From positions 212,303-276,302 of the forward strand of contig CAYOSF010000001.1 in the NCBI GenBank assembly GCA_964406605.1: a stretch of 64,000 nucleotides of DNA, read 5' to 3'. Positions 1-64,000 of the stretch are shown here, one piece after another. Position numbers and translations under genes: made by a program. Source of the DNA: an uncultured Dehalococcoidia bacterium. Lineage in GTDB: Bacteria; Chloroflexota; Dehalococcoidia; DSTF01; RBG-16-68-14. How positions within the stretch are numbered: position 1 is the first letter of the stretch; each line of letters starts with the position of its first letter. The notes under the pieces were generated by a model that searched no databases, was not told the origin of the DNA, and was given only the letters and a program-made list of their open reading frames with translations.

Positions 1-627
1 GAGCAGCGCGTTCGCGGAGTACTTGGCTAGCTCGGCGGAGCGCCGGGAGCACGTAAAGATAGGCGCTTCCAGCGGTTCGTACAGCGCTGCGACCTTCGCG
101 GCGGCCTCCTCCGATGAAGCGCCGATGACGATTCGGTCCGGACGGAGGAAGTCGTGAACCGCTGATCCCTGGCGCAAGAACTCGGGATTGGACACGATCT
201 CCGCGTCCTTCCCAGAGCGGGCGACGAGGCGCGCGATCTCATCGCCGGTGCCGACCGGCACGGTGCTCTTCACCACGATTACCAGTCCAGGCGGGGCATG
301 CTCGACAATTGAGCCGACGGCGCCGAACACGTAACTTGTGTCGGCCTCTCCATCGGGACCGGGAGGCGTGTTGACGGCAATGAACACGAACTGTGACTGG
401 GAGAGGGCCGCTCCGTCGTCGTTGGTGAAGCGCAGCAGCCCCGCCGCCCTCGTTGCCGCCACCAAGTCGTCGAGATCGGGCTCGCGCACCGGCAGCTCAC
501 CGCGCCTGAGGGATGAGAGCCGGTGAGGGTCGACTTCCAGGCAAGTGACGCAATGTCCCATCTTTGCCAAACAGGCGGCAGCGACGAGGCCGACGTAGCC
601 GGCTCCCACGACTGCTATTCTGGTCAT
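1..627 (-). CDS. ugd: UDP-glucose/GDP-mannose 6-dehydrogenase, N-terminal part; the gene continues past the window start, so the C-terminus is missing
   Basis: The reverse-complement translation from the ATG at 627 reads MTRIAVVGAGYVGLVAAACLAKMGHCVTCLEVD, a Rossmann GxGxxG N-terminus. It ends in-frame at position 1 with SAELAKYSANALL, the typical dehydrogenase AELxKYxxNAxLA helix. It is absent from the ORF track because there is no stop codon inside the window. Confidence 0.75.
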   Translation of the reverse strand, partial: MTRIAVVGAGYVGLVAAACLAKMGHCVTCLEVDPHRLSSLRRGELPVREPDLDDLVAATRAAGLLRFTNDDGAALSQSQFVFIAVNTPPGPDGEADTSYVFGAVGSIVEHAPPGLVIVVKSTVPVGTGDEIARLVARSGKDAEIVSNPEFLRQGSAVHDFLRPDRIVIGASSEEAAAKVAALYEPLEAPIFTCSRRSAELAKYSANALL

Positions 628-975
628 TCTGGCTTTCTCCTGGCGTTTGTTGGGGAGGCCGACTGTCTTTGTCCTACTCTTTGTCCGACGGAGGTCGGTG
701 GTTTCTTGTCCTTCCGCGGGTACCGAAAGGTGTCTATGCCTAACGGGTTGCGTCGGCCCGCTGGCTCGTCACTCCCCGGCGAGTGGTCCGAAGGCATGTG
801 TCCGGAAGCCCCGCCGCCGTCATCGTTGCCGCTGGCACCCGGACGCGTGTCGCCGGTAGCCGTCGCATTATCGGGCGCGCCGGTGTCGCCCCGCTGCGCC
901 TTAGCGCCCGGTGTGGCGTGGCCGCTAGGGGTACCTGGGCGGCCTTTGACGTGGATCGGCGGTCTGCGCACTAGG

Positions 976-1009
976 CTAGACATAAGACGCTAAGAAACTA
1001 GACATAAGA
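976..1009. promoter_or_regulatory. 12-bp direct repeat pair CTAGACATAAGA spaced 22 bp apart in an AT-richer intergenic stretch
   Basis: The plus strand reads gCTAGACATAAGAcgctaagaaaCTAGACATAAGAt. This spacing of two helical turns is typical of response-regulator-type direct-repeat sites. It lies upstream of the minus-strand ugd region. Confidence 0.25.
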
Positions 1010-1940
1010 TACTGGTCCTTACTGTGGCGGACAGCGATGGCACCGCTGGCGAGCAGAGCGAGCGTAGCCAAACACCGGGCCGCGTGCGCTGACGGTTGGC
1101 GATACATTCAACTCCGCAGGCGGCGTGCAGAGTTAGAGTGGAGCTGCGAGTTGCGCGGGCGGGGAGAGCGCTTTCGGATGCTCGAAAAGTAGTATAGAGT
1201 CAAATCTTTCATAAGTCAAGCCTTATGGATTGCCAATCGGAGTCAGCGGAGCGCTGGGAGTAGAAGGTTCTTCCGAAACAGGGCAAGGACACCGACTATC
1301 GTGGCGTCGGCAGCAGTGACAGCACCGAACCGCCGCAAGCTCGCTCGGGCGCGCGATCCTATAGAACTCAGTCGGTGTGGTTTTCCCCGCTGCGGACAGC
1401 CCCTCGCGTCCGGCGACGCTTCACGGGACCGTCTCACCAGCTAGCGTCCTTCCCGATCATGTTACCATAACTCCTCGTTACTTGACAGTGTCGGGGCGCC
1501 AGTGCCGGGGTCACGTTCCAGTTATCTCTTGGCTTAGCACTGCTGCAACCAGCAGCGCCACCAGCGGATCTAGGGCTATGCAGCCTAAGTGAGTGCGTTC
1601 CAGACAGTCTACGCCGTCTTCCTCGCCGTCCTTCTCCTCTCTTGGACGGCATCCCAACTTGACGCCGCTGCCGCCAGGCGAGTAGTACGCATTGACGGTG
1701 GCTTCGCTTGGCTCGTCCCTGACACCCAGTCCGCCCAAGAGATGACGCAGTCAGACGTCGACGGCGTGGAGCGCATCACTTGCCTGGACAAAGATGTCGA
1801 ATCGCCGCCTGCAGCCGCGCCTACGCCGAGTCCCGCGCCAGAGCCCCAGGTCGCGGTGTACACACGTCCCGGAAGCACGCCCCGGAGAACGGGTTGGCTG
1901 GATGCCCACCCGCGCCCGAGCGAAGCGTTGGCGCAAACAG

Positions 1941-3524
1941 CTAGACCGCGATGCCCAGCGGCGCCTTGACGTCGCGCCAGGCCTGGCGCTCCTGACCGTG
2001 GGGGTCGTGATCGAGCCGGCATTCGCCGCGATCGAAGACCATGGTGGCGCGCTCTTCGAGGGAATAGGCGGGCCACTGCGGTAGGCCGGCATGCCCGGGG
2101 TTGCCGCCGCGGGCGAACGCGATCCATGCCTCGCTCATCTGCGCCGCGAGCGTCGCCCGGCTGGCGGACTCGTTCATGATCGGGGGATGGACGTTGTCGA
2201 ATACGAATGGGATCTCGAAGCCGTGCGCGGAGCCCAGCGGTCCGGCCGCCCAGACGAAGTAGTACATGAATACGGGCGCCTTTCCGCCCGCGAGCTTGCG
2301 CTCGGCCAGGTTGATCGAGGGGATGCGCATCATACGGTCGCTCTCGATAGCGATCAGGAGATCGCGTGGCGACGCGTCGGGGCGGCCCTCGCGGTAGGCG
2401 GCGACGATCGGCGCGGCGTCGTCGCCCAGCGCCGCGAGCCGGTGGAGGAGCCCATCGCCTTCGAGGGCCTGGTCATCGCCTGGTGCGGGGTTCATGGCCA
2501 GGAAGAGCGACGCCTCGTCGCGGTTGCAGCCGATGAGCATCGGGACGTCCGGCGCGATGCCGTCGGCCAGCGCGATCTCTGGATGGTTGGGCGCGACGAC
2601 GCCGTCGAGGACCGGGGCGTAGGCCATGACCGCGGGGCGATCGCCTCGCCGCCCGAGCGCGGCATGCGCGGCGAGGAGGCGGTCCGCAGGCAGGGATTGC
2701 AACTCGTCGATCCGGTCTGTCTCGAGGTCGAGTGCGGCGAACGTTCGCTCCGCGACCTTCGTGGCTTCCGGGACGGCGCGGAGGCGCAGGGAAGGTCCGC
2801 TTTGGACGACCGCCCGGTGGAAGAGCCCGCGTGTGGCCGGCATCGCCAGCAGCGTGCAGATCTTGGCGCCGCCGCCCGACTCGCCGAAGACCGTGACGTT
2901 GCCGGGGTCGCCGCCGAACGCCTCGCTGTTGTCGCGCACCCACTCGAGCGCCGCGACCAGATCGAGCATCCCCGCGTTGCCCGAGGATGCGAACCGAGGC
3001 CCGGCCAGCTCCCCGAGGTGCAGGTAGCCGAAGATGCCGAGGCGGTGGTTGAGCGTGATGACCACCACATCACCGCGCCGGGCCAGCGCCGCACCGTCGT
3101 AGAGCGGCCAGGACCCGGAGCCGATGCTGAAGCCGCCTCCGTGAATCCACACCATGACCGGGCGGCGCGCGCCGCCGGCGGTACCCGGCGTCCACACGTT
3201 GAGGACGAGGCAGGCCTCCGATTCCGACGCCTCCGGCCACCAGCCCGGCGGACGCTCGGGCGGTTGCGGGCACGAGGGACCGTACTCGAACGCGTCCCGC
3301 ACGCCCGACCATGGCTCCGGCGGCGCCGGAGCGAGGAAACGCCGGGAGCCGGTCGGAGGCGCCCCGTACGGGATGCCTTTGAAGACGGACACCCCATCAT
3401 GCGCCTGGCCGCGCACCTTGCCGGCCTTCGTCTCTACGGTAGGATCGCTCACGTCGGACCTCCTTTCCGGCAGCCCGAGGGTCTGCCCGGCGGCAGCGCC
3501 ATCGGACAACGCGGAACGCTGCAA
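1941..3524 (-). CDS. type-B carboxylesterase/lipase (para-nitrobenzyl esterase-like)
   Basis: The 527-aa ORF contains HGGGF and GESGGG, which match the oxyanion-hole and nucleophile-elbow GESAG-type motifs of COesterase-family enzymes. The start may be at an internal Met. Confidence 0.85.
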
Positions 3525-3754
3525 GGATCAATAATAACCCAACAGGTGACGCGCCGCTGCCCGGGTACGGTGCTGGGCCCCGCGCGTGCTGCGCCTAGAC
3601 GTTCTGCGAGTCCACGTTCATGAGCCGCCGGCCGGCGTCGACTTGCGAGCGTGTCGCGAGCCGGCATGACGGGAACACATCCCCTCGCCTGTGGTACAAT
3701 CCGCCCGCCGGTCGGTATGCGATCGGGTTCTGAAATGCGAGATAGGGACCATGG

Positions 3755-4669
3755 TTGATTTCTCGCTCTCCGCAACGGGGAGTAGACCAGGCGAGGGTCG
3801 TGGCTAGGGCGACAACGAGGGCAGTCGTCATCACCGGCGCGTCGTCCGGCATCGGCGAGGCGTGCGCCTTGCGTATGGACCGGCTGGGGTACCAGGTATT
3901 CGCGGGCGTGCGCAAGGAGGCCGACGGTAAGGCGCTGAGACAGAAGGCGTCAGACCGGCTCGCTCCCATCATGCTCGATGTCACCGACGGGGCGCAGATC
4001 GAGTCAGCGGCGCAGGCGGTGGACGCCGCTGTCGGTGATGCGGGGCTGGCCGGTCTGGTGAACAACGCCGGGATCAGCGTCGCCGCGCCGCTGGAGTTCG
4101 TACCGCTCGATGACCTGCGCAGGCAGCTAGAGGTGAACGTGGTCGGGCAGGTCGCTGTGACTCAGGCGTTCCTGCCCATGGTCCGGCGGGGGCATGGGCG
4201 CATCGTCAATATCAGTTCGTCCAACGGCAGGCTGGCCGTTGCCTTCCTGGGCCCGTATTGCGCGTCGAAGTTCGCGATGGAGGCGGTGACGGACTCGCTA
4301 CGACAGGAGCTGCGGCCCTGGGGCATCCCGGTCTCGAGCGTGCAGCCCGGCAGCATCGACACGCCGATCTGGGACAAGGGCCAGGCGGCGGCAGACGAGC
4401 TGGAAAAGGCGCTTCCGCAGCCGGCGCACGAGCTGTACGGCGCGGCGATCCCCGCGGTGCGCGAGGCGGCCAGGCGTGAGGCGGCAGGCAGTATCCCCGC
4501 GGATGAAGTTGCGAAGGCGGTCGCCCATGCCCTGACCGCCAAGCGGCCGAGGGTCCGGTATCTTGTCGGGCGGGACGCTCAGATCCAGGGCGCGCTGGCG
4601 TTGCTGGTTCCCGACCGGATCCGCGACTGGCTCGTCACGCGCCAGTTGGGCCTGCACGACAAGACATGA
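3755..4669 (+). CDS. short-chain dehydrogenase/reductase (SDR) family oxidoreductase
   Basis: TGASSGIGEA (TGxxxGxG), NNAG and the YxxxK region are present. The true start may be the GTG near 3800 (VARATTRAVVITGASSGIG). Confidence 0.8.
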   Translation: MISRSPQRGVDQARVVARATTRAVVITGASSGIGEACALRMDRLGYQVFAGVRKEADGKALRQKASDRLAPIMLDVTDGAQIESAAQAVDAAVGDAGLAGLVNNAGISVAAPLEFVPLDDLRRQLEVNVVGQVAVTQAFLPMVRRGHGRIVNISSSNGRLAVAFLGPYCASKFAMEAVTDSLRQELRPWGIPVSSVQPGSIDTPIWDKGQAAADELEKALPQPAHELYGAAIPAVREAARREAAGSIPADEVAKAVAHALTAKRPRVRYLVGRDAQIQGALALLVPDRIRDWLVTRQLGLHDKT

Positions 4670-4716
4670 GCGAGGAAACGGTGGACGACGAGACGGAACC
4701 CCATAGGAGGTGAGCG

Positions 4717-5154
4717 ATGCTCCTGAGGCGCCGGTCACAGAAGGTAGATGTGCTGAAAGGCGTGCCCTTGTTCGGCACGCTGAGCCGCCGCCAGCTAGAC
4801 GCCGTTGCGCGCGAGGCCGACGAGCTGCAGGTAGGCGCCGGCAGGGTACTGGCCCGGGAGGGCACGCTTGGCCGCGAGTTCCTCTTGATCCTGGAGGGCA
4901 CCGCTCGCGTTGAGCGCGGCGGGAAGGTCATCGCCCGTCTGGGCCGGGGCGACGTCATCGGCGAGATGTCGATCATCGATGGGAAGCCGCGCAGCGCGAC
5001 CGTGATCGCCGAGAGTCCCTCCTCGGTGCTGGTCGTGGAGAGGCGTTGCTTCGTGGGTCTTCTCGATACCGTGCCCGGGCTGCAGAGGAAGCTCCTGGAG
5101 AGCCTGAGCGAGCGGCTGCGCGCGGCCGACGACGCTCTTGCCTCAACGAACTGA
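4717..5154 (+). CDS. cyclic nucleotide-binding domain protein, Crp-like effector domain without an HTH
   Basis: The protein reads LKGVPLFGTLSRRQLDAVAREADELQVGAGRVLAREGTLGREFLLILEGTARVERGGKVIARLGRGDVIGEMSII. This is a cNMP-binding fold that ends with the dimerisation helix. A GGAGGTGA Shine-Dalgarno sequence lies upstream of the ATG. Confidence 0.75.
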   Translation: MLLRRRSQKVDVLKGVPLFGTLSRRQLDAVAREADELQVGAGRVLAREGTLGREFLLILEGTARVERGGKVIARLGRGDVIGEMSIIDGKPRSATVIAESPSSVLVVERRCFVGLLDTVPGLQRKLLESLSERLRAADDALASTN

Positions 5155-5225
5155 CCGGGCCGGGCCAGCGTTCCGAGGGGACGGCCGTCGAGGACTGAAG
5201 AGAGCACGCCCCCGAGGCGCATCGC

Positions 5226-5708
5226 GTGGAAGCCGAACTGGAGAACTACCGGAAGGAGATCGTCCTCCTCCTCGGCCGTCTCGCCAGGCTGCTGGACGGG
5301 CTTGGCGAATCCGAGCTGAACTGGCGCCCACCCGCTCCGGAAACGAACAGCCTGTACGTCATCGCTTCCCACGTCTTGGGCAACTCGGAGGCGTGGGTGC
5401 TTGGCATCGTTTGCGGTCAGGACGTGCACCGTGACCGCGACGCTGAGTTTGGGAGCAGTGGACCCGATCCGGCGGTGTTGATCGAGCGCGCTCAGCGTTT
5501 GGCGAGCGAGATGTCCACAGCGTTGGAGGCGCTTCCTCCCTCCGCACTGGACGAGACCCGACACCCCAGGCGTCCCCTGCTAGGGTTAGGTCCCGCTGAC
5601 GAGTTGACCGTGCGCCAGGCTCTGATGCGGGTTCTGGTCCATGCGCTGATGCACATCGGGCAGATGCAGATCACTCGGGACCTTGCCCTTGCGCGCACGA
5701 CGGACTAG
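5226..5708 (+). CDS. DinB/YfiT-like (DinB_2 superfamily) metal-dependent four-helix-bundle protein
   Basis: The protein contains WRPPAPETNSLYVIASHVLGNSEAW and the C-terminal VHALMHIGQMQITR, matching the H-x-H pattern of the DinB_2 / mycothiol-dependent isomerase N-terminal-like fold. The start is a GTG. Confidence 0.6.
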   Translation: MEAELENYRKEIVLLLGRLARLLDGLGESELNWRPPAPETNSLYVIASHVLGNSEAWVLGIVCGQDVHRDRDAEFGSSGPDPAVLIERAQRLASEMSTALEALPPSALDETRHPRRPLLGLGPADELTVRQALMRVLVHALMHIGQMQITRDLALARTTD

Positions 5709-5789
5709 ACGGTCCGCCCCGAGACACGTTCTGCATCCTTGTGGACGCGCTCGGGTGAACGGCGGCAGGATCGTGGCGGTGACGGTGGA

Positions 5790-6380
5790 ATGAATCCGCT
5801 CGCGCACGTGACCGTCGGCTGTGGGGTGGTCTGGCTGGGCTCGCGGATCGCGGAGCGGGCACTCTACGAGCCAGCCCGCCCGGAGATCGAAGACGGCCAG
5901 GCGGAGCCATACCCACCGCCTGCCGGCGCCGAGGCGGTCGCGACTCCAACGCTCTCCGATAGGATCGACTACCGCCTCGTGGCAGTGGGCGCGTTGTTGC
6001 CGGATCTCGTCGACAAGCCTATCGGCAAGATCTTGTTCCGCGGCCCTCTCGAAGACAACGGTCACGTGTTTGGGCACACGCTTCTCTTCACGCTGGCGAT
6101 CTTGCTGCCGGGCATCTACTTGCTCGCCCGCGCGGGTGACCCACGGTTGCTTGCGGTGGCGGTTGGCTCGCTGAGCCATATCGCGATTGACCCGGTGAAC
6201 CACGCTCCCCGAACGCTCTTCTGGCCGCTGCTCGGGCTTGGATTCCCGCACGTCTCGTTTCTTGACGTGCGCGCGACGATCATCACCGAGGCCGGGGCCG
6301 GCCTGATGCTGCTCGTGGCCGCGGTCGCGCTTCAGCGCCGGGGGCGGCTTGGGCGACTCGTGCGGGAAGGAAGGCTCTAG
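5790..6380 (+). CDS. membrane-bound metal-dependent hydrolase, YdjM/DUF457-like
   Basis: The protein starts MNPLAHVTVGCGVVWLG and has conserved His residues in the hydrophobic segments (HTLLFTL, SHIAIDP). Its C-terminus, REGRL, is shared with the downstream paralog. Confidence 0.6.
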   Translation: MNPLAHVTVGCGVVWLGSRIAERALYEPARPEIEDGQAEPYPPPAGAEAVATPTLSDRIDYRLVAVGALLPDLVDKPIGKILFRGPLEDNGHVFGHTLLFTLAILLPGIYLLARAGDPRLLAVAVGSLSHIAIDPVNHAPRTLFWPLLGLGFPHVSFLDVRATIITEAGAGLMLLVAAVALQRRGRLGRLVREGRL

Positions 6381-6407
6381 CCCGCCGGAACGGCGAGGAA
6401 GGGGACC

Positions 6408-6995
6408 GTGTACCCTCTGGGACACATGACGTTCGCCTGCGGAGCGGTCTTCGTCGGAGTCCGCCTCTTGGACAAGGTGCGGGTCGGCGGTGAGGTGGCG
6501 CCGAAGGGGACCGCGGGACCACCACGGGCACGGCCGGCATCAGAGGGCTCGCGCGAAGGACGGCGTCGAATCGCTGATGTCGTCGACTATCGCTTCGTGG
6601 CGCTCGGTGCCGTGCTGCCTGACGTGATCGACAAGCCGCTGACGTGGGACTTCGCGGCCTGGAGGCTGGAATCGGGAGGACACCATCTCGCTCATGGGCT
6701 GCTCTTCGGATTCCTGTTGATCGTCGCCGGCAGCGCTCTGGCCGTCCGGGGCGATCCGAGGGTCTTGCTGGTTGCTGTGGGCGACGTGCTGCACGTGTTG
6801 TCTGATTCCGTGAGCCACGTGCCACACAGCCTCCTCTGGCCGTTTCTGGAATTGGACGTCCCGCGTAACGCTGTGTTTCTCCGGGCGTCGAACATCGGCT
6901 GCGAGTTGGTCGCGGCCGTGATCATCTATCTCGCGTGGCGGACACTCCGGCGAGAGGGTCGCCACAAACGTTTCCTTCGGGACGGACGGCTGTAG
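6408..6995 (+). CDS. membrane-bound metal-dependent hydrolase, YdjM/DUF457-like; tandem paralog of the 5790-6380 gene
   Basis: The protein starts MYPLGHMTFACGAVFVG and contains DYRFVALGAVLPDVIDKP and a C-terminal FLRDGRL. All three are collinear with the upstream paralog (DYRLVAVGALLPDLVDKP and LVREGRL). Confidence 0.6.
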   Translation: MYPLGHMTFACGAVFVGVRLLDKVRVGGEVAPKGTAGPPRARPASEGSREGRRRIADVVDYRFVALGAVLPDVIDKPLTWDFAAWRLESGGHHLAHGLLFGFLLIVAGSALAVRGDPRVLLVAVGDVLHVLSDSVSHVPHSLLWPFLELDVPRNAVFLRASNIGCELVAAVIIYLAWRTLRREGRHKRFLRDGRL

Positions 6996-7107
6996 GTTCC
7001 TGACCCGGACGCGGGGCACTCAACTCCGGCTGGCTGGACGGAGGTGTCGATTCTCCGTACGATGGGCTATCGAGAGACAACCACGGTAGAAGAGAGAGCG
7101 AACCCCC

Positions 7108-8388
7108 GTGCTGGACATGGACTTCGTCGTGCAGAACCCGGACGTTGTCAGACGTGCCGCGGAGGTGAAGGGCGTCGACCTCGACCTGGACGCCATTCTT
7201 CGGCTGCACGATGAGGTGAAGACGCTGCTTGGCCGGGTGGAGGAACTGCGCCACGAGCGGAACGTCATCTCCAAACAGACCGCGTCCGCGCCCAAGGACG
7301 AGCGCGCGGAGCTGATTGAGAGCAGCCGGCGCGTGGGCCAGACGCTGAAAGAGTTGGAGCCGGCGCTGCGCGAGAAGCAGGAGCGTCTCCATGAGCTCCT
7401 CCTGCTGATACCCAACATTCCCGGGCCTGACGAGCCAGTGGGCAGTGATGAGGAAGACAACGTCGAGCTGCGTCGGTGGGGGGAACCGCCGGAGTTCTCC
7501 TTCCAGGCGCTGGACCACGTCGAGCTGCTGGAACGCAACGACTGGGCTGACCTGGGACGCATCGGCAAGGTGGCGGGTTCGCGAACGTTCACGCTCAGAG
7601 GTGAGATGGTGCTGCTGGAAATGGCCATCTGGCGGTTCGCCGCGGACTTCATGCGAGAGCGAGGTTTCACTCTCATCGATCTCCCGTCTCTGGCGCGCGA
7701 GGAGGCGTTCGTGGGCACGGGTCACTTCCCCAGTGGGAAGGACGACGTGTACCGGCTGCCCGACGACGACCTGTACCTCTCGGGGACAGGAGAGGTGGGA
7801 CTGACCTACCTGCACAGCGGTGAGATCCTCGCCGAGTCGGAACTGCCCGTGCGCTACGCCGGCATCTCGGCCTGCTTTCGCCGGGAGTCCGGGGCCGCGG
7901 GGCGTGATGTGAGGGGCCTGTTGCGGGTGCACCAGTTCTTCAAGGTGGAGCAGTACGTTATCTGCGCCGCCGACGGGGAGGAATCGGGCCGCTGGTTCGA
8001 TGCGCTGCTTGAGAATGGGGAGGCGTTGGTGCAGGGGCTGGAAATCCCCTATCGGGTGGTGCGCACGTGCACCGGTGAGATGGGCGTGGCGAAGGTTCGC
8101 ATGTGGGACATCGAGTGCTGGCTCCCAAGCCAGCAGCGGTATCGCGAAACGCACTCGGTCTCTGAGTTGCATGATTGGCAGGCGCGGCGCGCGGATCTGC
8201 GATACCGGGGCGATGACGGCAAGGTGCGACACGCATACACGCTGAACAACACCGCCATCGCGACGCCCAGGATCCTGGCGCCGCTGCTGGAGGTGCACCA
8301 GCGGGAGGACGGGACCGTGCGCGTTCCGGGGGCGCTACGGCCCTATCTCGGCGGCGTCGAGGTGCTGGGGACGGCAAAGGCCGGCTGA
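7108..8388 (+). CDS. serS: seryl-tRNA synthetase
   Basis: The N-terminal coiled-coil arm reads MLDMDFVVQNPDVVRRAAEVKG. The class-II core motifs are FRRE, GLLRVHQFFKVEQY and TLNNTAIATPRILAPLLE. Confidence 0.9.
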   Translation: MLDMDFVVQNPDVVRRAAEVKGVDLDLDAILRLHDEVKTLLGRVEELRHERNVISKQTASAPKDERAELIESSRRVGQTLKELEPALREKQERLHELLLLIPNIPGPDEPVGSDEEDNVELRRWGEPPEFSFQALDHVELLERNDWADLGRIGKVAGSRTFTLRGEMVLLEMAIWRFAADFMRERGFTLIDLPSLAREEAFVGTGHFPSGKDDVYRLPDDDLYLSGTGEVGLTYLHSGEILAESELPVRYAGISACFRRESGAAGRDVRGLLRVHQFFKVEQYVICAADGEESGRWFDALLENGEALVQGLEIPYRVVRTCTGEMGVAKVRMWDIECWLPSQQRYRETHSVSELHDWQARRADLRYRGDDGKVRHAYTLNNTAIATPRILAPLLEVHQREDGTVRVPGALRPYLGGVEVLGTAKAG

Positions 8389-8473
8389 GCGAGGTCCGGT
8401 GCCGGGCCCGCACGGGCTCATCACCGCGCTTGGGCCGGCTGGGACGCCCGGGTGGCGTGCAGGCGAAAACCAG

Positions 8474-9214
8474 CTAGCGCGCGTAGTCGATGCCCTTGCG
8501 AACGGTGACGCGCATGACGGCGCCCGCGCGCGAATCGTCTCGGATCAGTTCCAGCACACCTTCCGCCACCTGCTCCGGCTTCAGGATTCCCCCCACTTCC
8601 CGCTTCATGAATTCCATGGCCGCCTCTCCCCCGGCCTGCACGAGCGGTGTATCGGTGTAGGTCGGGCAGATCGCATTGACCCGGATGCCCTCCCCGGCGA
8701 GGTAGGCGAGGGACCTGCTGAACTGAATGACCCCGGCCTTGCTCGCCGCGTAGACGGGATTGGTAGGCATCGGCACTAGACCGCCCATGGACGCGGTGTT
8801 GACGATCACGCCGCCGCCGCCCTGCCGGCGCATGTGCTGCACCTCGAGCTGCGTGGCCTCGATTACGGCCTGCAGGTCGATCAGCAGCGTCTTCTTCCAG
8901 CCGTCGCCTGCCGATGCGAAGAAGTCTCCTGGCTCGGAGACGCCTGCGTTGTTGTCGATGATGTCGACGCGACCAAACTGTTGTGTGGCGAAGTCCAACA
9001 TGGCCTGCAGGTCTTCGCTCTTCGTCACATCGGCGTGGACAAATCGGGCTTCGGCGCCGGTGCCTCGGATCTCTTCCGCAGCCTTCTCACCGAGATCGGA
9101 TTGGAGGTCGGCGATCACCACGCGAGCGCCGTTGCCCGCCAGGAGTCTCGACGTTGCCAGGCCTATGCCGGAAGCGCCGCCGGAGATGATTGCGACTTTG
9201 TCCCTTGGGTCCAT
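8474..9214 (-). CDS. SDR family oxidoreductase
   Basis: The protein contains ISGGASGIGLAT, NNAG and YAASKAGV, which are the classic SDR cofactor-binding and Y-x3-K active-site motifs. Confidence 0.85.
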   Translation of the reverse strand: MDPRDKVAIISGGASGIGLATSRLLAGNGARVVIADLQSDLGEKAAEEIRGTGAEARFVHADVTKSEDLQAMLDFATQQFGRVDIIDNNAGVSEPGDFFASAGDGWKKTLLIDLQAVIEATQLEVQHMRRQGGGGVIVNTASMGGLVPMPTNPVYAASKAGVIQFSRSLAYLAGEGIRVNAICPTYTDTPLVQAGGEAAMEFMKREVGGILKPEQVAEGVLELIRDDSRAGAVMRVTVRKGIDYAR

Positions 9215-9460
9215 GCTCGTTCCGCACTCCTATTCCCGGCGGCCGGCTACGGCTTCCGTCTCCGCATCGCTTGCCGTGCGCCGGGGCGCGCCGCAGGCAC
9301 CATCATAGCGGATGCGCCTGCGACCTACCACCTAGGCGGCACACCGAACAGGGACGTGCGGGTGGCCGGGATTTTGTTGAGAATATGGCGTCATGAGGCT
9401 GGGAACGTGGTATAATAGGTTTGCCCGGCGGATCGTGAGATCCGCCGGGCTGCTAGGTGC

Positions 9461-9537
9461 GGCTCCGTGGTGTAGTGGCCTAACACGCCTCCCTGTCAAG
9501 GAGGAGATCGGCGGTTCGAATCCGCTCGGAGTCGCCA
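9461..9537 (+). tRNA. tRNA-Asp (anticodon GTC)
   Basis: There is a manual cloverleaf. The acceptor stem GGCTCCG pairs with CGGAGTC, followed by discriminator G and an encoded CCA. Position 8 is U. The anticodon stem CCTCC/GGAGG carries the loop CTGTCAA, and the T-arm is GGCGG-TTCGAAT-CCGCT. A TGGTATAAT extended -10 element lies at about 9408-9416 upstream. Confidence 0.85.
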
Positions 9538-9551
9538 ACGATCATGCGAGA

Positions 9552-9585
9552 GGCCCGGCGTTCTCGCCGGGCCTTCTGTTTGTCT
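9552..9585 (+). terminator. rho-independent terminator after tRNA-Asp
   Basis: The sequence GGCCCGGCG-ttct-CGCCGGGCC forms a 9-bp GC stem and is followed by TTCTGTTTGTCT. Confidence 0.65.
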
Positions 9586-9646
9586 AATCGGCGGGATCCG
9601 CGGTGATCCTGCGGGCCGCCGTTGTGCTGCCGGCTAGGCCGGACGC

Positions 9647-10174
9647 TCAAGGCGCGGGGGCCGGCTGCTCCTGGACGAACGTGCTGATGTGACGAAAGAC
9701 GTCTTGGATGGAGACCACGCGTGTAACGCCGCCGTCCGTCACCACCGGGATGTGTCGGAACTCGCCCACGGACATCTTGTGGAGCGCCACGGCCAGCGTG
9801 TCCTGCTCGTGAAGTACGACCGGATCGGCTGACATGATGTCGCCTACGGCTATGGCGTTGAGATCAACGTTGTCGCCGGCGGCCTTCAGGAGCACGTCGC
9901 GCTCCGTGAGAATGCCGACAAGCTCGCCCCCTTCCTTCACCAACACGCAGCCCGTCTCGCCCCGCTGCATGATGTGGATGGCGTATCCGAGCGGGTCTCC
10001 CGGCGCGACGGGAGGCGGCTCCTTCGTTGCGAGATCGGCCAGACGGTCATTCATGAGGTGGTGCGTGAACTGGTCTTCGGCAGTGGGAAGGTCGAAGCAG
10101 TGTAGATCGCCGTGACAGTTCCAACAGTAGTCGACGCCGGCGATGTTCTCGGCCTTGCAGTCAGGACAGATCAT
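9647..10174 (-). CDS. CBS-domain pair protein with an N-terminal zinc ribbon
   Basis: The N-terminal zinc ribbon reads MICPDCKAENIAGVDYCWNCHGDL, a CxxC...CxxC arrangement. It is followed by two CBS motifs (VGILTERDVLLKA and VVTDGGVTRVVSIQDV). The gene lies 19 nt downstream of korB. Confidence 0.75.
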   Translation of the reverse strand: MICPDCKAENIAGVDYCWNCHGDLHCFDLPTAEDQFTHHLMNDRLADLATKEPPPVAPGDPLGYAIHIMQRGETGCVLVKEGGELVGILTERDVLLKAAGDNVDLNAIAVGDIMSADPVVLHEQDTLAVALHKMSVGEFRHIPVVTDGGVTRVVSIQDVFRHISTFVQEQPAPAP

Positions 10175-10193
10175 CTCACGTACTCAGCGAAGG

Positions 10194-11222
10194 TCACTCG
10201 ACCGTCCATGTATCACCCTCGGCGAACAGCGCCTCCAGATCGCCCTCGCCCTGCTTGGCCACGGCTTCCCGTATCTGGTCTTCCATGAGGTCATCATAGG
10301 GGGGACGCTGAACGGCCCGCAAGACGCCCAGAGGCACCGGAAACTCCGGGTATTCCATCCTGCCCAGGATGGAGGCAGTGGTTGGGTCTTCCAGAGTCTC
10401 ATCGTGAACCAGGATGTCGTCCTCCGTCACGCCGTTTCCAAGTTCCACGACCTCGGGCGTCGTGCAGTCGAGCCGGATGCCCCGGTCGCGGTCCTTGCCG
10501 AAGATGAGTGGCTTGCCGTGCTCGAGGGCGACGGTGCGGTCGGGCCGCACCGCCTTGTCGCCGAACTCCATGAACGCCCCGTCGTTGAACACCCGGCAGT
10601 TCTGATACACCTCGACGAACGACGTTCCTTTGTGGCGGGCCGCTCGCTCCAGCGTCGCCACCAAGTGGTGCACGTCGACATCAATCGAGCGCGCGACAAA
10701 CGTTGCGCCCGCGCCGAGCACTAGGGAGACCGGGTTCAGCGGGTAGTCTATCGTCCCGGTGGGTGAGGTCTTCGTCACCATGCCTTGCTTGGACGTGGGG
10801 GAGTACTGACCCTTCGTGAGGCCGTAGATACGGTTGTTGAACAGGACGATGACTACGTCGACGTTCCGCCGGATGATGTGGAGAAGGTGGTTTCCGCCGA
10901 TACTGAGCGCGTCCCCGTCGCCGGTGGTCACCCACACCTGCAGATCCGGTCGGGACAGCTTCAGGCCTGTAGCGATGGCGGGCGCCCTCCCGTGGATCCC
11001 GTGGAAACCATAGGTGTTCATGTAGTAGGGGAAACGACTGCTGCAGCCGATGCCGGAGATGAAGACGATGTTCTCCTTGGGGATGCCCAGCTCCGGCATG
11101 AGCCTCTGGGTCTGGGCCAGAATGGCATAGTCGCCGCAGCCGGGACACCAGCGCACCTCCTGGTCGGAGACGAAATCCTTGCGCGCCAGCGGCGGTTGCT
11201 CGACGGGGGCCCCGGAGGTCAT
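10194..11222 (-). CDS. korB: 2-oxoglutarate/2-oxoacid:ferredoxin oxidoreductase beta subunit (TPP-binding)
   Basis: The protein starts [32 protein letters not shown], followed by the GDGD thiamin-pyrophosphate motif. The tracked ORF is over-extended upstream. The real ATG at 11222 overlaps the korA stop as ATGA. Confidence 0.9.
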
Positions 11223-13075
11223 GCGACGCTCACCTCCCGGCGAACCAGCTCTCTGATCTTCTCCTCGATGCGGGCCACCTGGAACGGCCTCCCCGTAACC
11301 TCGTTCAGGCCTACGGCATCGACCAGGTAACGGGCGCGGACGAGCATCCGGAGCTGGCCGAGGTTCAGCTCGGGGACCAGCACTCTCTTGAAGCGCGACA
11401 GGACGGTGCCTAGGTTCTGCGGGAAGGGATTGAGGTAGCGCAGGTGGGCGCAGGAGACCTGCAGGCCGCTGGACCGCGCCCGCTGGACCGCCGAGACGAT
11501 CGCTCCGTACGTGCTGCCCCAGCCGAGCACCAGCAACTCCCCCTCCGGCTCCCCTATGACTTGGAGGTCGGGGATATTCTTGGCGATTCTCTCCACCTTC
11601 TGAGCGCGGTAGGCCACCATCCGCATGTGGTTCTCGGGATCGTAGCTGACCTCGCCCGTGACGTCGGTCTTCTCCAGCCCGCCGATGCGGTGCTCGAGGT
11701 CGGGTGTGCCCGGGATCGCCCACGGGCGGGCCATCGTTTCCTCGTCTCGGGCGTAGGGTTGGAACGTCTCCGGATCGGTGGCGAAGTTGACCTCGATCTT
11801 TGGCAGCTCGTCGAGCGACGGAATCCGCCAGGGCTCCGACCCCATGCCCAGGTAGGCGTCCGAGAGAAACACGGTCGGTACCATGTGGCGGACGGCGATG
11901 CGAAACGCCTCGATGGCCATGTCGAAGCAGTCGCCTGGGGTGGCGGGCGCGATGATGGCGACCGGCGATTCGCCGTTTCGACCGAACATCGCCTGGAGCA
12001 GATCCGCCTGCTCGGTCTTCGTCGGCATCCCGGTGCTGGGCCCCGAGCGCTGGATGACGGCGATCACCAGTGGCAGCTCCGTCATCACGGCGAGCCCGAT
12101 GCCTTCGCTCTTGAGCGCGAGCCCGGGACCGCTGGTCGCGGTCAGGCCCAGCGCCCCTCCGAAGGCAGCGCCGATGGCGGCACCCACGGCAGCTATCTCG
12201 TCTTCGGCCTGGAGCGTCTTCACGCCGAAGTGCTTCAATTTCGCCAGCTCCTCCAGGACGTCGCTGGCAGGTGTGATTGGATAGCTCGCGCAGAACAGCG
12301 GTCTTCCCGCCTGGCGGGATGCGCTGAGGAAGCCGAGGGCGGTGGCCTGGTTGCCCGTGATGTTGCGGTACTTGCCGGGCGCCAGATCCGCCTTCGGCAC
12401 GCGGTAGTGGACCGGGAGCAGCTCGGTCGTCTCACCGAAGTTGCGGCCTGCTCGCAGGGTGGTGGCGTTGGCGTCGGCAACGGCAGGGTTCTTGGCGAAC
12501 TTGGCCCGTATCCAGCGCAGCGTTGGCTCCATCGGCCGCTCGTACAGCCAGAACATCAGGCCGAGGGCGAAGAAGTTCCTCGACCGGTCGACCTGCTTCG
12601 GCGCCAGTTTGCTGTCTTTGAGCGCGTCGGCGTTGAGCTTGGTGATGGGCACGGGGATCAGCCGGTAGTCCGCAAGGCTGCCGTCCTCCACGGGGTTCGC
12701 CTCGTACCCCGCTTTGTGCAAGTTGCTCTCGGTGAACTCGTCTGTGTTGACGATGATCGTGGCGCCCTTGGGCAGGTCGGGCAGGTTCACCTTGAGAGCC
12801 GCCGGGTTCATTGCCACCAAGACATCCGGGGCATCGCCCGGCGTGTAGATCTCGGTGCTGGAGAAGTTGATCTGGAACGCGCTCACGCCCCCCAGAGAGC
12901 CGGCCGGGGCGCGGATCTCAGCGGGGAAGTCCGGCAGGGTACTGATGTCGTTGCCGAAGAGTGCGGAGGTGTTGGTGAACTGGAGTCCCGCAAGCTGCAT
13001 CCCGTCGCCGGAGTCGCCGGCGAAACGGATGGTGACTCGGTCCAGCTCTTCGACGCGTCCGTCTCGGCCTTTCAT
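11219..13075 (-). CDS. korA: 2-oxoglutarate/2-oxoacid:ferredoxin oxidoreductase alpha subunit (fused gamma and alpha domains)
   Basis: The 618-aa protein contains [15 protein letters not shown] and the pyruvate-flavodoxin-oxidoreductase core, with an alpha-subunit C-terminus. Confidence 0.9.
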
Positions 13076-13092
13076 CCGCCGCTCCGGGTCGC

Positions 13093-13551
13093 CTAGGCTC
13101 CCTCAGGCGTCTTCATGGTCTGATCCGGCCTGGGCGGCAAGTTGATGACCTGGTCGGGGAAGGATTCCGCGAAGTAGTCGATGACATCTCGCACTCTCAA
13201 GAGCGCGATCGGCTCGGCAGTCACGGGATCGACGACCGGGACGTCTCGAAAGCCCTCCGCGGTCATGAGACTTATCGCCTCGCCGATCGTCTGATGCAGC
13301 GTTACTGCCCCGGGGTTTGGGCTCATGAACTTGTCCACGGGCTCGTCGTAGTTCACGTCGCGCGCCACGACCTTCATGAGCACATCCCGCTCCGTCATGA
13401 TGCCGAGGAGACAGTCCTCGTCACAGATCAGCACGGAGCGCATCCGATGCTGCTGCACCGTTTCGATGACGTCTCGCACGCTGGTTCCACTTTCGACGCA
13501 CGGGGGAGGCCGCAGATTCAGGGTGCCGATTCTCGTGCTCAGTAGCGTCAT
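13093..13551 (-). CDS. CBS-domain pair protein
   Basis: There are two CBS motifs ([14 protein letters not shown] and [22 protein letters not shown]). The gene lies immediately upstream of korA, with 18 nt between them. Confidence 0.75.
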
Positions 13552-13801
13552 GGCTCAATCGCCTTCGGATCTGCGCCCGACCGACGCCCGGCGGCCACCG
13601 TATGATTGACGTTCTGGTGGACAGGCGCTATTCTCAACTTTTCCATTCTATATTGTAGCAAAATCAGTCGGCCGACCGGGACGGTCACTTGTCTGGCCCG
13701 GCCGGGAAAGCGGGAGCTCGTCTGCTCTGGCGCTCGCTTGTTGAACAGAACCGCTGGTGAACAGCAGCATGTCGTGGCCGGTCTCAATTAGACCCCGAGG
13801 G

Positions 13802-13879
13802 TGGTCGGGGTGGGCAGATTTGAACTGCCGACCTCTTGGTCCCAAACCAAGCGCTCTAGCCTGGCTGAGCTACACCCCG
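13802..13879 (-). tRNA. tRNA-Pro (anticodon TGG)
   Basis: The reverse complement is CGGGGTGTAGCTCAGCCAGGCTAGAGCGCTTGGTTTGGGACCAAGAGGTCGGCAGTTCAAATCTGCCCACCCCGACCA. The acceptor stem CGGGGTG pairs with CACCCCG, followed by A and CCA. The anticodon loop is TTTGGGA. Confidence 0.85.
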
Positions 13880-13960
13880 ACGCCTCCACGTTAGCCAGCG
13901 CCGCTCGTCGCCGTCAAGGTGACGGCGAGGCCGGCGGTCGCGAGGGAACGCGGTCGGGCA

Positions 13961-14893
13961 TCAGGCCGACCGCGGGAGATGCGCGGCGCCGATCAGGTCT
14001 TGCACGTCCGCTGTGCCTTGCTCGTCCATGTAGCGGCGGATGCCCTGCTGCACCTCCAGCGGCGCCGTCGGGTTCACCAGCGTCGCGGTCCCCACCTGCA
14101 CCGCCGTTGCTCCCGCCAGCAGGAACTCGACCGCGTCCGTTCCGCTGGAGATGCCGCCGCAGCCAATGAGGGGCACGTCGACGGCGGCAGCCACCTGGTA
14201 GACCATGCGCAGGGCCACCGGTTTGATGGCCGGGCCGGAAAGACCGCCGAAGACGCTGGAGAGCACGGGCCGCCTCGACTGGCTGTCGATGGCCATCGCC
14301 TGGAGCGTGTTGATGAGACAGAGGGCGTCGGCACCGGCTGCGACGACGGCGCGCGCTATCGCCACGATGTCGGTCACGTTGGGGGTGAGCTTGACGATGA
14401 CAGGGAGACTGGTGCGGCGCGTCACGGCTTCGGTGACTTCTGCCGCGGCCTCCGGCTCCTGGCCGAACTGCATGCCACCGCGCTTGGCATTAGGACTGGA
14501 GATATTGACTTCTATGGCGCTCACGCCCGCCACGCCCTCCAGGCGCGCCGCGACCCGGCCGTACTCCTCCGCGGTCGCTCCGAGGATACTGACGACGACC
14601 GGTACCCGCCAGCGCGCCCAGCGCGGCGCCATCTCACGGACGACGACGGCCACACCGGGGTTCTGGAGACCGATGGCGTTGAGCATGCCGGCCGGCGTCT
14701 CCGCGGTGCGCTGCTGCGGATTGCCGGCCCGGGGACGGAGGGTGATGGTCTTGGTGACCACCGCCCCCAGATCCTGCACGTTGAAGCCGTGACCTCTGTC
14801 CAGGCCGAAGCTGAACGTCCCTGCGGCCGTCATGACGGGATTCGTTAGAGTGAGGCTGCGCTTGCGACCGGGCAGCTCGACCTGGAGGTTCAT
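13961..14893 (-). CDS. pyrD: dihydroorotate dehydrogenase, class-1 catalytic subunit
   Basis: The protein starts MNLQVELPGRKRSLTLTNPVMTAAGTFSFG and contains the GGISSG FMN/phosphate-binding motif. A GAGGAG Shine-Dalgarno lies 9 nt upstream of the ATG at 14893. The tracked ORF is over-extended. Confidence 0.85.
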   Translation of the reverse strand: MNLQVELPGRKRSLTLTNPVMTAAGTFSFGLDRGHGFNVQDLGAVVTKTITLRPRAGNPQQRTAETPAGMLNAIGLQNPGVAVVVREMAPRWARWRVPVVVSILGATAEEYGRVAARLEGVAGVSAIEVNISSPNAKRGGMQFGQEPEAAAEVTEAVTRRTSLPVIVKLTPNVTDIVAIARAVVAAGADALCLINTLQAMAIDSQSRRPVLSSVFGGLSGPAIKPVALRMVYQVAAAVDVPLIGCGGISSGTDAVEFLLAGATAVQVGTATLVNPTAPLEVQQGIRRYMDEQGTADVQDLIGAAHLPRSA

Positions 14894-15015
14894 GCGGGCC
14901 CGCTCCTCGGTTGAAGTCTGAGTCATTATAGGCCGGGCCACGGCCGCGGGCGAATAGAATGAGGAACGGGGGCCCGCATGGACCCCCGCACGGTAGGAGG
15001 CTGCGGGCCACCGCG

Positions 15016-15279
15016 TCAGGATTCTTGGGCGACCTCTTCGTCCACGATGCTCACCTCTGAGGGCCTGGCCACGGGCCGACGCGTCCACCAGCGTCCGACG
15101 GTACCGGCATCCGGTTCCCAGAGTGCGTCTTCGGCGGCGTTCGGGAAGCGGCGCGTGGAGCCGCACCGCTTGCAGTACCCGCGGCTCGTAGCGCCGTTCG
15201 GCGTTTCGATGATCCAGTGATGCCGGCAGTTCTTTGCTCGGCCCTTCTGTTCCTTCTCAACAGCGAGTCTCTCGCTCAT
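15016..15279 (-). CDS. small Cys/His-rich (zinc-ribbon-like) hypothetical protein upstream of pyrD
   Basis: The protein starts MSERLAVEKEQKGRAKNCRHHWIIETPNGATSRGYCKRCGSTRRF, a C-x-HH...C-x2-C arrangement. A GAAGAGG Shine-Dalgarno precedes the ATG at 15279. Confidence 0.4.
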   Translation of the reverse strand: MSERLAVEKEQKGRAKNCRHHWIIETPNGATSRGYCKRCGSTRRFPNAAEDALWEPDAGTVGRWWTRRPVARPSEVSIVDEEVAQES

Positions 15280-15848
15280 TGTTCGCCTCTTCTTCACTAC
15301 TTGGGCTCAATGCCCTGCCCCCCTTATTTCAATCTATTGAACACCCATCGCATCCCCGGTTTCAGTAACCTAGGACACATTTTCACCTTCTGCGGTAGGT
15401 GGGTTCTCCTGCGTCCAGTTCCCAACTGCGCACTGCGAACACCGCAGAAGAAAAAACTAGCACACTTTTTTTGCTCTGTCAAGGTTACGACGCTAAAATC
15501 ATGACCTGCTTCTGTAATCCATTGTTCAGGCGGTGCGCATACGGTATATTCGAAGTGATGAGACCGCGCAGGGCACATGCTGTCACCGCGTCATGACCGA
15601 AAAGGCGGAAGTACCCAGGCTATTAAGCCGAAATGGCGACGAGGGTATCGCTCAACCGACCGAGATCCTCCGCTTGAGCCCCTTCCTAGCTGGCAGCGCC
15701 GCACCCATGCGGAGCATCGTGGGCTCGTACTCGGCACGCGCACGGGGAGTGCTGCGCGGATACCTGTGATGTGTTCCGGCTCGGCAGACTGGCGCATACG
15801 GCAACGTTCGCCCGTCGTTGGTGAGTTGCCGAGCCGGCCAAGGAAGGG

Positions 15849-16916
15849 ATGAACATGCCCGACGAACAGGAGATCCTGGAGGCGCTTAAGCAGGTCGAGG
15901 ACCCGGACCTGCACCGCGATATCGTTTCTCTTGGTTTCATCAAGGATGTGGTGGCCAAGGATGGGCGCGTCAGCCTTCGAATCGTGCTCACCACGCCGGC
16001 CTGCCCCGTCCGGGACCAGATGAAGGCACAGGTGGAGAAGATCCTCCTGGGGCTGCCGGGTGTGAAGGAGACCGATGTCACCCTGGATGCCGAGGTGCGC
16101 GTCGGCAGGCCCCCCGGGCACCCGAGGCCGGTCGAAGGGGTGCGGAACATCATCGCCGTCGCGAGCAACAAGGGCGGCGTGGGCAAGTCTACGGTTGCCG
16201 TGAATCTGGCAGTGGCCCTGGCCAAGCGGGGCGCCCGTGTCGGGTTGCTGGACGCGGATGTTACGGGTCCCAACATTCCGATCATGATGGGTTTCCAGGC
16301 AGGTTTTATGGCCGAGGACGACCGTGGCTTGAGGCCTGTCGAGAAGTTCGGCGTGTCGGTCATCTCGCTGGGGTTCGTGTTGCCTCGGCTTTCGCCCGTG
16401 GTGTGGCGCGGCCCGCTGGTGGGAACCGCGATCCGGCAACTGCTCCATGACATCAGGTGGGGAGAGCTGGACTATCTGCTGATCGACCTGCCGCCCGGAA
16501 CGAGCGACGCGTCTTTGAGCACTGTGCAAGAGGCGCCGGTGTCCGGTGTGGTCATCGTCAGTACTTCCGCGGACGTGGCGTGGGAAGACGCCAGCAAGGC
16601 GGTGGCGATGTTCGAGAAGCTCGATGTGCCCGTCTTCGGCGTCATCGAGAACATGAGCTACTTTCTGTGCCCCCACTGCGGAGAACGAACGGAGATCTTC
16701 GGCTCCGGAGGAGGAAGGAAGGCCGCCGAAGAGTTGGGGCTGGAGTTCCTGGGAGACATCCCTCTCGACGCGAAGACGCGCGAAGCCGGCGACAAAGGGG
16801 TGCCCATCGTGGAGTCGGAGCCGGATTCGCCACAGGGGCAGACGTTTCTGCGCGTGGCGGAGCAGGTGGCAGCGCGCTGTAGCACTCTTCAGCTAGCCGC
16901 GTCTGGTGTAGAATAG
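15849..16916 (+). CDS. apbC: Mrp/NBP35 (ApbC) Fe-S cluster carrier ATPase
   Basis: The N-terminal DUF59-like segment reads LKQVEDPDLHRDIVSLGFI. The Walker A motif is SNKGGVGKST, and the CPHCGE motif is also present. Confidence 0.9.
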   Translation: MNMPDEQEILEALKQVEDPDLHRDIVSLGFIKDVVAKDGRVSLRIVLTTPACPVRDQMKAQVEKILLGLPGVKETDVTLDAEVRVGRPPGHPRPVEGVRNIIAVASNKGGVGKSTVAVNLAVALAKRGARVGLLDADVTGPNIPIMMGFQAGFMAEDDRGLRPVEKFGVSVISLGFVLPRLSPVVWRGPLVGTAIRQLLHDIRWGELDYLLIDLPPGTSDASLSTVQEAPVSGVVIVSTSADVAWEDASKAVAMFEKLDVPVFGVIENMSYFLCPHCGERTEIFGSGGGRKAAEELGLEFLGDIPLDAKTREAGDKGVPIVESEPDSPQGQTFLRVAEQVAARCSTLQLAASGVE

Positions 16917-16920
16917 GCTC

Positions 16921-17868
16921 GTGACACTACGCTTCTTCCGCCGAAAGCCCGGAGCGAGCCGGCCCTCCGCCGAGGAATCGGAAGTCGAGAAGCCCCAAGC
17001 GTCGAACAACCCCACTCGCAGGCGTCGCAGCGGTGCGAGTTCGTCTGGTCGCGCGAGATCGACAGAAACGACATCCCCTGAGAAGAAGGATGCCGTTGCG
17101 GCCAAGCCTTCCTCCGGCAGAAGCCGCCGCGGACGCCGTGGAGGCTCCGCTCGCAAGGCCACGCAGGCTGCGGCCGAGGAGCGGCCCGCAGCGCCGGAGA
17201 GTGCCCCGACCACGCCTGCAGGCGTCGAGCCCGACATGCTGAAGGCCCTTCTTGCGAAGCAGGAGACGACCCTGGAGCGTTTTGCCGAGACCCAGGGAAC
17301 GGCCATGAAAGGTGTGCAGGGGTCGCTCTCCGCGATCGAGAACCGCCTGGCCGGGATGAGCCGGCTGGCGACGGAAGGACCGCGCGTGGGCATCTTCGTG
17401 GACGTGCCAAACGTAATGTACGCGGCCGAGCGCCAGCGGGTCACCCTCGACTTCAGTAAGTTGCTGGATTTCATCGTGCGCGGCCGGGAGCTCGTGCGGG
17501 CGAGTGCCTACGCTCCCATCAGCGACGATCCCAAGGAAAAGCTGGACGTGCAGAAATTCGTGCACCCGTTCGTCGGCCTTGGCTATAGGCTCGTCATCAA
17601 GCCGCTGAAGCGATACGCGGACGGCTCGATGAAGGCGAACTTCGACGTGGAACTGGCCATCGACGTGCTAACGATGTCAGACCGGCTGGATATCGTCACC
17701 CTGGTGTCAGGAGACGGGGATTTCCGCCGGCTAGTCGAGCTGGTGGCGAGCAAAGGGGTGCGGGTGGAGGTGGTGGCCTTCGGCGAGAGTACGGCCGCCG
17801 AGCTGAAGGCGGTCGCCGACGAGTATGTGGACCTGAACGACCACCTGACGGAACTCCGCGCCAAGTGA
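16921..17868 (+). CDS. NYN-domain (LabA/PIN-like) protein with an approximately 150-aa basic Ser/Arg-rich disordered N-terminus
   Basis: The C-terminal half contains GIFVDVPNVMYAA, DVELAIDVLTMSDRLDIVTLVSGDGDF and VRVEVVAF, which is the NYN/LabA nuclease-like fold. Confidence 0.75.
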   Translation: MTLRFFRRKPGASRPSAEESEVEKPQASNNPTRRRRSGASSSGRARSTETTSPEKKDAVAAKPSSGRSRRGRRGGSARKATQAAAEERPAAPESAPTTPAGVEPDMLKALLAKQETTLERFAETQGTAMKGVQGSLSAIENRLAGMSRLATEGPRVGIFVDVPNVMYAAERQRVTLDFSKLLDFIVRGRELVRASAYAPISDDPKEKLDVQKFVHPFVGLGYRLVIKPLKRYADGSMKANFDVELAIDVLTMSDRLDIVTLVSGDGDFRRLVELVASKGVRVEVVAFGESTAAELKAVADEYVDLNDHLTELRAK

Positions 17869-18269
17869 CGATGTCTGACGCTCCCACCGTCCTCGTTGCC
17901 GAGGACTACCCCGACTTCCGCGCCCGTCTCCTCGGTCTGTTGGAGCCGCTCGATCTCAGTTGCATCCCCGTGGGCAACGGCCGCCAGGCGATCGAGGTGC
18001 TAAGGGACGGCTCGCAAGAGCTGCACCTCGTTATCACCGATATGGACATGCCGGTGAGCACGGGTTGGGACGTGATCGAGGCGACGCGGGAGCATCGCGG
18101 CGCCGACCTCCCCATCATCATGCAGACGGGTGAGGCGAAGTACACCTACGTCCGGCGTCGCGCGCAGGAGCTAGGCATCGTCCTGATCGACAAGACCGAC
18201 GTCGACGACCATTTGGTGCCCGCCGTGCGCAAGGCGCTACGGCTCTCCCGCGACGGCGGGGGTGAGTAG
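17865..18269 (+). CDS. single-domain response regulator (CheY-like receiver only)
   Basis: The protein reads VLVAEDYPDFRARLL...HLVITDMDMP...IIMQTGEAKY, which contains the acidic pocket, the phospho-acceptor Asp and the conserved Thr and Lys positions. Its start overlaps the stop of the NYN gene, with GTGA or ATG alternatives at 17865 and 17871. Confidence 0.85.
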   Translation: MTMSDAPTVLVAEDYPDFRARLLGLLEPLDLSCIPVGNGRQAIEVLRDGSQELHLVITDMDMPVSTGWDVIEATREHRGADLPIIMQTGEAKYTYVRRRAQELGIVLIDKTDVDDHLVPAVRKALRLSRDGGGE

Positions 18270-18312
18270 GAACCTCTTCCGAGTCCCCTCCGATATGCGA
18301 GCCGGCGTCCGG

Positions 18313-19101
18313 CTAGGCTGATGGAACGCTCGAAGCCGATTGCACCCGCCTGGCGGCGGCCTTCGCGTACTCAGGGACCGCCTCGATGAGGACCCAGCGG
18401 CGCCCGTGTCGCCCGGCGGCGACAGCGGACGTTCCTGCCCCGCCGAAGGGGTCGAGCACCAGCTCTCCGGGCTGGGACGCCAGGAGGACCGCCCGCTCAA
18501 CCAGGGCCAGTGGCTTCTGCGAAGGGTGCGCGCCGTCGATCCGTTCCCGTCGCGGTGTCACAGGGAATTCCCACAGGTTACGCATCTGCTTGCCGCCGTT
18601 CATCTCTTTGGCGTCCCAGTAGTTGAAGGTCCATTTCTTTGCCCGCTTGGGCGTCTCGTTGACGGCCCAGATGATCTGCTCGGTGCTCTCGGTGAGGGTG
18701 CGGGCGGTGATGTTGGGCTGGGCGTTGGGCTTGAACCAAACGATGGAGTTGAGGATCCGTCGCTCCAGCACCTGGCTGAGCAGGAACCCGAGCAGGTAGA
18801 TGTTGTGAAAGGTGCCGAAGACCAGCAGGTTGCCGTTGGGCCTCACGACACGGCAGACCTCGCGCAGCCAGTCCAGACTGAAGCGAAAGTACTCGTCCTC
18901 GGTGAACTGGTCCCATGTCTCCTGCATGGTGACGTGCGACGAGAATGCCCAAGCCAGGCCGCCCTTGCTTCGGCGGCCGCGGCCGGAAGCGATGCCGAAG
19001 GGCGGATCGGCGATGCAGTGGTCGACGCAACCGTCCGGCCAGGAGCGCATCACCTCCAGGCAGTCGCCCGTGTAGATGTGGTTTGGAATCGGGTCGGGCA
19101 T
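18313..19101 (-). CDS. beta-class N6-adenine or N4-cytosine DNA methyltransferase, apparently orphan
   Basis: The catalytic motif IV is DPPF (IADPPFG), followed later by the HPSQKP and DPFGGAGTS (FxGxG) motifs. The order IV...I is typical of the beta-class. An ATG near 19101 has an AGGTGA Shine-Dalgarno 8 nt upstream. A GTG at 19113 is an alternative start. Confidence 0.8.
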   Translation of the reverse strand: MPDPIPNHIYTGDCLEVMRSWPDGCVDHCIADPPFGIASGRGRRSKGGLAWAFSSHVTMQETWDQFTEDEYFRFSLDWLREVCRVVRPNGNLLVFGTFHNIYLLGFLLSQVLERRILNSIVWFKPNAQPNITARTLTESTEQIIWAVNETPKRAKKWTFNYWDAKEMNGGKQMRNLWEFPVTPRRERIDGAHPSQKPLALVERAVLLASQPGELVLDPFGGAGTSAVAAGRHGRRWVLIEAVPEYAKAAARRVQSASSVPSA

Positions 19102-19118
19102 GGAACTGATCACCTGCT

Positions 19119-19147
19119 ATAGTACGTTTATCGATCCCGGCCGTCAA
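19119..19147 (-). promoter_or_regulatory. putative sigma70-type promoter for the methyltransferase
   Basis: On the minus strand the sequence reads TTGACG, then a 17-nt spacer, then TACTAT, and then AGGTGA and the ATG. It lies in the 58-bp gap after the kinase gene. Confidence 0.4.
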
Positions 19148-19171
19148 GGTCAGGATCTTGTCGCGTGCCGC

Positions 19172-19696
19172 CTAGAGCGCATCCGTCTTCCCGACAGTAT
19201 CCGCTCCCAGGTATTCCAGAGCCAGCGCCAGGCAGCGCTCCAGGGGTTGCGTCGTATCGACTCGCAGGTACGCGCCCGCGGGGGCCACCGTCTCCCTCTC
19301 ATCGATGCTATCCGGCTGGCTGGGCATTCGGGGTCGCTTGGTCAGGCGGCCCGCCAGCACCTCCGGATCGGAGCAGGCACACTCGATGAAGTAGTAGGGG
19401 ACGTGGCGGCGGGCAGCGATTGCCGCGCCCTTCGCCGGGATCGTTTCGTAGTAGGACGGGCTGTCGAGGATGACGCTCCATCCCTGTCCCAGCAGGTGAT
19501 CGGCGAGCGCGAAGAACGCGTCGTAGGCGATGCCCCCGGCCAGGGAGTCCTGGGCGCCGGCCTCCAGCGCCGCCGTCTTGAGCACGTCCTTGTCGATGAC
19601 GACAGCCCTTGTGCGATGGCCGATGACTCGCGCCAGCGCGCTCTTGCCTGAGCCCGGCGCACCGGCCATCTGGAGGAGGAAGAGTGTGCCGGACAT
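19172..19696 (-). CDS. P-loop kinase/ATPase (AAA_33 / zeta-toxin-like fold)
   Basis: The Walker A motif GAPGSGKS lies near the N-terminus of a 174-aa protein. The family cannot be narrowed further from sequence alone. Confidence 0.6.
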   Translation of the reverse strand: MSGTLFLLQMAGAPGSGKSALARVIGHRTRAVVIDKDVLKTAALEAGAQDSLAGGIAYDAFFALADHLLGQGWSVILDSPSYYETIPAKGAAIAARRHVPYYFIECACSDPEVLAGRLTKRPRMPSQPDSIDERETVAPAGAYLRVDTTQPLERCLALALEYLGADTVGKTDAL

Positions 19697-19749
19697 GAGG
19701 ACTCCTACAGTTCTGGGGGTTGCAGCCCGCAGCTTCTACGGCTGTGCAC

Positions 19750-20562
19750 CTAGAAGACGTCCCGTAGCTCGAACCGAGGACCGTCCCTGCAGACGAGCTG
19801 CATGCCCTTTCGCGTCTCGACGGCGCAGCCGTAGCACAGGCCGGTGCCGCAACCCATATGCTCCTCCAGCAGCACCTGCACCGGCCGCCGGACGTGCGAG
19901 CGGCGCATCGACTCCGACATCGCCTGGAACATGGCGTTGGGCCCGCAGGCGAAAGCCTGATCGCACCACTCCAGGTGGTCGGCGAACGCCTCCGTCGCCA
20001 GGCCGCGCCGGCCCAACGAGCCGTCCTCGGTGGTGACCACAACCTCGACCTCGGGCGGAAGGAGGGATGCGGGGAAGATCTGGTCGGCGGTGCGGCCGCC
20101 GACGATGAGCGTGACGCTCTTCCCCTCAGCGACCGCGTCGTCCGCGAGCCATACCAGCGGGGCGGCGCCGATGCCGCCCGCCACCAGCAGAAGGTGCCTG
20201 GACGTGTGGCGCACGGTGTAGCCGTTGCCGAGTGGCCCCCAGGAGAAGACGAGGTCGCCGGGCCGTCGTGAGGCCAGCCAGGCGGTGCCGCGGCCGACGA
20301 CGTCGTAGAGGATCGACCACTCCTTGCCGTCCGGGCCCTGCCGCACGCGGTGGAGGCTCATCGGACGGGGCAGCAACGGGTCGTCGGGCAGAGGCGCCGC
20401 GGGCGCCGGGACGTCGTCCTGTGGTTTCGGCTCGACGCAGCGCAGCATGACGAACTGGCCGGGCACGGCGCTCCGCACCAGCTCCGGCGAATCGAACCAG
20501 GTGATGTGGGTGCTGCCGTAGAGGCGTTCAGTGCCGGCGACTCGCGCAAACGCGGTTTTCAT
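19750..20562 (-). CDS. pyrK: dihydroorotate dehydrogenase electron-transfer subunit (FAD/NAD and 2Fe-2S)
   Basis: A C-terminal CGTGLCYGC cluster motif follows a ferredoxin-reductase-like fold. The gene overlaps the carB stop by 4 nt. Confidence 0.9.
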
Positions 20563-23500
20563 GTCCGGAGGTATGCCCTCAGCGGCTGGATCGTGTAGGT
20601 CTGCGCTCCGGCGAGGAGCGCGTCCGCGGCGGCGCGGGCGGTATCGAGGCTGGTGAAGCAGGGTATCCGCTGCTCCGCCGCCGCGCGGCGGATGTGGAAA
20701 CCGTCACGCAGCGTGCCGGTCACCCGGCCCTCCGGGATGTTCACGACGCCGTGAACCGTGCGGTCGCGGATGACGTCGACCACGTTGGGATGGCCTTCGC
20801 TCAGGCGCTTGGTCACCTGCTCGACGGGCAATCCCAAGGCGGCAATCATGCTCGCGGTGCCCTCGGTCGCGTACAGGCGAAAGCCTGCCTGGGCGTACTG
20901 GCGGATGATCGGCTCAGCCTCCGGCTTGCACCCATCCGCGATGCTGAGCAGGATGCCGCCGCTTGGGGGGAGCGCCAATTCCGCCGAGAGGAGCGCCTTT
21001 GCCAGGGCGGCCGGAAAAGCGCGGTCCACGCCCATGACCTCACCCGTCGACTTCATCTCAGGCCCGAGGTAGGTGTCGACGCCGATCAGTTTCGACATCG
21101 AAAAGGCGGGTGCCTTTACGGCGATCAATTGCTGCTGGGGCCACAATCCGCCTCCGTATCCCTGCGCGTTCAGCGATCGACCCAGCATGACGTGTGCTGC
21201 CAGGCGCACCAGGGGCACGCCCGTCACCTTCGAGATGAACGGCACCGTGCGGCTGGACCGTGGATTGACCTCCAGGACGTAGACCGAGGAACCTTCGTCG
21301 GAGCGGACAATGACGTACTGGACGTTCATGAGACCCTGGACCTGGAGGGCCAGGCCGATGCGTTGGGTGTAGTCTACGACGGTCTCGATCTCGATGTCCG
21401 TCAGGTTGATCGGTGGATAGACGGCCATCGAGTCGCCGGAGTGGACGCCGGCCCGCTCGATGTGCTCCATGATGCCTGGGATGAGCACTTGCTCACCGTC
21501 GCAGACAGCGTCCACCTCCACCTCGCGCCCCTCCAGGTACTTGTCGATGAGGATCGGCTTGCCGGGGCCGGCTTGGGCGGCGGCGGTGACGTACTGGGCG
21601 AGTTCGTCGGCGTTCTGGACAATCTCCATTGCCCGGCCGCCCAGGACATAGCTCGGCCGGACCAGGACCGGGTATCCGATGACCCGCGCGGTGTTGACGG
21701 CCTCCTCGATACTTGTGACGGCCGCGCCGGGCGGCTGCGGCACTCCCAGCTTGGCCAGGAACTCCTCGAAGCGGCGGCGGTCCTCCGCCATGTCGATGGC
21801 TTCGGCGCTGGAGCCGAGGATGGGCATGGCTGCCACGTGGAGAGGGGCGGCGAGGTTAATTGCCGTCTGTCCGCCGAACTGGACGATCGAGGGCGGCGCT
21901 TGCCCGTTCGCAAGCCGCGCCGGCTCGCCGGGCTTCACCAGGATGGGCTCGACCACACCGGCTTCGTTTTCCAAGATATCGCGCACCGACTCCTCGTCGA
22001 GAGGCTCGAAGTAGAGACGGTCCGAGGTGTCGAAGTCGGTCGATACGGTCTCCGGGTTTGAATTGGCGATGAGAGCGCGATAGCCCGCCGCCTGGAGAGC
22101 CCAGGCGGCATGCACCGAGCAGTAGTCGAACTCGATCCCCTGGCCGATACGGATCGGTCCGCTGCCGATGACCAGCGCGCTCTCTCCCTCCAGCGGTTCG
22201 GCCTCGTTCTCCTCCTCGTAGGTGCTGTAGAAGTACGGCGTCGCGGCGTCAAACTCGGCGGCGCACGTGTCCACCATCTTGTAGACGGGCCGGATGCCCC
22301 ATTCGAGACGCCTCTGGCGCACTCTCTCGGGCAGCCAGTCCGCCAGGGCGCCGACCTGCTCGTCGCAGAAACCGAGGCGCTTCGCCTCTCGCAGCAGGTC
22401 AGGCGAAAGCGGCTCCGCCAGGAGTCTTCGCTCCATGGCGACGATGTTCGTCAGCTTGTGGAGGAACCACGGGTCGACGCCGGTCTTGCGCGCCAGGCTA
22501 AGGGGGTCGGCGTCCCGGCGGAGCGCGGCCATCAGCCGCCAGAGACGGTCGTCCGTGGGAGGAACAGGTCCCGCGCAGAAGTCGATATCCTGCCACGCCG
22601 GGTCCTCCCACAGCAGCGAGCGGCCGCCCTGTTCGAGGGACCGCACCGCCTTCTGCACGGCGGCCTCGAACGTGCGGTCGATCGCCATTACCTCACCGGT
22701 CGCCTTCATCTGCGTGCCCAAACCCCGTTCACCGAGGGGGAACTTGTCGAAGGGCCAGCGCGGGATCTTGACCACGACATAATCCAAGGCCGGCTCGAAG
22801 GCGGCCGTGGTCATTTGGGTCACGGCGTTCGGGATCTCGTCCAGCCGCTTGCCGACGGCGATCTTCGCCGCGACCCGCGCGATTGGATAGCCGGTCGCCT
22901 TCGAGGCGAGCGCGGAGCTGCGCGAGACGCGGGGATTGACCTCAATGACATAGTACGGAGGGTCGCCCTCGTCCTCAGGCGCCTCCCAGCCCGCGATCTC
23001 CCGGCGGGGAGCCAGGGCGAACTGGATGTTGCAGCCGCCCTCCACGCCCAGGGCGCGAATGATGCGCAGGCTGGCCGAGCGCAGCAGCTGGTATTCCTTG
23101 TCGGAGAGCGTCTGGCTGGGCGCTATCACGATGCTGTCGCCCGTGTGGACGCCCATCGGGTCGAGGTTCTCCATGTTGCAAATGGTGACGCAGGTATCGG
23201 CTCCGTCCCGCATCACCTCGTATTCGATCTCCTTCCAGCCCAACAGGCAGCGCTCCAGCAGCACCTGCTCGATCGGGCTGGCCGCAAGCCCTCCCGCTAC
23301 GATCCGCTCCAGCTCCTCCGAAGTCGAGGCGACTCCGCCTCCCGTACCGCCCAGCGTGTAAGCCGGGCGCACCACCAGGGGCAGGCCGATTCGGTCGGCC
23401 ACCTCCCTCGCGGCGCTCAGAGACGTGACGGTGGCGCTCTCCGGGGACGGCTCGCCGATCTCGGCCAGGAGCTGCCGGAAGAGCTCGCGGTCCTCCGCCT

Positions 23501-23864
23501 TGCGGATCGTCTCCAGGGGAGTGCCCAGCAACGCGACACCGTTCTGTTCCAGGACGCCTGCGTCGGCCAGTGCGACGGCCAGGTTGAGGCCGGTCTGACC
23601 GCCCAGGGTGGGCAGCAGACCTTCCGGTCGCTCGCGCTCGATGATGCGGGCCAGCGCCTCGACCGTCAGAGGCTCGATGTAGACGATATCGGCCACGCCC
23701 TCGTCGGTCATGATGGTCGCCGGATTGGAGTTCACCAGGACGGAGGTGACCCCCTCCTCGCGCATCGCCTTGCAGGCCTGGGTGCCGGCGTAGTCGAACT
23801 CCGCAGCCTGTCCGATGATGATGGGGCCGGAACCGATGATGATGACCTTCGACGGTCTACTCAT
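20559..23864 (-). CDS. carB: carbamoyl-phosphate synthase large subunit
   Basis: The 1101-aa protein has duplicated ATP-grasp halves, starting [27 protein letters not shown] and then [17 protein letters not shown], and ends in an MGS-like C-terminus. Confidence 0.95.
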
Positions 23865-23903
23865 GGCGTGGGACGGGGGAACTGATCTGTCCTTTCACCA
23901 GTG

Positions 23904-24371
23904 TCATCGCTGCCTAACCAGACGCGGTCGCGTTCTCCGCTTGCCGGCCTTGGTCCGCGCCCCGGGCAGCCAGCCCGCCACCCCGAAGCCGGCGACGAAG
24001 GTCGCGGCCAGCGGGACGATCACAGCGACGTAGAGGGGAACAGGAGTCGCGAACGCCATGAACGCCATCAGCGCGAGACCCGCCCCGCCCGTTACGAACC
24101 CTCCCGCGTAGCCGTGCCATTCGGTGATCCAATCCGACGCGAACGGCCACCCGACGTAGGCGCCTACCAGGAACAAGAGCCCAGCGCCCACGGCGGCGGC
24201 CCAGCAGAGGAGCCAGACCACAAGGGCTCTCCCCATGTCGCCGTCAATCCAGCAAACGATGCCCGCTATTACTCCAGCGACGGCGAGCACGGGTACCGCC
24301 ACCCCGGCCATGCCGGTGAGGCAGAGGACTCCGTATGCCGCGCGTCCAAGGGGGTCGATGCCACGGATCAC
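23904..24371 (-). CDS. hypothetical membrane protein (4 predicted TM segments)
   Basis: The 155-aa protein is hydrophobic and is embedded between carA/GNAT and carB. Confidence 0.45.
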   Translation of the reverse strand: MIRGIDPLGRAAYGVLCLTGMAGVAVPVLAVAGVIAGIVCWIDGDMGRALVVWLLCWAAAVGAGLLFLVGAYVGWPFASDWITEWHGYAGGFVTGGAGLALMAFMAFATPVPLYVAVIVPLAATFVAGFGVAGWLPGARTKAGKRRTRPRLVRQR

Positions 24372-24380
24372 CGGTCGTTC

Positions 24381-24848
24381 CTACGCCTCCTCCTCATAGA
24401 GCGGCAGTTCGAAGATCGCCTCCGGGTTGTACATGGGCACGAGCGCGCCGATGCCCGAGAGGAAGCTCAGGGCAGGCTGGTTGCGCTCCGGCAGGCGGCC
24501 CCGAATGCGCTTGAAGCCCTTGTCACGCGCGAATCCCAGCGCGTACTCCGCGAGGGCCGTGCCGAGCCCCTTGCGGCGGTGCTTGGGTAGCAGCCACACG
24601 CCGAGGATCGCGGTGTCCGGGCGTTGGGTGTCGAAGTCGAGAGCGCTGAAGCCCACGGAGTTGCCGTCGACGAAGCAGAGGAAGATCCCACCCTCGTCGC
24701 CCAGACGAGCGAGCCACGTCTTCACCTGGTCGGCCGTTGTCGGTCCCTCGAAGCCCACCGGGTCAGGTTCTTCGACGACCTGGTTGATGATGCCGGCGAT
24801 CGCGTCCGCATCACGAGCTGTCGCCTGGCGGAAGGTGGGCTCGCTCAT
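24381..24848 (-). CDS. GNAT family N-acetyltransferase
   Basis: The protein starts MSEPTFRQATARDADAIAGI and contains VWLLPKHRRKGLGTALAEYAL, a motif A Q/RxxGxG/A-like segment. Its ATG overlaps the carA TGA stop as ATGA. Confidence 0.75.
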   Translation of the reverse strand: MSEPTFRQATARDADAIAGIINQVVEEPDPVGFEGPTTADQVKTWLARLGDEGGIFLCFVDGNSVGFSALDFDTQRPDTAILGVWLLPKHRRKGLGTALAEYALGFARDKGFKRIRGRLPERNQPALSFLSGIGALVPMYNPEAIFELPLYEEEA

Positions 24849-25936
24849 GCGCGGCTGCCTTCCTCTACCAGTTCGAGGAAGCGCTCGAACAGATAACGGT
24901 TGTCTTGCGGTCCGGGCGACGCCTCCGAGTGGTACTGGATGGTGAACACCGGCAGCTCGCGGTGGCGCAGGCCCTCGCACGTGCCGTCGTTCAGGTGGAT
25001 GTGGCTCACCTCCACCGCGGAAGGCAGACCGTCGGGGTCGATTGCGTAGCCGTGGTTCTGAGCGGTTATCGAGACGCGCCCGGTCGCCGCTTCGCGCACG
25101 GGATGGTTCGCTCCGCGATGGCCGAACTTGAGCTTGTACGTGCGGGCGCCCCAGGCGCGCGCCAGCACCTGGTGCCCGAGGCAAATGCCGAAGATCGGGA
25201 CCTTTCCCAGCAATCCTTCCGCAGTGTGGACCGCATAGTCGAGGAGGGCCGGGTCGCCCGGGCCGGGTGACATGACGATGCCTTCCGGCTTCAGCGAAAG
25301 GATGTCATCCGCGGTCGCTGCGCAGGGGACCGCGGTGGCGCGGCAACCCAAACGGCGGAGGATGCGCAGTATGTTGTGTTTCACTCCCAGGTCCAGCACG
25401 GCGATGTGTCGTTTGGGACGGTCGGGCTCGCGCCAGTCGAAGGGCTCGTCGGTGCTCACCTCCTGGACGAAATCGGTGCCGTCGTAGCGGGGAAGATCGC
25501 GCAAACGTGCGAGCGCGCGTTCCGGCGATTCCTCGCGAGTGATGACACCCATCATCACCCCTGCCGAACGGAGGCGGCGGGTAACGGCGCGAGTGTCGAC
25601 GCCCTCGATGCCGGGTACCCCGGCCGAGGCGAGGTACTCGTCCAAGGTGCCCTCGTTGCGCCAGTGTGACGGCACGTCGCAGGCCTCCCGGACAACGAAG
25701 CCGCGCACCTGCACGCGGCGCGACTCCACATCGAACCGGCTGACGCCGTAGTTTCCTTGCAGGGGGAAGGTCATGGTCAGGATCTGGCCGGCGTAGGAAG
25801 GGTCTGTGAGCGCCTCTTGATAGCCGGTCATCGAGGTGGTGAAGACCGCCTCACCGTGTGCCTCGACGTCCGCGCCGAAGGGCCGTCCGGCGAACACCGA
25901 GCCGTCCTCCAGCACGAGGTAAGCTCGGTCGGTCAT
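24845..25936 (-). CDS. carA: carbamoyl-phosphate synthase small (glutaminase) subunit
   Basis: The protein starts MTDRAYLVLEDGSVFAGRPFGA and contains the GICLGHQ catalytic Cys triad motif. The start at 25936 overlaps the stop of the upstream hydrolase gene. Confidence 0.9.
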   Translation of the reverse strand: MTDRAYLVLEDGSVFAGRPFGADVEAHGEAVFTTSMTGYQEALTDPSYAGQILTMTFPLQGNYGVSRFDVESRRVQVRGFVVREACDVPSHWRNEGTLDEYLASAGVPGIEGVDTRAVTRRLRSAGVMMGVITREESPERALARLRDLPRYDGTDFVQEVSTDEPFDWREPDRPKRHIAVLDLGVKHNILRILRRLGCRATAVPCAATADDILSLKPEGIVMSPGPGDPALLDYAVHTAEGLLGKVPIFGICLGHQVLARAWGARTYKLKFGHRGANHPVREAATGRVSITAQNHGYAIDPDGLPSAVEVSHIHLNDGTCEGLRHRELPVFTIQYHSEASPGPQDNRYLFERFLELVEEGSRA

Positions 25937-26829
25937 GGTCCTGAGGCTCCACGAACGGCGGTGTGCTCCTCGGCGATCCTCCAGAGGAATCCAACCACGG
26001 CGTCCTGCGCGTCGATATGGTCCAGGATCATGTGGCCGGCGTTGGGGATCGTCACGAGCTCCGCGTGAGGAATGTGGCCTGTTATCTCCTCCGATCCGCT
26101 TGCCGGCACGACGGTGTCGGTTTCGCCGTGGACCAGCAGGACAGGGCATCTGATCTCAGCGAGCCGCGAAGCGAGGTCGACGTCCATGTACGCCCCGCAC
26201 GTGCGTAGCTCGGCGGCGTGGCGGCTGATCTGCTCCTGCCGGGGAACCGCGGCAGCCAGGCGCGCCAGATCGCCCTCCTCATCCACCGACTGCTGAAGCC
26301 AGCCGTGCACACCGGCGTCCGGCCAGCGCCAGAGCGGCTCCAGCGAGTAGCGGACGTAGTCCGGCCTCCGCTCGAACGCCGCCTCGGGGCCCTCGGTCGC
26401 CAGAACGGCGATCAGCTCTCGCACGAACGCGGCCGTATCGTCCTGAAGCCACAGCGTTGTGCTGGTGTTGGCCAGGGCAAGGGCGAGGACGCGCTTGGGC
26501 TCCTCCAGCGCGAGCTGCAGAGCGATCGGGCCGCCGGCAGACGTGCCGAGCACGGCGCAGCGTTCGACGCCCAGGTGGTCGAGCAAGTCCCTCGCGTCTG
26601 CGGCGAAGGTGGCCAGATCGTAGCCTGTCTCCGGCGCATCCGATCGGGCGAAGCCGCGCCGGTCGTAGAAGACGAAGGTGAACCCGCCGATGGCCTGATC
26701 TGAGGCGTCCCAGGGGTACCTCACCAGCGAGCGGACACCTCCCATGCCGCCGTGAATGAAGAGGACGGGGAGGCCCTCACCGTGGACCTCGTAGTACATC
26801 TGAAAGCCGTTGACCTGGGCGTGCGGCAT
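25933..26829 (-). CDS. alpha/beta-hydrolase fold protein
   Basis: The protein contains LFIHGGMGG, GTSAGG (G-x-S-x-G) and a C-terminal HG..D...H arrangement. It is inserted between pyrC and carA. Confidence 0.8.
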   Translation of the reverse strand: MPHAQVNGFQMYYEVHGEGLPVLFIHGGMGGVRSLVRYPWDASDQAIGGFTFVFYDRRGFARSDAPETGYDLATFAADARDLLDHLGVERCAVLGTSAGGPIALQLALEEPKRVLALALANTSTTLWLQDDTAAFVRELIAVLATEGPEAAFERRPDYVRYSLEPLWRWPDAGVHGWLQQSVDEEGDLARLAAAVPRQEQISRHAAELRTCGAYMDVDLASRLAEIRCPVLLVHGETDTVVPASGSEEITGHIPHAELVTIPNAGHMILDHIDAQDAVVGFLWRIAEEHTAVRGASGP

Positions 26830-26830
26830 G

Positions 26831-28165
26831 CTAGCTCACCGCTGCGGTTTCCTCCGCCCGCACCACCCGGCCACCGCAGACCGTGGCGGCAACGCGGCCG
26901 CGAAGCGTCCGGCCCGCAAGCGGCGTGTTCTTGCCTTTCGAGGCGAAGCGCTCCGGCTCCACCGTCCACTCCGCTTCGGGGTCGAGTACGGTGACATCCC
27001 CAGGAGCGCCGTCGGCCAGGGAGCCGATGCCGGGCACCACGCGCTGCAGGCCGAGCGCCCGCACCGGGCCCGCCGTTAGCCGCTCGATGAGCGTCGAAAG
27101 CTCCAGGGCGCCGGTTTCGACCAGGGTCATGCAGAGGCCGAAGGCGGTCTCAAAGCCGCTGATGCCGAACGCCGCCTCGTCGAACTCGCAGTCCTTCTCG
27201 TAGTCGGCGTGCGGTGCGTGGTCGGTCGCAACGGCGTCGATCACGCCGGTCCGCAGGCCGTCGACGCAGGCGGCCACGTCGTCGCGGCTACGCAGCGGGG
27301 GATTCACCTTGGCGCGGGTATCATAGGCCATCATTCCGTCGCCGTTCGTCGAGAAGGCGACGGCGTGGTGGGTCAGGGTGAGGTGGTGCGGGGTCACCTC
27401 GGCGGTCACCGCCAGACCGCGTTCCTTCGCGGCGCGGACGAGGTCGACGCTGCCACGGGTCGACACATGGGCGATGTGGATCGGGGCGCCCACCTGGGCG
27501 GCGACAGCGATGTCGCGGGCGACGGCCGCCTCCTCGGCCGCGGCGGGCTGGCCGCGCAGGCCGAGCCGCGTCGCCACCCAGCCCTCATGCATGACACCGC
27601 TGTCGGAGACCTCAGGGTCTTCGCAGTGGTCGATGATCGTCTGGCCGCTGATGAGCGCGTACTCCAGGGCGTGGCGCAGCAGTGCACCGTTTGCGATGGG
27701 GGAGCCGTCGTCGCTGAACGCGACGCAGCCGGCCTGCGCCAGGTCGGCCAGCTCCGCCATGTCGCCGCCGGCCCGCCCCTGGCTGACGCAGCCGATGGGG
27801 AGCACTCGGGTGGAGGCGGTCGCCTCTGCCGTCTGGAGCACGTACTCCACCGTCGCTTGGGAGTCGATGGGCGGTTTGGTGTTCGGCATGCAGCAGACGG
27901 TGGTGAATCCGCCGCGGGCGGCGGCGAGCGTGCCGGTGGCGATTGTCTCCTTGTACTCGAAGCCGGGGTCGCGCAGATGGCAGTGGATGTCCACGAAACC
28001 CGGACAGACCAGGAGGCCGGAAGCGTCGATGACCTCAGCGCCATCGCCCGCTAGTCCTGGGCCGAGGGCCGCGATCCGTCCGTCGGCGACGAGCACATCG
28101 CCGACCAAGTCGATGCCGGAACCGGGGTCAAGAATGTGGCCGTTGCGTATGAGTACGGTAGACAT
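26831..28165 (-). CDS. pyrC: dihydroorotase
   Basis: The protein starts MSTVLIRNGHILD and contains DIHCHLRDPG (HxH metal ligands) and the FTTVCCMPNTKPP motif. A GTGAGGAG Shine-Dalgarno precedes the ATG. Confidence 0.9.
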   Translation of the reverse strand: MSTVLIRNGHILDPGSGIDLVGDVLVADGRIAALGPGLAGDGAEVIDASGLLVCPGFVDIHCHLRDPGFEYKETIATGTLAAARGGFTTVCCMPNTKPPIDSQATVEYVLQTAEATASTRVLPIGCVSQGRAGGDMAELADLAQAGCVAFSDDGSPIANGALLRHALEYALISGQTIIDHCEDPEVSDSGVMHEGWVATRLGLRGQPAAAEEAAVARDIAVAAQVGAPIHIAHVSTRGSVDLVRAAKERGLAVTAEVTPHHLTLTHHAVAFSTNGDGMMAYDTRAKVNPPLRSRDDVAACVDGLRTGVIDAVATDHAPHADYEKDCEFDEAAFGISGFETAFGLCMTLVETGALELSTLIERLTAGPVRALGLQRVVPGIGSLADGAPGDVTVLDPEAEWTVEPERFASKGKNTPLAGRTLRGRVAATVCGGRVVRAEETAAVS

Positions 28166-28186
28166 AACGCTCCTCACTGTCGCTTC

Positions 28187-29281
28187 CTAGGATGGTTTCT
28201 CGCCGCGCAGCAGCAGGTACAGGACGGCCATGCGCACGGCCACACCATTGCTGATCTGCTCCTCGATGACGGAGCGGGCACCGTGGGCCAGCTCCGCTGA
28301 TATCTCTACACCCTCGTTGATGGGACCCGGGTGGAGGACGAAGGCGCCGGGCTTCGCGCGGGCCATGCGCCGGCTGGTCACCTGGTAGAGCCGCGAGTAC
28401 TCACGCAAGGACGGAAGCAGTCCCGAGTGCATGCGCTCGCGCTGGAGTCGCAGCGTCATGACCGCGTCTGCGTCCTCGATGGCGTAGTCGAGGTCGTGTT
28501 CGACGCGAACGGGCGGCAGGTCGCGTTCCTCAGCTTCGTCTCTTTGTTCCTGGCCGTTCAGGCCGACGGGGAGGAGCGTCGGCGGTCCGCAGAGGACAAC
28601 CTGTGCGCCTAGGGCCGTGAGTCCCCAGAGATCGGAGCGTGCCACGCGGCTGTGGGTGATGTCGCCTACGATGACTATCTTCCGGCCTCGAACGCCGCCC
28701 AGATGGGAGCGGATGGTGTAGGCGTCCAGCAACCCCTGTGTGGGGTGGGCGTGCCAGCCGTCGCCAGCGTTCACCACGCGGAAGTTCGCCTCCCGGGCGG
28801 CCACATACGGAGCTCCCGAGGCGCTGTGCCGCAGCACCAGCACGTCCGCGCCGATGGCCTGCACGGTTCGCACCGTGTCGACCAACGATTCCCCCTTCTG
28901 CACGCTGCTGGTCTTGGCCGAGATATTGATCACGTCGGCGCCCAGCACCTTGCTCGCCAGCTCGAACGAGGAGCGTGTGCGCGTGCTGTCCTCGTAGAAC
29001 AGCGTGATGACGGTGGTGCCGCGCAGAGCCGGCACGCGAGGCACCTCTCGCGCCAGCACCTCCTTCATCACGTCGGCCGTATCCAGCACGAGTTCCATTT
29101 CGGCCGCAGAGAAGTCATCCAGGTCGAGCAGGTGACGCCGGCGCCAGACGCCGCTGGGCGAAAGACGCTCTGCGGGCGTCTGCTCGGTGGATACCGCCTC
29201 GGCCGCCAGATCGAGCTCTTCGGCCTGAGTCACGGCGCTGGAAGCTCGGCTGCGCCGGACACTTGTCGCGTTCTTGGCCAT
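28187..29281 (-). CDS. pyrB: aspartate carbamoyltransferase catalytic subunit, with an approximately 50-aa N-terminal extension if the first ATG is used
   Basis: The protein contains STRTR, HPTQ and HPLP-type motifs (STRTRSSFE, HAHPTQGLLD). The start is uncertain. Confidence 0.9.
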   Translation of the reverse strand: MAKNATSVRRSRASSAVTQAEELDLAAEAVSTEQTPAERLSPSGVWRRRHLLDLDDFSAAEMELVLDTADVMKEVLAREVPRVPALRGTTVITLFYEDSTRTRSSFELASKVLGADVINISAKTSSVQKGESLVDTVRTVQAIGADVLVLRHSASGAPYVAAREANFRVVNAGDGWHAHPTQGLLDAYTIRSHLGGVRGRKIVIVGDITHSRVARSDLWGLTALGAQVVLCGPPTLLPVGLNGQEQRDEAEERDLPPVRVEHDLDYAIEDADAVMTLRLQRERMHSGLLPSLREYSRLYQVTSRRMARAKPGAFVLHPGPINEGVEISAELAHGARSVIEEQISNGVAVRMAVLYLLLRGEKPS

Positions 29282-29283
29282 CG

Positions 29284-29823
29284 TTAGTCCCTCCGTTCAG
29301 TCACAAGTACCTGGTCAGTGCCGTCGGTCTCTTCAAGCTGGACCGCCACCTCATCCTCTCGGGAAGTTGGGATGTTCTTACCCACGAAGTCGGCGCGAAT
29401 TGGCAGCTCCCGGTGCCCTCGATCCACCAGCACCGCGAGCTGGATCCGCTGGGGCCGACCGTAGTCGATGAGGGCGTCCAGCGCGGCTCGGATGCTGCGC
29501 CCGGTGAAGAGCACATCGTCCACCAGGACCACTCGCTTGTCGGCGATGTCCTCGGGAAGCTCGCTCGGCTGGATGTTGACGCTGGTGCCGCGCGCCGGCA
29601 GGTCATCGCGATAGAGGCCGATGTCCAGTGCCCCGACGGGCACGTCCTCGCCCTCGAAGTCGCGAATCGCGGCGGCGAGACGCTGGGCGAGAGGAACGCC
29701 GCGGGTCCGCATGCCGACCAGCATCAGGTCCTGGCAGCCCCGGTTCTGTTCAACCACCTCGTGGGCGACGCGGACGATGGCGCGGCGCACGTCCTCAGAA
29801 GACATAAGGATGTTGTCAGACAT
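29284..29823 (-). CDS. pyrR: bifunctional pyr operon regulator / uracil phosphoribosyltransferase
   Basis: The protein starts [23 protein letters not shown] and contains the PRTase motif [18 protein letters not shown]. Confidence 0.9.
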
Positions 29824-29858
29824 AAGAAAACCCCCTCCCCGCTTCGGGCGGGCAGGAG
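29824..29858 (-). terminator. pyr leader attenuator terminator
   Basis: The minus-strand RNA reads CCUGCCCGC-CCGAA-GCGGGGAGG, a 9-bp stem with one mismatch, followed by GGGUUUUCUU. It sits directly 5' of the pyrR ATG. Confidence 0.65.
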
Positions 29859-29908
29859 GCCCGGTCGACCCCGTCGCACAGTGTGGTTGGTGGGTGTTTG
29901 TGCCCCAC

Positions 29909-29940
29909 GCTCTGCCCCTTCCCGGTCTCACCGGACCGAA
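29909..29940 (-). promoter_or_regulatory. PyrR-binding loop (anti-antiterminator) in the pyr leader
   Basis: The minus-strand RNA reads GGUCCGGUGAGACCGGGAAGG. This matches the conserved PyrR binding-loop core RUCCNGNGAG and the downstream AAGG seen in Bacillus-type pyr attenuators. Confidence 0.55.
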
Positions 29941-30065
29941 TTAAAGGTGCTCGCTTCGAACCTACTATAGCACCGGCATGCTGGCGTGGCAAGCGAATCG
30001 TGGTTCTGCTCCCTCACCTAGGCAGTGCTATACTGCTTGATGCGAAACGACAGAGGAGCCAGGCA

Positions 30066-30989
30066 TTGCGCGGCCGCGATCTCATCTCGATTGCAGACTT
30101 GAGCGCCGACGAGCTAGAGGCCGTCCTTTCGACGGCGGCCGACCTGAAGCGCGACGGCTATCCGTCCGTCCTGGAGGGACTGACCCTGGCGCTGCTCTTC
30201 GAAAAGCCGTCGTTGCGCACCCGGGTCAGCTTCGACGTGGCGATGCAGCAGTTGGGCGGCCATACCGTGTACCTCCCCCAGAGCGAGGTCGGACTGGGAC
30301 AGCGGGAACCGGTGACCGACGTTGCGCGCGTCCTAAGCCGGTACGTCCACGGCATCGTCGCTCGGACGTACTTCCAGCAGACGCTGACCGACCTGGCCAC
30401 CCACGCCACGGTACCCATCATCAATGCGCTTTCGGACGAGCAGCATCCTTGTCAGGCGCTGGCCGACTTGTTGACCATTCGCGAACGGAAGGGCGATGTG
30501 CGCGGCGTGCGTATCGCCTTCATCGGGGATGGGAACAACGTCGCCGCATCTCTCGCGCAGGCGGGTGCCCTGGCCGGCGCCCACGTCACCATTGCTTCGC
30601 CGCCCGGGTATCTCCTGCCGGAGCAGGTGATGATCGAAGTGGAGGAGTTCGCGCACGCATCGGACGGCAGCTTCCGGAGCATTGAGTCGCCTCAGGAGGC
30701 GGTGGAGGGCGCCGACGTGGTCTACACCGACGTATGGACCAGCATGGGCCAGGAGGAGAGCCAGCAGCAGCGGGAGCGCGCTTTCGCCGCCTACCAGGTG
30801 ACGCCCGAGCTCATGGAGCTGGCCCAGCCGGATGCGATCTTCATGCACGATCTACCTGCCCACCGTGGTGAGGAGACGGTGGACGAGGTGATCGAGGGAC
30901 CTCAGTCCGTGGTCTTCGATCAGGCGGAGAACCGCCTGCATGCCCAGCGGGCGGTTCTCTTCCTTCTGCTGGGCGACGAGCGAGAGTAG
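30066..30989 (+). CDS. argF: ornithine carbamoyltransferase-family transcarbamylase
   Basis: The protein contains STRTR, HPCQALAD and DVWTSMG motifs. An AGAGGAG Shine-Dalgarno lies 7 nt before a TTG start. The usual HCLP motif reads HDLP here. Confidence 0.8.
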   Translation: MRGRDLISIADLSADELEAVLSTAADLKRDGYPSVLEGLTLALLFEKPSLRTRVSFDVAMQQLGGHTVYLPQSEVGLGQREPVTDVARVLSRYVHGIVARTYFQQTLTDLATHATVPIINALSDEQHPCQALADLLTIRERKGDVRGVRIAFIGDGNNVAASLAQAGALAGAHVTIASPPGYLLPEQVMIEVEEFAHASDGSFRSIESPQEAVEGADVVYTDVWTSMGQEESQQQRERAFAAYQVTPELMELAQPDAIFMHDLPAHRGEETVDEVIEGPQSVVFDQAENRLHAQRAVLFLLLGDERE

Positions 30990-30994
30990 GGGCG

Positions 30995-31789
30995 ATGGAC
31001 CGGTTCCAGGATGAGATCCAGAGCATCCTGGATCGGGCTCATCCTGTTGATGCCCTGGATGTATTCCTCATCGCCCTCATCGTCTACTGGGCGTTCCTGC
31101 TGTTCCGGGGTACGGCCGCGATGACACTGCTGCGGGGAGCGGCCATCATACTGGTGGGGGCCGTCATGCTGGCTCAGGTCTTGGACTTGCGGGTGCTGGA
31201 CTTCGCCATTCGGAACTCTCTCACCGGCTTGATCATCGCCGTGCCCATCATCTTTCATCCCGAGATCAGGCGCGCGCTGGAGCGCGTGGGACGCACGGGT
31301 TTCCGCGTGTGGGCCCGTCCTGCGTACGACAGCTTGATCGACACTGTCAGCGACAGTGCGAAGGAGCTGGCAAAGCAGCATCACGGGGCCCTGATCATCT
31401 TCGAGCGGGAGACGGGGCTCCAGAGCTACATCGAAACCGGCGTCGCGCTTGATGCGGTCCCTTCCGTCGAGCTGCTGGAGGGCATCTTCTACCCGAACGG
31501 ACCGCTACACGACGGCGCCGTCATTCTGCGGGAGAATCGACTCGTGGCCGCCGGATGCACCCTGCCGCTCTCCGAAACACGGTTGCCGGGGGAGATGGGC
31601 TTGCGGCACCGGGCCGGCCTGGGCGTTACGGAGAGAACGGATGCGGTCTCGCTCATGGTGTCGGAGGAAACGGGTCTGGTCGCGGTCGCCGCGGATGGTA
31701 GACTCTATGCCCGCTTAGACGAGACCCGCCTGCGCGCTCTGTTGGCGCGTCTGCTGAACTCATCGCGAGACGAGGAGGCTGAAGGGTAG
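30995..31789 (+). CDS. cdaA: diadenylate cyclase (c-di-AMP synthase)
   Basis: Three TM helices are followed by a DAC domain containing GALIIFERE, DGAVIL, RHRAGLGVTERTDAVSLMVSEETG. Confidence 0.9.
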   Translation: MDRFQDEIQSILDRAHPVDALDVFLIALIVYWAFLLFRGTAAMTLLRGAAIILVGAVMLAQVLDLRVLDFAIRNSLTGLIIAVPIIFHPEIRRALERVGRTGFRVWARPAYDSLIDTVSDSAKELAKQHHGALIIFERETGLQSYIETGVALDAVPSVELLEGIFYPNGPLHDGAVILRENRLVAAGCTLPLSETRLPGEMGLRHRAGLGVTERTDAVSLMVSEETGLVAVAADGRLYARLDETRLRALLARLLNSSRDEEAEG

Positions 31790-31796
31790 GCCGACT

Positions 31797-33062
31797 GTGG
31801 ACCGTGCGCTCGCCAGGTTGTGGAACGCACTCGTTACGACCGGACTCATCGCGAGACAGGCCGCAGGCTCACTGCGCCACAACTGGGGACTCGGTATCCT
31901 CTCGGTCGTGCTGGCAGCCAGCTTCTGGGTCTACGTGACAGAGCGCGAGGATCCGGAACGGACCGGACGAGTGCCCGGTTGGGTGCCCATATCCGCGATC
32001 AACTTGCCGCAGGATCAAGCGGTTGCGTCGCTGTCTGAGGACGTGGTCGCGGTGAGCGCTCGCGCGCCGAAGAGCGTCTTGGAGAAGCTGGAAGCCGATG
32101 ACTTCAGGGCGACGGTGGACCTATCGGAGATGACAGCGCAGCAGGCCAGCGTGGCCGTCCGAGTTGAATCACAGGAGTCACGGGCCGAAGTGGTGGATTT
32201 CTCGCCGTCTGAGATAACGGTGAATCTGGAGCCGCTTAGCTCGCGGACGGTACCGGTGCAGGTGCAGGAGTCGGGCGGCCTGCCCCGAGGGGTCAGCTTA
32301 GGACAGATTCAGGTGGACGTCGAGGAGGCAGTAGTAACCGGCCCCGATCGGTTGGTGCAGCAGGTCGAGGTGGCTCAGGCGGATGTTGATCTGAGCGACG
32401 CCAATGCGAGCTTTGAGCAGCGTGTTCCCCTGCAGGCCCGCACGGAAACGGGTGCCCCCATCCAGAATGTGGATCTGACGCCGGACAGTGTGGTGGTGCA
32501 GGTCGAGGTGATCCAGACGGAGTTCAGCGCGTCCTTTGTCGTTGTGCCTGACGTTAGCGGTGAGCCGGCAAGTGGTTACAACGTGACCGGGATCGAGGTT
32601 GACCCGCCGTTTGTCATCGTGTCCGGTCCGGCGGAGGTGTTCAAAGACATCGATCGTATGGCAGGGATCATGACCGAACCTGTGCGCATCGGGGACGCCA
32701 CAGACCAAGTCGTTCGCTCTGTGGCGCTCCGTCTGCCGGAGGGGGCCAGCGCGGAGCCGGCCGGGGTCACGGTGCGGATCGACATTTCGCCCGCGGAGGG
32801 TAGCTACAGTTTCAACGTCGTTCCTCAGCTCACCAATGTCGGCGCAGGTCTGTCCGCTACACTGGAGCAGCCCACGGTTCGGGTGGTGCTGGCCGGTACC
32901 GTACCAGACCTGGAGGCGATTGATCCGTCGACGATCGTGGCGACGCTCGACCTCCAAGGGCTGAAGGCCGGCGAGCACGCGGTGCCCTTGCACGTGGGTG
33001 GCCCGCCGGGTACCACCGTGGATGCTGCCACGCAGGCCGACGTGGCCGTGACGCTGCGGTAG
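31797..33062 (+). CDS. cdaR: CdaA regulatory protein (YbbR-like repeat protein)
   Basis: The protein has an N-terminal TM segment followed by repeated YbbR-like beta modules. It lies immediately downstream of cdaA. Confidence 0.75.
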   Translation: MDRALARLWNALVTTGLIARQAAGSLRHNWGLGILSVVLAASFWVYVTEREDPERTGRVPGWVPISAINLPQDQAVASLSEDVVAVSARAPKSVLEKLEADDFRATVDLSEMTAQQASVAVRVESQESRAEVVDFSPSEITVNLEPLSSRTVPVQVQESGGLPRGVSLGQIQVDVEEAVVTGPDRLVQQVEVAQADVDLSDANASFEQRVPLQARTETGAPIQNVDLTPDSVVVQVEVIQTEFSASFVVVPDVSGEPASGYNVTGIEVDPPFVIVSGPAEVFKDIDRMAGIMTEPVRIGDATDQVVRSVALRLPEGASAEPAGVTVRIDISPAEGSYSFNVVPQLTNVGAGLSATLEQPTVRVVLAGTVPDLEAIDPSTIVATLDLQGLKAGEHAVPLHVGGPPGTTVDAATQADVAVTLR

Positions 33063-33064
33063 AC

Positions 33065-34420
33065 ATGAGCGCACCGCCAGCAGCGAAGACTGAACGCCCT
33101 ACCGCTGGTGTCGCCAGACCGGTCGTCGCGATCGTGGGTCGCCCGAATGTGGGCAAATCGGCCATCTTCAACCGCATGGTGGGCCGCCGGCAGGCCCTGG
33201 TCGAGGAGGTCCCGGGGACTACGCGCGACCGCGTCTACGGAGACGTTGCCTGGCGAGGGGAGAGTTTCCAGCTGGTCGATACGGGCGGTTTGGACCCGAA
33301 AGCGGAGGCCGGGTATCCGGAGCTGATCCGGGAGCAGGTAGAGGTCGCGGTGGCGGAGGCGTCGGCGCTTCTGTTCGTTGTGGACGCCAAAGACGGACTG
33401 CTCCCATCCGATGAGGAGGTGGCGGAGGTGCTCAGGCGTGCCGACAAACCGGTTTTCCTGCTGGCCAACAAGGCGGACAACGAGGCCCGGCGGGAGGCAG
33501 CTACTCAGTTCTACGAGCTCGGTCTGGGAGAGCCCATACCTGTTAGCGCCCAGCACGGCATCGGCATCTCGGACGTGCTGGACCGTGTGCTGAAGGGCCT
33601 GCCGCCGGCACCGGAGGAGCCCGCCGCGGCTCTCCCACGGCTCGCCATCGTAGGTCGGCCGAACGTGGGCAAGTCGATGCTTCTGAACGCGGTACTGGGT
33701 GAGGAGCGGGTCATCGTTTCGGAAGCGCCCGGCACTACCCGAGATGCCATCGATACCACGTTCGAGTCTTGTGGCCGTCCGCTGGCGTTGGTGGACACGG
33801 CAGGGGTGCGCCGGCCGGGAAAGGTGGGGGCCGGTCTGGAACATCACGCGGCCCTGCGCTCCCGCCACGCCTTGGAGCGGGCCGACGTCGCGCTGGTCCT
33901 CTTCGATGCGAGCGAGGGGCTGACGGCGCAGGACCTCCGGATCGTCCGACTCGCCCTCGAGGCGAGGACGGGGCTGGTGGTGGTGGCCAACAAGTGGGAC
34001 CTGATGAGCGGCGCGTCCCTTGCCGACTTCGAACAGGAGACGCGGCGACGGCTGCGATTCGCGCCCTGGGCATCGTTCGTCATCATTTCCGCCAAAGAGG
34101 GAGCCGGCATCAGTCCGTTGCTCCAGGAGGCGCTGCGTCTGTGCGACGAGCGGCGCCGGCACGTGGACACGGGTCCTCTCAACGCCCTCATCCAGAGGGC
34201 GGTAGCAGACCGGCCGCCCCCGACGGTACGCAACCAGCAACTGAAGCTTCTCTACGTGAGCCAGCCGGAGGTGGCCCCGCCTACCTTCGTCTTCTTCGTC
34301 AACGACGCCTCGCTGGTGCACTTCGGCTACCGGCGCTACCTTGAGAACGTGATCCGGAACCGGTACGGCTTCGATGGTGTCGCTCTGCGCCTGTCGTTTC
34401 GGAGCCGGAAGGAGCGATAG
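33065..34420 (+). CDS. der: ribosome-biogenesis GTPase Der (EngA), double GTPase
   Basis: There are two G-domains (GRPNVGKSAIFN and GRPNVGKSMLLN, each followed by DTGG) and a KH-like C-terminus. Confidence 0.9.
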   Translation: MSAPPAAKTERPTAGVARPVVAIVGRPNVGKSAIFNRMVGRRQALVEEVPGTTRDRVYGDVAWRGESFQLVDTGGLDPKAEAGYPELIREQVEVAVAEASALLFVVDAKDGLLPSDEEVAEVLRRADKPVFLLANKADNEARREAATQFYELGLGEPIPVSAQHGIGISDVLDRVLKGLPPAPEEPAAALPRLAIVGRPNVGKSMLLNAVLGEERVIVSEAPGTTRDAIDTTFESCGRPLALVDTAGVRRPGKVGAGLEHHAALRSRHALERADVALVLFDASEGLTAQDLRIVRLALEARTGLVVVANKWDLMSGASLADFEQETRRRLRFAPWASFVIISAKEGAGISPLLQEALRLCDERRRHVDTGPLNALIQRAVADRPPPTVRNQQLKLLYVSQPEVAPPTFVFFVNDASLVHFGYRRYLENVIRNRYGFDGVALRLSFRSRKER

Positions 34421-34423
34421 GCG

Positions 34424-35065
34424 ATGTGGTGGCACTTCCTGGTGGGCGCTGCCGTTGGGTACTTGCTTGGGTCGATCCCGACCGGGCTCCTGGTTGGGCG
34501 CGTTGCGCGCGGCATCGACATCCGGGAATATGGCAGCGGCAAGACCGGATTCACCAATGTGGTGCGCACGGCCGGGGTGCGCTGGGCGGCGGTGGCGTTG
34601 GTCGGCGACCTGGCCAAGGGCGTGATCCCGGTGCTGATCGCGCGGCTGATATCGGACGAGCCATATGTGCTAACGGTGGCCGGGCTCGCGGCTGTTGCCG
34701 GCCATGACTGGCCTGTCTACGCTGGATTCAGGGGAGGACGAGGCGTCGCCACTTCCTTCGGGGCGGCGCTGGCGATGAACCCCATCGCAGCAGCGGCGAT
34801 GATCCCGGTTGGTGTGGGGCTGGTTGCGGTGACCCGCATCATGTCCGTGATGTCGGTGGGGATGGCGCCCGTGCTCGCGGTTGTCTTCGTCGTTCTGGCG
34901 GCGGTCGGCATCCACCCCTGGGCCTACGCCGTCTACACGATCGTCGCGGCGGCCTTGATCGTGGTGTTGCACCGTGAGAACGTCAAGCGGCTCATCGCCG
35001 GCACGGAGCCGAAGCTCGGGAGGGGCGGTGAGCGTCGGGCAGACGCGGTCCAGCCCGATCCGTGA
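34424..35065 (+). CDS. plsY: glycerol-3-phosphate acyltransferase PlsY
   Basis: The protein contains GSIPTG, YGSGKTGFTN and GGRGVATSFG, which are PlsY signature motifs. Confidence 0.9.
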   Translation: MWWHFLVGAAVGYLLGSIPTGLLVGRVARGIDIREYGSGKTGFTNVVRTAGVRWAAVALVGDLAKGVIPVLIARLISDEPYVLTVAGLAAVAGHDWPVYAGFRGGRGVATSFGAALAMNPIAAAAMIPVGVGLVAVTRIMSVMSVGMAPVLAVVFVVLAAVGIHPWAYAVYTIVAAALIVVLHRENVKRLIAGTEPKLGRGGERRADAVQPDP

Positions 35066-35197
35066 GACGCGTTCAGAATCGACTGACCGATTCGGCGCCC
35101 GGCTCCCCGGGCAGTCTGCCCGGTGCGGCGGGCTTCGTTTGACAGGCCTTTTCCGCCGCGCCTACACTTCCCTCATGCGGTAGGAGTTGAGCTACGC

Positions 35198-36121
35198 ATG
35201 AGTTCCAACGAGTTCCTCCGGGCACTGGCAGATCCGTCGAGCGAGCTGGTGGCCTCGGGACTGACCAGCCTCTCCTCGATGGCGCCCGAGGAGGCATCGC
35301 TGCTCTCCGAGATGTGGGCCGACATGGACCTTCGGAGACGGCAACGGCTCCTTGCCATGCTGACAGAGCTGGCCGAGGACAGCGTGGAGCTGGACTTCGA
35401 CGCGGTCTTCCTGATCGCCTTGGCCGACGCCGATCCAGCGGTGCGGCGGAGCGCGGTGAGAGGCCTCTGGGAGCACGGAGGGAGCGGGCTCATCGATTCT
35501 CTCGTCGAGCTCCTTGAGCGCGACCCTGATGCCTCGGTGCGGGCGGAAGCGGCGCTGGCCTTGGGCCGCTTCGTTCTCGAGGTGGAATTCGGGAACGTGC
35601 GGGGCGCCCCCGCCCGCCGTATCGAGGAAGTGCTGCGTCGCGTGGTGGGCGACAGCCGTGAGGTGATGGAGGTGCGCGGACGGGCGCTGGAGTCCGTTGG
35701 CGCCCGCAGCCGGACGTGGGCCCGGGAGCTGATACAGGAGGCATTCGAGGATTCCGATCGGCGTCTTCGGCTGAGCGCCGTCCACGCGATGGGACGCAGT
35801 TGCGACGCCGCCTGGCTGCCGGACGTGATCGCAGAGCTGGAGAGTGATGACGCCGAGATGCGATTTGAGGCGGCGGGGGCGTGCGGCGCCATTGCGGACG
35901 AACGGGCCACGAGCCATCTGCTGCGGCTGCTGGAGGACGATGATCCAGAGGTACAGGACGCCGCCATCGGCGCCCTGGGCGAGATCGGCGGCGCGGAGGC
36001 CAAGGAAGCGCTTCACCGTCTCCTTGACGGCGCGGACGAACGGACGCGAGAGGCGGCCGTGTCCGCGCTGGCGGAGATCGATTTCGCAGAGGACCCGCTT
36101 TCGTTCCAGGTACGAGGATAG
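35198..36121 (+). CDS. HEAT-repeat (PBS-lyase-type) protein
   Basis: The protein contains repeated DxxVRxxAxxALG-like units. An AGGAG Shine-Dalgarno lies 11 nt before the ATG. Confidence 0.7.
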   Translation: MSSNEFLRALADPSSELVASGLTSLSSMAPEEASLLSEMWADMDLRRRQRLLAMLTELAEDSVELDFDAVFLIALADADPAVRRSAVRGLWEHGGSGLIDSLVELLERDPDASVRAEAALALGRFVLEVEFGNVRGAPARRIEEVLRRVVGDSREVMEVRGRALESVGARSRTWARELIQEAFEDSDRRLRLSAVHAMGRSCDAAWLPDVIAELESDDAEMRFEAAGACGAIADERATSHLLRLLEDDDPEVQDAAIGALGEIGGAEAKEALHRLLDGADERTREAAVSALAEIDFAEDPLSFQVRG

Positions 36122-36230
36122 CTTTGGTGACCGGCGAAGCGGCCGCTGTGAATCACGGGCTTGTGGTCTGGCTGGACGCGCGGGAAACGGTGCGGACGGT
36201 CGAGCGTTTAGTGCAAGAGCGAGAGGTACG

Positions 36231-36818
36231 ATGACCACACTCGTGCAGGGAGAGGTAGTCCGTGGTGCGCGCGTCGTTCTGCGAGAGAAGCGGCTGAGCG
36301 ACGCGCCGGACGACTATCGTTGGCGGAGCGACCCGGAGTTGAGCCGCTATGACGCCGCCCGCCCGCTGATCATGGGCTACCAGGAGTACCTGGCCATCTA
36401 CCGGCAGGAGCTGCTCTATCCTTCCCACCATCGCCGGAGCCTGGCGATTGAGGACGAAACAGGGTGTCACATCGGGAACGTCATGTACTACAACGTCGAG
36501 GCGATGCGGCGGCAGGTCGAGTTGGGGATCACCATCGGCGAGCGGGAGTATTGGGGGCGCGGCTACGGTGTTGAGGCCGTCCGTTTGCTCGTCGAGTACC
36601 TGCTGGGCAAAATGAGATTTCGTCGCGTCCATCTGAAGACGCTGACGTGGAACGAGCGGGCCCGCCGCTGCTTCGAGAAGGCCGGCTTCGTGGAGTGCGG
36701 GCGCGCCCGTCGTAGCGGCTACGACTTCATTCTTATGGAGTTCCGCCATGAATGGCTGGCGAGGCCGAAGCAGCCGCGCGACGGCGGAGAGGCAGGCAAG
36801 GAGAAGCCGGGCGCCTAG
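36231..36818 (+). CDS. GNAT family N-acetyltransferase (RimJ/RimL-like)
   Basis: The protein contains YWGRGYGVEAVRLLVEYL (motif A) and has a GAGAGG Shine-Dalgarno. The tracked ORF is over-extended upstream. Confidence 0.8.
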   Translation: MTTLVQGEVVRGARVVLREKRLSDAPDDYRWRSDPELSRYDAARPLIMGYQEYLAIYRQELLYPSHHRRSLAIEDETGCHIGNVMYYNVEAMRRQVELGITIGEREYWGRGYGVEAVRLLVEYLLGKMRFRRVHLKTLTWNERARRCFEKAGFVECGRARRSGYDFILMEFRHEWLARPKQPRDGGEAGKEKPGA

Positions 36819-36871
36819 GCCTGTCGGCCCGGCGCCCAGCGTTGGTCCTTCGTTCTGGATCCCGAAGACGT

Positions 36872-37846
36872 CTAGCCCGGAGTCGGGGACTTGGCGGGCC
36901 TGCCCGGGATCTCGAGGTCGGGTGGCGGCGGCGCGGGGTTGGGGAGGCCGGCCATCAGGCGCGTTGGCACCAGTTCCCGCAGTTCGTCCACCGTCCACAT
37001 CCCGTTCTTGGTGATGGTGCGCATCGGCACCTCTTCCTCCAAGAGGGAGACGGTTCCTCCGCCGACAGCGAATATCTTGCCGTTGATGTTCCACGCTTCG
37101 TCGGTGCAGAGGAAGACTGTCATCGGCGCCACGTACTCCGGCGCCCTCATGGCGGCCGTGAGGGATTGTCGGGGCGCTCCTCCTGGGGTCTGTATGCCTG
37201 CCATCGCTCGGAGCTGGCGGGACGAGTCCGGCACCGACGCCGTCATGCGTGTGGCGGCGACGGGCGAGATGGCGTTGCAGGTGACGCCGTAGCGGCCCAG
37301 GTCCCGCGCGACGACCCGCGTGAAGCCGGCGACGCCCGCCTTGGCCGCGCCGTAGTTGGCCTGGCCCGGGTTGCCGTTGAGGCCGGACCCGGACGAGAAA
37401 TTGATGATGCGTCCGCCGCGTTGCTGTCTCATCAGGACGGCGGCGGGCTTCGTGGTGCAGTAGTGGCCCTTCAGATGAACCGCGATGACCTCATCCCATT
37501 CCTCTTCCGACATGTTGAAGATCATGCGGTCGCGCAGGATGCCCGCCACGTTGATCAGGATATCCAGCTTGCCGAACGAATCGATTGCCGTCTGGACCAT
37601 CTTCTCTCCACCTGCCACGGTAGCGACGGTATCGAAGTTGGGGACGGCGTTGCCGCCTGCCGCCCTGATCTCCTCAACCACGTCGGCTGCCGGTCCCTCC
37701 GTGGGCTCCGTGCCGTCTACGGCGACGCCGTAGTCGTTGACCACGACATTGGCCCCCTCGGCCGCTAGGAGCAGGGCAACGCCACGCCCGATGCCCCGGC
37801 CGGCGCCGGTGACGATCGCTGTTCGGCCCTTCAGTCGCTCTCCCAT
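36872..37846 (-). CDS. SDR dehydrogenase of the MFE-2 (3R-hydroxyacyl-CoA dehydrogenase) type, with a C-terminal extension
   Basis: The protein contains VTGAGRGIGRG, INVAG and YGAAKAG. It is about 60% identical by eye to the adjacent paralog. Confidence 0.8.
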   Translation of the reverse strand: MGERLKGRTAIVTGAGRGIGRGVALLLAAEGANVVVNDYGVAVDGTEPTEGPAADVVEEIRAAGGNAVPNFDTVATVAGGEKMVQTAIDSFGKLDILINVAGILRDRMIFNMSEEEWDEVIAVHLKGHYCTTKPAAVLMRQQRGGRIINFSSGSGLNGNPGQANYGAAKAGVAGFTRVVARDLGRYGVTCNAISPVAATRMTASVPDSSRQLRAMAGIQTPGGAPRQSLTAAMRAPEYVAPMTVFLCTDEAWNINGKIFAVGGGTVSLLEEEVPMRTITKNGMWTVDELRELVPTRLMAGLPNPAPPPPDLEIPGRPAKSPTPG

Positions 37847-37857
37847 CGCCGTTCCTC

Positions 37858-38859
37858 CTAGCTCCGGCCGCCGGCGGTGTCCGATCCCTCGCTTTGCGCT
37901 GGCGGACGGCCGGGGATATCCAGATCGGGCGCGGGGGGCGCCGGGTTGCGGACGCCCGCCATGAGGTCGCGGGGCACCGCCTCGACGAGCTCATCGATGG
38001 TCCACATGTCCGGTTTCCAGACGGTGCGCATGGCGGTGGGATGGTGGGTGACGGAAACAGTGCCGCCGGCGACGGCGAAGATATAGCCGTTGATGTTCCA
38101 GGCGTCGTCGCTGGCCAGGTATGCGACCATCGGCGCGATCATGTCCGGATCGCGCGCCGGGGCCGCGGCCGGCGTCGCGCTCACCCCCGGCTGCCCGCCC
38201 GGACCGCTGATGCCGGCCCGAGATCTGAGCTGCCTCGCGGAGTCGGGCACCGTGGCCGTCAGCCGGGTGCTCGCCCCGGGGGAGATCGCGTTGCAGGTGA
38301 CCCCGTAACGGCCGAGATCGCGCGCAACGACGCGGGTGAAGCCGGCGACCCCTGACTTGGCCGCGCCGTAGTTGGACTGGCCCGGTATCCCGACCAGGCC
38401 GGACACAGAGGTGAAGTTGATGATGCGTCCGCATCGCTGTTGCCGCATGAGGACGGAGGCGGGCTTGGTGCAGCAGTAGTGGCCCTTGAGGTGGACCGCG
38501 ATGACCGCGTCCCACTCCTCCTCCGACATGTTGAAGATCATCCGGTCTCGCAAGATGCCGGCGTTGTTGACGAGGATGTCCAGCTTGCCGAACGAGTCGA
38601 TGGCCGTCTGGATGATCTTCTCGCCGCCCTGTACGGTTGCGACGGATTCGTAGCACGGGACGGCCTCGCCGCCCGCGTCCTTGATCTCCGCCACGACCTC
38701 GTCTGTGGGGCTGGCGTCCTGGCCGGTGCCGTCTTCCTTACCGCCGGGGTCGTCGACGACCACCTTCGCGCCTTCCTTGGCGAAGAAGAGGGCCATACCC
38801 CGGCCGATGCCCCGGCCGGCCCCGGTTATGACCGCGACTTTCCCTTCGAGCGCTCCCAT
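37858..38859 (-). CDS. SDR dehydrogenase of the MFE-2 type; tandem paralog
   Basis: The protein contains ITGAGRGIGRG, NNAG and YGAAKSG. It is collinear with the 36872-37846 gene, including the C-terminal AWNINGxIFAVxGGTVS segment. Confidence 0.8.
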   Translation of the reverse strand: MGALEGKVAVITGAGRGIGRGMALFFAKEGAKVVVDDPGGKEDGTGQDASPTDEVVAEIKDAGGEAVPCYESVATVQGGEKIIQTAIDSFGKLDILVNNAGILRDRMIFNMSEEEWDAVIAVHLKGHYCCTKPASVLMRQQRCGRIINFTSVSGLVGIPGQSNYGAAKSGVAGFTRVVARDLGRYGVTCNAISPGASTRLTATVPDSARQLRSRAGISGPGGQPGVSATPAAAPARDPDMIAPMVAYLASDDAWNINGYIFAVAGGTVSVTHHPTAMRTVWKPDMWTIDELVEAVPRDLMAGVRNPAPPAPDLDIPGRPPAQSEGSDTAGGRS

Positions 38860-38868
38860 GTCCGCCTC

Positions 38869-39300
38869 CTAGTTCTTGGCGGGGAGCGTCACAACGGCGG
38901 TGCCGGGGCTGGTCTTCCTGCCCTCGGGGTTCTCCGTCCAGATGTCGAGATCGACGACATTCTGGTCGCCTTCCTGGCGCTTCTTGTTGATGACGCCCTT
39001 GCAGACGATGTCCTGGTTCGGCTCATCCATGCCGCGATAGCTGCAGCCGAACTTCTTGATCGAGCCCTTGTCGCCCACCCAGTCATGCAGGAGCTGCCCC
39101 AGGAAGGCGTTCTTCAAGGCCCCGTGGACGATGATGCCCTTGAGGCCGGTGGACTGGGCGAAATCCTTGTCGTAGTGGATCTGGTAGAAGTCGCCCGAGC
39201 CTGCTGCCCACAGGACGAGCTGCTGGGACGAGCAGTTCTTCTTGAGGGCCGGAATCTCGTCGCCCTCGTTCACATCCTCGAAATACACCTGTTCTGCCAT
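38869..39300 (-). CDS. MaoC-like (R)-specific enoyl-CoA hydratase (hot-dog fold)
   Basis: The hydratase-2 motif region reads QIHYDKDFAQSTGLKGIIVHGAL. Confidence 0.8.
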   Translation of the reverse strand: MAEQVYFEDVNEGDEIPALKKNCSSQQLVLWAAGSGDFYQIHYDKDFAQSTGLKGIIVHGALKNAFLGQLLHDWVGDKGSIKKFGCSYRGMDEPNQDIVCKGVINKKRQEGDQNVVDLDIWTENPEGRKTSPGTAVVTLPAKN

Positions 39301-39314
39301 GATCCCTCCTCGAC

Positions 39315-39812
39315 CTAGTACTGAATGGCGGTGCCGATCATCTTGGCGACCACCTTGCCGTCCTGGTTGGTGTAGGTCGTCTCCCGCGTGGTGATCAGCA
39401 TCGGCCCCAAGCTGGCCTTGCGCTCCTCGAAGCCACTGATCTTGGTGCGGGAGGTGAGCACGTCACCGGCACAGACCGTGTCGAGGTACTCGTATTCCGT
39501 GCCGCCGTTCAGCACCCGCTTGTACGGGATGCTGAAGCGCGGGCCCGCTACCTCGGCCGGGGCGCGCGTCCCGGCCGGATTGAACACCGGCGTGCCGAGG
39601 AAGCCCGGCGGCGCCACGATGCTCCGGTACCCTTTGCTCTTGGCGTATTCCTCGTCGTAGAAGATCTGGTCGGTGTGCCCGACGGCGCGGGCGAACATGC
39701 GGCAGCCGGTCTTGTCGACTTCCAGGGTCGTCGCCGCGCCCTCTTTGCCGATCGCCTGCCGCATCTCGTCCGTGACCACGGATTCGAAGTCTTGTTCCTG
39801 GGTCATCCCCAC
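39315..39812 (-). CDS. hot-dog fold partner subunit (MaoC N-terminal-like)
   Basis: The 165-aa protein contains QIFYDEEYAKSKGYRSIVAPPGF and has a 14-nt gap to the MaoC gene. It looks like the non-catalytic half of a split hydratase-2. Confidence 0.7.
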   Translation of the reverse strand: MGMTQEQDFESVVTDEMRQAIGKEGAATTLEVDKTGCRMFARAVGHTDQIFYDEEYAKSKGYRSIVAPPGFLGTPVFNPAGTRAPAEVAGPRFSIPYKRVLNGGTEYEYLDTVCAGDVLTSRTKISGFEERKASLGPMLITTRETTYTNQDGKVVAKMIGTAIQY

Positions 39813-40022
39813 CTCCTTGATCTGCCGGGGCGCCCAGCGGAACGGGAGGGCACCCCCTCACCTGCGCGTAATTCGATGAACGCGGCGACGTGAGGATACT
39901 ACCAACGTGGCGGCGCTGTCAATGAGATGCGCCCGTCCTTGGCCGGTGCGCCTGAGGTCCGAGCGCCGGGGCTGGGAACGATAGCTGTTCCAAGCGTGGG
40001 CCCGGCGCTCAAGCGGCGTCGC

Positions 40023-41159
40023 TCATTCTGTTTGGGGGAGGCGGAACGCTACCTCGTACTTCTGGCATTTGTCCTCGTCGAGTTCGATGCCGAGGCCGGG
40101 CTTGTCGGGCAGCACGATGTCGCCATCGGAGTTGATCTCGATCGGCTCCGTGAGGATGAAGTCGCGGAACTCGGGAGTCCAGTTCGGCGGGTCGTAGGGG
40201 AACTCGATGAACGGGCAGTTGGGGACCGCCGCCGCCAGTTGGAGGTTCGCCATCAGGCCGATGCCGTTCGACCAGGTATGCGGCGAGAAGGCAAGACCGG
40301 CTGCCTGCGCCATGCCCGCTACCGCGCGGGCGGTGGTGATGCCGCCGGCGAAGGTGGCGTCCGGCTGGTAGACATCCAGGCAGCCGTGCCGCAGGTAGTC
40401 GCGGAATTCGTGCAGGCCCAGGTTCAGCTCGCCGCCGGCGATGCGCGTGCTGGTCCCCCTCCTCAGCTCAGCCAGCCCGTCATGGTCGTATGCCCAGAGC
40501 GGCTCCTCCAGCCAGTAGACGTCGAACTGCTCCATGGCGCGGGCCATGTCTAGGGCAGTGCTCGCGTCCCAACGGTAGGGCGACGCATCTCCCGGGTAGC
40601 GCCACGCCTGGTTCGCGTCAACCATGATCTTCATGGAATCTCCCACCGCCTCTCGCACCGCCTCCAACGTGGGCATGTCGTCGCGGGCATTGGGGCTGTG
40701 GAAGCGCAGCTTGACGGCGCGAAAGCCCTCGTCGCGGATCTGCAGCGCGTCCTCGACGCGCTGCTCCTTGGGGCGCAGCTCTCCGGTGGAGGCATAGGCG
40801 GCCACCCGGTCGCGGCTCCCACCCAGGAGCTTGTACAACGGCAGGCCGGCGACCTTACCGGCGATATCCCAAAGCGCGATCTCGATCGGCCACGGACGCC
40901 CAACGAAATACGCAGCGTTCCGGAGCGTCTCGATGTGCTGCTCGATAGCGAGCGGATCGCGGCCGGTGAAGAGAGCGGGAACGGTGTTCACGGGTGTGAG
41001 CACGCCGCCAGAGCCGATGCCGGTGATCCCCTCGTCTGTGTGCACCTCCACCACGGTCGCGCGATGGGTGGCGCTGGGGAAGGGCTGCCAGGTCGGGCTG
41101 AAGACGTGGTCTTGGTGTGGGAGGTCGAAGGTGCGGGTGCGGACGTCTGTGATCTTCAT
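40023..41159 (-). CDS. enolase-superfamily enzyme (mandelate racemase / muconate lactonizing enzyme family)
   Basis: An N-terminal capping domain is followed by a TIM barrel, with the IMVDANQAW (KxD metal ligand) and EEP motifs. Confidence 0.85.
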   Translation of the reverse strand: MKITDVRTRTFDLPHQDHVFSPTWQPFPSATHRATVVEVHTDEGITGIGSGGVLTPVNTVPALFTGRDPLAIEQHIETLRNAAYFVGRPWPIEIALWDIAGKVAGLPLYKLLGGSRDRVAAYASTGELRPKEQRVEDALQIRDEGFRAVKLRFHSPNARDDMPTLEAVREAVGDSMKIMVDANQAWRYPGDASPYRWDASTALDMARAMEQFDVYWLEEPLWAYDHDGLAELRRGTSTRIAGGELNLGLHEFRDYLRHGCLDVYQPDATFAGGITTARAVAGMAQAAGLAFSPHTWSNGIGLMANLQLAAAVPNCPFIEFPYDPPNWTPEFRDFILTEPIEINSDGDIVLPDKPGLGIELDEDKCQKYEVAFRLPQTE

Positions 41160-41345
41160 GGGGCTATTCTATCGGCAAAGGAGCGAAGCGGAACAGAGAA
41201 GGGACGAAGGCACGCGATTCCCGCGCCCGCCCTGCCGCCATCGCCCGGTTTGGGATAGGATAGCTCCGGGACACACTGCGCCCGCCTGTCTCTCGCGGAC
41301 ACGAATCGCGTACAAGGAGGGCGGGCCCGCTGGAAGGAGCTGACC

Positions 41346-44045
41346 GTGACTACTGCCAACCTCGATAGCTTCGGGAGCCGCGCTGCGCTCCGCGTCGGCG
41401 ACGCGGAGTACCAGATCCACCGGCTGGACGCGCTGGAGCGCTCCGGCGTCGGGCACGTGGACCGACTTCCCTTCTCGCTCAAGGTCCTGCTGGAAAACCT
41501 CCTGCGTCGAGAGGACGGCCGAGCGGTATCGGACGAGGACATCCGAGCCCTCGCCGGATGGACGCCGGGCGAGAGCGAGGAACGGGAGGTCGCCTTCATG
41601 CCGGCGCGAGTCCTGCTGCAGGACTTCACCGGCGTACCGGCCGTCGTCGACCTGGCGGCGATGCGCGACGCGATGCGCGACCTGGGAGGGGACCCGAAGC
41701 GCATCAACCCCCTGCAGCCCGCCGCGCTCGTGATAGACCACTCAGTCCAAGTCGATCACTTCGGCTCTACTGAGGCCTTCGCCCTGAACGCGAACCTGGA
41801 AATGGAGCGGAACAGGGAGAGGTATGCCCTGCTCCGTTGGGCCCAGCAAGCCTTCACCGACTTCCGGGTGGTGCCGCCGGACATGGGCATCGTTCATCAG
41901 GTGAACCTGGAGTATCTGGCGCAGGGCGTGTTCTCCAGGAGCAACGGAGGCGTCTTGGAGGCGTATCCGGACACACTGGTAGGCACTGACTCGCACACGA
42001 CGATGATCAACGGACTGGGCGTCCTGGGCTGGGGGGTAGGCGGCATCGAGGCGGAGGCGGCCATGTTGGGCCAGCCGATCTCGATGCTCATCCCGGACGT
42101 GGTGGGCTTCAAGCTCACGGGCCGGCTGCCCGAGGGGGCGACCGCAACCGACCTGGTCCTCACGGTCGTTCAGATGCTCCGGCAGAAGGGGGTGGTCGGG
42201 AAGTTCGTCGAGTTCTACGGGCCCGGCGTCGGAAGCCTGCCGCTGGCGAACCGGGCCACGCTCGCCAACATGGCGCCCGAATACGGCGCCACATGCGGGT
42301 TCTTCCCGGTCGACGACGAGACGCTCGCGTACCTGAGGCTCACCGGGCGGGGCGAATCGCTCGTTCGTCTGGTCGAGGCGTACTGCAAGGAGCAGGGGCT
42401 CTTCCACAAGGAGGACACGCCCGAGCCGGTATTCTCCGACACCCTGAGCCTGGACCTCTCCACCGTCGAGCCGAGCCTGGCCGGCCCCAGGCGACCCCAG
42501 GACCGGGTGCCTCTCTCGTCGGTGAAGGAGTCGTTCCGGCAGGAGCTCGCGGCCATGCTGGAAGGGGAGGACGCAAACGCGATCGACAAGCGCGTCTCCG
42601 TCACGATGGAGGGCGAGACGTTCGATCTGAGCCATGGGTCGGTGGTCATCGCCGCCATCACGAGCTGCACCAACACGTCGAATCCGGAGGTCATGGTGGG
42701 GGCCGGATTGTTGGCCAAGAAGGCCGTCGAGCGAGGGCTGGAGCGGAAGCCGTGGGTCAAGACAAGCTTGGGACCGGGGTCCAAGGTGGTCACCGATTAC
42801 CTCCAGGAGGCGGAGTTGCTGCCGTACCTGGAGCGCTTGGGGTTCTATGGTGTGGGCTACGGCTGCACCACGTGCATCGGCAACTCCGGCCCGCTGCAGG
42901 AACCGATCCGGCAGGCGGTCGACGAGCAACGGCTGGTGGCCGCCGCGGTCCTCTCCGGCAACCGCAACTTCGAGGGGCGGGTCAGCCCCCACGTTCGCGC
43001 CAATTACCTGGCGTCGCCTCCGCTCGTAGTCGCCTACGCGATCGCGGGCCGGATGGACGTGGATCTGCACAGTGAGCCGCTGGGGAACGACAGCGAGGGG
43101 AAGCCGGTCTATCTGCGCGACATCTGGCCCTCACAGGCGGAGATCCAGCAGGCCGTGCAGAAGATCCGCTCAGACATGTTCGGCCGGGAGTACGCCTCGG
43201 TGTTCGAGGGGACGGACGAGTGGAAGGCGCTGGAGGTGCCCACGGGCGACCATTTCGTGTGGGACCCGGCCTCCACCTATGTGCGCCTCCCTCCGTTCTT
43301 CCAAGACCTGCCGCCCGAGCCGACACCGGCCGGCGATATCGAGGGCGCCCGGGCGCTGGCCGTGCTCGGTGACTCGGTAACGACCGACCACATCTCGCCG
43401 GCGGGTTCGTTCCCTGCGGACGGCCCGGCAGGGCGCTACCTGGTCGAGCATGGAGTCGATCCGAAGGACTTCAACTCCTATGGGTCGCGTCGTGGCAACC
43501 ACGAGGTGATGATGCGGGGCACGTTCGCCAACGTTCGCCTGCGGAACCGGCTGGCGCCGGGAACGGAGGGGGGCTGGACGCAGCACCTGCCCGACGGCGA
43601 GCAGATGTCGATCTACGACGCGTCCCTCAAGTACCGGGAGGAGGGCGTGCCGCTCGTCGTCCTGGCCGGCAAGGAGTACGGCTCAGGCTCGTCCCGTGAC
43701 TGGGCGGCGAAGGGCCCGGCCCTTCTGGGCATCCGGGCGGTGATCGCTGAGGGCTTCGAGCGCATCCACCGGAGCAACCTGATCGGCATGGGCGTGCTCC
43801 CGCTTCAGTTCGAGTCCGGCCAGTCGCTGGAATCGCTGGGGCTGGGCGGTCGAGAGCGCCTGGATGTCAGGGGCATCGCGGGGGGCCTGGAGCCGGGCAA
43901 GAAGCTCATGGTGCACGCGACGGCCGATGGTGGGGAGAAGGTCGAGTTTTCCGTTGTCGCGAGGCTGGATACTCCCGTCGAGGTGGACTACTTCCGGCAC
44001 GGCGGCATCTTGCCGTTCGTCTTGCGGCAGCTCGCGCGAGGGTAG
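41346..44045 (+). CDS. acnA: aconitate hydratase A
   Basis: The 899-aa protein has a GTG start and reads [27 protein letters not shown]. The cluster-ligand region contains the CTNTSNP and CTTCIGNSG motifs. Confidence 0.95.
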
Positions 44046-44142
44046 CCGTCGGTGCGGGGCAGTACTAGAGAATTGACCCTCGCGTACCGGAAGCTCTCTT
44101 AGGCCGGCGGTCGCGCCCCGACGCGAGCCCCGCGGAGAGCAG

Positions 44143-45225
44143 CTAGGCCGTCCTCTCGGTCCGCCCTTCCCGGGGATCGGGCTCCCTCGTGCGGCCGAGC
44201 TCCTCCATATCCCCCTGGTTGCTGAGCAGCATGAGGCGGTCGCCCGGGCGCAGGACGCTGGAGCCACGAGGACCGGCAAGCAGTTGCCCGTCCGGGCGCT
44301 GGATCGCCAGCAATGTGGTGTTCTTGCAGCGGCTCATCACCTCTTCCACGGAGTGCTCTGCGATGAGCGACTCCCCGGAGACCACGACTTCTCCGAGGAG
44401 CTGTTCCCCCTGCTGGCCCGACGCCAGCACGTCGATGAAGTCGACCGTGAGGGGCTGCAGGGCGGAGAGGGCCATCCGCCGTCCCGCGAGCACGTACGGT
44501 GAGATGACCCTGTTCGCTCCGGCCTGGAGCATCCGGGACTGGCTGGCCCGCTGCCTCGCCCGCGCCACGACGAAGAGCTCGGGGTTCAGCGCGTTGGCCG
44601 TCAGAACGATGTAGGTGTTGCCCGCGTCGGAGTCGGAAGCCGCCATCAGAGCCCGGGCGCGCTCTATCCCCGCTTTCTGAAGGGCGGCCTCCTGCGTGGC
44701 GTCGCCGTCGACCAGGAGGTAGTCCCCGGCCCGCGCTATGGCCTCAGGGTTGTTCTCCACGATGACGAACGGTACGCGGTGCTCCGCGAGCTCGTGTGCG
44801 ATCTCCTGTCCCACACGGCCGAAGCCGCAGATGATGCAGTGGTCCCGGAGCGCTTCGATTCGTCCTCTCATTCGCCTCACTCCTAGGGCCTGGGCCAGCT
44901 CGCCTTCGATTACCTCCTGCACCACGGTAGTCAGGATGTACAGAGCGACGCCCACGCCGAACAGTACTACGAAGATGGTGAAGATCCGGCCGGCCTGGCT
45001 CAAGGGCTGAACCTCGCGGAAGCCAACCGTCGTGACCGTCGTGACGGTCATGTAGAGGGCGTCCAGAAAGGACCAGCCCTCGATCAGGATGTAGCCCACA
45101 ATGCCGAAGGCAAGCAGCCCGAACAGCGCCAGGACGTTCTGCGCGAGCCGACGCCAGGGAGCGCTGGGGTCTCGCAGTCGGTCTCCTGCGACCCGCAGGG
45201 TGTGGTCCGGGCTCAGTTCAGGCAT
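44143..45225 (-). CDS. 2-TM potassium-channel-like protein with RCK (TrkA-N and TrkA-C) domains
   Basis: The protein has a TM1 and a pore helix, followed by TVTTVGFRE in the selectivity-filter position and a TM2. It continues with ICGFGRVG (Rossmann) and a C-terminal TrkA-C domain. Confidence 0.75.
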   Translation of the reverse strand: MPELSPDHTLRVAGDRLRDPSAPWRRLAQNVLALFGLLAFGIVGYILIEGWSFLDALYMTVTTVTTVGFREVQPLSQAGRIFTIFVVLFGVGVALYILTTVVQEVIEGELAQALGVRRMRGRIEALRDHCIICGFGRVGQEIAHELAEHRVPFVIVENNPEAIARAGDYLLVDGDATQEAALQKAGIERARALMAASDSDAGNTYIVLTANALNPELFVVARARQRASQSRMLQAGANRVISPYVLAGRRMALSALQPLTVDFIDVLASGQQGEQLLGEVVVSGESLIAEHSVEEVMSRCKNTTLLAIQRPDGQLLAGPRGSSVLRPGDRLMLLSNQGDMEELGRTREPDPREGRTERTA

Positions 45226-45531
45226 GCCGCTTCGGTCCCTCGTGCGCCTGGTCTGCTACCTCCAGGGTGTTGGTCATGGACACCAGTGTACCGCTGACCG
45301 GCGCTTGACCGTCACCCGCGGTGTACTAGGTGGGTGCGCGTGCCTCCTTCTTTCAGTGTGGCTGCCGTGCGTGTCGCGTTCAATCGGGCAAAACACCACG
45401 TCGCGCGTCTCCCCAGATTCGAGACCGGGAGTCGACTATCGTCATGCATCCGGGCCACCGATCATCGCAGGCTCACTCTTCTTCTGCATCCTCCGCGATT
45501 TCACGCTCGTGCGGGGCAATCCCGTTCGCAC

Positions 45532-46881
45532 TCACCTACGCTGAGACTCTCGGACCTGGTCGACGGCAACGTCGATCGACTCCTCCAGCACGCCGGCGAG
45601 CATGTCGATTTCGTCCTCGCTGATGATGAATGGCGGTCCGATCAGGACCGCGTCCTGGACCGGGCCCGATCCGCCGGGATAGAAGAAGACGCCGCGCCCC
45701 AACCCCGCCACGACAGCCCTCATGGCTACATGATCCGATGCGGGGAACCGTTCCAGCGTTTCCCGGTCGCGCACCAACTCGATGCCCCACAGAAGGCCCA
45801 GTCCTCGGACCTGTGCGACGTTCGGGTGTCCTTCCAGCGACGAGAGACGGGCCCGGAGCACCTCTCCCATGGCTGCCGCTCGGGCCACCAGGTCCTCTCG
45901 TTCGAGGATTTCCAGGACTTTGTCAGCGACCGCGCACGCCGCCGAGTGTCCCGCGAAGGTGTAGAACATGGGGTCCTGCCCCTGCTCGGCGAGCGGGGCA
46001 ACCACACCGGCCGTCGCGTAGATCCCGCCGATGGGGGCGTAGCCTCCGGCAAGGCCCTTGCCTCCGACGATGATGTCCGGCACCACACCCCAGTGGTCGA
46101 CGCCGAACCGTCTGCCGGTCCGGCCGAAGCCGGTCATCACCTCGTCGGCGATGAGCAGCACCCCGTACCGATGGCAGATCTCGGCGACCCGCGGCCAGTA
46201 GCTTTGTGGAGGCACGAGCACACCGCCGGCGGCGCCCACGACGGGCTCGGCGATGAACGCGGCGACGGTGTCAGGACCTGCCTGCACGATCGCCTCCTCG
46301 AGCCCGTCCGCGGCGCGTTCCAGGCAGCCATCGGCGTGCTGGCCAAGGGAGCAGTCGAGGCAGTAGTGGGCGGGCGCTTTGGGGAAGTCGACGAGCAGCG
46401 GCTCGAACCCTTTCCGTCGGGACGCGTGCCCCCCTGCCGCGAGCGCGCCCAAGGTGATTCCGTGATAGGACAGCTCGCGGCCGATGACCTTCCAGCGCTC
46501 CGGCCTTCCCGCGGCGAGATGGTGTTGGCGCGCAAGCCGGATCGCCGCGTCCACGGATTCGGAACCTCCGCTGGTGAAGCCGACCCGGGTGAGGCCCTCC
46601 GGTAACCACCGGTCCACGAGGCGTTCGACCAACCGCACGCGCGCTTCGGTGGCGAAGGGCGGCACGACGTAGTCGACCTCGGCGAGGGCTCGCCCGGCCA
46701 CCTCCGCCACTTCGCTCCTGCCGTGCCCGATGTTGGAGACTATGGCGCCGCCCGCAGCATCGAGGATCTGCCGTCCGTCCGGCGTGATCAGGTAGACGCC
46801 TTCTCCGCTCTGGATGGCGAACGGAGGGCCGCTGCCGGGCACGAACGACATGCGGCGAAGACGCTCTGGATCCAAGATCAT
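45532..46881 (-). CDS. class-III (omega) aminotransferase, PLP-dependent
   Basis: The protein contains DEVMTGFGRTG and GGKGLAGG. The likely start is MILDPERL. Its ATG overlaps the amidase stop as ATGA. Confidence 0.85.
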   Translation of the reverse strand: MILDPERLRRMSFVPGSGPPFAIQSGEGVYLITPDGRQILDAAGGAIVSNIGHGRSEVAEVAGRALAEVDYVVPPFATEARVRLVERLVDRWLPEGLTRVGFTSGGSESVDAAIRLARQHHLAAGRPERWKVIGRELSYHGITLGALAAGGHASRRKGFEPLLVDFPKAPAHYCLDCSLGQHADGCLERAADGLEEAIVQAGPDTVAAFIAEPVVGAAGGVLVPPQSYWPRVAEICHRYGVLLIADEVMTGFGRTGRRFGVDHWGVVPDIIVGGKGLAGGYAPIGGIYATAGVVAPLAEQGQDPMFYTFAGHSAACAVADKVLEILEREDLVARAAAMGEVLRARLSSLEGHPNVAQVRGLGLLWGIELVRDRETLERFPASDHVAMRAVVAGLGRGVFFYPGGSGPVQDAVLIGPPFIISEDEIDMLAGVLEESIDVAVDQVRESQRR

Positions 46882-48377
46882 TGGCCGCCTCCTCGGTCGG
46901 TCTGTTCCTTTCCGGCCGGTGCGCTCTCCTTGGCCAGCGGCGGCCACCGGCCGGCCCAGGGCCGCGCCTCCTCAATCGCGGCGGACATGCGGAGGACGCC
47001 GACGTCATCTCCCAACCGCCCGACGATCTGGACCGCCAGCGGCAGACCGTTGCTGTGGAACCCGAACGGCACGGATGCCGCCGGGTTGCCGCTCGCGTTG
47101 AAGATGGGCAGGAAGCTACCCGGCCAGGGACGGCCTTCGCCGAACCGACGCCGCTCGTCGCAGCGAGGCGCGGTCAGCGCCATGACCGGCGCGAGCAGGA
47201 AATCGTGGTCGTCGAACCAGCGGTGGGTCGCTGCCGCCCACGCCTCACGAGCGCGGACAGCCAGGCTGTACTTCCAGGCCGGCGTGGCCGGGGCAGGCTC
47301 GATGATTCGCCTCGCATACCCGGTCAGCTGGTCGAAATGCTCCGGCAGATCGGGCCTGAGATGGACGGCCCAGGCGTACTCGTCCGGGCCCGTGGTGTCT
47401 GCGGTGCCTTCGATGGGCTCTAGCTGCGGAGGATTCGATTCCTTGATTTCGCAGCCGAAGTCGCGGAGCAGGTCGCTCGCGGCCAGAACCGCCTGCCCGA
47501 TCTCCGGGTCCGGCTCAATGTAGCCGTAGTCGAGGCTGAGGGCGACCCTGGTGCCCTGGAGCGACTGCGGTTCCAATGCGGCGAGGAAGTCCGGTGGGGT
47601 CTCAGTCATGGAGAGCGGGTCTCGCTCATGGGCGCCGGACGCCGCCTGCATGATGAGCGCAGCGTCGCGCACGGTCCGCGTCATGGGTCCCTGGTGCGAC
47701 GTGCGGGGGGCGCCTTTCCAGCCGTCGTGCGGGATCCGGCCAAAGGTCGGCTTCAGGCCGTAGATGCCGTTGTAGAACGAGGGAATCCTGATCGACCCGG
47801 CGCCATCCGTGCCGATCGCCAGGGGCCCAAGACCGGCCGCCACGGCCGCGCCGGCGCCGCCGCTGGAACCTCCGCAGGTATGGTCGAGGCTCCAGGGGTT
47901 GCGGCCATCGTTGCCCAGCTTGTTCATGGTCATGTCGATCAGGCCGAACTCCGGCGTATTGGTCTTGCCAAGGACGATCGCTCCCGCGGCCTGCACGCGC
48001 TCGACGACCGGCGCGCTATGGGACGAATAGTAGTCCTTGAATAGAAGAGAGCCGAAGGTGGTGGGCAGCCATGAGGTGTAGATCAGGTCCTTGATCGAGA
48101 TGGGCACTCCGCAGAGGAGAGGCTTCTCGCCAGGCTGGGCCCAGGTGCGCTCGGCCTCTTGCGCGGCCGCCATCGCGCCGTCGTGGTCGACCGCCAGGTA
48201 GGCGTTCAGTTTGGGGTTGAGGCGGGCTATCCGTTCCAGCGTGACGGCGGTGACTTCTGTAGGCGAGATCTCCCGCCGGCCGTACGCCGACATGAGCTCA
48301 GCGGCGGACAGGAACGCCACTTCTTCGGTCGACATGCTGTCTCCTCCCTTCGCCTCGGGTGGGCGAGCGGTTGTCAT
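46878..48377 (-). CDS. amidase-signature family amidase
   Basis: The protein contains GGSSGGAGAAVAAGLGPLAIGTDGAGSIRIPS (amidase signature) and the Ser-cisSer-Lys catalytic-triad context. An alternative start is at M15 (about 48335). Confidence 0.85.
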   Translation of the reverse strand: MTTARPPEAKGGDSMSTEEVAFLSAAELMSAYGRREISPTEVTAVTLERIARLNPKLNAYLAVDHDGAMAAAQEAERTWAQPGEKPLLCGVPISIKDLIYTSWLPTTFGSLLFKDYYSSHSAPVVERVQAAGAIVLGKTNTPEFGLIDMTMNKLGNDGRNPWSLDHTCGGSSGGAGAAVAAGLGPLAIGTDGAGSIRIPSFYNGIYGLKPTFGRIPHDGWKGAPRTSHQGPMTRTVRDAALIMQAASGAHERDPLSMTETPPDFLAALEPQSLQGTRVALSLDYGYIEPDPEIGQAVLAASDLLRDFGCEIKESNPPQLEPIEGTADTTGPDEYAWAVHLRPDLPEHFDQLTGYARRIIEPAPATPAWKYSLAVRAREAWAAATHRWFDDHDFLLAPVMALTAPRCDERRRFGEGRPWPGSFLPIFNASGNPAASVPFGFHSNGLPLAVQIVGRLGDDVGVLRMSAAIEEARPWAGRWPPLAKESAPAGKEQTDRGGGQ

Positions 48378-48575
48378 TATATCTCTTGACTCCCGCGCGT
48401 GCGGGGGTTGGCGTGCCTCTGCCGGACCGAGCCGCGTGTCGGGCCTGCCTGCTGGACAATGCCGGCAGCGCGTGATGAGAGGAGCGGTAGCCCATCAGCA
48501 CCGCTTCCTGTAGGCTGGGACTACGGTTGTCGATCGGCCGAAGACAGCAGGGAGACGAGCGACTTGGACAAGCAG

Positions 48576-49808
48576 ATGTTGCAGCGGGTGGACCTCGGGC
48601 CAAAGTCGCTTGGCCGCTACGAATCTGTCATCGGCTCAGAGGCCGTCGATGAACTGAGAGAGCTGGCGTCGCCTCTGCGCGGGGCGCGGCTCGCTCAGAT
48701 CAACGCGACATCGTATGGGGGCGGCGTCTCCGAGCTGCTGCGCTCCTTGGTACCCCTCTATCGCGCCCTGGGTCTGCAAGCTGAGTGGCTGGTCATACCT
48801 GGAAGCACGGAGTTCTTCACCATCGCGAAGGGCATCCACAACGCTCTCCAGGGCGCTGACTTTGACCTGACGGAGGAGGCCAAGGACATCTATCTGAAGC
48901 ACAAGGAGATGGTGGCCGGATCCTTCGAGGACTCCTACGACTACGTGATCGTGCACGACCCCGAGCCGGTCGGCCTGCGAGAGCTCCGCGGACGCGATGA
49001 GGCGCGCTGGATCTGGCGCTGTCACGTAGACGCTTCCGAGTCCAACCAGGAGGTACTAGCATTCCTCCTGCCGTTCATCGCCCAGTACGACGCCCTGGTG
49101 TTCACGATGGAGGAGTTTGTACCCGAGCAGCTTCGCGACCGGAAGCCCGTGATCATGCCACCCGGCATCGATCCGCTGAGCCCGAAGAACGTTGCCCTGC
49201 GTATCGACCTATGCCGGCAGATCCTGGAGTGGACGGGCGTCCGCCTGGACAAGCTGCTCATCACGCAGGTCTCCCGCTTCGACCCCTGGAAGGACCCGAT
49301 GGGCGTCATCGAGGTCTACCGCCACGTTCGCGAGGAGGTGCCCGACACCCAGCTAGCGCTCCTTGGCCAGATGGCGCTGGATGACGCGGGTGGATGGGAG
49401 ATGTACCGTGAGATCGTGGGGGAGACGTCCGGCGATCCTGATATCCACGTACTCACCAACTTCACCGGCGTCGGAAACGCGGAGGTGAACGCCTTCCAAT
49501 CGTCCTCTCAGGTGGTCCTGCAGAAGTCGATCCGGGAAGGATTCGGTCTTGCGGTGTCAGAGACGCTCTGGAAGGGCACGCCGGTCGTGGCGGGCCGGGC
49601 GGGAAGCATACCGCTGCAGATGCCCGAAGGCGTCGGCGGGTATCTCATTGACGACAACGACGACTGCGTGCAGAAGACTGTGCGGCTACTGCGCGATCCC
49701 AGGGAAGCGCGGGAGTTGGGCGTGGCGGGCCGGGCCCATGTACGGGAGCATTTCCTGATCACCAGGCTGCTTGCAGACGAACTTCGGCTTCTGGCGTCCC
49801 TCCGCTAG
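48576..49808 (+). CDS. GT4 (group 1) glycosyltransferase, TreT / sucrose-synthase-like
   Basis: The C-terminal motif reads EGFGLAVSETLWKGTPVVAGRAGS (E-x7-E). The N-terminal domain reads INATSYGGGVSELL. Confidence 0.8.
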   Translation: MLQRVDLGPKSLGRYESVIGSEAVDELRELASPLRGARLAQINATSYGGGVSELLRSLVPLYRALGLQAEWLVIPGSTEFFTIAKGIHNALQGADFDLTEEAKDIYLKHKEMVAGSFEDSYDYVIVHDPEPVGLRELRGRDEARWIWRCHVDASESNQEVLAFLLPFIAQYDALVFTMEEFVPEQLRDRKPVIMPPGIDPLSPKNVALRIDLCRQILEWTGVRLDKLLITQVSRFDPWKDPMGVIEVYRHVREEVPDTQLALLGQMALDDAGGWEMYREIVGETSGDPDIHVLTNFTGVGNAEVNAFQSSSQVVLQKSIREGFGLAVSETLWKGTPVVAGRAGSIPLQMPEGVGGYLIDDNDDCVQKTVRLLRDPREARELGVAGRAHVREHFLITRLLADELRLLASLR

Positions 49809-49965
49809 CGCTGCGACGGGTGATGCCGTAGGCTTCTGACGCGGCTGCCGCCGGCGTCGCCGATGGCGGACGCGCACCGCCTGTCCCGGACGTTCGCTCA
49901 CTGTTCAACTGATGGTGGGAATCGCTGCGACGCCACAGGCGCCCCGAGGATTCGCCCCCGATCCT

Positions 49966-50016
49966 TTGACGCGCCGGCCGGCCCGCGCTATAGTTATTAT
50001 GAACACTGGTTCATAA
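49966..50016 (+). promoter_or_regulatory. strong sigma70-type promoter carrying a GAAC-N4-GTTC (Cheo/LexA-type) operator at the predicted transcription start
   Basis: The promoter is TTGACG (49966-49971), a 17-nt spacer, and TATAGT (49989-49994). It is immediately followed by the perfect palindrome TTATGAAC-ACTG-GTTCATAA (49997-50016), inside a local AT-rich island. Confidence 0.45.
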
Positions 50017-50275
50017 CTTAACAGAGCAACAGGGCGGGACCGTAGAAGCGCCGATGAGTGGTCAATGTCTCACGGGTCTTGCCGAATGGAGAAGTCAAGC
50101 AGCCAGCGACGGGTAGGACCGGCGGCGCCACGAGCCGGATCTTCCGAGCCGAGTGGCTGCCACGTGGTCGCGACCGACCCGGAGGAGGAGCCCGAGACGG
50201 CCGACGAAGAGGACGGCGCGAATGGCGAGCAGCGGCCGCACACCGCTGCCCTGAGACGGCTGCGGAGGTGAAGAG

Positions 50276-51943
50276 ATGATGTCAGAGCCGACGGTCGATG
50301 AGGAACTCGGTGTCGCAGTCGCCCAGCCGCCCCCCTGCATAGCTACGAGCCTGCGCGACATCGGCCGGGTGCGGGCGCAGCTCGCCGACCTGCACCCGGC
50401 GCGGTTCATGCCGCTGCCATACCCCTACAACACCCCGGAGGACCAGTTCTCGATCAAGCCCTTGACCGAGAGCGCGCGGCAGAACTTGGAGTGCGACCTG
50501 GACGGCACGTGCGCCATCCAGATCCCCAGGCCGAGCAGCAGGGCGCAGGAAGAGGAGTTGGTCCGGAAGTTCATCAACGGGCTGAGGAAGCTATTCTCCG
50601 CCGACGACAACTGGACCTTCCTGGGGCCGCTGATGCTCCGGCTGGACTACTGCGCCAAGTGCCAGACGTGCGCCGACGCGTGCCCGGTCTATGTTTCGAG
50701 CGGCCGGGAGGAGATCTACCGGCCGACGTACCGGTCGGAGATCTTCCGGCGGATCGTGAAGAAGTATGTGATGCCGGGGGGATTCCTGAGCGGGCTGACG
50801 GTCGGGGACATCGACCTGAACTGGCAGACACTGGCCCGGCTGGCGGAGCTGTCATATCGCTGCACCGTCTGCCGTCGCTGCGCCAAGGTGTGCCCTCTGG
50901 GCATCGGCAACGCCATGATCACTCGTGAGATCCGGAAGGTATTCAGCCAGGAGTTGGGGATAGCACCTGACGAGCTGCACCGGCTGGGCACGGTCCAGCA
51001 ACTGGAGACCGGCTCGAGCACGGGCATGATACCGGCGGCGTTCGCGGACACGGTGGAGTTCATGGAGGAGGACGTGGAGGATCGGGCGGGGATGAAGTTC
51101 AAGTGGCCGGTGGACAAAGAGGGGGCGGATGTGCTGCTGATCCACAATGCGGGCGAGTTCCTGTCGTGGCCGGAGAACGCGGAGGCGTTCGCGATCATTT
51201 TGGAGGCGGCGGGTGTCAGCTACACGCTCTCCAGCGAGCTTCTGGGATACGATTCTGTCAACTATGGCGTCTGGTACGACGATTTCCAGTTTGCGCGCGT
51301 GGCGCTGAAACACGCGGAGGTCGCGAAGAAGCTGGGCGTGAAGAAAATCGTCATAGGAGAGTGCGGCCATGCTCACAAAGCGCTTGCCGTCGTAGCGGAC
51401 CGAGTGCTGCCGCCCGAGCTGAACATCCCACGAGAGAGCTGCTTCACGTTCCTGGAGGACATTGTCGAGAGCGGCCGCTTGAAGCTGGACCCGGAGCGGA
51501 ACAACTTCCCCGTGACCCTCCACGACCCCTGCAACATCGTGAGACTGATGGGTGTGGTGGAGCCGCAGCGGAGGATTCTGCGCAAGATCGCGCCCCAGTT
51601 CCGGGAGATGTACCCGAACCGGACGGAGAACTACTGTTGCGGCGGCGGCAGCGGGTTCGCAGTCATCCAGGGACTCAACTTCCCGGACTGGCGGTCGGCA
51701 ATCGGCGGGAGGATGAAGTTCAAGCAGGTGCTGGAGGCATTCCAGGACACCAGGATTGACGATGAGTCCGTCGCCAAGTACGTGTGCTCACCTTGCTCCA
51801 ACTGCAAGGGTCAGTTCAGAGGCATCTACGAGTACTTCGATGCGACGAACAGGTGCGGTCTCCAGTACGGCGGCCTGGTGGAGTTGATCGTCAACGCCAT
51901 GGTGGACATGCCGAAGCCGTTCATGGAGTGGCAGCAGGAGTAG
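50276..51943 (+). CDS. Fe-S oxidoreductase of the HdrD/GlcF/GlpC family (two 4Fe-4S ferredoxin motifs and two CCG domains)
   Basis: The protein contains CAKCQTCADACP, CTVCRRCAKVCP and two Cys-rich CCG-type repeats (CGHAHK, CCGGGSG, CSPCSNCKGQ). A GGAGGTGA Shine-Dalgarno precedes the ATG. Confidence 0.8.
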   Translation: MMSEPTVDEELGVAVAQPPPCIATSLRDIGRVRAQLADLHPARFMPLPYPYNTPEDQFSIKPLTESARQNLECDLDGTCAIQIPRPSSRAQEEELVRKFINGLRKLFSADDNWTFLGPLMLRLDYCAKCQTCADACPVYVSSGREEIYRPTYRSEIFRRIVKKYVMPGGFLSGLTVGDIDLNWQTLARLAELSYRCTVCRRCAKVCPLGIGNAMITREIRKVFSQELGIAPDELHRLGTVQQLETGSSTGMIPAAFADTVEFMEEDVEDRAGMKFKWPVDKEGADVLLIHNAGEFLSWPENAEAFAIILEAAGVSYTLSSELLGYDSVNYGVWYDDFQFARVALKHAEVAKKLGVKKIVIGECGHAHKALAVVADRVLPPELNIPRESCFTFLEDIVESGRLKLDPERNNFPVTLHDPCNIVRLMGVVEPQRRILRKIAPQFREMYPNRTENYCCGGGSGFAVIQGLNFPDWRSAIGGRMKFKQVLEAFQDTRIDDESVAKYVCSPCSNCKGQFRGIYEYFDATNRCGLQYGGLVELIVNAMVDMPKPFMEWQQE

Positions 51944-52266
51944 GAGGCCGCTGCAAACGGGAGCGAGAATGATGCCACCACGGCATGGATGTCTCGCTCA
52001 CCATCCACTTCGGCGCGGGGCTGTCGGACAGCTTGCCGCGGCCGGACTCGAACGGTGAATAGCGGGCCGGCGGTCCTTGCCCGCGCCTGCCGATCATGTG
52101 CTACAGTCGTCGCTGACCGGCCAAGGAGCCTTTCCGGGCGGTTGACGTTGGGCGCCTGGGGCTAGAAGGGAGTGGCCTGGCTTCCTGCAATGCCTAGTGA
52201 CGCCGGCACGCAGGATGACAGGTTGTGATGGGTTCAGATGGTCTGTTGCGCCCAAGGAGGTGGAGC

Positions 52267-53745
52267 GTGACCGCGAGACACTTGGTGGCCCTCGCTGCTC
52301 TGGCACTCACGCCTGCCGTGATCGTTGCGTCGGCTTCGTTGTGGCTGGGACCCGCCGCGGCGACCGGGGGCAACGCCATCGAGTCGCCGGACACCGCGGG
52401 CTTCGTCGGCTTCTTCAGCTCGGTGGCGCTCGACGAGATGGGCTACCCGGTCGTCAGCTACTACGACATGACGAATGGTGATCTGAAGGTCCTGCACTGC
52501 AACGATGCGAATTGCAGCGGCGGCGACGAGACCATCACCTCGCTCGACACGGACGGTGACGTGGGCCAGTACACCTCGCTGGCACTGGACGGGAGCGGCT
52601 ACCCGGTCGTCAGCTACTACGATGCCAGCAATGGAGACCTGAAGATGCTGCACTGCAACGACCCGGATTGCAGCGGCGGCGACGAGAGCGTCACCTCGCC
52701 CGACACAGGCGGTGACGTGGGCCAGTACACCTCGCTGGCGCTGGACGGGAACGGAAACCCGGTCGTCAGCTACTGGGACGTCGCGAACGGTGACCTGAGG
52801 GTGCTGCACTGCAACGACCCGGACTGCAGCGGCGGAGACGAGAGCACTACGTCGCCCGACACCGTGGGCGTTGTCGGCTGCTTCACCTCGCTAGAGCTGG
52901 ACGCGAGCGGCCACCCAGTCGTCATCTACCGAGACGGCAGCAATGTGGATCTGAAGGTTCTGCACTGCGACGATCCGAATTGCGGCAGCGGTGGCGACAG
53001 CATCACGTCGCCCGATACTGTCGGCTACGTCGGCTACTCGGGCTCACTTGAGCTGGACGCGAGCGGCAACCCGGTGGCCAGCTACTACGACGGCACCAAC
53101 GGCGACCTCAAACTGATGCACTGCAACGACCCGAACTGCAGCGGAGACGATGAGAGCATCGTCTCACCGGACACAGGAGGGGACGTGGGCATGTTCACCT
53201 CGCTGGCGCTGGACGCGAGCGGCAACCCGGTCGTGGGCTACTACGACGCCACGAACGAGGATCTGAAACTGCTCCACTGCGGCGACGCCGATTGCACCTC
53301 ATCCAACACGCTGGTCTCACCGCACTCGGCCGGCTCCGTGGGCCAGGATACGTCTCTCACCCTGGATGGGAGCGGCAACCCAGTGGTTACGTATCATGAC
53401 GCGCCTGACTTCGATCTGTGGGTCCTTCATTGCGGCAACCCTACCTGCACGAAGGAGGCAGCCACACCCAGCCCGACCCCAACGTCCACCCCGACGCCGG
53501 CACCCGGCGGCGACGTGAACTGCGACGGCGGCGTGAACAGCATCGATGCGGCCCTTGTCCTCCAGTATGACGCCGCCGTTATCGGTTCGCTGCCCTGCCA
53601 AGAGGCCGCCGATGCAAGCCGGGACGGCGTCATCAATAGCATCGATGCCGCACTCATCCTGCAGCTTGAGGCGGGACTGATACCATCCCTGCCGTCGCAG
53701 AGAGGCGGGTCGACCGTGGCCGGCGAAATGCAGCGACGACCATGA
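52267..53745 (+). CDS. secreted repeat protein with a signal peptide, seven ~52-aa Cys-paired repeats (a putative beta-propeller), a Pro/Thr linker and a C-terminal dockerin domain
   Basis: An AAGGAGG Shine-Dalgarno lies 6 nt before a GTG start (MTARHLVALAALALTPAVIVASASLW). The repeat unit is VGxxTSLALDxSGNPVVSYYDxxNGDLKVLHCNDPxCSGGDExxTSPDTxGD, and the DNA periodicity is about 156 bp across roughly 52375-53455. A PTPTSTPTPAP linker follows. The end of the protein carries two dockerin-like Ca-binding segments, DVNCDGGVNSIDAALVLQ and DASRDGVINSIDAALILQ. Confidence 0.7.
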   Translation: MTARHLVALAALALTPAVIVASASLWLGPAAATGGNAIESPDTAGFVGFFSSVALDEMGYPVVSYYDMTNGDLKVLHCNDANCSGGDETITSLDTDGDVGQYTSLALDGSGYPVVSYYDASNGDLKMLHCNDPDCSGGDESVTSPDTGGDVGQYTSLALDGNGNPVVSYWDVANGDLRVLHCNDPDCSGGDESTTSPDTVGVVGCFTSLELDASGHPVVIYRDGSNVDLKVLHCDDPNCGSGGDSITSPDTVGYVGYSGSLELDASGNPVASYYDGTNGDLKLMHCNDPNCSGDDESIVSPDTGGDVGMFTSLALDASGNPVVGYYDATNEDLKLLHCGDADCTSSNTLVSPHSAGSVGQDTSLTLDGSGNPVVTYHDAPDFDLWVLHCGNPTCTKEAATPSPTPTSTPTPAPGGDVNCDGGVNSIDAALVLQYDAAVIGSLPCQEAADASRDGVINSIDAALILQLEAGLIPSLPSQRGGSTVAGEMQRRP

Positions 53746-55502
53746 CCAGCGAGGCCGGTCAGCAAGCGGCCTGGAGAAGGCGTTTTCTCGCGCCGGAGAT
53801 ATCCGTGCCCTTGTGGGCGCGGGACGAGCCGGACCGCTTGCTCTACTCGTCGAACGAGAGCGGCAAATGGGAGCTCTACGCCTGGGATCACAGGACGGAT
53901 AGCCACCGGCAGGTCACTGATCGGCCTGAGGGTACCCATCTTGGACGGCTCGACCCCGCGGGCGAGCGGATCTGGTGGTTCGACGATGAAAGGGGAAGCG
54001 AGTTCGGGCGGTGGGTGGTCGAACCATTCGAGGGAGGCGAACGCCGGACCGTCGAATTGCCGGCTGCCTACGAGGCCGGGCTGGCCATCGCGAGCTCCTT
54101 TGCCGTCGTCGGCTTGTCGAATAGTGACGGCAGCACAGTTCATCTCGTTCGAGAGGGCGGGGCTCCTCGAACGCTGTACCAGCATCGGGAGGACGCCCAC
54201 GTGGTTGGGTTATCCCGGGACGAGTCGCTCCTGTGCATCAATCACTCGGAGCACGGCGATAGCCGTCATCCGGCACTGCGGATGCTGAACCTGGACGGCG
54301 AGGCCGTCGCGGAACTCTGGGACGGTCCGGGCAAAGGGCTCTGGGGCGTCCGTTGGTCGCCGGTTGCCGGCGATCAGCGGATACTGATCATGCACGAGCG
54401 GCAGGGTCTGCGTCGCCCGCTCGTATGGACACCCAGCAGCGACGAGGTGCTCGAACCCCATATAGACCTGCCCGGAGAGGTGGCGGCCGGCTGGTACCCG
54501 GACGCGTCGGCCCTGCTGCTGACTCACCGTTACCGCGGTCGAGACGAACTTTATCGCCTGGACTTGGAGAACGGCGGCACGGAGCAGCTCAGGATCGAGC
54601 CGGGTGCTGCTGCCTCTGCCAGGGTGCGACCCGACGGTGAGATCTGGTACTCGTGGTCGAGCTCCGCGGCACCGCCGGAAATGCGGGCGGGCGCCCGCGT
54701 CCTGCTCCACCCGCCGGGCGAGCCTGCGCCAGGAGGTGTTCGCTACTCCGATCATGACGTCGATGGAGTGCACTTCTTCCTGGCGGAGCCGGGGCGGCCC
54801 AGACCGCATCCGACCATCTTCGTCGTCCACGGCGGTCCCGCGGGTGTGGACTGGGACGCGTTCTCGCCGCGCAACCAGGCCTGGGTCGACCACGGCTTCG
54901 CAGTGGTGCTGGTCAACTACCGGGGGAGCGGCGGGTACGGGCAGGCATGGCGCGATGCGCTGGAGGGCAACCCCGGCCTTACGGAGCTGGAGGACATCGA
55001 CAAGGTGCACGACTGGGTCGTTGCCAATGGGATGGCCGAGCGGGAGCGGGTTGTTCTTGCCGGAGCGTCCTGGGGCGGGTACCTGACGCTGCTGGGCTTG
55101 GGCACCCAGCCCGAGCGGTGGTCGCTCGGGATCGCCGTCGTGCCGGTGGCCGACTACGTGGCGGCCTTCGAGGACGAGATGGAGCCGCTGAAGGCCTTCG
55201 ACCGGGCGCTGTTCGGCGGCTCGCCGGAAGAGATCCCGGACGTGTACAAGGAGCGGTCGCCCATCACGTACGTGGACCGCGTGCGGGTGCCGGTGCTGAT
55301 CCTCGCGGGTGAGAACGATCCCCGCTGCCCGGTCCGCCAGATCGATAACTACATCGCAAGGCTGGCGGAACTGGGCAAGCCGCACGAGGTCTATCGGTAC
55401 GAGGCCGGCCACGGTTCGCTGGTGATGGAGGAGCGGATCCGGCAGGTGGAAGTGCAGCTTTCCTTCGCCGCGCGGCATCTCGGTACGCGGCCGCCGCAAT
55501 AG
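53742..55502 (+). CDS. S9-family serine peptidase (prolyl oligopeptidase / acylaminoacyl-peptidase-like) with an N-terminal beta-propeller
   Basis: The protein contains GASWGG (G-x-S-x-G) and shows a downstream Asp and a His (EAGHGS). It overlaps the upstream gene's stop as ATGA. No signal peptide is evident. Confidence 0.85.
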   Translation: MTSEAGQQAAWRRRFLAPEISVPLWARDEPDRLLYSSNESGKWELYAWDHRTDSHRQVTDRPEGTHLGRLDPAGERIWWFDDERGSEFGRWVVEPFEGGERRTVELPAAYEAGLAIASSFAVVGLSNSDGSTVHLVREGGAPRTLYQHREDAHVVGLSRDESLLCINHSEHGDSRHPALRMLNLDGEAVAELWDGPGKGLWGVRWSPVAGDQRILIMHERQGLRRPLVWTPSSDEVLEPHIDLPGEVAAGWYPDASALLLTHRYRGRDELYRLDLENGGTEQLRIEPGAAASARVRPDGEIWYSWSSSAAPPEMRAGARVLLHPPGEPAPGGVRYSDHDVDGVHFFLAEPGRPRPHPTIFVVHGGPAGVDWDAFSPRNQAWVDHGFAVVLVNYRGSGGYGQAWRDALEGNPGLTELEDIDKVHDWVVANGMAERERVVLAGASWGGYLTLLGLGTQPERWSLGIAVVPVADYVAAFEDEMEPLKAFDRALFGGSPEEIPDVYKERSPITYVDRVRVPVLILAGENDPRCPVRQIDNYIARLAELGKPHEVYRYEAGHGSLVMEERIRQVEVQLSFAARHLGTRPPQ

Positions 55503-55510
55503 CGCGGGGT

Positions 55511-58500
55511 CTACCGGAAGCTGTGCGTGCGCTCGTGGGGCACGCGGGCGTCATCGAGCGGCAGCCGCTCCATGCGCTGCGTGACGACGTTGACCGCGCG
55601 CTCCTGCCGCTCGATGTGGCCGTGGACGATGAGGGCGCCCGCCTCGGTGACGAGCTGCTTGTAGCGCCGGACCAGGCCCGGGTTGGTGATGACGTTGATC
55701 AGCCCGTAGCGGTCTTCCAGCGTGTGGAAGACGAATCCCTTCGCGGTCTCCGGCGCTTGGCGGACGGCGACGAAACCGGCGACCGTCACCTTCGTTCCGT
55801 GTTCGAGCCGCTCGACGATGTGGCTGGGCGTGATGCCTTCGTGCAATGCGCCCGTGGCCAGGTCCGTGATGTGGCCGCGCGTGGAGACGGCGCCCTCCGT
55901 GAGGACGAGGTCCTCGCGCACCCGCTCGCCGTCGTTCATCTCCAGTAGCGTCACCATCTCGGCTTCGTAGGGGAGAGCGAGGGGAGACTGCGCGCCCAGG
56001 GGCTGGTAAAAGAGACCGAGCTGCCAGAGCAGCTCTCGCTCGTGGAGTCCGGTGAAGGCGAAGGCGCCGAGACGGATCAAGTGTTCGATCGGCTCCCGGG
56101 GGAGGCGGGTGCGATGCCAGAAGTCCCAGAGGGAGAGGTAGAGGCCCCGATCTGAGCTTGCCGAACCGTTGTGTCCCGGCGGAGTGTAGTGGGTGCTCTG
56201 GGCAGCGGGCTCCTCCGTCATTCTGAGCGCCAGCGAAGGATCCGGCCTTTGTGGAGAGGAGGCTTTCGAAGGGCTAGACCCTTCGCTTCGCTCAGGGTGA
56301 CCGAGGGTTTGATGCGCCTCCTCGTCCAATCGCTTGAGGGCCGCCTCGCCGATTCCCTTGACATAATTGAACCCGAGACGGATCGCATCATCTTTCCCCT
56401 CGGCGGGCGGGCTCTCGATGATGCATTCCGAGCGGCTGCGGTTGACGTCGACGCCCAGGATCTCGACGCCGTTGCGGCGCGCCTCGTTGACGACGACGCC
56501 GGGGCTGTAGAAGCCGAAGGGCCACTCGTTGAGCCAGGCGCAGTAGAACTCCAGTGGGTAGTAGCGCTTCACCCAGGCGAGCTTGCCGGCCGTCTCCGCC
56601 ATCGCCGCGGCGTGCGCCTTGGGGAAGCCGAACTCGGCGAAGGCGAGGATCTTGCCGAAGATGCGCTGGGCCGTCGCCTCGTCCACCAGGCCCTTCTGGC
56701 GGGCGCTCTCCAGGAACGTCTCCCGCAGCCGCTCCATCTCCTCCCGCGAGCGCTTGCGACTCATCGCGCGGCGCAGGCTCTCGGCCTGGCCCGCCGTGAA
56801 GCCGGCGACGGCCATCGCTACCTCCAGGACCTGCTCCTGGAAGACGATGACGCCTTTGGTCTCGCTCAAGATCGGCTCCAGGCACTCGTGGTCATAGGTG
56901 ACCGGCTCCGCGCCCTGGCAGCGCAGGATGTAGGGGTTGACGGCGCCGCCCTGGATGGGACCAGGCCGGATGAGGGCGACCTGGATCACCAGGTCCTCGA
57001 TGGAGCTGATCTTGAGGCGCAGGATCGCCTGGAGCTGGGCGCGGCTCTGGATCTGGACGATACCCAGGATGTCGCCGCGCTGGATCATCTCATAGACCTG
57101 CGGGTCGTCGAGGGGGACGCGCACGGGGTCGATGCGGCGGCCGTGGCGCTCCTCGATGAGCTGGAGGGAGCGGTAGAGGTGGCCCAGGCTGGGGTAGCCG
57201 AGGAAGTCCATCTTGATGAAGCCGGCGTCGGCCACGGAGTCCTTGTCCCACTGGCAGATGTAGCGGCCGTCCATAGCCGAGGGCTGGACCGGCACCTGCT
57301 CGACGATCGGGGTGCTGGAGATGATGACGCCGCCGGAGTGCTGGCTGAGGTGGCGGGGCTTGCCGCGCAACTCCTCTACCAACCGCACGAACTCGCGCCA
57401 GACCGGCGCGTGCATCCGGCTCCGGAACTCAGGCATCGCCTGCATCTCCTCGACCAGGGAGTGAGCGAAGCGACGCCGCATCCGTTTGGCCAGCTTGTCG
57501 ACGTCGGCCTCCGGCAGCCCCAGGGCTTTGCCCACGTCGCGGATCGCCATCGGGTAGCGATAGGTGATGACGTTGGCGACGAGCGCCGCCCGCTCCGTGC
57601 CGTAGGTGGCGAAGACGTGCTCGAACATCCGCTCGCGGGCGTCGCGGGCGAAGTCGAGGTCGATGTCGGGCACGTCCTCCTTCTGGCGGGCTTCATTGAG
57701 GAAGCGGCCGACGAAGAGATCGTACTTGATCGGGTCGATGCCGGAGAGTCCCAGCAGGTAGCAGACCAGAGACCCGACGGAGGAGCCCCGGCCCCGGGCC
57801 GGCAGCTCGTGTTCGTGGGCGTAGCGCATCAGCTCCCAGTTGCGCAGGAAGAAGCCGGCCTGGCCGGCCTGCCGGATCAGGTCCAGCTCGTGGCGGAGTC
57901 GATCTTTCACTTTGGGCGCGGCCCAGCCGTAGAGCTCGCGGGCGCTGGCGAGGCAGACCTCCTCGAGGAACTCGTCGGCTGTCCTGCCCGCGGGCGCTTC
58001 GAAGTCGGGAAAGCGATAGGTCAGGTCGCGGGTGAGGTCAAAGCCCTGCCCTGAGCTTGTCGAAGGGGCCTGGGGCGCGCCCTGAGCGAAGCCGAAGGGC
58101 GGCTGGTTGTTATTCTCTGGGGTGGGGTTGGCGCTGTAGGGGCCGGATTCTTCGCTTCGCTCAGAATGACAGTTGGGAACGCAGCGCTCGGCGATGACGA
58201 GGGTGTTGCTGATCGCCTCCGGCAGGTCGGCGAAGAGGGCGGTCATCTCCTGCGGCGGCTTCAGGTAGAACTCCGCGTTCTTGCGACGCAGCCGCTCCGA
58301 GGCGTCCAGCGTGGTGCGGTGGCGCACGGCCACCAGCACGTCCTGAAGTCGATGGCGGGCGCGCTCGTGGTAGTGGACGTTGTTGGTGGCGACGACGCCC
58401 AGGCCGAGATCCCGGGCCAGCGCCACGAGGCCCCGGTTGCGGGGCCGGTCGCCGTAGACCAAGTTGTCCTGGAGCTCGATCCAGAAGCCCTCCCGGCCGA

Positions 58501-59002
58501 ACAGATCCAGGTAGCGGCCGGCGGCCCGGTGCGCGCCTTCGATGTCTCCGGCGGCGACGAGGCGGGGCACCTCGCCCTGCCGACAGCCGGAGAGGGCGAT
58601 GAGCCCCTCGGTGTGTCCGGCGAGGGCTTCCGGGTCGAGGACGGGCTCGTCACGCGGGCTGGAGAGATGGGCCTGCGAGAGGAGGCGGCTCAGGTTGGCG
58701 TAGCCGCGCGGCGTCTCAGCGAGCAGAGTGAGGTGATGACTTGTAGGGGCGCACGATTGTGCGTCCCTACCTGGCGATGTGCCACCACGAAGGGTCACCT
58801 CGGCGCCGATGATCGGGCGGACGCCCCACTCCTTGGCCGCCTGGGCGAACTCCATTGCGCCGGCCAGGCCGTCGTGGTCGGTGAGCGCAAGCGCCGGGTA
58901 GCCGAGCCGGCGCGCCTCGAGCACCAGTTCGAGCGGCGTGGAGGCGCCTTCCCGGAAGGAGAAGCAGGAATGGCAGTGGAGCTCAACGTAGGATGTGTTC
59001 AT
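55511..59002 (-). CDS. dnaE2: DnaE-type DNA polymerase III alpha subunit, probably the error-prone DnaE2/ImuC type, carrying two in-frame repeat-element insertions
   Basis: The PHP domain reads MNTSYVELHCHSCFSFREGASTPLELV, followed by the pol-beta-like and finger regions and an OB-fold near the C-terminus (HTLEDRYGLINVITNP). The protein ends about 20 aa after the OB-fold with no tau-binding tail. Its native length after removing about 100 inserted residues is about 1060 aa. A catalytically dead imuB-type Y-family polymerase gene lies 2.3 kb away. The DnaE2 assignment is inference with confidence about 0.6; the DnaE-family call is solid. Confidence 0.85.
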   Translation of the reverse strand: MNTSYVELHCHSCFSFREGASTPLELVLEARRLGYPALALTDHDGLAGAMEFAQAAKEWGVRPIIGAEVTLRGGTSPGRDAQSCAPTSHHLTLLAETPRGYANLSRLLSQAHLSSPRDEPVLDPEALAGHTEGLIALSGCRQGEVPRLVAAGDIEGAHRAAGRYLDLFGREGFWIELQDNLVYGDRPRNRGLVALARDLGLGVVATNNVHYHERARHRLQDVLVAVRHRTTLDASERLRRKNAEFYLKPPQEMTALFADLPEAISNTLVIAERCVPNCHSERSEESGPYSANPTPENNNQPPFGFAQGAPQAPSTSSGQGFDLTRDLTYRFPDFEAPAGRTADEFLEEVCLASARELYGWAAPKVKDRLRHELDLIRQAGQAGFFLRNWELMRYAHEHELPARGRGSSVGSLVCYLLGLSGIDPIKYDLFVGRFLNEARQKEDVPDIDLDFARDARERMFEHVFATYGTERAALVANVITYRYPMAIRDVGKALGLPEADVDKLAKRMRRRFAHSLVEEMQAMPEFRSRMHAPVWREFVRLVEELRGKPRHLSQHSGGVIISSTPIVEQVPVQPSAMDGRYICQWDKDSVADAGFIKMDFLGYPSLGHLYRSLQLIEERHGRRIDPVRVPLDDPQVYEMIQRGDILGIVQIQSRAQLQAILRLKISSIEDLVIQVALIRPGPIQGGAVNPYILRCQGAEPVTYDHECLEPILSETKGVIVFQEQVLEVAMAVAGFTAGQAESLRRAMSRKRSREEMERLRETFLESARQKGLVDEATAQRIFGKILAFAEFGFPKAHAAAMAETAGKLAWVKRYYPLEFYCAWLNEWPFGFYSPGVVVNEARRNGVEILGVDVNRSRSECIIESPPAEGKDDAIRLGFNYVKGIGEAALKRLDEEAHQTLGHPERSEGSSPSKASSPQRPDPSLALRMTEEPAAQSTHYTPPGHNGSASSDRGLYLSLWDFWHRTRLPREPIEHLIRLGAFAFTGLHERELLWQLGLFYQPLGAQSPLALPYEAEMVTLLEMNDGERVREDLVLTEGAVSTRGHITDLATGALHEGITPSHIVERLEHGTKVTVAGFVAVRQAPETAKGFVFHTLEDRYGLINVITNPGLVRRYKQLVTEAGALIVHGHIERQERAVNVVTQRMERLPLDDARVPHERTHSFR
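56217..56301. mobile_element. MITE-like palindromic element (copy B) inserted in-frame in dnaE2
   Basis: The plus-strand sequence is GTCATTCTGAGCGCCAGCGAAGGATCCGGCC...CCCTTCGCTTCGCTCAGGGTGAC. The terminal inverted repeats are about CCCTGAGCGAAGCGAAGG. The element is read through as HPERSEGSSPSKASSPQRPDPSLALRMTEE in the polymerase. Confidence 0.6.
58045..58172. mobile_element. MITE-like palindromic element (copy A, opposite orientation to B, with a partial extra TIR copy) inserted in-frame in dnaE2
   Basis: The coding-strand sequence is GTCATTCTGAGCGAAGCGAAGAATCCGGCC...CCCTTCGGCTTCGCTCAGGG. This gives about 85% identity to copy B over the ends. It is read through as CHSERSEESGPYSANPTPENNNQPPFGFAQGAPQAPSTSSG, between the conserved AERC and FDLTRDLTYRFP segments. 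Confidence 0.6.
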
Positions 59003-59067
59003 CGGTATACAGTGATGCCGATCTGGTATATACTAATGGTGACCTTGTATTAACTGAGAGGTGCATC

Positions 59068-59343
59068 GTGGCTATCGCAACTATCTCTGCCAAGGGGTGG
59101 GTCGTCATCCCGCAGGAAATCCGCAAGCGGTACGGCCTGAAAAAGGGCGACAAGGTTCATATCATCGACTACGCCGGGCGTATCGCCATCGTCCCTGCTC
59201 TCAAGGACCCGGTCCGACAAGCACGAGGGATGCTCAGGGGTGGGCCCTCGCTGACAAAGGCGCTGCTGGAGGAGCGTCGCTGGGAGCTGGAGAAGGAAGA
59301 GCGGAAGCTCCAGCGCTGGTCGGGCGATGCCAAGGCACAGTAG
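59068..59343 (+). CDS. vapB: AbrB/MazE/SpoVT-type antitoxin (VapB-like)
   Basis: The protein contains VAIATISAKGWVVIPQEIRKRYGLKKGDKVHII (looped-hinge helix swapped-hairpin fold). It is 4 nt upstream of a PIN-domain gene. Confidence 0.7.
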   Translation: MAIATISAKGWVVIPQEIRKRYGLKKGDKVHIIDYAGRIAIVPALKDPVRQARGMLRGGPSLTKALLEERRWELEKEERKLQRWSGDAKAQ

Positions 59344-59347
59344 TCCC

Positions 59348-59767
59348 ATGCCGGTCCGATTTGTGCTGGATTCTTTCGCGGTAATGGCGCTCTTGCTGGA
59401 CGAGCAGGGAGCGGCCAGAGTCGAGGAGCTGCTAGAAGGGGCTGGCATGGGAGAGCATGAACTATACATAACGGTCGTCAATCTGGGGGAGGTTCTCTAC
59501 ACGTTCGAGAACCGACGCGATATGGAGGCCGCTCAGGAGGCGCTGGCCTTTGTTGACCAATCGCCTATCGAGATCGTAGAAGTCGATCGATCTCTGGCCC
59601 TGAACGCGGCACGGCTGAAGGCGACGACGGGGATGGGCTACGTCGACTGTTTTGTCGCGGGCTGCGCTCAGCGCCTGGATGCTGCCGTCGTCACCGGCGA
59701 CCCTGACTTCCGGCGAGTCGAGGATCTGGTGGCCATCGAGTGGTTGCCAGGGGCTGAGGAGGAGTAG
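59348..59767 (+). CDS. vapC: PIN-domain ribonuclease toxin (VapC-like)
   Basis: The protein starts MPVRFVLDSFAV (first acidic residue) and contains ...GEVLYTFE..., VDCFVAGCAQRLDAAVVTGDPDF, in the pattern of conserved PIN acidic residues. Confidence 0.75.
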   Translation: MPVRFVLDSFAVMALLLDEQGAARVEELLEGAGMGEHELYITVVNLGEVLYTFENRRDMEAAQEALAFVDQSPIEIVEVDRSLALNAARLKATTGMGYVDCFVAGCAQRLDAAVVTGDPDFRRVEDLVAIEWLPGAEEE

Positions 59768-59924
59768 TGGCTCTCGCAGGAGACCCAGCGGTGTCGAGGC
59801 GTTCTGCCAGAGGGAGAAGCAGCGGCAGTGAAGTTGGCCGTAGGTCACGGATCAATGATAGCGAACACATGTTCTATCCGCAACCCCGACGGGACGGCAT
59901 TGCAGTAGGGGATACCGCTCAGCC

Positions 59925-60605
59925 ATGGCCCGCCTCCGGACGCTGAGGGAAGCCTTTCTGGCCGGTCTCTTCGTGGTGTTCCTGGCCGGCACCCTGTTCG
60001 GCTCGGCCGGCCGCGTCGACTGGCCGATGGCGTGGGCCTACCTCGCCGTCTACCTGGCGTTCACCGTGGGCGCCTTCTTCGTCCTCGACCCGGAGCTGAT
60101 CCGGGAGCGCGGTAGGGCGGAGAGCGGGATCGAGCGAAGGGACGCGGCGCTGGCGAGCTTCGCCTTCATCTGGCTGTATCCGTTGCCGCTCATCGTCGCG
60201 GGGCTGGACACTGGTCGCTACGGCTGGTCGCCGGACATTCCGTTGGCGGCGCAGGCGGCGGCTCTGGCGATCTTCGCGCTCGCGCTCGGCTTCGCGTTCT
60301 GGGCGATGATGGTCAACCGGTTCTTCTCGACGTTCGTCAGGATCCAGAGCGAGCGCGGGCACCACGTCGTGACCGGCGGGCCCTACGCGTACGTCCGTCA
60401 CCCGGGCTACAGCGGCACCATCCTGTCGACGGTTGTGCTGCCCATCGCGCTTGGGTCCTTGTGGGCGCTCATCCCCGCGTGCATCGGGGGGTTCCTGTTC
60501 GCCGTTCGCACGCAGCTCGAGGACAGGACGCTACAGGAGGAACTGACCGGGTATCGCGAGTACGCGGCGAACGTCCGCTGGCGTCTGCTTCCCGGCGTGT
60601 GGTGA
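59925..60605 (+). CDS. isoprenylcysteine carboxyl methyltransferase (ICMT/PEMT) family membrane methyltransferase
   Basis: Multiple TM segments are followed by the C-terminal VVTGGPYAYVRHPGYSG...FLFAVRTQLED...EE SAM-binding signature. Confidence 0.75.
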   Translation: MARLRTLREAFLAGLFVVFLAGTLFGSAGRVDWPMAWAYLAVYLAFTVGAFFVLDPELIRERGRAESGIERRDAALASFAFIWLYPLPLIVAGLDTGRYGWSPDIPLAAQAAALAIFALALGFAFWAMMVNRFFSTFVRIQSERGHHVVTGGPYAYVRHPGYSGTILSTVVLPIALGSLWALIPACIGGFLFAVRTQLEDRTLQEELTGYREYAANVRWRLLPGVW

Positions 60606-60658
60606 CGGGCGGGGTACGTTGGCGGTGTCCCGGTGACGGAGTCTCCGCTTCCAGGTAG

Positions 60659-61042
60659 CTACGGCTTCGGCGGCGGCTCGTAGGAGAAGATCGTCTTCAC
60701 CGGCGGCAGCAAGAACGGTGGCGCGGTGGCCGAGACGTAGATGAGCGGCTCGTCGCCGGGGTTGTAGATGGCGTGGTCGGTCTTGGGCGGGACGAAGACC
60801 ATCGTGCCCGGCCCGACCTCCTCTTGCTCCTCTGCGACTTTCATCAGCCCGCGACCGCGGACGATGACGTAGACCTGCTCGTTGTCTGGGTGGGCGTGCA
60901 TGGCTTGCTCGCTGCCGGGCTCTCCCTCCACCCAGGTGATGGACATATTGGACGATCCGAACTGGCCCTTGGTCAGCAGGAGGTACGAGACCTGACCGCC
61001 GCGATGGTTGCGCGGGCTTTCTTCGATGGTCTGCGTGTGCAT
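60659..61042 (-). CDS. cupin-domain protein
   Basis: The protein contains HAHPDNEQVYVIVRGRG...GTMVFVPPKTDHAIYNPG (cupin motifs 1 and 2). The start is taken at the internal Met MHTQTIEE. Confidence 0.7.
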   Translation of the reverse strand: MHTQTIEESPRNHRGGQVSYLLLTKGQFGSSNMSITWVEGEPGSEQAMHAHPDNEQVYVIVRGRGLMKVAEEQEEVGPGTMVFVPPKTDHAIYNPGDEPLIYVSATAPPFLLPPVKTIFSYEPPPKP

Positions 61043-61119
61043 CTGGGTTCCTCCGTCCCCATTGGCGTCCTTCGTTGCTGAGGGCGAGTGTAGCACGGGC
61101 GGGTGGGGGAGCTAGGGAC

Positions 61120-61410
61120 TCACCCATACCGCTGCTCCCACCACGATCCCTTGATCTCGTCTCGGAACGCGGTCACCACGCGACCGTCCTCCAGCAGCAG
61201 CTCGTAGTAGGTGCGGGAGACGGGCTCCGCCGTCCACCAGCGGTCGTCCGTCCGGTAGCGGTCCAGCACCTCGTCCACCCCTAGCCAGCGACCGTTGCGC
61301 AGGAGCGCGCTCGGGGCGCCGTCGACGCCCGCGCGCACCTCGACCTGCCGGGGAGCGTTCAGGCGTCGTAGGGTAGGAGGGCGTTCCGCTCCTCCGGGTG
61401 TCGGGACCAC
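61120..61410 (-). CDS. small Trp-rich ORF overlapping the imuB 3' end by 52 nt; probably the detached C-terminal domain of ImuB (frameshift or split gene)
   Basis: The 96-aa ORF lies in a different frame and ends in ...RWWTAEPVSRTYYELLLEDGRVVTAFRDEIKGSWWEQRYG. The ImuB-like ORF is about 100-130 aa shorter than typical ImuB proteins. A GTG start is also possible just after the imuB stop. Confidence 0.4.
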   Translation of the reverse strand: MVPTPGGAERPPTLRRLNAPRQVEVRAGVDGAPSALLRNGRWLGVDEVLDRYRTDDRWWTAEPVSRTYYELLLEDGRVVTAFRDEIKGSWWEQRYG

Positions 61411-62531
61411 GGGTCCACCTCCTCGATGCGCCAGATCATCGGCCGGCCGTAGCGGGCGCGGAGCTGCCGGATGGCCTCGGCGATCTGGTTGAGGTTCTGC
61501 TTCGTGTCGTTGAAGAGCTTGGCCTGCTTCGCCACCTCCCGGCCGATACCGGTCAGGGTGACGGTGACGGTATCGACGGCCTGGGGCAGCTCCAGCAGCG
61601 CCAGGCGGGTCTTGAGCACGAGTGTCATGAGGCGCTCGTCCCCGGTGGGCTCCCGGAACGTCTCGAACCGCTCCCAGACGATGCGCTCCTCGGCCAGGAG
61701 CTGGACGTGCATGCGGCGCGCCGTGCGCCCTCGCAGGCGGCGGACCAGGCGCGCCAGGAGCTGCCGGCCGGCCATCGTCAGCGCCTCCGTCGTCGCCACG
61801 GGAGCATCGAAGCTCAGCCGGTCGCTGAGCGCCTGCTGGCGCTTGCGGGGGTGGAGCGGCTCCTCATCGATGCCGCTGGCCAGCTCCCAGAGGCGCTTGC
61901 CGGCGCGGCGGAACTGCGCCTCGACGGACGGCTGGGGCAGGGCGGCGACGTCGCCCAGCGTGCGTAGGGCGAGCAGATCGAGTCGTTGTATGACATCCAG
62001 ATCGAAGGGGAGGAGGGAGACGTCCTTGTCCTGAAGGAACTCCTGCTCGTGGCCTTTCGGGACGACGCCGGCATCGCCCGGAGGGGTGATGGACGCGGCG
62101 GCCCAGGCGACGAACTTCCCTTCCGCGATGCCGGTGCCGGCGAGCAGGCCCGTCGCCCGGCGGGCCGCTTCGACCAAGTCTCCGGCCAGGACGAACTCGT
62201 CCTCGTAGTGGCCCTGGAGCCCTTGTATGTCGGCGTAGGCGCAGCCGAGCCCGGCGGGCTCGACCTGAGGAGCGACGTCCTCCAGACCGTCCAGCATCGC
62301 CTCGAACGCGGCGCGGTAGAGGGCGTGGTCGGCATCGATGAAGGCGGCGTGTGGGCAGAGGGCCTTCGCCTGCCGGAGCGGCAGCCCTTCGCAGACTCCC
62401 GCGGCGTCGGGCGACGCGTCGAGGACGGTGTGCCGGTCGTAGACGATGACCGGTCCGCCCGTGGTGGACGGGTCTCGCAGCGATTCCACCACGACGGCGA
62501 AGGAGGGGATGAGGACGCAGGCGATACGCAC
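61359..62531 (-). CDS. imuB: catalytically inactive Y-family polymerase, ImuB-like
   Basis: It has the Y-family fold. The N-terminal MRIACVLIPSFAVVVE replaces the DinB catalytic D-x-D (VDMDCFFAAVE). LGCAYADI replaces the S-(L/I)-D-E-A-Y-L-D acidic pair. A GTG start has a GGGAG Shine-Dalgarno. Confidence 0.75.
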   Translation of the reverse strand: MRIACVLIPSFAVVVESLRDPSTTGGPVIVYDRHTVLDASPDAAGVCEGLPLRQAKALCPHAAFIDADHALYRAAFEAMLDGLEDVAPQVEPAGLGCAYADIQGLQGHYEDEFVLAGDLVEAARRATGLLAGTGIAEGKFVAWAAASITPPGDAGVVPKGHEQEFLQDKDVSLLPFDLDVIQRLDLLALRTLGDVAALPQPSVEAQFRRAGKRLWELASGIDEEPLHPRKRQQALSDRLSFDAPVATTEALTMAGRQLLARLVRRLRGRTARRMHVQLLAEERIVWERFETFREPTGDERLMTLVLKTRLALLELPQAVDTVTVTLTGIGREVAKQAKLFNDTKQNLNQIAEAIRQLRARYGRPMIWRIEEVDPWSRHPEERNALLPYDA

Positions 62532-62569
62532 GGACGCTCCCTGGTACGCTCACAGAGGTGGCAAGGACG

Positions 62570-62598
62570 ATTATATCAGAACGAATGTTCCATAGCAA
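62570..62598 (-). promoter_or_regulatory. sigma70-type promoter with an embedded LexA-type Cheo box upstream of imuB
   Basis: On the minus strand the sequence is TTGCTA, then TGGAACATTCGTTCTGA (17 nt), then TATAAT. The spacer contains the palindrome GAAC-ATTC-GTTC (plus strand AGAACGAATGTTCC, 62578-62591). This matches CGAACRNRYGTTYC in 12 of 14 positions. Confidence 0.6.
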
Positions 62599-62611
62599 GA
62601 AGGACAGGGAA

Positions 62612-62637
62612 CTGACGCCGGCCCGCCCCGGCGTCAG
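62612..62637 (-). terminator. GC-rich hairpin; probable terminator of the upstream substrate-binding-protein gene
   Basis: The sequence CTGACGCCGG-cccgcc-CCGGCGTCAG has a perfect 10-bp stem. On the minus strand it is followed by UUCCCUGUCCUUCUUGCU. Confidence 0.45.
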
Positions 62638-62639
62638 CG

Positions 62640-62760
62640 TGCCTCAGGCGCCGGAGCGGCCGCGCGAAGCCCCTCCCTCACCCCGGCCTTCGGCCACCCC
62701 TCTCCCTCGTCCACGAGGGAGAGGGGCGAGGGTGAAGGGGTACCCGAAGCGACTTGGCGG
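62640..62760. repeat. structured palindromic (MITE/REP-like) element in the intergenic region
   Basis: Nested inverted repeats are present: CCCCTCTCCCT-cgtccacg-AGGGAGAGGGG, and outer arms CCCTCCCTCACCCC / GGGTGAAGGGG. Its translation gives a spurious Pro/Arg-rich ORF (62558-62791). Confidence 0.4.
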
Positions 62761-62787
62761 TTGGCTCCCAACCAAGCTGGGACAGCG

Positions 62788-64000
62788 CTAGCCGCCGATC
62801 CGCTCGTTGTAGTCGGCGATGGCTCTGTTTGACTCCTCCTCGGCCTGGCGCAACGCGTCCTCCGGAGATTGGCCCTGCAGGAGCATGCGCTCGATGGCCG
62901 TCGTGATCGCCTCCCGCACCTCGGCGTAAGGGCCCATAACGGGGCCGGCGCTGGCCACATTGGTGACACCCGACAGCAACTGGTCGTAGGCCACCTTGAA
63001 CTGGGGCCGCTCCGCCCAGAGTTCCGTCACCGGGGGCAGCTCAATCGCGGACTTCCGGATCGGAAGGTAGCCGGTCCCCGCGTGCCAGGTGGCCTGCTGC
63101 TCAGGCTCGTCCAGCCACTGGGCAAAGACGCGGGCGGCCTCCTGCTTCTCGGGGGACGAGTGGTTGGAGATCCAGAGAGAAGCGCCTCCAACGAGCACGC
63201 CACCCTCACCCTCGATGCCGGGCATCGGCGCCACACCGACTTCGACGTCGGGGAACTGGCCGCTCTCGAGCACCTGGTAGACCGAACCGAGGGCCGCCGA
63301 CGAGCCGATGGTCATGGCGGCGTCCCCGGCGGCGATGGCCAGGAGGTGGTCGGCACCGGAGGGGTTCCGGCCCACGTTCAGAGCGAGGCCGTCATCCACC
63401 ATGTCCTTGAGCCAGGTGAAGATCTCCAAGCCCAGGTCGTTGTTGAAGAGGACTTCGGTCGCGCGCGCATCCCGGCCGTTACCGTTGTTCACGTAGGGTT
63501 CGCCGGCCTTGGCGAACCACTGCTCCATGTACCAGGCGGACAACTCCATGGCCATGCCGTGATTGGCCGCACCCGAGTCCACAATGGCCTGCGAAGCCTC
63601 GCGCAGGTCCTCGAACGTGCGGGGCGGGTCCTCGGGGTCGAGGCCGGCCTTGGTGAACGCGGTCTTGTTGTAGTACAGCACCGGGTTCGAGACGTTGAAC
63701 GGCATCGGCCATAGGGTGCCCTCCACCGTGTAGAAGGCGATGACCCGGTCCAAGAAGTCCGACGTGTCGTAGCCCTCCGCATCGATACAGGCCTGGGCCG
63801 GGACGGCGCTGCCGCTATCGATCATGATGCGATTGGCGGTGTCCTCCAGTTGGGCGATGTCCGGCAGGGCGCCGCCTCGGAGGGCGGTGATGTACTTGTC
63901 CAGCGCCTCGCTGTAACTGCCCTGGAAGATGGCGTTAACGCGCACCTTGTCTTGGGAGTCGTTGAAATCGCTCACCATGCGCTGCAGCGTCTCCTCGCTG
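62788..64000 (-). CDS. ABC-transporter extracellular solute-binding protein (family 1, sugar/glycerol-phosphate type); the N-terminus lies beyond the window end
   Basis: The ORF is 396 aa or more with SBP_bac_1-like sequence (…VDSGAANHGMAMELSAWYMEQWF…). The reading frame continues to position 64000 without a start codon. Confidence 0.8.
   Translation of the reverse strand, partial: SEETLQRMVSDFNDSQDKVRVNAIFQGSYSEALDKYITALRGGALPDIAQLEDTANRIMIDSGSAVPAQACIDAEGYDTSDFLDRVIAFYTVEGTLWPMPFNVSNPVLYYNKTAFTKAGLDPEDPPRTFEDLREASQAIVDSGAANHGMAMELSAWYMEQWFAKAGEPYVNNGNGRDARATEVLFNNDLGLEIFTWLKDMVDDGLALNVGRNPSGADHLLAIAAGDAAMTIGSSAALGSVYQVLESGQFPDVEVGVAPMPGIEGEGGVLVGGASLWISNHSSPEKQEAARVFAQWLDEPEQQATWHAGTGYLPIRKSAIELPPVTELWAERPQFKVAYDQLLSGVTNVASAGPVMGPYAEVREAITTAIERMLLQGQSPEDALRQAEEESNRAIADYNERIGG

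What the first reader, a model, noticed from the sequence alone, without database searches (positions are those of the whole stretch)
49966..50275. Second GAAC-N4-GTTC operator placed exactly at the start site of a near-consensus promoter, followed by a 260-nt leader ahead of an HdrD-like Fe-S gene
The promoter TTGACG-N17-TATAGT (49966-49994) is followed within 3 nt by the perfect 20-bp palindrome TTATGAAC-ACTG-GTTCATAA, in a conspicuously AT-rich island of a roughly 68% GC genome. Its core matches the LexA-type box upstream of imuB. The transcript would run about 260 nt before the Fe-S oxidoreductase ATG at 50276. That leader could carry a small SOS-induced ORF, for example a division inhibitor: a candidate of about 68 aa with a basic N-terminus and an acidic C-terminus lies at 50065-50271. 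It could also be a regulatory leader RNA.
Basis: seen in the sequence. Interest (0 to 1): 0.6.

Follow-up and report, generated by a model that had tools for sequence, protein, structure and literature searches.

The report
Repressor-gated promoter before orphan dsrK-like gene
A strong promoter with a 20-bp palindromic repressor site at its predicted start point sits in front of an iron-sulfur reductase gene of an uncultured Dehalococcoidia bacterium; the site may be a DNA-damage (LexA) switch, but this is unproven, and the proposed small gene or structured RNA in the long leader has no support.

Summary
The sequence features are real. TTGACG-N17-TATAGT (49966-49994) is one of only six near-consensus promoters in the window, against 0.8 expected. 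The perfect palindrome TTATGAAC-ACTG-GTTCATAA (49997-50016) starts 3 nt after the -10 box. Its GAAC-N4-GTTC core occurs only three times in 64 kb, always between genes. The other two copies are genuine LexA boxes: they are conserved before imuB in nine related Dehalococcoidia loci and before an ICMT-family gene in one relative.

LexA is therefore the leading reading (about 0.45), but three results weaken it. Every confirmed LexA half-site in this group has A, G or C before GAAC (usually AGAAC...GTTCT), whereas this site has T on both sides. TGAAC-N4-GTTCA is also the core of SmtB/ArsR operators. None of 93 homologous loci carries the site; most close relatives have a dsrM-like membrane gene there instead.

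The 68-aa ORF has no homologue, poor codon statistics, no hydrophobic segment and was not called by a gene finder. The roughly 275-nt leader matches no Rfam family and folds no better than shuffled sequence.

Verdict: a lineage-specific, repressor-controlled promoter placed ahead of an orphan DsrK-like gene. It is a new member of a known kind and of modest interest.

The parts
49966..49971 (+). -35 hexamer TTGACG
   Evidence: Part of one of 6 near-consensus promoters in the window against 0.8 expected.
49989..49994 (+). -10 hexamer TATAGT, with a 17-nt spacer from the -35 box
49997..50016 (.). Perfect 8-4-8 palindrome TTATGAAC-ACTG-GTTCATAA, the putative operator. It spans about -4 to +16 relative to the predicted start site.
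   Evidence: A unique match with up to 3 mismatches, against 0.03 expected.
50001..50012 (.). GAAC-N4-GTTC core (LexA/Cheo-box type). With its flanks it reads TGAA-N6-TTCA, the SmtB/ArsR type.
   Evidence: 3 in the window against 0.73 expected; TGAA-N6-TTCA is unique in the window; all exact cores are intergenic.
50017..50275 (+). Predicted 5' leader, purine-rich and 67% G+C. No recognisable RNA family, structure or terminator.
   Evidence: No homology to the dsrM 3' ends of relatives.
50065..50271 (+). Its stop codon lies 4 nt before the dsrK-like ATG.
   Evidence: no homologues; the single E=4e-4 hit is a low-complexity repeat protein; not called; codon score -0.014; GRAVY -1.23, no hydrophobic segment; no Pfam match.
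50264..50271 (+). Shine-Dalgarno sequence GGAGGTGA of the dsrK-like gene
   Evidence: Conserved CGGAGGT in relatives.
50276..51943 (+). DsrK/HdrD-like Fe-S oxidoreductase gene (555 aa; 4Fe-4S dicluster domain plus CCG cysteine-rich domain). In this genome it lacks the dsrM-like partner.
   Evidence: Fer4_8, CCG; best NCBIfam match DsrK, 327.9 bits, below the 400-bit cut-off; relatives carry a NarI/DsrM-like gene directly upstream; no dsrM in the window.
62579..62590 (.). Reference LexA box GAAC-GAAT-GTTC, inside the spacer of the imuB promoter TTGCTA-N17-TATAAT (minus strand, 62598-62570)
   Evidence: Conserved in the imuB promoters of L095-L105.
59863..59874 (.). Third GAAC-N4-GTTC box (CGAAC-ACAT-GTTCT), about 50 nt upstream of the ICMT-family gene at 59925-60605
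   Evidence: Conserved upstream of the ICMT orthologue in L097.
61359..62531 (-). imuB-like Y-family polymerase gene, used as the SOS reference target
55511..59002 (-). dnaE2, the error-prone DNA polymerase gene
   Evidence: (NF004225, 946.6 bits against a 939-bit cut-off).

Best explanation
This is a lineage-specific sigma-70-type promoter (TTGACG-N17-TATAGT) that transcribes an orphan dsrK/hdrD-like Fe-S reductase gene through a roughly 275-nt untranslated leader. The promoter may also transcribe the two co-directional genes downstream. It is gated by a dimeric repressor bound to the 20-bp palindrome that covers the predicted start site (about -4 to +16). Bound repressor would block open-complex formation or promoter escape, and loss of the repressor would release transcription.

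The most likely repressor is LexA, acting through its GAAC-N4-GTTC box, so that RecA-stimulated self-cleavage after DNA damage would induce the gene. That would make this a third SOS-type operator in a 12.6-kb stretch that also holds the imuB and ICMT boxes.

Shown: the sequence elements, their rarity, their geometry, the LexA-box status of the identical core at imuB, and the loss of dsrM.

Inferred: the transcription start, repression, the identity of the repressor, and the absence of a coding or structural function in the leader.
For: The promoter quality is rare in this 66% G+C window: 6 sites against 0.8 expected, and the others sit just upstream of genes.

The exact GAAC-N4-GTTC core occurs only 3 times in 64 kb, and all three are intergenic with A+T-rich flanks. 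One copy lies in the spacer of the imuB promoter. There the arrangement -35, GAAC-N4-GTTC, -10 is kept in seven related Dehalococcoidia loci, and two more (L103, L105) keep the same layout with AGTAC or AGCAC in the upstream half-site. A second copy is kept before the ICMT orthologue in L097. The core therefore marks the LexA regulon in this group.

This agrees with the published Gram-positive LexA consensus GAACN4GTTC/CGAACN4GTTCG (PMC4234289; PMC3091678). From my own memory, it also agrees with Fernandez de Henestrosa et al. 2002, J Bacteriol 184:6073, on Dehalococcoides LexA.

Two of the six strong promoters in the window overlap two of the three cores. No terminator lies between the promoter and the gene. 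The gene start is fixed by a conserved Shine-Dalgarno sequence and start codon. LexA control of redox or Fe-S enzymes has a precedent in the cyanobacterial hox hydrogenase genes (PMC3091678).
Against: The base next to the core is T on both sides (TGAAC...GTTCA). In 22 half-sites of confirmed boxes from this group it is A 17 times, G 3 times, C twice and never T, and the downstream half is always GTTCT. These sites come from only two independent promoters, so the sampling is thin. In C. difficile, sites of the TGAAC type were among the weakly bound, non-core sites (PMC4234289).

The spacer ACTG does not fit the RNRY pattern of the Cheo box (from memory), whereas the other two boxes do.

The symmetry extends to 8+8 bp, beyond what the confirmed boxes show. 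The same core with T/A flanks is a proven SmtB/ArsR operator (PMC8790569).

The target has no known role in DNA damage. None of 93 homologous loci has the site. The 275-nt leader is much longer than at the other strong promoters in the window (about 25-75 nt) and remains unexplained. No lexA gene is present in the window.
Confidence: 0.45

Rival explanations
1. The palindrome is the operator of a different dimeric repressor encoded elsewhere in the genome, and the match to the LexA core is a shared-motif coincidence. The best candidate is an SmtB/ArsR-family winged-helix regulator that recognises TGAA-N6-TTCA (12-2-12 type). Induction would then follow a metal, redox or sulfur signal rather than DNA damage.
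For: The proven Anabaena nmtA operator AATACCTGAACA-GA-TGTTCAAGTATT contains exactly TGAAC-N4-GTTCA. [quoted passage not shown] The site here matches TGAACA-NN-TGTTCA at 11 of 12 positions, and TGAA-N6-TTCA is unique in the window. The T/A flanks and the 20-bp symmetry fit this family better than they fit the LexA boxes of this group. In the related MAG W31_80 an ArsR-family gene (HTH_5/HTH_20) lies directly upstream of a dsrK-like copy (L006). A thiol or sulfur redox enzyme is a more natural target for such a sensor than for LexA.
Against: No ArsR-family gene was found in the window (tblastn with the L006 ArsR; the Pfam searches covered only part of the ORFs). The outer arms (TTATTA / TAACTT) do not match the AATAnn...nnTATT arms of 12-2-12 operators. 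The promoter of the ArsR gene in L006 carries a different palindrome (TGTGA-N6-TCACG) and no TGAAC-N4-GTTCA. No metal-handling gene is nearby. Two genuine LexA boxes with the identical core lie within 12.6 kb.
Confidence: 0.27
2. The promoter is real, but the palindrome is a chance or relic inverted repeat in the A+T-rich promoter patch and no protein binds it. The gene is expressed constitutively from a promoter acquired when dsrK was separated from dsrM.
For: An arbitrary 8-N4-8 perfect inverted repeat is expected about once per 64 kb (64000/4^8, my arithmetic). GAAC-N4-GTTC alone is expected 0.73 times per window, and 3% of shuffles reach 3 copies. The site is not conserved anywhere else. 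Its flanks and spacer depart from the LexA boxes of this group.
Against: The joint placement of an exact core within a few nt of one of six strong promoters has a chance of roughly 1e-3. All three exact cores are intergenic, whereas 20 of the 24 one-mismatch variants lie within coding sequence. Perfect 20-bp symmetry centred on the start site is typical of operators.
Confidence: 0.13
3. The regulated product is in the leader. It would be either a 68-aa SOS-induced protein (50065-50271) translationally coupled to dsrK, or a non-coding RNA.
For: The leader is unusually long (about 275 nt). The second half of the ORF has gene-like codon statistics (score 0.49) and three-base periodicity. Its stop codon lies inside the Shine-Dalgarno sequence of dsrK, 4 nt before the ATG.
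Against: There is no homologue among 5.8 billion proteins. Among 1.84 billion representatives there is one spurious low-complexity hit. There is no Pfam match, and the ORF was not called on the identical Logan contig. The whole-ORF codon score of -0.014 is below 99% of real-gene windows, and the first half scores -0.52. No Shine-Dalgarno sequence precedes any candidate start, and there is no hydrophobic segment, unlike known SOS division inhibitors. There is no Rfam hit, the fold z-score is 0.11, and there is no terminator.
Confidence: 0.07

Closest known systems
Gram-positive/Chloroflexi-type LexA operator (Cheo box, GAAC-N4-GTTC; B. subtilis CGAACN4GTTCG)
   Same: It has an exact GAAC-N4-GTTC core, overlaps a sigma-70-type promoter, has A+T-rich surroundings, and shares its core with the conserved imuB and ICMT boxes of the same genome (consensus from PMC4234289 and PMC3091678).
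   Different: The flanks are TGAAC...GTTCA instead of the group's [A/G/C]GAAC...GTTCT. The spacer is ACTG rather than RNRY. The perfect symmetry extends to 20 bp. The box lies downstream of the -10 box rather than in the spacer. The target is a DsrK-like Fe-S reductase, not a repair gene. The site is not conserved in relatives.
SmtB/ArsR-family 12-2-12 operators (for example Anabaena nmtA AATACCTGAACA-GA-TGTTCAAGTATT; ziaA, czr and smt operators)
   Same: [quoted passage not shown] An ArsR-family gene precedes a dsrK-like copy in L006.
   Different: The outer arms do not match AATA...TATT. There is no arsR gene or metal gene nearby. The ArsR promoter in L006 has a different palindrome.
LexA control of non-repair redox genes in cyanobacteria (hoxEFUYH hydrogenase, crhR)
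   Same: It would be a LexA-family regulator acting on a redox or Fe-S enzyme gene in a related bacterial lineage (PMC3091678; PMC1524924).
   Different: The cyanobacterial motif is AGTAC-N4-GTACT, and LexA there can act as an activator and may not respond to DNA damage. Nothing of this kind is shown here.
DsrMK / HmeCD-type membrane-bound heterodisulfide-reductase-like modules
   Same: The gene product has the DsrK/HdrD architecture (Fer4 dicluster plus CCG), and its best NCBIfam match is DsrK. Close relatives (81-86% identity) are encoded directly after a NarI/DsrM-like gene, and in L001 TauE and DsrC-like genes lie nearby.
   Different: Here the dsrM partner is missing from the locus and from the window, the score is below the DsrK cut-off (327.9 against 400 bits), and the gene has its own promoter and a long leader.

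Membership tests
LexA operator (GAAC-N4-GTTC type) | Exact inverted GAAC / GTTC tetramers separated by 4 nt | tested here: met
   GAACACTGGTTC at 50001-50012.
LexA operator (GAAC-N4-GTTC type) | Flanking bases as in confirmed boxes of the same group (A, G or C before GAAC; GTTCT on the downstream side) | tested here: not met
   The site has T on both sides. T occurs in 0 of 22 half-sites in the imuB and ICMT boxes of the window and L095-L105. Those sites come from only two independent promoters.
LexA operator (GAAC-N4-GTTC type) | Overlap with the core promoter or start site, so that binding represses | tested here: met
   The palindrome starts 3 nt after the -10 box. The start site itself is predicted, not mapped.
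LexA operator (GAAC-N4-GTTC type) | Conservation upstream of orthologous genes | tested here: not met
   No GAAC-N4-GTTC lies upstream of the gene in any of 93 homologous loci. The relatives have a different upstream gene, so this test is weak.
LexA operator (GAAC-N4-GTTC type) | LexA binding in vitro or in vivo, and induction by DNA damage | not testable with these tools
   Requires EMSA, ChIP or transcriptomics. There is no lexA gene in the window.
SmtB/ArsR 12-2-12 operator | TGAA-N6-TTCA core (TGAACA-NN-TGTTCA in Zn-sensor operators) | tested here: met
   TGAACA-CT-GGTTCA matches 11 of 12 positions, and TGAA-N6-TTCA is unique in the window. Reference operator from PMC8790569.
SmtB/ArsR 12-2-12 operator | Outer arms of the 12-mers (AATAnn ... 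nnTATT) | tested here: not met
   The left 12-mer is TTATTATGAACA and the right 12-mer is GGTTCATAACTT, compared with Table 2 of PMC8790569.
SmtB/ArsR 12-2-12 operator | A cognate arsR/smtB gene or a metal-handling gene at the locus | tested here: not met
   tblastn with the L006 ArsR finds nothing in the window. No HTH_5/HTH_20 domain was found in the window ORFs that were scanned, but not every ORF was scanned.
SOS-induced small division inhibitors (YneA, SidA, ChiZ type) for the 68-aa ORF | A real, conserved small protein, usually with a membrane segment | tested here: not met
   No homologues. Maximum 15-residue hydropathy is -0.08 and GRAVY is -1.23. Codon score is -0.014. Not called by a gene finder.
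Known cis-regulatory leader RNA (any Rfam family) | A match to a covariance model, or folding stability above background | tested here: not met
   No hit at gathering thresholds. With E up to 10 only chance eukaryotic and sRNA hits far below their thresholds. Minimum free energy -107.8 against -108.4 for shuffles, z = 0.11.
Rex operator (TTGTGAA-N4-TTCACAA) | Half-site TTGTGAA with N4 spacing | tested here: not met
   The site reads TTATGAA-N6-TTCATAA, which has the wrong spacing. There are no Rex-like sites in the window with up to 3 mismatches.
DsrK (NF045796) for the downstream gene | Score above the curated cut-off, and a DsrM partner | tested here: not met
   327.9 bits against a 400-bit cut-off. 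No dsrM in the window. The domain architecture Fer4_8 plus CCG is present, so the protein is DsrK/HdrD-like.

The most novel reading that the evidence does not exclude
The roughly 275-nt leader is not inert. It would encode an orphan, damage-induced, highly acidic 68-aa protein (50065-50271). Its stop codon sits inside the ribosome-binding site of the dsrK-like gene, so that LexA would co-induce a new small protein and a thiol or sulfur Fe-S reductase. That would be an SOS output with no described counterpart.
Probability: 0.06. Interest if true: 0.55.

Novelty: new member of a known kind. Interest (0 to 1): 0.27.

Why it matters
If LexA does bind here, the SOS regulon of an uncultured Dehalococcoidia lineage has taken in a DsrK/HdrD-type Fe-S disulfide reductase. 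That would add to the evidence that LexA regulons are plastic, and it would hint at a link between DNA damage and thiol or sulfur redox chemistry in anaerobes.

The analysis also carries a methodological caution. The GAAC-N4-GTTC core used to call LexA boxes in Gram-positive-type genomes is shared with SmtB/ArsR operators, so the flanking bases and conservation must be checked before a gene is assigned to the SOS regulon.

By itself the locus is a single, unconserved site in one metagenome-assembled genome, so its wider importance is limited.

Tried and rejected
- **Orthologous spacer.** I looked for the same spacer in other genomes. The genome scan gave 34 loci and the metagenome scan 59 loci. 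A protein search with the neighbouring TreT gene found only the window's own genome at 100% identity, with the next hit at 74%. The exact-protein look-up returned one identical Logan contig. No genome with the same TreT-to-dsrK junction exists in these collections, so a phylogenetic footprint of the leader was impossible.
- **Leader as a decayed dsrM remnant.** Rejected: tblastn, tblastx and local DNA alignments score no better than shuffles.
- **Small ORF.** Word-indexed and full HMMER searches, Pfam and codon scoring were all negative.
- **Structured RNA or riboswitch.** Rfam at gathering and permissive thresholds, and folding against shuffles, were negative. No terminator or attenuator was found.
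- **Rex operator.** Rejected on spacing.
- **Deinococcus RDRM/DdrO motif.** The outer TTATG...CATAA matches from memory, but the spacing is N10 rather than N7, so I rejected it.
- **PadR (ATGT-N8-ACAT), FNR/CRP and Fur-type motifs.** Considered from memory. The half-sites or spacing do not fit.
- **Shared operator with paralogue loci.** I looked for one in L003 and L006 and found none.
- **LexA boxes near related cassettes.** I looked before the dockerin and SRAP genes next to dnaE2 in relatives, which could have made the window site orthologous. I found none.
- **Literature.** The 2002 Dehalococcoides LexA paper is not held in the library, so that point rests on my memory.

Full report
**What is in the sequence.** The finding lies in a 467-nt spacer between two genes. 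Upstream is a trehalose-synthase-type glycosyltransferase gene that ends at 49808; its called product is 410 aa. Downstream is a 555-aa Fe-S protein gene that starts at 50276.
- TTGACG at 49966-49971
- a 17-nt G+C-rich spacer
- TATAGT at 49989-49994
- the perfect inverted repeat TTATGAAC-ACTG-GTTCATAA at 49997-50016, which begins three bases after the -10 box

The Fe-S gene start is fixed by a GGAGGTGA ribosome-binding site, by an in-frame stop at 50252-50254, and by alignment with the starts of relatives.

**Is it more than chance?** The promoter scan finds one site in the 1.1-kb region against 0.1 expected. My own scan of the whole window finds six sites with at least 10 of 12 consensus matches against 0.8 in composition-preserving shuffles, and most of the others sit just upstream of genes. 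GAAC-N4-GTTC occurs three times, at 50001, 59863 and 62579, against 0.73 expected. All three are intergenic, whereas 20 of the 24 one-mismatch variants lie within coding sequence. The 20-bp palindrome is unique even with three mismatches allowed, against 0.03 expected. Two of the six strong promoters overlap two of the three exact cores. The window is 66.4% G+C. The A+T-rich patch covers only 49989-50025 (27% G+C), and the leader itself is 67% G+C and purine-rich.

**Organism and the SOS context.** The closest relatives of the Fe-S protein (81-86% identity) are from Dehalococcoidia (Chloroflexota) MAGs. The window also carries dnaE2 (55511-59002, minus strand; above the NCBIfam cut-off for the error-prone polymerase) and an imuB-like Y-family polymerase gene (61359-62531, minus strand).

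The box at 62579 lies in the spacer of a TTGCTA-N17-TATAAT promoter for imuB. I fetched imuB homologues and their contigs. Seven related loci keep the layout -35 (TTGACA, TTGCTA or TTGTCA), then [A/G]GAAC-N4-GTTCT, then -10. Two more distant loci keep the same layout but have AGTAC or AGCAC in the upstream half-site.

The third box (CGAAC-ACAT-GTTCT, 59862-59875) lies about 50 nt upstream of an ICMT/PEMT-family methyltransferase gene. It is conserved before the orthologue in L097.

GAAC-N4-GTTC is therefore the LexA-type box of this group. This agrees with the published Gram-positive consensus (PMC4234289; PMC3091678). It also agrees with my recollection of the 2002 J Bacteriol paper on Dehalococcoides LexA, which the library does not hold.

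**The downstream gene.** The protein has a 4Fe-4S dicluster domain and a CCG cysteine-rich domain. Its best NCBIfam match is DsrK at 327.9 bits, below the 400-bit cut-off. The description HdrD/DsrK-like is therefore fair.

In L001, L002, L004, L005 and L035-L038 the gene is directly preceded by a NarI/DsrM-like membrane gene, except that L038 has a spacer of about 300 nt. L001 also carries TauE and DsrC-like genes nearby. In the window there is no dsrM. The gene is orphaned and has acquired a new upstream region. Such orphaning recurs: L006 has an ArsR-family gene upstream, and L003 a ferredoxin-like gene. The L006 copy is 95% identical to the dsrM-linked copy in the same MAG. None of the 93 homologous loci has GAAC-N4-GTTC upstream of the gene.

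**The leader and the small ORF.**
- The 68-codon ORF (50065-50271) has no homologue in the 5.8-billion-protein index.
- A full HMMER scan of 1.84 billion representatives gave one hit at E = 4e-4, to a low-complexity repeat protein.
- It has no Pfam match.
- A gene finder did not call it on an identical Logan contig.
- Its codon-usage score is -0.014, below 99% of same-length windows from real genes and typical of stop-free off-frames. Only its acidic second half looks gene-like, which GAG/GAC-rich sequence would produce anyway.
- It has no hydrophobic segment and no obvious ribosome-binding site. The second point is weak, because several real genes here also lack one.
- The leader matches no Rfam family at curated or permissive thresholds, folds no better than shuffles (z = 0.11) and has no terminator.
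- It is not a recognisable relic of dsrM.

The one feature that keeps a coding reading alive is that the ORF's stop codon lies inside the dsrK ribosome-binding site.

**Who binds the palindrome?** LexA is the obvious candidate, but three results argue for caution.

First, the base next to the core is T on both sides. In 22 half-sites of confirmed boxes from this group it is A 17 times, G 3 times, C twice and never T, and the downstream half is always GTTCT. These half-sites come from only two independent promoters. In C. difficile, TGAAC-type sites belonged to the weakly bound non-core set.

Second, TGAAC-N4-GTTCA is the core of SmtB/ArsR 12-2-12 operators. [quoted passage not shown] The site here matches TGAACA-NN-TGTTCA at 11 of 12 positions, and TGAA-N6-TTCA is unique in the window. 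An ArsR-family gene precedes a dsrK-like copy in L006.

Third, a DsrK-like enzyme is not a DNA-damage function.

Several results count against the ArsR reading. No ArsR gene was found in the window. The outer arms do not fit the 12-2-12 consensus. The ArsR promoter in L006 carries a different palindrome. Two genuine LexA boxes with the same core lie within 12.6 kb.

**Conclusion.** The most likely description is a lineage-specific, repressor-gated sigma-70-type promoter that was placed ahead of a dsrK-like gene after it lost its dsrM partner. My estimates for the regulator are:

| Reading | Probability |
|---|---|
| LexA operator | about 0.45 |
| Operator of another regulator, SmtB/ArsR-like or unknown | about 0.27 |
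| Non-functional palindrome | about 0.13 |
| Regulated product lies in the leader (small protein or RNA) | about 0.07 |

The small-ORF and leader-RNA ideas are not supported. This is a new member of a known kind (an operator at a promoter), unconserved and in a single MAG, so its interest is modest.

The most useful general point is that GAAC-N4-GTTC alone does not identify a LexA site. The decisive tests are a genome-wide LexA motif built from the full 471-kb contig and the rest of the MAG, LexA and ArsR binding assays on the 49980-50030 probe, and start-site and damage-induction data.

Noticed in passing
window 59862-59875 and 59925-60605; L097 2047-2868; L103 11503-12009: A LexA-type box (CGAAC-ACAT-GTTCT) lies about 50 nt upstream of an ICMT/PEMT-family membrane methyltransferase gene. 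It is conserved before the orthologue in L097. In L103 a PEMT-family gene sits between imuB and dnaE2. This methyltransferase seems to be a recurrent companion of the SOS mutagenesis cassette in Dehalococcoidia.
   Followed up: partly
window 61120-61410 (-); L095-L105 directly after imuB: A conserved 72-102-aa ORF with no Pfam or NCBIfam match follows or overlaps the 3' end of imuB in every relative examined. It is probably an undescribed partner of the ImuB-like polymerase.
   Followed up: no
L103 about 9935-9960; L105 about 9935-9960 (imuB promoters): The upstream half-site of the imuB box is AGTAC in L103 and AGCAC in L105, while the downstream half stays GTTCT. AGTAC is the cyanobacterial LexA half-site, so these look like intermediates between the Gram-positive and cyanobacterial motifs.
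   Followed up: no
window 58993-59767 (+); L100 11492-12180; L102 11417-12102: A MazE/AbrB-type antitoxin plus PIN-domain toxin pair is inserted between imuB and dnaE2 in the window and in two relatives. In the window, dnaE2 is thereby separated from the imuB promoter, and it has no GAAC-N4-GTTC box in its own upstream region.
   Followed up: partly
L094 (identical to window 39166-50415): The only other assembly of this region (Logan, SRR14802572) is 100% identical but stops 139 nt into the dsrK-like gene. An assembly break there would be expected if the sample holds a second, near-identical dsrK copy, perhaps the dsrM-linked one.
   Followed up: no
L006 2440-3001: In MAG W31_80 an ArsR-family gene with Cys residues in the positions expected for a BigR/SqrR-like sensor (my reading) directly precedes a dsrK-like copy. 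That copy is 95% identical to the MAG's dsrM-linked copy (L002). The ArsR promoter has TGTGA-N6-TCACG between TTGACA and the -10 region.
   Followed up: partly
window 5226-6380 (+): Adjacent DinB_2-superfamily and YdjM (PF04307) genes. From memory, YdjM is a LexA-regulated membrane protein in E. coli. No GAAC-N4-GTTC box, even with one mismatch, lies in their upstream region.
   Followed up: partly
window 49892-49906: GTTC-N7-GTTC, a direct repeat of the alphaproteobacterial LexA type, lies about 60 nt upstream of the -35 box. About two such matches are expected per window by chance, and the motif is not used in this phylum, so I regard it as coincidence.
   Followed up: no
window 52225-53745 (+); L102 17907-18521; L103 15882-16934: A dockerin-domain protein gene lies near dnaE2 in the window and in two relatives (only a faint Pfam hit in the relatives). 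In L103 it is followed by an SRAP (SOS-response-associated peptidase) gene, and in the window by an S9 peptidase gene. No LexA box was found upstream of the genes in the relatives.
   Followed up: partly

Follow-up and report, generated by a model that had tools for sequence, protein, structure and literature searches.

Probable relics of REP-type palindromic repeats in permissive loops of an intact Chloroflexota dnaE2 gene

Results

Palindromic inserts in an intact polymerase gene

Given that the gene for a DNA polymerase contains low-complexity segments encoded by palindromic DNA, we asked what these segments are, how they came to lie in the reading frame and why they persist. The gene, dnaE2, occupies positions 55511–59002 on the minus strand of the window (the whole 64-kb stretch of DNA that was analyzed) and encodes an error-prone DNA polymerase III alpha-type protein. 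As the initial annotation proposed, the open reading frame runs without interruption for 1163 aa and its product is DnaE2-like, scoring 946.6 bits against NCBIfam NF004225 'error-prone DNA polymerase' (cut-off 939). The product matches Pol III alpha structures in the PDB (2hpi, E = 1.5e-143) and contains the Pfam domains PHP, pol3_alpha, finger, HHH_6 (in two pieces) and OB. The catalytic motifs PDIDLDF and KMDFLG, which are invariant among orthologs, are intact, and the palm catalytic aspartates are kept. An IMS-family ORF, the imuB-type neighbor of dnaE2, is positioned at 61359–62531 on the same strand, and the GC and GC3 of dnaE2 are like those of other window genes. Judged by its sequence, the product is DnaE2 (error-prone Pol III alpha, ImuC), which would be expected to be active. 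The Chloroflexota host is of a high-GC, free-living type.

The two low-complexity inserts described initially are borne out by comparison with orthologs, most of which have neither. Insert 1 (aa 275–320; 58043–58180, minus strand) adds about 45 residues at the PHP/palm junction between AERC and FDLTRD, where most orthologs read AERC-T-FDLT, and the alignment to Taq Pol III is interrupted there between residues 281 and 290. Insert 2 (aa 898–952; 56147–56311, minus strand) adds about 55 residues between LDEEA and GLYLSLWDFW, within the helix-hairpin-helix (beta-binding) domain, and cuts the Pfam HHH_6 match in two. A further insert of approximately 14–16 aa (aa 73–88) lies in a PHP-domain loop. 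In the AlphaFold prediction, residues 76–84, 278–318 and 902–951 of these three regions have pLDDT below 50 and no secondary structure and are placed between confident helices. The three repeat-bearing loops are thus predicted to be disordered, in agreement with the surface-loop position that mapping onto a structure was expected to test.

Arm architecture of inserts 1 and 2

Inserts 1 and 2 are built of hairpin units of 24–28 nt, (C/T)GTCAYYCTGAGC-GAA-GCGAAGRRTC, paired with their tags outward. The stem, ATTCTGAGC/GCGAAGAAT, has 9 positions, two of which form a tandem G.A/A.G mismatch, and it encloses a GAA loop (CGAAG with the closing pair included; GCCA in arm A-left). Two arms have CCG as their 3-nt tail, and one has CTA. 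The inverted arms reported initially were recovered by searching the window for TTCGCTTCGCTCAG with at most 2 mismatches, which gave five matches against 1.0 expected; four are in dnaE2, and three of these are in arms of insert 1 or 2. All 3 arms that a tag-plus-stem detector picked up in the window lie in dnaE2; shuffles gave 0–1, and about 0.1 is expected per window.

Translation enters insert 2 through arm A-right (GGTCACCCTGAGCGAAGCGAAGGGTCT; 56276–56302, minus strand; tag GGTC), read as GHPERSEGS, and exits through arm A-left (CGTCATTCTGAGCGCCAGCGAAGGATCC; 56216–56243, plus strand; tag CGTC, 4-nt loop), read as DPSLALRMT. Together these form an 85-nt head-to-head dimer with outward tags and a 32-nt spacer, and this copy A (56217–56301) folds as a long hairpin (z = -3.8). 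A degenerate solo arm found among the direct-repeat families (TCTGAGCTTGCCGAACC; 56151–56167, plus strand), read as GSASSD, lies at the gene-distal end of the insert. The entry arm of insert 1, B-right (TGTCATTCTGAGCGAAGCGAAGAATCC; 58145–58171, minus strand), is a canonical TGTC-tagged hairpin that is read as CHSERSEES and includes the exact 20-mer used in the genome scan. It pairs over a 45-nt spacer with B-left (CCCTGAGCGAAGCCGAAGGG; 58080–58099, plus strand), a degenerate partner arm that has lost its tag and has a 1-nt insertion, and the fold of copy B is weaker than that of copy A (z = -1.8). The solo untagged arm of insert 1 (CCCTGAGCTTGTCGAAGGG; 58049–58067, plus strand), a loop-variant subtype read as PSTSSGQG, occupies a position equivalent to that of its counterpart in insert 2. 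This 8-aa (24-nt) unit is present alone at the same site in relatives P0001, P0004, P0015, P0018, L121 and L123, and it is also found there in the distant ortholog L136 (49% identity).

Several features of the original description hold. The copies are in opposite orientation by arm subtype, with A-left matching B-right, once reverse-complemented, along a stretch of about 30 nt that includes the tail ATCCGGCC; both inserts are entered in a frame reading H-[S/P]-E-R-S-E-[E/G], in line with the P/S-E-R-S-E-E/G peptide noted before; and each is read in a frame free of stop codons (element A leaves 2 of its 6 frames open, element B 4 of 6). Other features need amendment. The arms of A and B belong to one family, but the similarity of their spacers does not exceed that of shuffles, so these are two dimers rather than two copies of one element. 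A length in multiples of three applies to the net inserts and not to the elements as they had been delimited, at 85 nt and 128 nt. The two-copy inventory missed both solo arms and the third palindrome, at 58743–58770. The label 'MITE-like' is a loose one: inverted arms are present, but comparison with empty ortholog sites revealed neither a clear target-site duplication nor a clean boundary of insertion, no parent IS was found for the arms, and the spacers lack conservation. The sole duplication-like trace seen is TTCGAC at site 1, common to the arm and the native sequence.

The third palindrome is also in frame and sits inside the PHP-loop insert. It has a 12-bp stem, GTAGGGGCGCAC-GATT-GTGCGTCCCTAC (whole sequence GTAGGGGCGCACGATTGTGCGTCCCTAC), and folds with z = -4.9, a stability reached by 0 of 200 shuffles. 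Members of its family occur in the same loop of ortholog L125 and in other places in L008 and L087. It is a separate GTAG-initiated hairpin, unlike the arms of inserts 1 and 2.

The arm family in other genomes

The search for further copies had a divided outcome: none was found outside dnaE2 in the 64-kb window, while the exact 20-mer arm is present at 120 loci or more in many phyla, including Acidobacteriota, Nitrospirota, Chloroflexota, Bacteroidota, Firmicutes, Gemmatimonadota, Verrucomicrobiota and CPR. The usual form at these loci is a head-to-head dimer. In 123 of 133 arms the inner stem bases, which were not selected for, covary with the outer ones through compensatory changes; 107 of the 133 (80%) have a TGTC tag and 21 (16%) a CGTC tag. 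Some genomes, as in L107 and L014, hold repeated entire dimers with identical spacers. Arms are mainly extragenic, with 13 of 135 in long open frames compared with 308 of 595 random positions; genuine in-frame arms were found elsewhere in Tgt, a kinase and an NtrC-type regulator. The units of the dnaE2 inserts therefore belong to a multi-copy, mainly extragenic, cross-phylum hairpin family.

No protein family is constantly beside the arms, the occasional exception being small GIY-YIG genes, which are bracketed by arms in 7 of 7 loci looked at (L057, L014, L198, L201/202, L203–208 and L209, plus the degraded L182). The arm-bracketed protein matches Pfam GIY-YIG with E = 1.7e-12, and an NCBIfam search gave no match. 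Many contigs that carry GIY-YIG genes and arms are less than 2 kb long. The 64-kb window contains no GIY-YIG gene.

Distribution of inserts among orthologs

The ortholog alignment that had been suggested as a check supports lineage-specific insertion. The closest orthologs have empty sites, and members of sister pairs in the ortholog tree do not agree on whether an insert is present (the window sequence versus P0001, P0012 versus P0013, and P0006 versus P0011). In 104 orthologs, indels of at least 6 aa are almost confined to four positions, where they contribute peptides belonging to several different repeat families. Insertion into these four loops has been patchy and independent and has involved several families of repeats.

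Discussion

Relation to known palindromic repeats

The arms most resemble the CGTC-tagged REPs (Di Nocera, De Gregorio & Rocco 2013, PMC3733652), a class that includes Neisseria dRS3/NTS and Rickettsia RPE-4 and RPE-6. Those repeats are described as having an unpaired terminal CGTC tag (variants TGTC and CCTC), an 8–9 bp stem starting from a complementary A-T, a 4–5-nt loop and a 3-nt unpaired tail (consensus CCA), and as occurring chiefly in head-to-head dimers 20–100 bp apart that can fold as one long hairpin. The window arms likewise have a terminal CGTC or TGTC tag (GGTC in A-right; lost in B-left), and their AT-starting stem of 8–9 positions, two of them mismatched, with its short loop and 3-nt tail (CCG or CTA) broadly resembles that description; they too are paired head to head (the B dimer with one degenerate arm), and their family is mainly extragenic with in-frame copies now and then. 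The stem YYCTGAGC/GCGAAGRR with its tandem G.A mismatch probably marks a different subfamily from those whose stems are described in that account. The five phyla listed there do not include Chloroflexota, the host phylum here.

Rickettsia palindromic elements are in-frame selfish palindromes in housekeeping genes (Ogata et al. 2000, as summarized in PMC10969869 and PMC3733652). The initial annotation had likened the dnaE2 inserts to them, and the likeness is upheld: the inserts are lineage-specific, contain a multi-copy arm and fall in disordered loops, and they are in frame and stop-free at permissive positions of a conserved gene, absent from orthologs. Going by those summaries, the Rickettsia elements are similarly translated as extra surface segments that orthologs do not have, whereas RPE-1 spans about 150 bp with a conserved peptide, compared with 24–28-nt arms and unrelated spacers here; its host is an obligate intracellular alphaproteobacterium rather than a free-living-type, high-GC Chloroflexota. 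Since RPE-4 and RPE-6 are assigned to the CGTC-tagged REPs, the relationship may go beyond analogy, with the tag and head-to-head pairing, and broadly the stem and tail, in common with that superfamily (PMC3733652).

Small genes for Ssn GIY-YIG single-strand nucleases are bracketed by NTS/SRM hairpins in an IS-like 'NTS-ssnA-NTS' arrangement, and these hairpins number in the hundreds in certain genomes (Chenal et al. 2025, PMC11893778). The window-arm subfamily has a comparable HGTCWY tag, hairpin and ATC-type tail, and in other genomes its arms lie on both sides of a small single-domain GIY-YIG gene. The published SRM pattern, HGTCWYN(0-2)YYVSBRHN(0-5)WNVSBRGN(0-2)RNCYNB, matched none of the three tagged window arms while matching an NTS control; its two matches in the rest of the window (8191 and 25303) are at chance level (0–3 in shuffles), and the arms flanking GIY-YIG loci of this subfamily also fail it. 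Ssn GIY-YIG proteins are cd10448 in that study, which mentions neither in-frame insertions nor Chloroflexota, and the arm-bracketed proteins here are 'Ssn-like' by Pfam match and layout. REPINs and MITEs share with the dnaE2 copies a non-coding, non-autonomous unit of two inverted hairpins plus spacer, and with the arm family the duplication of entire units within some genomes (L107 and L014). Inserts 1 and 2 have neither the GTAG-tagged arms nor the RAYT of REPIN/RAYT systems and, compared with MITEs, show no clear target-site duplication, no parent IS with matching ends and no spacer common to both window copies.

Origin and persistence of the inserts

It is highly probable, in our view, that REP-type palindromic repeats entered a functional dnaE2 and that the low-complexity segments are what remains of them, carried as neutral or slightly harmful passengers in permissive loops. 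That they are instead native lineage-specific linkers or low-complexity expansions resembling repeats by chance is scarcely credible: the unrelated spacers and the lack of another copy in the window would fit, but the exact 20-nt identity to a repeat at 120 or more loci, the dimer architecture, the tag-plus-stem excess and the empty sites of the closest orthologs effectively refute it. Placement of the hairpins in the gene by repeat-induced misassembly or chimerism is just as implausible. Assemblies often break at hairpin repeats, as the short GIY-YIG/arm contigs illustrate, but here the frame is unbroken over all three inserts, the flanks are collinear with orthologs, the locus is on a 471-kb contig, and comparable inserts occupy the same sites in independent assemblies of related organisms (P0008–P0010, L143 and L153). 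Domestication, in which the loops tune mutasome assembly or activity or the mRNA or DNA hairpins regulate dnaE2 expression, appears improbable. Repeated hits on the same positions in many lineages, the strong structure still seen in copy A and the PHP-loop palindrome, the placement of insert 2 in the beta-binding domain and the published speculation on mutator effects (Di Nocera 2013, PMC3733652) speak for it; the insert sequences, however, come from different repeat families and are not conserved between orthologs, sister sequences do without them, the peptides are predicted to be disordered, and copy B and the solo arms are in decay.

The alternative with most in its favor, unlikely as we judge it, is that dnaE2 or repair and replication genes are a preferred target or sink, through site sequence or structure or stress-timed expression, rather than the survivors of random hits and selection; it partly overlaps with the passenger explanation. 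Within the clade of at least 68% identity, tagged arms are found only in dnaE2 (5 in 37 kb versus 0 in 147 kb of flanks), with a binomial p = 3e-4 that is optimistic because the paired arms of a dimer should not be counted as separate events, and across all 80 DnaE2 loci the gene is not enriched (2 arms inside versus 15 outside). Every arm of the window is in dnaE2, and insertions of several repeat families share the same four sites, but selection alone would also be expected to leave hot spots on disordered loops. CarB homologs carry much less inserted sequence than DnaE2 (7.9 versus 30 aa per protein), though the two sets are unequal in divergence and CarB is essential. The same solo arm ending ...SGQG|FDLT in orthologs of only 49–61% identity and the native TTCGAC that repeats the arm TTCGAC at site 1 are consistent with targeting, as is the report that repair genes, DnaE2 among them, are often the sole REP-tagged genes of a species (Di Nocera 2013, PMC3733652).

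Inserts 1 and 2 each contain one head-to-head dimer of (C/T)GTC-tagged arms and one untagged solo arm, the arm having a stem of 8–9 positions with a tandem G.A/A.G mismatch, a GAA-centered loop and an ATC tail. The association of the family with small Ssn-like GIY-YIG single-strand nucleases in other genomes suggests that the repeats may be spread by such a nuclease, or else by host recombination or repair at hairpins. The arms of the dnaE2 copies do not fit the published SRM pattern and the window has no GIY-YIG gene, so any link of these particular copies to a mobilizing enzyme would be an indirect one. Their survival is attributed to their position in flexible surface loops, in frame and stop-free in the frame used, and they would therefore be translated as disordered loops that do not destroy the enzyme, with read-through of the inserts and polymerase activity both presumed. 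Within a gene under purifying selection most deletions would disrupt the frame, so the copies would be difficult to lose and may outlast intergenic copies. Such trapping could account for the decay of the arms and for the lack of another copy in the window. The restriction of tagged arms to dnaE2 in the close clade is accounted for by the neutral-passenger model only through this putative trapping.

Tolerance of in-frame repeats within genes was already known from Rickettsia and other bacteria, and intragenic CGTC-tagged REPs had been reported in 2013 specifically in genes of replication and repair, DnaE2 and R. conorii dnaE among them (PMC3733652). Compared with those cases, a single gene here carries three insertions of two repeat classes, in loops that are reused in its orthologs.

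Structure of dnaE2 and its inserts

The polymerase gene dnaE2 (55511–59002, − strand) is, as the initial annotation stated, an uninterrupted ORF of 1163 aa in a single frame. Its product is composed of PHP, Pol III alpha NTPase/palm, finger and OB domains, with HHH_6 matched in two pieces (Pfam); it scores just over the cut-off of the NCBIfam family 'error-prone DNA polymerase' (946.6 versus 939 bits) and strongly matches solved Pol III alpha structures (Taq 2hpi, E = 1.5e-143). It has the palm motifs PDIDLDF and KMDFLG, which do not vary across 40 orthologs, an ImuB-like ORF of the IMS family (61359–62531, −) lies upstream on the same strand, and the gene has the same GC and GC3 as the window's carB and aconitase genes. 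Given these domains, score, motifs, neighbour and host-like composition, dnaE2 is a resident and apparently functional gene. Its closest homologs, from Chloroflexi/Dehalococcoidia metagenome bins, are typically 1039–1044 aa long.

The mutasome cassette is split (59002–62531), the ImuB-like ORF and a 198-aa ORF without annotation, possibly ImuA' (60531–61127, −), being set apart from dnaE2. Between dnaE2 and the ImuB-like ORF are positioned an ICMT/PEMT-type methyltransferase gene (59925–60605) and a MazE/AbrB-PIN (VapBC-like) pair (58993–59767, +), the starts of its antitoxin ORF and of dnaE2 overlapping by 10 nt.

Alignment with orthologs, most of which are empty at both sites, bears out the lineage specificity of the two annotated inserts. 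Insert 1 (aa 275–320; 58043–58180) adds ~45 residues between AERC and FDLTRD, as first described, and insert 2 (aa 898–952; 56147–56311) adds ~55, rather than the 30–50 originally estimated, within the HhH domain. The net inserts are multiples of three, but, against the initial annotation, the elements delimited within them are not. A third palindrome, GTAGGGGCGCAC-GATT-GTGCGTCCCTAC (whole, GTAGGGGCGCACGATTGTGCGTCCCTAC; 58743–58770; 12-bp stem, z = −4.9), which the initial annotation did not include, lies in frame at aa 73–88 in a PHP-domain loop. The dnaE2 inserts, of 14–55 aa each, have no Pfam match and keep a continuous frame, which makes an intein, an intron or a frameshift unlikely.

In both annotated inserts the DNA has arms of one family in inverted arrangement, in agreement with the inverted repeats reported there. 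Unit A (56217–56301; 85 nt) is formed by CGTCATTCTGAGCGCCAGCGAAGGATCC and GGTCACCCTGAGCGAAGCGAAGGGTCT with tags outward and folds as a long hairpin (z = −3.8); unit B (58080–58171; z = −1.8) has the canonical arm TGTCATTCTGAGCGAAGCGAAGAATCC opposite a partner that is degenerate and lacks the tag. Untagged solo arms of a loop-variant subtype, CCCTGAGCTTGTCGAAGGG in insert 1 (58049–67) and a degenerate one in insert 2 (56151–67), occupy equivalent relative positions, and arm subtype backs the opposite orientation of the copies. The arm motif is enriched in the window (5 matches versus 1.0 expected), and a detector demanding both the GTCA tag and complementarity in the outer stem found three arms in the 64 kb, all within dnaE2, with 0–1 in shuffles; a looser core (one mismatch allowed) was too noisy, having the same density in and out of dnaE2. 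The spacers of A and B are unrelated, their alignment scoring at shuffle level, and the earlier description of two copies of one element has to be given up: A and B are two dimers of one arm family. The third palindrome belongs to a different, GTAG-initiated repeat class; its own palindrome family occurs in the same PHP loop of ortholog L125 (3741) and at other places in loci L008 and L087. No convincing target-site duplications were found at the inserts, and an Rfam scan of the gene region gave two sub-threshold chance matches only.

At site 1 (58043–58067) the solo arm end …CTCAGGGCAGGGC abuts native TTCGAC, which the arm also contains; this may reflect microhomology-guided insertion or deletion. 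In the comparison of this site, which covers orthologs L121, L123, L136, P0003, L122 and L144, some 'empty' orthologs have C-(Q/R)-G-FDLT (tgc cag ggc ttc gac) here, perhaps a trace left when an arm was excised or deleted.

The arm family in other genomes

A scan with the 20-mer TTCGCTTCGCTCAGRRTGAC, one genome per species, returned at least 120 loci in Acidobacteriota, Nitrospirota, Chloroflexota, Bacteroidota, Firmicutes, Gemmatimonadota, Verrucomicrobiota, CPR and others. The exact 20-nt arm is common to genomes of at least 10 phyla, from CPR/Patescibacteria to Acidobacteriota and Firmicutes, an unusually strong nucleotide conservation between phyla for a non-coding repeat. Among the matches listed (L001–L120), changes in the outer stem are compensatory only; the usual form is tGTCAYYCTGAG-loop-CGAAGRRTC followed by a short spacer and the inverted arm, making a head-to-head dimer; and the single arm is itself a hairpin, its two inner bases, left free by the search pattern and scored for covariation, being complementary to the outer RR in 123/133. 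Also among the matches listed, arms are depleted in long open frames (13/135 versus 308/595 random positions). Entire dimers, spacers included, are repeated in some genomes (e.g. L107, L014). No protein family consistently adjoined arms at the 120 loci listed, GIY-YIG being present at few, which fits non-autonomous repeats.

Genuine in-frame single arms were found in unrelated genes of other phyla, among them three that Pfam confirmed: a queuine tRNA-ribosyltransferase, Tgt (L072, arm 3275; …VLRFAQDDN…), a phosphomethylpyrimidine/pyridoxal-type kinase (L119, arm 5282; …ILRFAQDDR…), and an NtrC-type regulator, in its receiver-AAA+ linker (L032, arm 2764; …PPERSEES…).

Relation to known hairpin repeats

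A literature search with the arm sequence and encoded peptides gave no relevant match. The family resembles the CGTC-tagged REPs, which include dRS3 of Neisseria and RPE-4/-6 of Rickettsia (Di Nocera et al. 2013, PMC3733652), in its CGTC/TGTC tag, head-to-head dimers 20–100 bp apart and occasional intragenic copies, and may also do so in its AT-initiated stem and 3-nt tail. REPs have been reported within genes of replication and repair, DnaE2 and R. conorii dnaE being named, an observation made in Proteobacteria and Verrucomicrobia (PMC3733652).

Arms of the same family bracket small GIY-YIG genes (~95 aa) in other genomes, lying on both sides at 7/7 loci examined (among them L057 3061–3592; L014 5700–6660; L198 3990–4470; L201/L202 1386–1900; L203–L208 1267–2064; L209 1385–1868). 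At some of these genes the two flanks are direct copies of a single head-to-head dimer, and in ~12/120 homologs the C-terminal peptide (DPSLRSG, DSSLRSE) comes from the arm, as does the TGA stop. This is the already published Ssn/NTS arrangement: Ssn nucleases are GIY-YIG enzymes that bind the CGTCAT-tagged NTS/SRM hairpin repeats as single-stranded DNA and cut adjacent to them, they are arranged like an IS (NTS-ssnA-NTS), and Rickettsia and Wolbachia are among the SRM-rich genomes (Chenal et al. 2025, PMC11893778). The published SRM pattern, however, fails both on the window arms and on those at the GIY-YIG loci, so the arms constitute a very widespread subfamily, (C/T)GTCAYYCTGAGCGAAGCGAAGRRTC, missed by that pattern. 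The 64-kb window contains no GIY-YIG gene.

The RPE-like reading of the locus, in which selfish repeats are tolerated in frame in a polymerase gene, is supported with its anatomy corrected. The elements are decaying CGTC/TGTC-tagged REP-type (Ssn-motif-like) dimers plus solo arms and a GTAG-type palindrome, predicted by modelling to be carried as disordered loops in an apparently functional DnaE2.

Insertion sites across DnaE2 orthologs

In 104 full-length orthologs, nearly all indels of at least 6 aa are confined to four places, namely the PHP loop, AERC|FDLT, CIIE|DAIRLG and the HhH loop. Loop peptides in these relatives are typical of several repeat families (HSEPFASAQDKLREES...DPSLTLRVTE, ILRFAQND, CFASLSMAD, PPVKTGG, GEGTGVRE). 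Peptides seemingly from other repeat families (TPPVKTGG/TPRVETRG, RGLKPPAS, APLPLGEGTGVREE, ACPEPRRR) were seen in the loops of orthologs P0001, P0002, P0005, P0012, P0049, P0056 and P0080–P0082, and several unrelated palindromic repeat families thus appear to use the same DnaE2 loops. In a core-column tree the window protein has inserts of 14/43/54 aa versus 28/7/0 in its sister P0001, and insert presence differs between P0012 and P0013 and between P0006 and P0011; this patchiness between sisters points to repeated, fairly recent gains or losses.

In the AlphaFold model (pTM 0.69), residues 76–84, 278–318 and 902–951 are predicted to be unstructured (pLDDT < 50), with confident helices either side. 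Arms are translatable in two of three frames per strand. Given the predicted disorder of the loops and this frame tolerance, the positions are sufficiently explained by selection for insertions that keep the frame and lie in permissive loops.

Proposed trapping versus targeting in dnaE2

Within the clade of at least 68% identity, tagged arms occur in dnaE2 only (5 in 37 kb, the 147 kb of flanks holding none; p = 3e-4, with arms treated as independent). Taken over all 80 DnaE2 loci, the gene shows no excess, 2 arms lying inside it and 15 outside. Recent horizontal transfer of dnaE2 is rejected as the cause of the confinement, GC and GC3 being host-like. We favour trapping of old copies, whereby in-frame copies in a selected gene would be shielded from the imprecise deletions that remove intergenic ones. 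Less probably, dnaE2 or repair genes are preferentially targeted, a speculation made by Di Nocera et al.; with REPs recurring independently in dnaE2 of another phylum, repair genes may be favoured targets. Inserted sequence averages 30 aa per DnaE2 protein versus 7.9 aa per CarB homolog, in sets that are not divergence-matched.

The broader proposal, that hairpin repeats in distant phyla preferentially end up in dnaE2, and perhaps in mutasome or repair genes generally, through non-random insertion or retention, we consider unlikely. It would have both CGTC/TGTC-tagged Ssn-type units and GTAG-type palindromes entering or staying in dnaE2, possibly because such genes are single-stranded, transcribed or repaired just when hairpin nucleases act. 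If true, error-prone synthesis could be tuned as three or four loops are remodelled again and again, and the clade confinement and the 2013 Proteobacteria/Verrucomicrobia observation would be one phenomenon.

Among the control CarB proteins, 1/120 homologs (P0217) has a 41-aa repeat-like insert (…SPSPSIGRGGRGVRVSG…), and the same protein has an 'AAGSGQ' insert similar to the solo-arm peptide; in-frame repeats thus occur, rarely, in essential genes of the group too.

Implications

The locus joins three literatures, those on RPEs, CGTC-tagged REPs and the Ssn/NTS hairpin-nuclease system. For annotation, repeat inserts lengthen proteins and break domain matches, here that of HHH_6, and the recurrent low-complexity peptides HSERSEES, DPSLxLRxT, ILRFAQDD and PSxxSGQG are to be regarded as repeat-derived. 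The range of selfish DNA within genes that code for protein is widened beyond Rickettsia and a few Proteobacteria to take in Chloroflexota, and the example is unusually rich: one intact polymerase gene holds three palindromic insertions of two repeat classes. In orthologs the same loops have, independently, been filled by different repeats.

Follow-up and report, generated by a model that had tools for sequence, protein, structure and literature searches.

The 64-kb stretch of DNA analysed here (the window) very probably carries a native "split ImuB" SOS-mutagenesis module, made up of a catalytically dead Y-family polymerase and a separate 96-aa protein corresponding to the ImuB C-terminal domain (ImuB-C). 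The locus is an already described cassette (inactive PolY, ImuB-C and DnaE2), here in a Chloroflexota genome. The evidence consists of the gene structure, the conservation of both the split and the overlap between the two genes, selection on both reading frames, the homology of the small protein to ImuB-C, the loss of catalytic residues from the polymerase and an upstream LexA box. An earlier note on this DNA had offered four options for the split. Of these, the genuine two-ORF arrangement stands, while frameshift pseudogenisation, sequencing error and programmed frameshifting are contradicted by a split found in more than 200 homologs and at every examined locus, by purifying selection in both frames, by a Shine-Dalgarno sequence and start codon of the small gene's own and by the lack of a slippery site. 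The note's description of the ORFs, a dead Y-family ORF of 390 aa overlapped by 52 nt by one of 96 aa, proved exact by the ORF list and the alignment of catalytic residues. Both ORFs begin with GTG, and the second lies in the -1 frame relative to the first (62531 mod 3 = 2; 61410 mod 3 = 0):

61359..62531, minus strand: inactive Y-family polymerase gene (iPolY or ImuY-like, N-terminal half of the split ImuB), 390 aa, from Pfam IMS and IMS_C

61120..61410, minus strand: imuB-C gene, standalone ImuB C-terminal-domain protein (DUF6504 superfamily), 96 aa, assigned from homologs, hhalign and AF2

61359..61410, minus strand: dual-coding overlap of polymerase frame 0 and imuB-C frame -1, 52 nt shared by both ORFs

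The stop codon of the polymerase gene (61359-61361) precedes ImuB-C, which sits in another frame, so that the two do not form a fused ImuB.

The 390-aa product matches Pfam IMS (5.8e-19) and IMS_C. Its Y-family part is nearer to DinB than to canonical ImuB, and a tblastn search of plasmids with the dead polymerase found DinB genes and not canonical imuB. The polymerase is considered dead because, in a BLASTP alignment, L7, G96 and C97 stand in place of D8, D103 and E104, the catalytic residues of E. coli DinB. Its C-terminal part contains the following elements:

61512..61526, minus strand: putative beta-clamp-binding-type motif QAKLF, residues 336-340, read from the sequence

61425..61493, minus strand: RecA-N-terminus-like (RecA-NT) motif LNQIAEAIRQLRARYGRPMIWRI, residues 347-369, from Smith-Waterman comparison with E. 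coli RecA

61362..61424, minus strand: conserved polymerase C-terminal tail EEVDPWSRHPEERNALLPYDA, kept down to the most distant loci

QAKLF is called a putative clamp motif on the basis of the known consensus for clamp binding, Qxx[LM]F, and it is kept as Q[AT]KLF or QGSLF in orthologs. The RecA-NT-like motif aligns with residues 10-32 of E. coli RecA at a Smith-Waterman score of 37, reached by 4 of 2000 shuffles; the match is weaker in distant orthologs than in the window protein, and the Pfam RecA model did not detect the motif. Its placement after the clamp motif agrees with PMC6511836. In the canonical ImuB proteins of Agrobacterium and Cupriavidus, ImuB-C comes after a segment "SDVPERN", with which the polymerase tail is colinear; the codons of the tail double as the Shine-Dalgarno sequence and start of imuB-C. 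These two canonical proteins, which we located via dnaE2 neighbourhoods, have 487 and 503 aa and are thus 97-113 aa longer than the window ORF, close to the 100-130 aa that had been claimed for characterised ImuB.

[quoted passage not shown] In hhalign, 136 standalone homologs (alignment A2) matched 13 canonical ImuB C-termini (A3) with a probability of 94.5% and E 8e-8, over 87 columns and residues 11-96 of the small ORF. The homology is convincing only profile against profile and with the more diverse A2; a narrower 43-sequence profile (A1) gave weak matches to single canonical ImuB sequences (E 0.004 and 0.014). [quoted passage not shown] The note had pointed to DUF4113-like models as the Pfam family to search, but the relevant one is DUF6504 (PF20114), which scores 15.1 bits on residues 24-81 of the window protein (E 0.028), below its cutoff of 24.2 bits. 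On bona fide Agrobacterium ImuB, too, this model stays below its threshold (22.6 bits, residues 426-500), so it is insensitive, not contradictory. ImuB C-terminal fragments bear precomputed PF20114 annotation, and searching for homologs by word index with canonical ImuB-C as the query gave 15 truncated fragments only. Apart from the sub-threshold DUF6504 match, scanning the 96-aa ORF against Pfam and NCBIfam produced only a match to a ComEC tail, which we regard as spurious.

The AF2 model of ImuB-C is all-beta with six strands (pLDDT 86.9) and has the following core:

61123..61353, minus strand: predicted beta-barrel core of ImuB-C, residues ~20-96, from AF2

By block, pLDDT is 52, 74, 91-97 (blocks 3-9) and 84 (the last), residues 1-19 being a low-confidence leader. 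A Foldseek search of the PDB with the model gave no match below E 0.6, and a profile search of PDB sequences with the small ORF gave nothing meaningful; the missing PDB match is consistent with ImuB-C being the novel beta-barrel that PMC12926913 reports. W58, W59, R66 and W90 are invariant or nearly so in the family of the small ORF. Aravind 2013 described ImuB-C as a small domain of all-beta type in which a C-terminal Trp and several basic residues are conserved, and the small ORF shows this same combination.

The trio of a ~390-aa ORF, a -1 overlap and a ~96-aa ORF recurs in independent metagenome contigs and MAGs, far beyond chance. All examined loci with a named organism belong to Chloroflexota/Dehalococcoidia. 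Polymerase ORFs of 385-400 aa are present in the metagenome contigs and in 19 GTDB MAGs (Chloroflexota/Dehalococcoidia); they stop 113 nt before the DRWW motif of the small ORF, which occupies the -1 frame. The overlap measures 52 nt in nearly all examined loci, 58 nt in L020 and, cut by a duplication, 8 nt in L008; L027, which is 38% identical, retains the 52-nt overlap together with an 8-nt overlap with dnaE2. The small ORF has 219 homologs, almost all standalone proteins of 95-96 aa, with 100% coverage and 65-88% identity among the 120 of them listed. A profile search extended the family to 1313 clusters at 50% identity, the best 150 of which are nearly all standalone (71-164 aa). In the public records examined, the small gene has no name or is called a "hypothetical protein". 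The earlier note had held that orthologs of 390 aa, taken together with a lack of similarity between the small ORF and ImuB C-terminal regions, would count against its proposal. The orthologs are indeed about 385-400 aa long, but the small ORF does resemble ImuB C-terminal regions, and the two observations go together because a native split architecture predicts both.

That a 1-nt indel introduced by sequencing or assembly splits a single gene artificially is a negligible possibility, which would explain the frame offset itself and nothing more, whereas the identical frame arrangement occurs in independent assemblies (ENA, JGI, NCBI, Logan) and the exact 96-aa window sequence is on record from a 471-kb contig. 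It is also extremely unlikely that a recent frameshift broke a once-fused imuB and left the 96-aa ORF as a decaying remnant. In favour of this reading, fused ImuB is colinear with the polymerase tail plus the small ORF, and Thermomicrobium roseum, of a different Chloroflexota lineage, has a fused ImuB on its megaplasmid. However, the split persists across homologs down to 38-43% identity, and the small ORF has a clear pattern of purifying selection (divergence of 0.25/0.25/0.47 at codon positions 1/2/3 in its non-overlapping part), 20 invariant residues among 43 sequences and a confident fold prediction. A conserved split under selection implies that any fission was ancient and that both products are functional, and pseudogenisation is effectively refuted by this conservation.

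In the native pair, imuB-C has its own predicted ribosome-binding site inside the polymerase gene:

61417..61422, minus strand: Shine-Dalgarno sequence GGAGGT of imuB-C, 6 nt upstream of the imuB-C start codon

GGAGGT is retained at the same position in 19 of 22 aligned loci, as well as in L027, and is followed by CC[A/G]TG[G/C], conserved across loci; the GTG start of imuB-C is embedded in the Pro-Trp codons of the polymerase (CCG TGG). The first residues are MV or VV in 87 of 149 family representatives. A canonical start is found at the conserved position in 18 of the 22 loci, the other four having ATC (L006), ATA (L009 and L010) or GAG (L008), so that these loci could initiate independently only at a near-cognate start or, in the case of L008, at a relocated one. 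Divergence in the overlap tracks the polymerase frame, and synonymous sites there (0.435, vs. 0.426 upstream) are under no added constraint. Judging from these divergence patterns, both reading frames are under purifying selection.

Programmed -1 ribosomal frameshifting, by which a ~470-aa ImuB of canonical length would be made instead of or beside the free 96-aa protein, is very unlikely. In its favour are the -1 frame of the small ORF and the colinearity that such a fusion would have with canonical ImuB (RecA-NT, PE(E)R segment, ImuB-C); moreover, the SD-like GGAGGT stands upstream, as in dnaX, and four loci are without a canonical start at the conserved position. On the other hand, no X_XXY_YYZ heptamer or homopolymer run occurs in the shift-permissive zone in any of the 22 loci, the unconstrained synonymous sites in the overlap argue against a conserved slippery site or stimulatory structure, the Shine-Dalgarno sequence lies at the optimal 6-7 nt from a start codon that 18 of 22 loci retain, and the Deinococcus homologs have a plain 4-nt ATGA overlap.

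It is improbable that the real small protein starts further downstream in the same frame (e.g. at the GTG of "VEV", codon 25), leaving no true coding overlap. Although residues 1-13 are poorly conserved in distant homologs and predicted to be disordered, the first canonical start of L006, L009 and L010 is found there, and a few database homologs have only 72-78 aa, GGAGGT is spaced for the upstream start and not for codon 25, and MV or VV occupies the conserved site in the representatives counted above. In addition, a conserved LRRLNxPR (L17, N18 and P20 invariant) upstream of codon 25 aligns with "RMLARPE" of canonical ImuB-C.

There is a slight chance that the long, ancient -1 overlap is more than a packing accident. 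In lineages with ATA, ATC or no start at the conserved position (L006, L009 and L010), and perhaps weakly in all, it may serve either initiation at a near-cognate start or a -1 fusion that restores ImuB of canonical length; one locus would then give two ImuB isoforms, split and fused. In a milder version, the overlap may be the scar of a frameshift fission, and the split in this clade would be derived, not ancestral as the literature proposes.

Upstream of the native pair, a pattern search found the following element:

62579..62590, no strand assigned: Cheo-type LexA (SOS) box GAACATTCGTTC, 48-59 nt upstream of the polymerase gene start

In 16 of 20 loci, the orthologous polymerase gene has a perfect GAAC-N4-GTTC box at most 200 nt upstream (at 47-64 nt in 12), and SOS (LexA) control is predicted from this conserved position. 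A third GAAC-N4-GTTC box in the window (50001-50012) is surrounded by genes of metabolism (trehalose synthase-like, Fe-S/CCG protein) and probably reflects chance. No imuA, recA or lexA gene is present within the 64-kb window or the fetched loci, and tblastn found no homolog of ImuA or RecA in the window and 24 related loci.

The neighbourhood is that of an ImuB-C gene, which is associated with a Y-family polymerase and/or DnaE2: imuB-C comes immediately after the dead Y-family gene, and a dnaE2 gene is present as well:

55511..59002, minus strand: dnaE2, error-prone C-family polymerase, from NCBIfam NF004225 and Pfam

61120..61127, minus strand: ATGGGTGA, remnant of an ancestral dnaE2 start, from junction comparison across loci

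The dnaE2 product matches NCBIfam NF004225 "error-prone DNA polymerase" above cutoff (2e-284), has the Pfam PHP, DNA_pol3_alpha and finger domains and shares 897 identical residues with the DnaE2 of L001, which directly follows imuB-C. In the window, dnaE2 is on the same strand as imuB-C, ~2.1 kb downstream and behind three opposite-strand genes, and is probably not co-transcribed with the polymerase/imuB-C pair. imuB-C directly precedes dnaE2, overlapping or adjacent, in L001, L004, L007, L011, L016-L019, L021 and L027, and several MAGs are without this adjacency. In relatives the dnaE2 start overlaps the imuB-C stop by 8 nt (ATGGCTGA, MAEYVELHCHS...). The gene calls of L001 and L027 begin dnaE2 8 nt inside imuB-C, and the call for L003 places the start of dnaE2 further on, behind a 39-aa ORF that occupies the overlap position. 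The 2.1-kb insertion that separates dnaE2 from the pair in the window is a detail particular to the present case.

We propose the following model of the split ImuB. An SOS-regulated operon would encode an iPolY/ImuY-like dead polymerase, in which motifs of beta-clamp type and of RecA-NT type are preserved together with a short conserved tail, and a separate 96-aa ImuB-C. The latter would be translated from its own Shine-Dalgarno sequence and GTG, both within the last 20 polymerase codons and in the -1 frame, so that the two genes are probably coupled in translation. Homology with canonical ImuB suggests that the pair would jointly perform the role of the fused protein: the dead polymerase would dock on the sliding clamp and on RecA, RecA docking being proposed because no ImuA is encoded nearby, and the ImuB-C beta-barrel would hold DnaE2, which would do the mutagenic lesion bypass. 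We infer the clamp, RecA and DnaE2 contacts and the mutagenic function from the literature, in which only Deinococcus ImuY and DnaE2 are shown to be needed for DNA-damage-induced mutagenesis (PMC8072749).

The appropriate annotation of the pair is [quoted passage not shown], not disrupted imuB. The split-ImuB mutasome is hereby extended to a large clade of uncultured Dehalococcoidia/Chloroflexota, represented by the 219 close homologs, with the 1313 clusters as a wider family. At the stable 52-nt junction, the conserved polymerase-tail codons for E-V-D-P-W also supply the imuB-C ribosome-binding site and start codon, and the junction offers a convenient natural construct for studying how ImuB-C assembles with its Y-family partner and whether canonical ImuB evolved by fusion or fission.

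The split-ImuB architecture has been published repeatedly, by Aravind 2013 (PMC3765255), where solo ImuB-C occurs with DnaE2 and inactive DinB, by Timinskas & Venclovas 2019 (PMC6511836), who describe a Kyrpidia tusciae-type system, for the Deinococcus imuY-imuB-C-dnaE2 cassette (PMC8072749) and in NAR 2026 (PMC12926913). A more distant likeness is to Pol V (UmuD'2C) and YqjW/YolD, which, according to PMC6511836, share with the window a Y-family subunit with a RecA-NT motif and conserved C-terminal tail and a small all-beta accessory subunit encoded alongside. In these systems, however, the Y-family subunit is active, the accessory fold is SH3-like and there is no DnaE2, and ImuB-C is reported as a different, novel beta-barrel in PMC12926913.

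The canonical ImuA-ImuB-DnaE2 mutasome of M. tuberculosis, P. aeruginosa and C. crescentus, for which we fetched the examples on Agrobacterium pTi and a Cupriavidus plasmid, has the same dead Y-family fold, RecA-NT-like motif, PE(E)R segment and ImuB-C in the same order, as well as the partnership with DnaE2. In canonical ImuB, ImuB-C forms part of a single polypeptide of 487-503 aa, with imuA immediately upstream, whereas in the window ImuB-C is separate and there is no imuA.

The Deinococcus cassette agrees with the window in gene order, with an inactive Y-family polymerase followed by a small ImuB-C on its own (annotation "DUF6504 family protein") and by DnaE2, and in LexA control, which is predicted for the window; it has no imuA, and none is present within the 64 kb of the window. 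It differs in several details. lexA comes first in the Deinococcus operon, while the window has the box only and no lexA gene; Deinococcus ImuY ends right after the RecA-NT-like motif, while the window polymerase has an extra conserved tail of 20 aa; and Deinococcus ImuB-C has ~80 aa, while that of the window has a leader of 17-19 aa. The imuY/imuB-C overlap of 4 nt (ATGA) compares with 52 nt in the window, persisting to 38% identity, and the window dnaE2 is displaced by 2.1 kb.

The Kyrpidia tusciae type (PMC6511836), or "DnaE2X" group (PMC12926913), is explicitly termed "split ImuB" and combines an inactive PolY carrying a RecA-NT-like motif with standalone ImuB-C and DnaE2, without ImuA. 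The surveys behind it used complete genomes. Words starting with "Chloroflex" have no occurrence in the main texts of PMC6511836 and PMC12926913, and the passages of the two papers considered here do not mention a long conserved out-of-frame overlap. The inactive PolY with its RecA-NT-like motif, the standalone ImuB-C and DnaE2 are all found in the window, in whose 64 kb there is no ImuA homolog by tblastn.

The coordinates and sizes that the earlier note gave for the two overlapping ORFs were confirmed exactly by the ORF listing and the sequence:

61359-62531, minus strand, polymerase ORF, 390 aa
61120-61410, minus strand, small ORF, 96 aa

The ORFs share 52 nt, the small one lying in the -1 frame relative to the polymerase ORF, and its product has 5 Trp among 96 residues. 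The polymerase product is a Y-family homolog (Pfam IMS, 5.8e-19, plus IMS_C); of the NCBIfam models the DinB families are nearest, with scores far below their cutoffs. All three catalytic carboxylates of E. coli DinB (D8, D103 and E104) align with other residues (L7, G96 and C97), which, as the note had claimed, marks the product as catalytically dead, judging from the alignment.

A seemingly split imuB might reflect a frameshift pseudogene, a sequencing error, programmed frameshifting or a genuine two-ORF arrangement, all raised in the note. A homolog search with the 96-aa ORF yielded 219 homologs; among the 120 matches listed, identity is 65-88% and 113 are 95-96 aa long at about 100% coverage. 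Contigs of two homologs (L001 and L003) carry the same gene calls, namely a gene for an IMS protein (390/391 aa) that overlaps the 96-aa ORF by 52 nt. In L001 dnaE2 begins within the small ORF, overlapping it by 8 nt; the corresponding position of L003 has a called 39-aa ORF, and its dnaE2 call starts farther downstream. A scan of GTDB genomes added 19 loci, all in Chloroflexota/Dehalococcoidia MAGs (identity 39-74%); in nearly every one, exactly 113 nt separate the end of the polymerase ORF from the DRWW motif in the small ORF, with identical frame offset. Both the 52-nt and the 8-nt overlap are present even in L027, whose small ORF is only 38% identical to that of the window. At E<=1e-3, a profile search of 1.84 billion cluster representatives gave 1313 clusters; stand-alone proteins of 71-164 aa make up almost all of the best 150. 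The exact 96-aa window protein is on record from a 471-kb contig. Comparison with syntenic loci, as the note had suggested, shows nearly the same polymerase length, overlap and frame offset in relatives. A sequencing error is excluded by the recurrence of this arrangement across homologs, contigs and MAGs and by the recorded protein, and recent pseudogenisation by the stand-alone homologs and a split conserved down to 38% identity.

Both frames are under selection. For 12 loci compared in register, divergence at codon positions 1/2/3 is 0.25/0.25/0.47 in that part of the small ORF which lies beyond the overlap, a pattern that marks a frame as translated and under constraint; inside the overlap it is 0.15/0.15/0.44, tracking the polymerase frame. 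Synonymous divergence in the overlap is not below that just upstream (0.43), hence the overlap has no added hidden constraint, such as a frameshift-stimulating structure. In the nucleotide alignment a conserved GGAGGT is formed at the junction by E-V codons of the polymerase tail, and 6 nt after it a start codon is made by Pro-Trp/Cys codons (CCG TGG, CCA TGG, CCA TGC); in agreement, the first two residues are MV or VV in 87 of 149 family representatives. The zone permissive for a -1 shift contains an X_XXY_YYZ heptamer or homopolymer run in 0 of 22 loci. Programmed -1 frameshifting joining the two ORFs is therefore very unlikely, and independent initiation of imuB-C is the best reading of these signals, with translation probably coupled to the polymerase gene. 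Of the possibilities raised, the genuine two-ORF arrangement is the one upheld, by the conserved split, the second gene's own RBS and start, and selection on both frames.

Some related loci depart from this pattern. The imuB-C start position reads ATC in L006 (6001) and ATA in L009 (6001) and L010 (199), not ATG/GTG; all three retain the GGAGGT SD and have a stop four codons ahead of this position. Translation begins either at a near-cognate codon or 24 codons farther on, in which case the protein lacks the conserved LRRLNxPR motif. In L008 the junction is imperfectly duplicated in tandem (80 nt; 5884-6043; 49/80 identical), which appears to have relocated the start, so that the overlap shrank from 52 nt to 8 nt (ATGCCTGA) and the imuB-C leader became longer.

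The suggestion that the small ORF encodes the ImuB C-terminal domain gained only a sub-threshold DUF6504 match from the Pfam model search (E 0.028), but was supported by profile-profile comparison and tblastn. [quoted passage not shown] A profile of 136 diverse standalone homologs matched one of 13 canonical ImuB C-termini (94.5% probability, E 8e-8) over residues 11-96 of the window protein, reaching the very C-terminus of ImuB, with the common motifs PR..L..P..v.V, R....WW, R.YY, DG....v(F/Y)R.. and W. [quoted passage not shown] These three lines identify the small protein, at the level of sequence, as ImuB-C. Its AlphaFold2 model, built with an alignment, is all-beta with six strands (pLDDT 86.9) and a low-confidence leader of about 19 residues; it has no significant PDB neighbour, which agrees with the novel-fold beta-barrel described in PMC12926913.

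Three elements lie beyond the little-finger domain of the polymerase, and a LexA box precedes its gene:

residues 336-340, QAKLF, candidate clamp-binding motif (consensus match)
residues 347-369, RecA-N-terminus-like motif, aligned with residues 10-32 of E. coli RecA
tail of 20 residues, EVDPWSRHPEERNALLPYDA, its conservation reaching the most distant loci
48-59 nt ahead of the gene, GAACATTCGTTC, perfect LexA box of the Cheo type

The score of the RecA alignment was reached by only 4 of 2000 shuffles. In canonical ImuB the colinear counterpart of the tail is the '...VESDVPERN...' segment between the RecA motif and ImuB-C, and polymerase plus small protein therefore reconstitute the canonical domain order. 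Of 20 orthologous loci, 16 have a LexA box of this kind within the 200 nt that precede the polymerase gene; imuA, recA and lexA homologs are absent from the 64-kb window and the related loci.

The dnaE2 gene lies about 2.1 kb away on the same strand:

55511-59002, minus strand, dnaE2 (NF004225 above cutoff)
59003-61119, inserted block of about 2.1 kb between imuB-C and dnaE2
60659-61096, minus strand, cupin
59925-60605, plus strand, ICMT/PEMT-family methyltransferase
59863-59874, GAACACATGTTC, another perfect LexA-type box, 51-62 nt ahead of the methyltransferase gene
59327-59767, plus strand, PIN toxin
about 58993-59343, plus strand, MazE/AbrB antitoxin
58745-58786, in-frame insert in dnaE2
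58049-58180, in-frame insert in dnaE2, 132 nt
56153-56314, in-frame insert in dnaE2, 162 nt

The PIN and MazE-type genes form a toxin-antitoxin pair. The insertion point is exactly behind the ancestral ATGG(C/G)TGAGT start of dnaE2, whose remnant, ATGGGTGA, closes the small ORF; adjacency is also lost in several related MAGs (L005, L006, L008-L010, L012-L015), most of which keep the ATGG remnant. The second LexA-type box has the same spacing as that before the polymerase gene, and may indicate SOS control of the methyltransferase gene or be left over from the promoter region of the displaced dnaE2. A third GAAC-N4-GTTC match (50001-50012), between genes for a trehalose-synthase-like glycosyltransferase and an Fe-S/CCG-domain protein, is probably due to chance; the window holds 3 matches against 0.73 expected. 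Owing to the three inserts, the window DnaE2 has 1163 aa versus 1041 aa in L001. Both long inserts contain the exact 15-mer CTGAGCGAAGCGAAG; the 162-nt insert ends in imperfect inverted repeats (GTCACCCTGAGCG...CGCTCAGAATGAC) and the 132-nt insert has a shorter one inside (GAGCGAAGCGAAG...CTTCGGCTTCGCTC). They resemble small elements of the MITE/REP type that went in frame into a polymerase gene. In a representative library, one 523-aa protein (P0181) carries an ImuB-C domain (residues 1-96) in frame with DnaE2 PHP and N-terminal domains; the joining is either natural or due to a 1-nt indel across the 8-nt overlap.

The proposed mechanism builds on a conserved two-gene unit whose second gene has its own RBS and start, selection on both frames, ImuB-C homology, a dead active site and an SOS box. 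From the literature, the dead polymerase would bind the beta clamp and, without ImuA, RecA through its RecA-like motif (PMC6511836). [quoted passage not shown] The complex would perform DNA-damage-induced mutagenic bypass, a mutagenic role of ImuY and DnaE2 having been demonstrated genetically in Deinococcus (PMC8072749). We further infer that the conserved polymerase tail may tether the separate ImuB-C, much as the UmuC tail binds UmuD'.

A fused form occurs in another Chloroflexota-related lineage, on the Thermomicrobium roseum megaplasmid (NC_011961.1, 1715-7180), where a 'recombinase A' gene, probably ImuA-like, overlaps the gene of a 416-aa 'hypothetical protein' with IMS_C and a C-terminus resembling ImuB-C; dnaE2 comes next. 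The locus can help to polarise fusion versus fission: the overlap and the fused homolog might suggest that the split arose by fission, or the split state could be ancestral, as proposed in the literature.

Aravind et al. 2013 (PMC3765255) reported a standalone ImuB-C accompanied by DnaE2 and an inactive DinB, and Timinskas & Venclovas 2019 (PMC6511836) an iPolY, ImuB-C and DnaE2 system without ImuA; iPolY plus ImuB-C is explicitly termed 'a split ImuB' in PMC12926913 (2026), and the Deinococcus cassette is experimentally supported (PMC8072749). Judged by its sequence, the window locus has those defining features of split ImuB that could be tested here, and fits the definition of neither a canonical fused ImuB nor a frameshift gene. 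The architecture is already known. Specific here are the clade, a large group of uncultured Dehalococcoidia whose imuB-C is unnamed or a 'hypothetical protein' in the records checked; the displacement of dnaE2 from imuB-C in the window genome; and, whereas imuY and imuB-C overlap by 4 nt in Deinococcus, the long conserved 52-nt out-of-frame overlap of the window locus and its relatives, in which conserved codons of the polymerase tail also spell the RBS and start.
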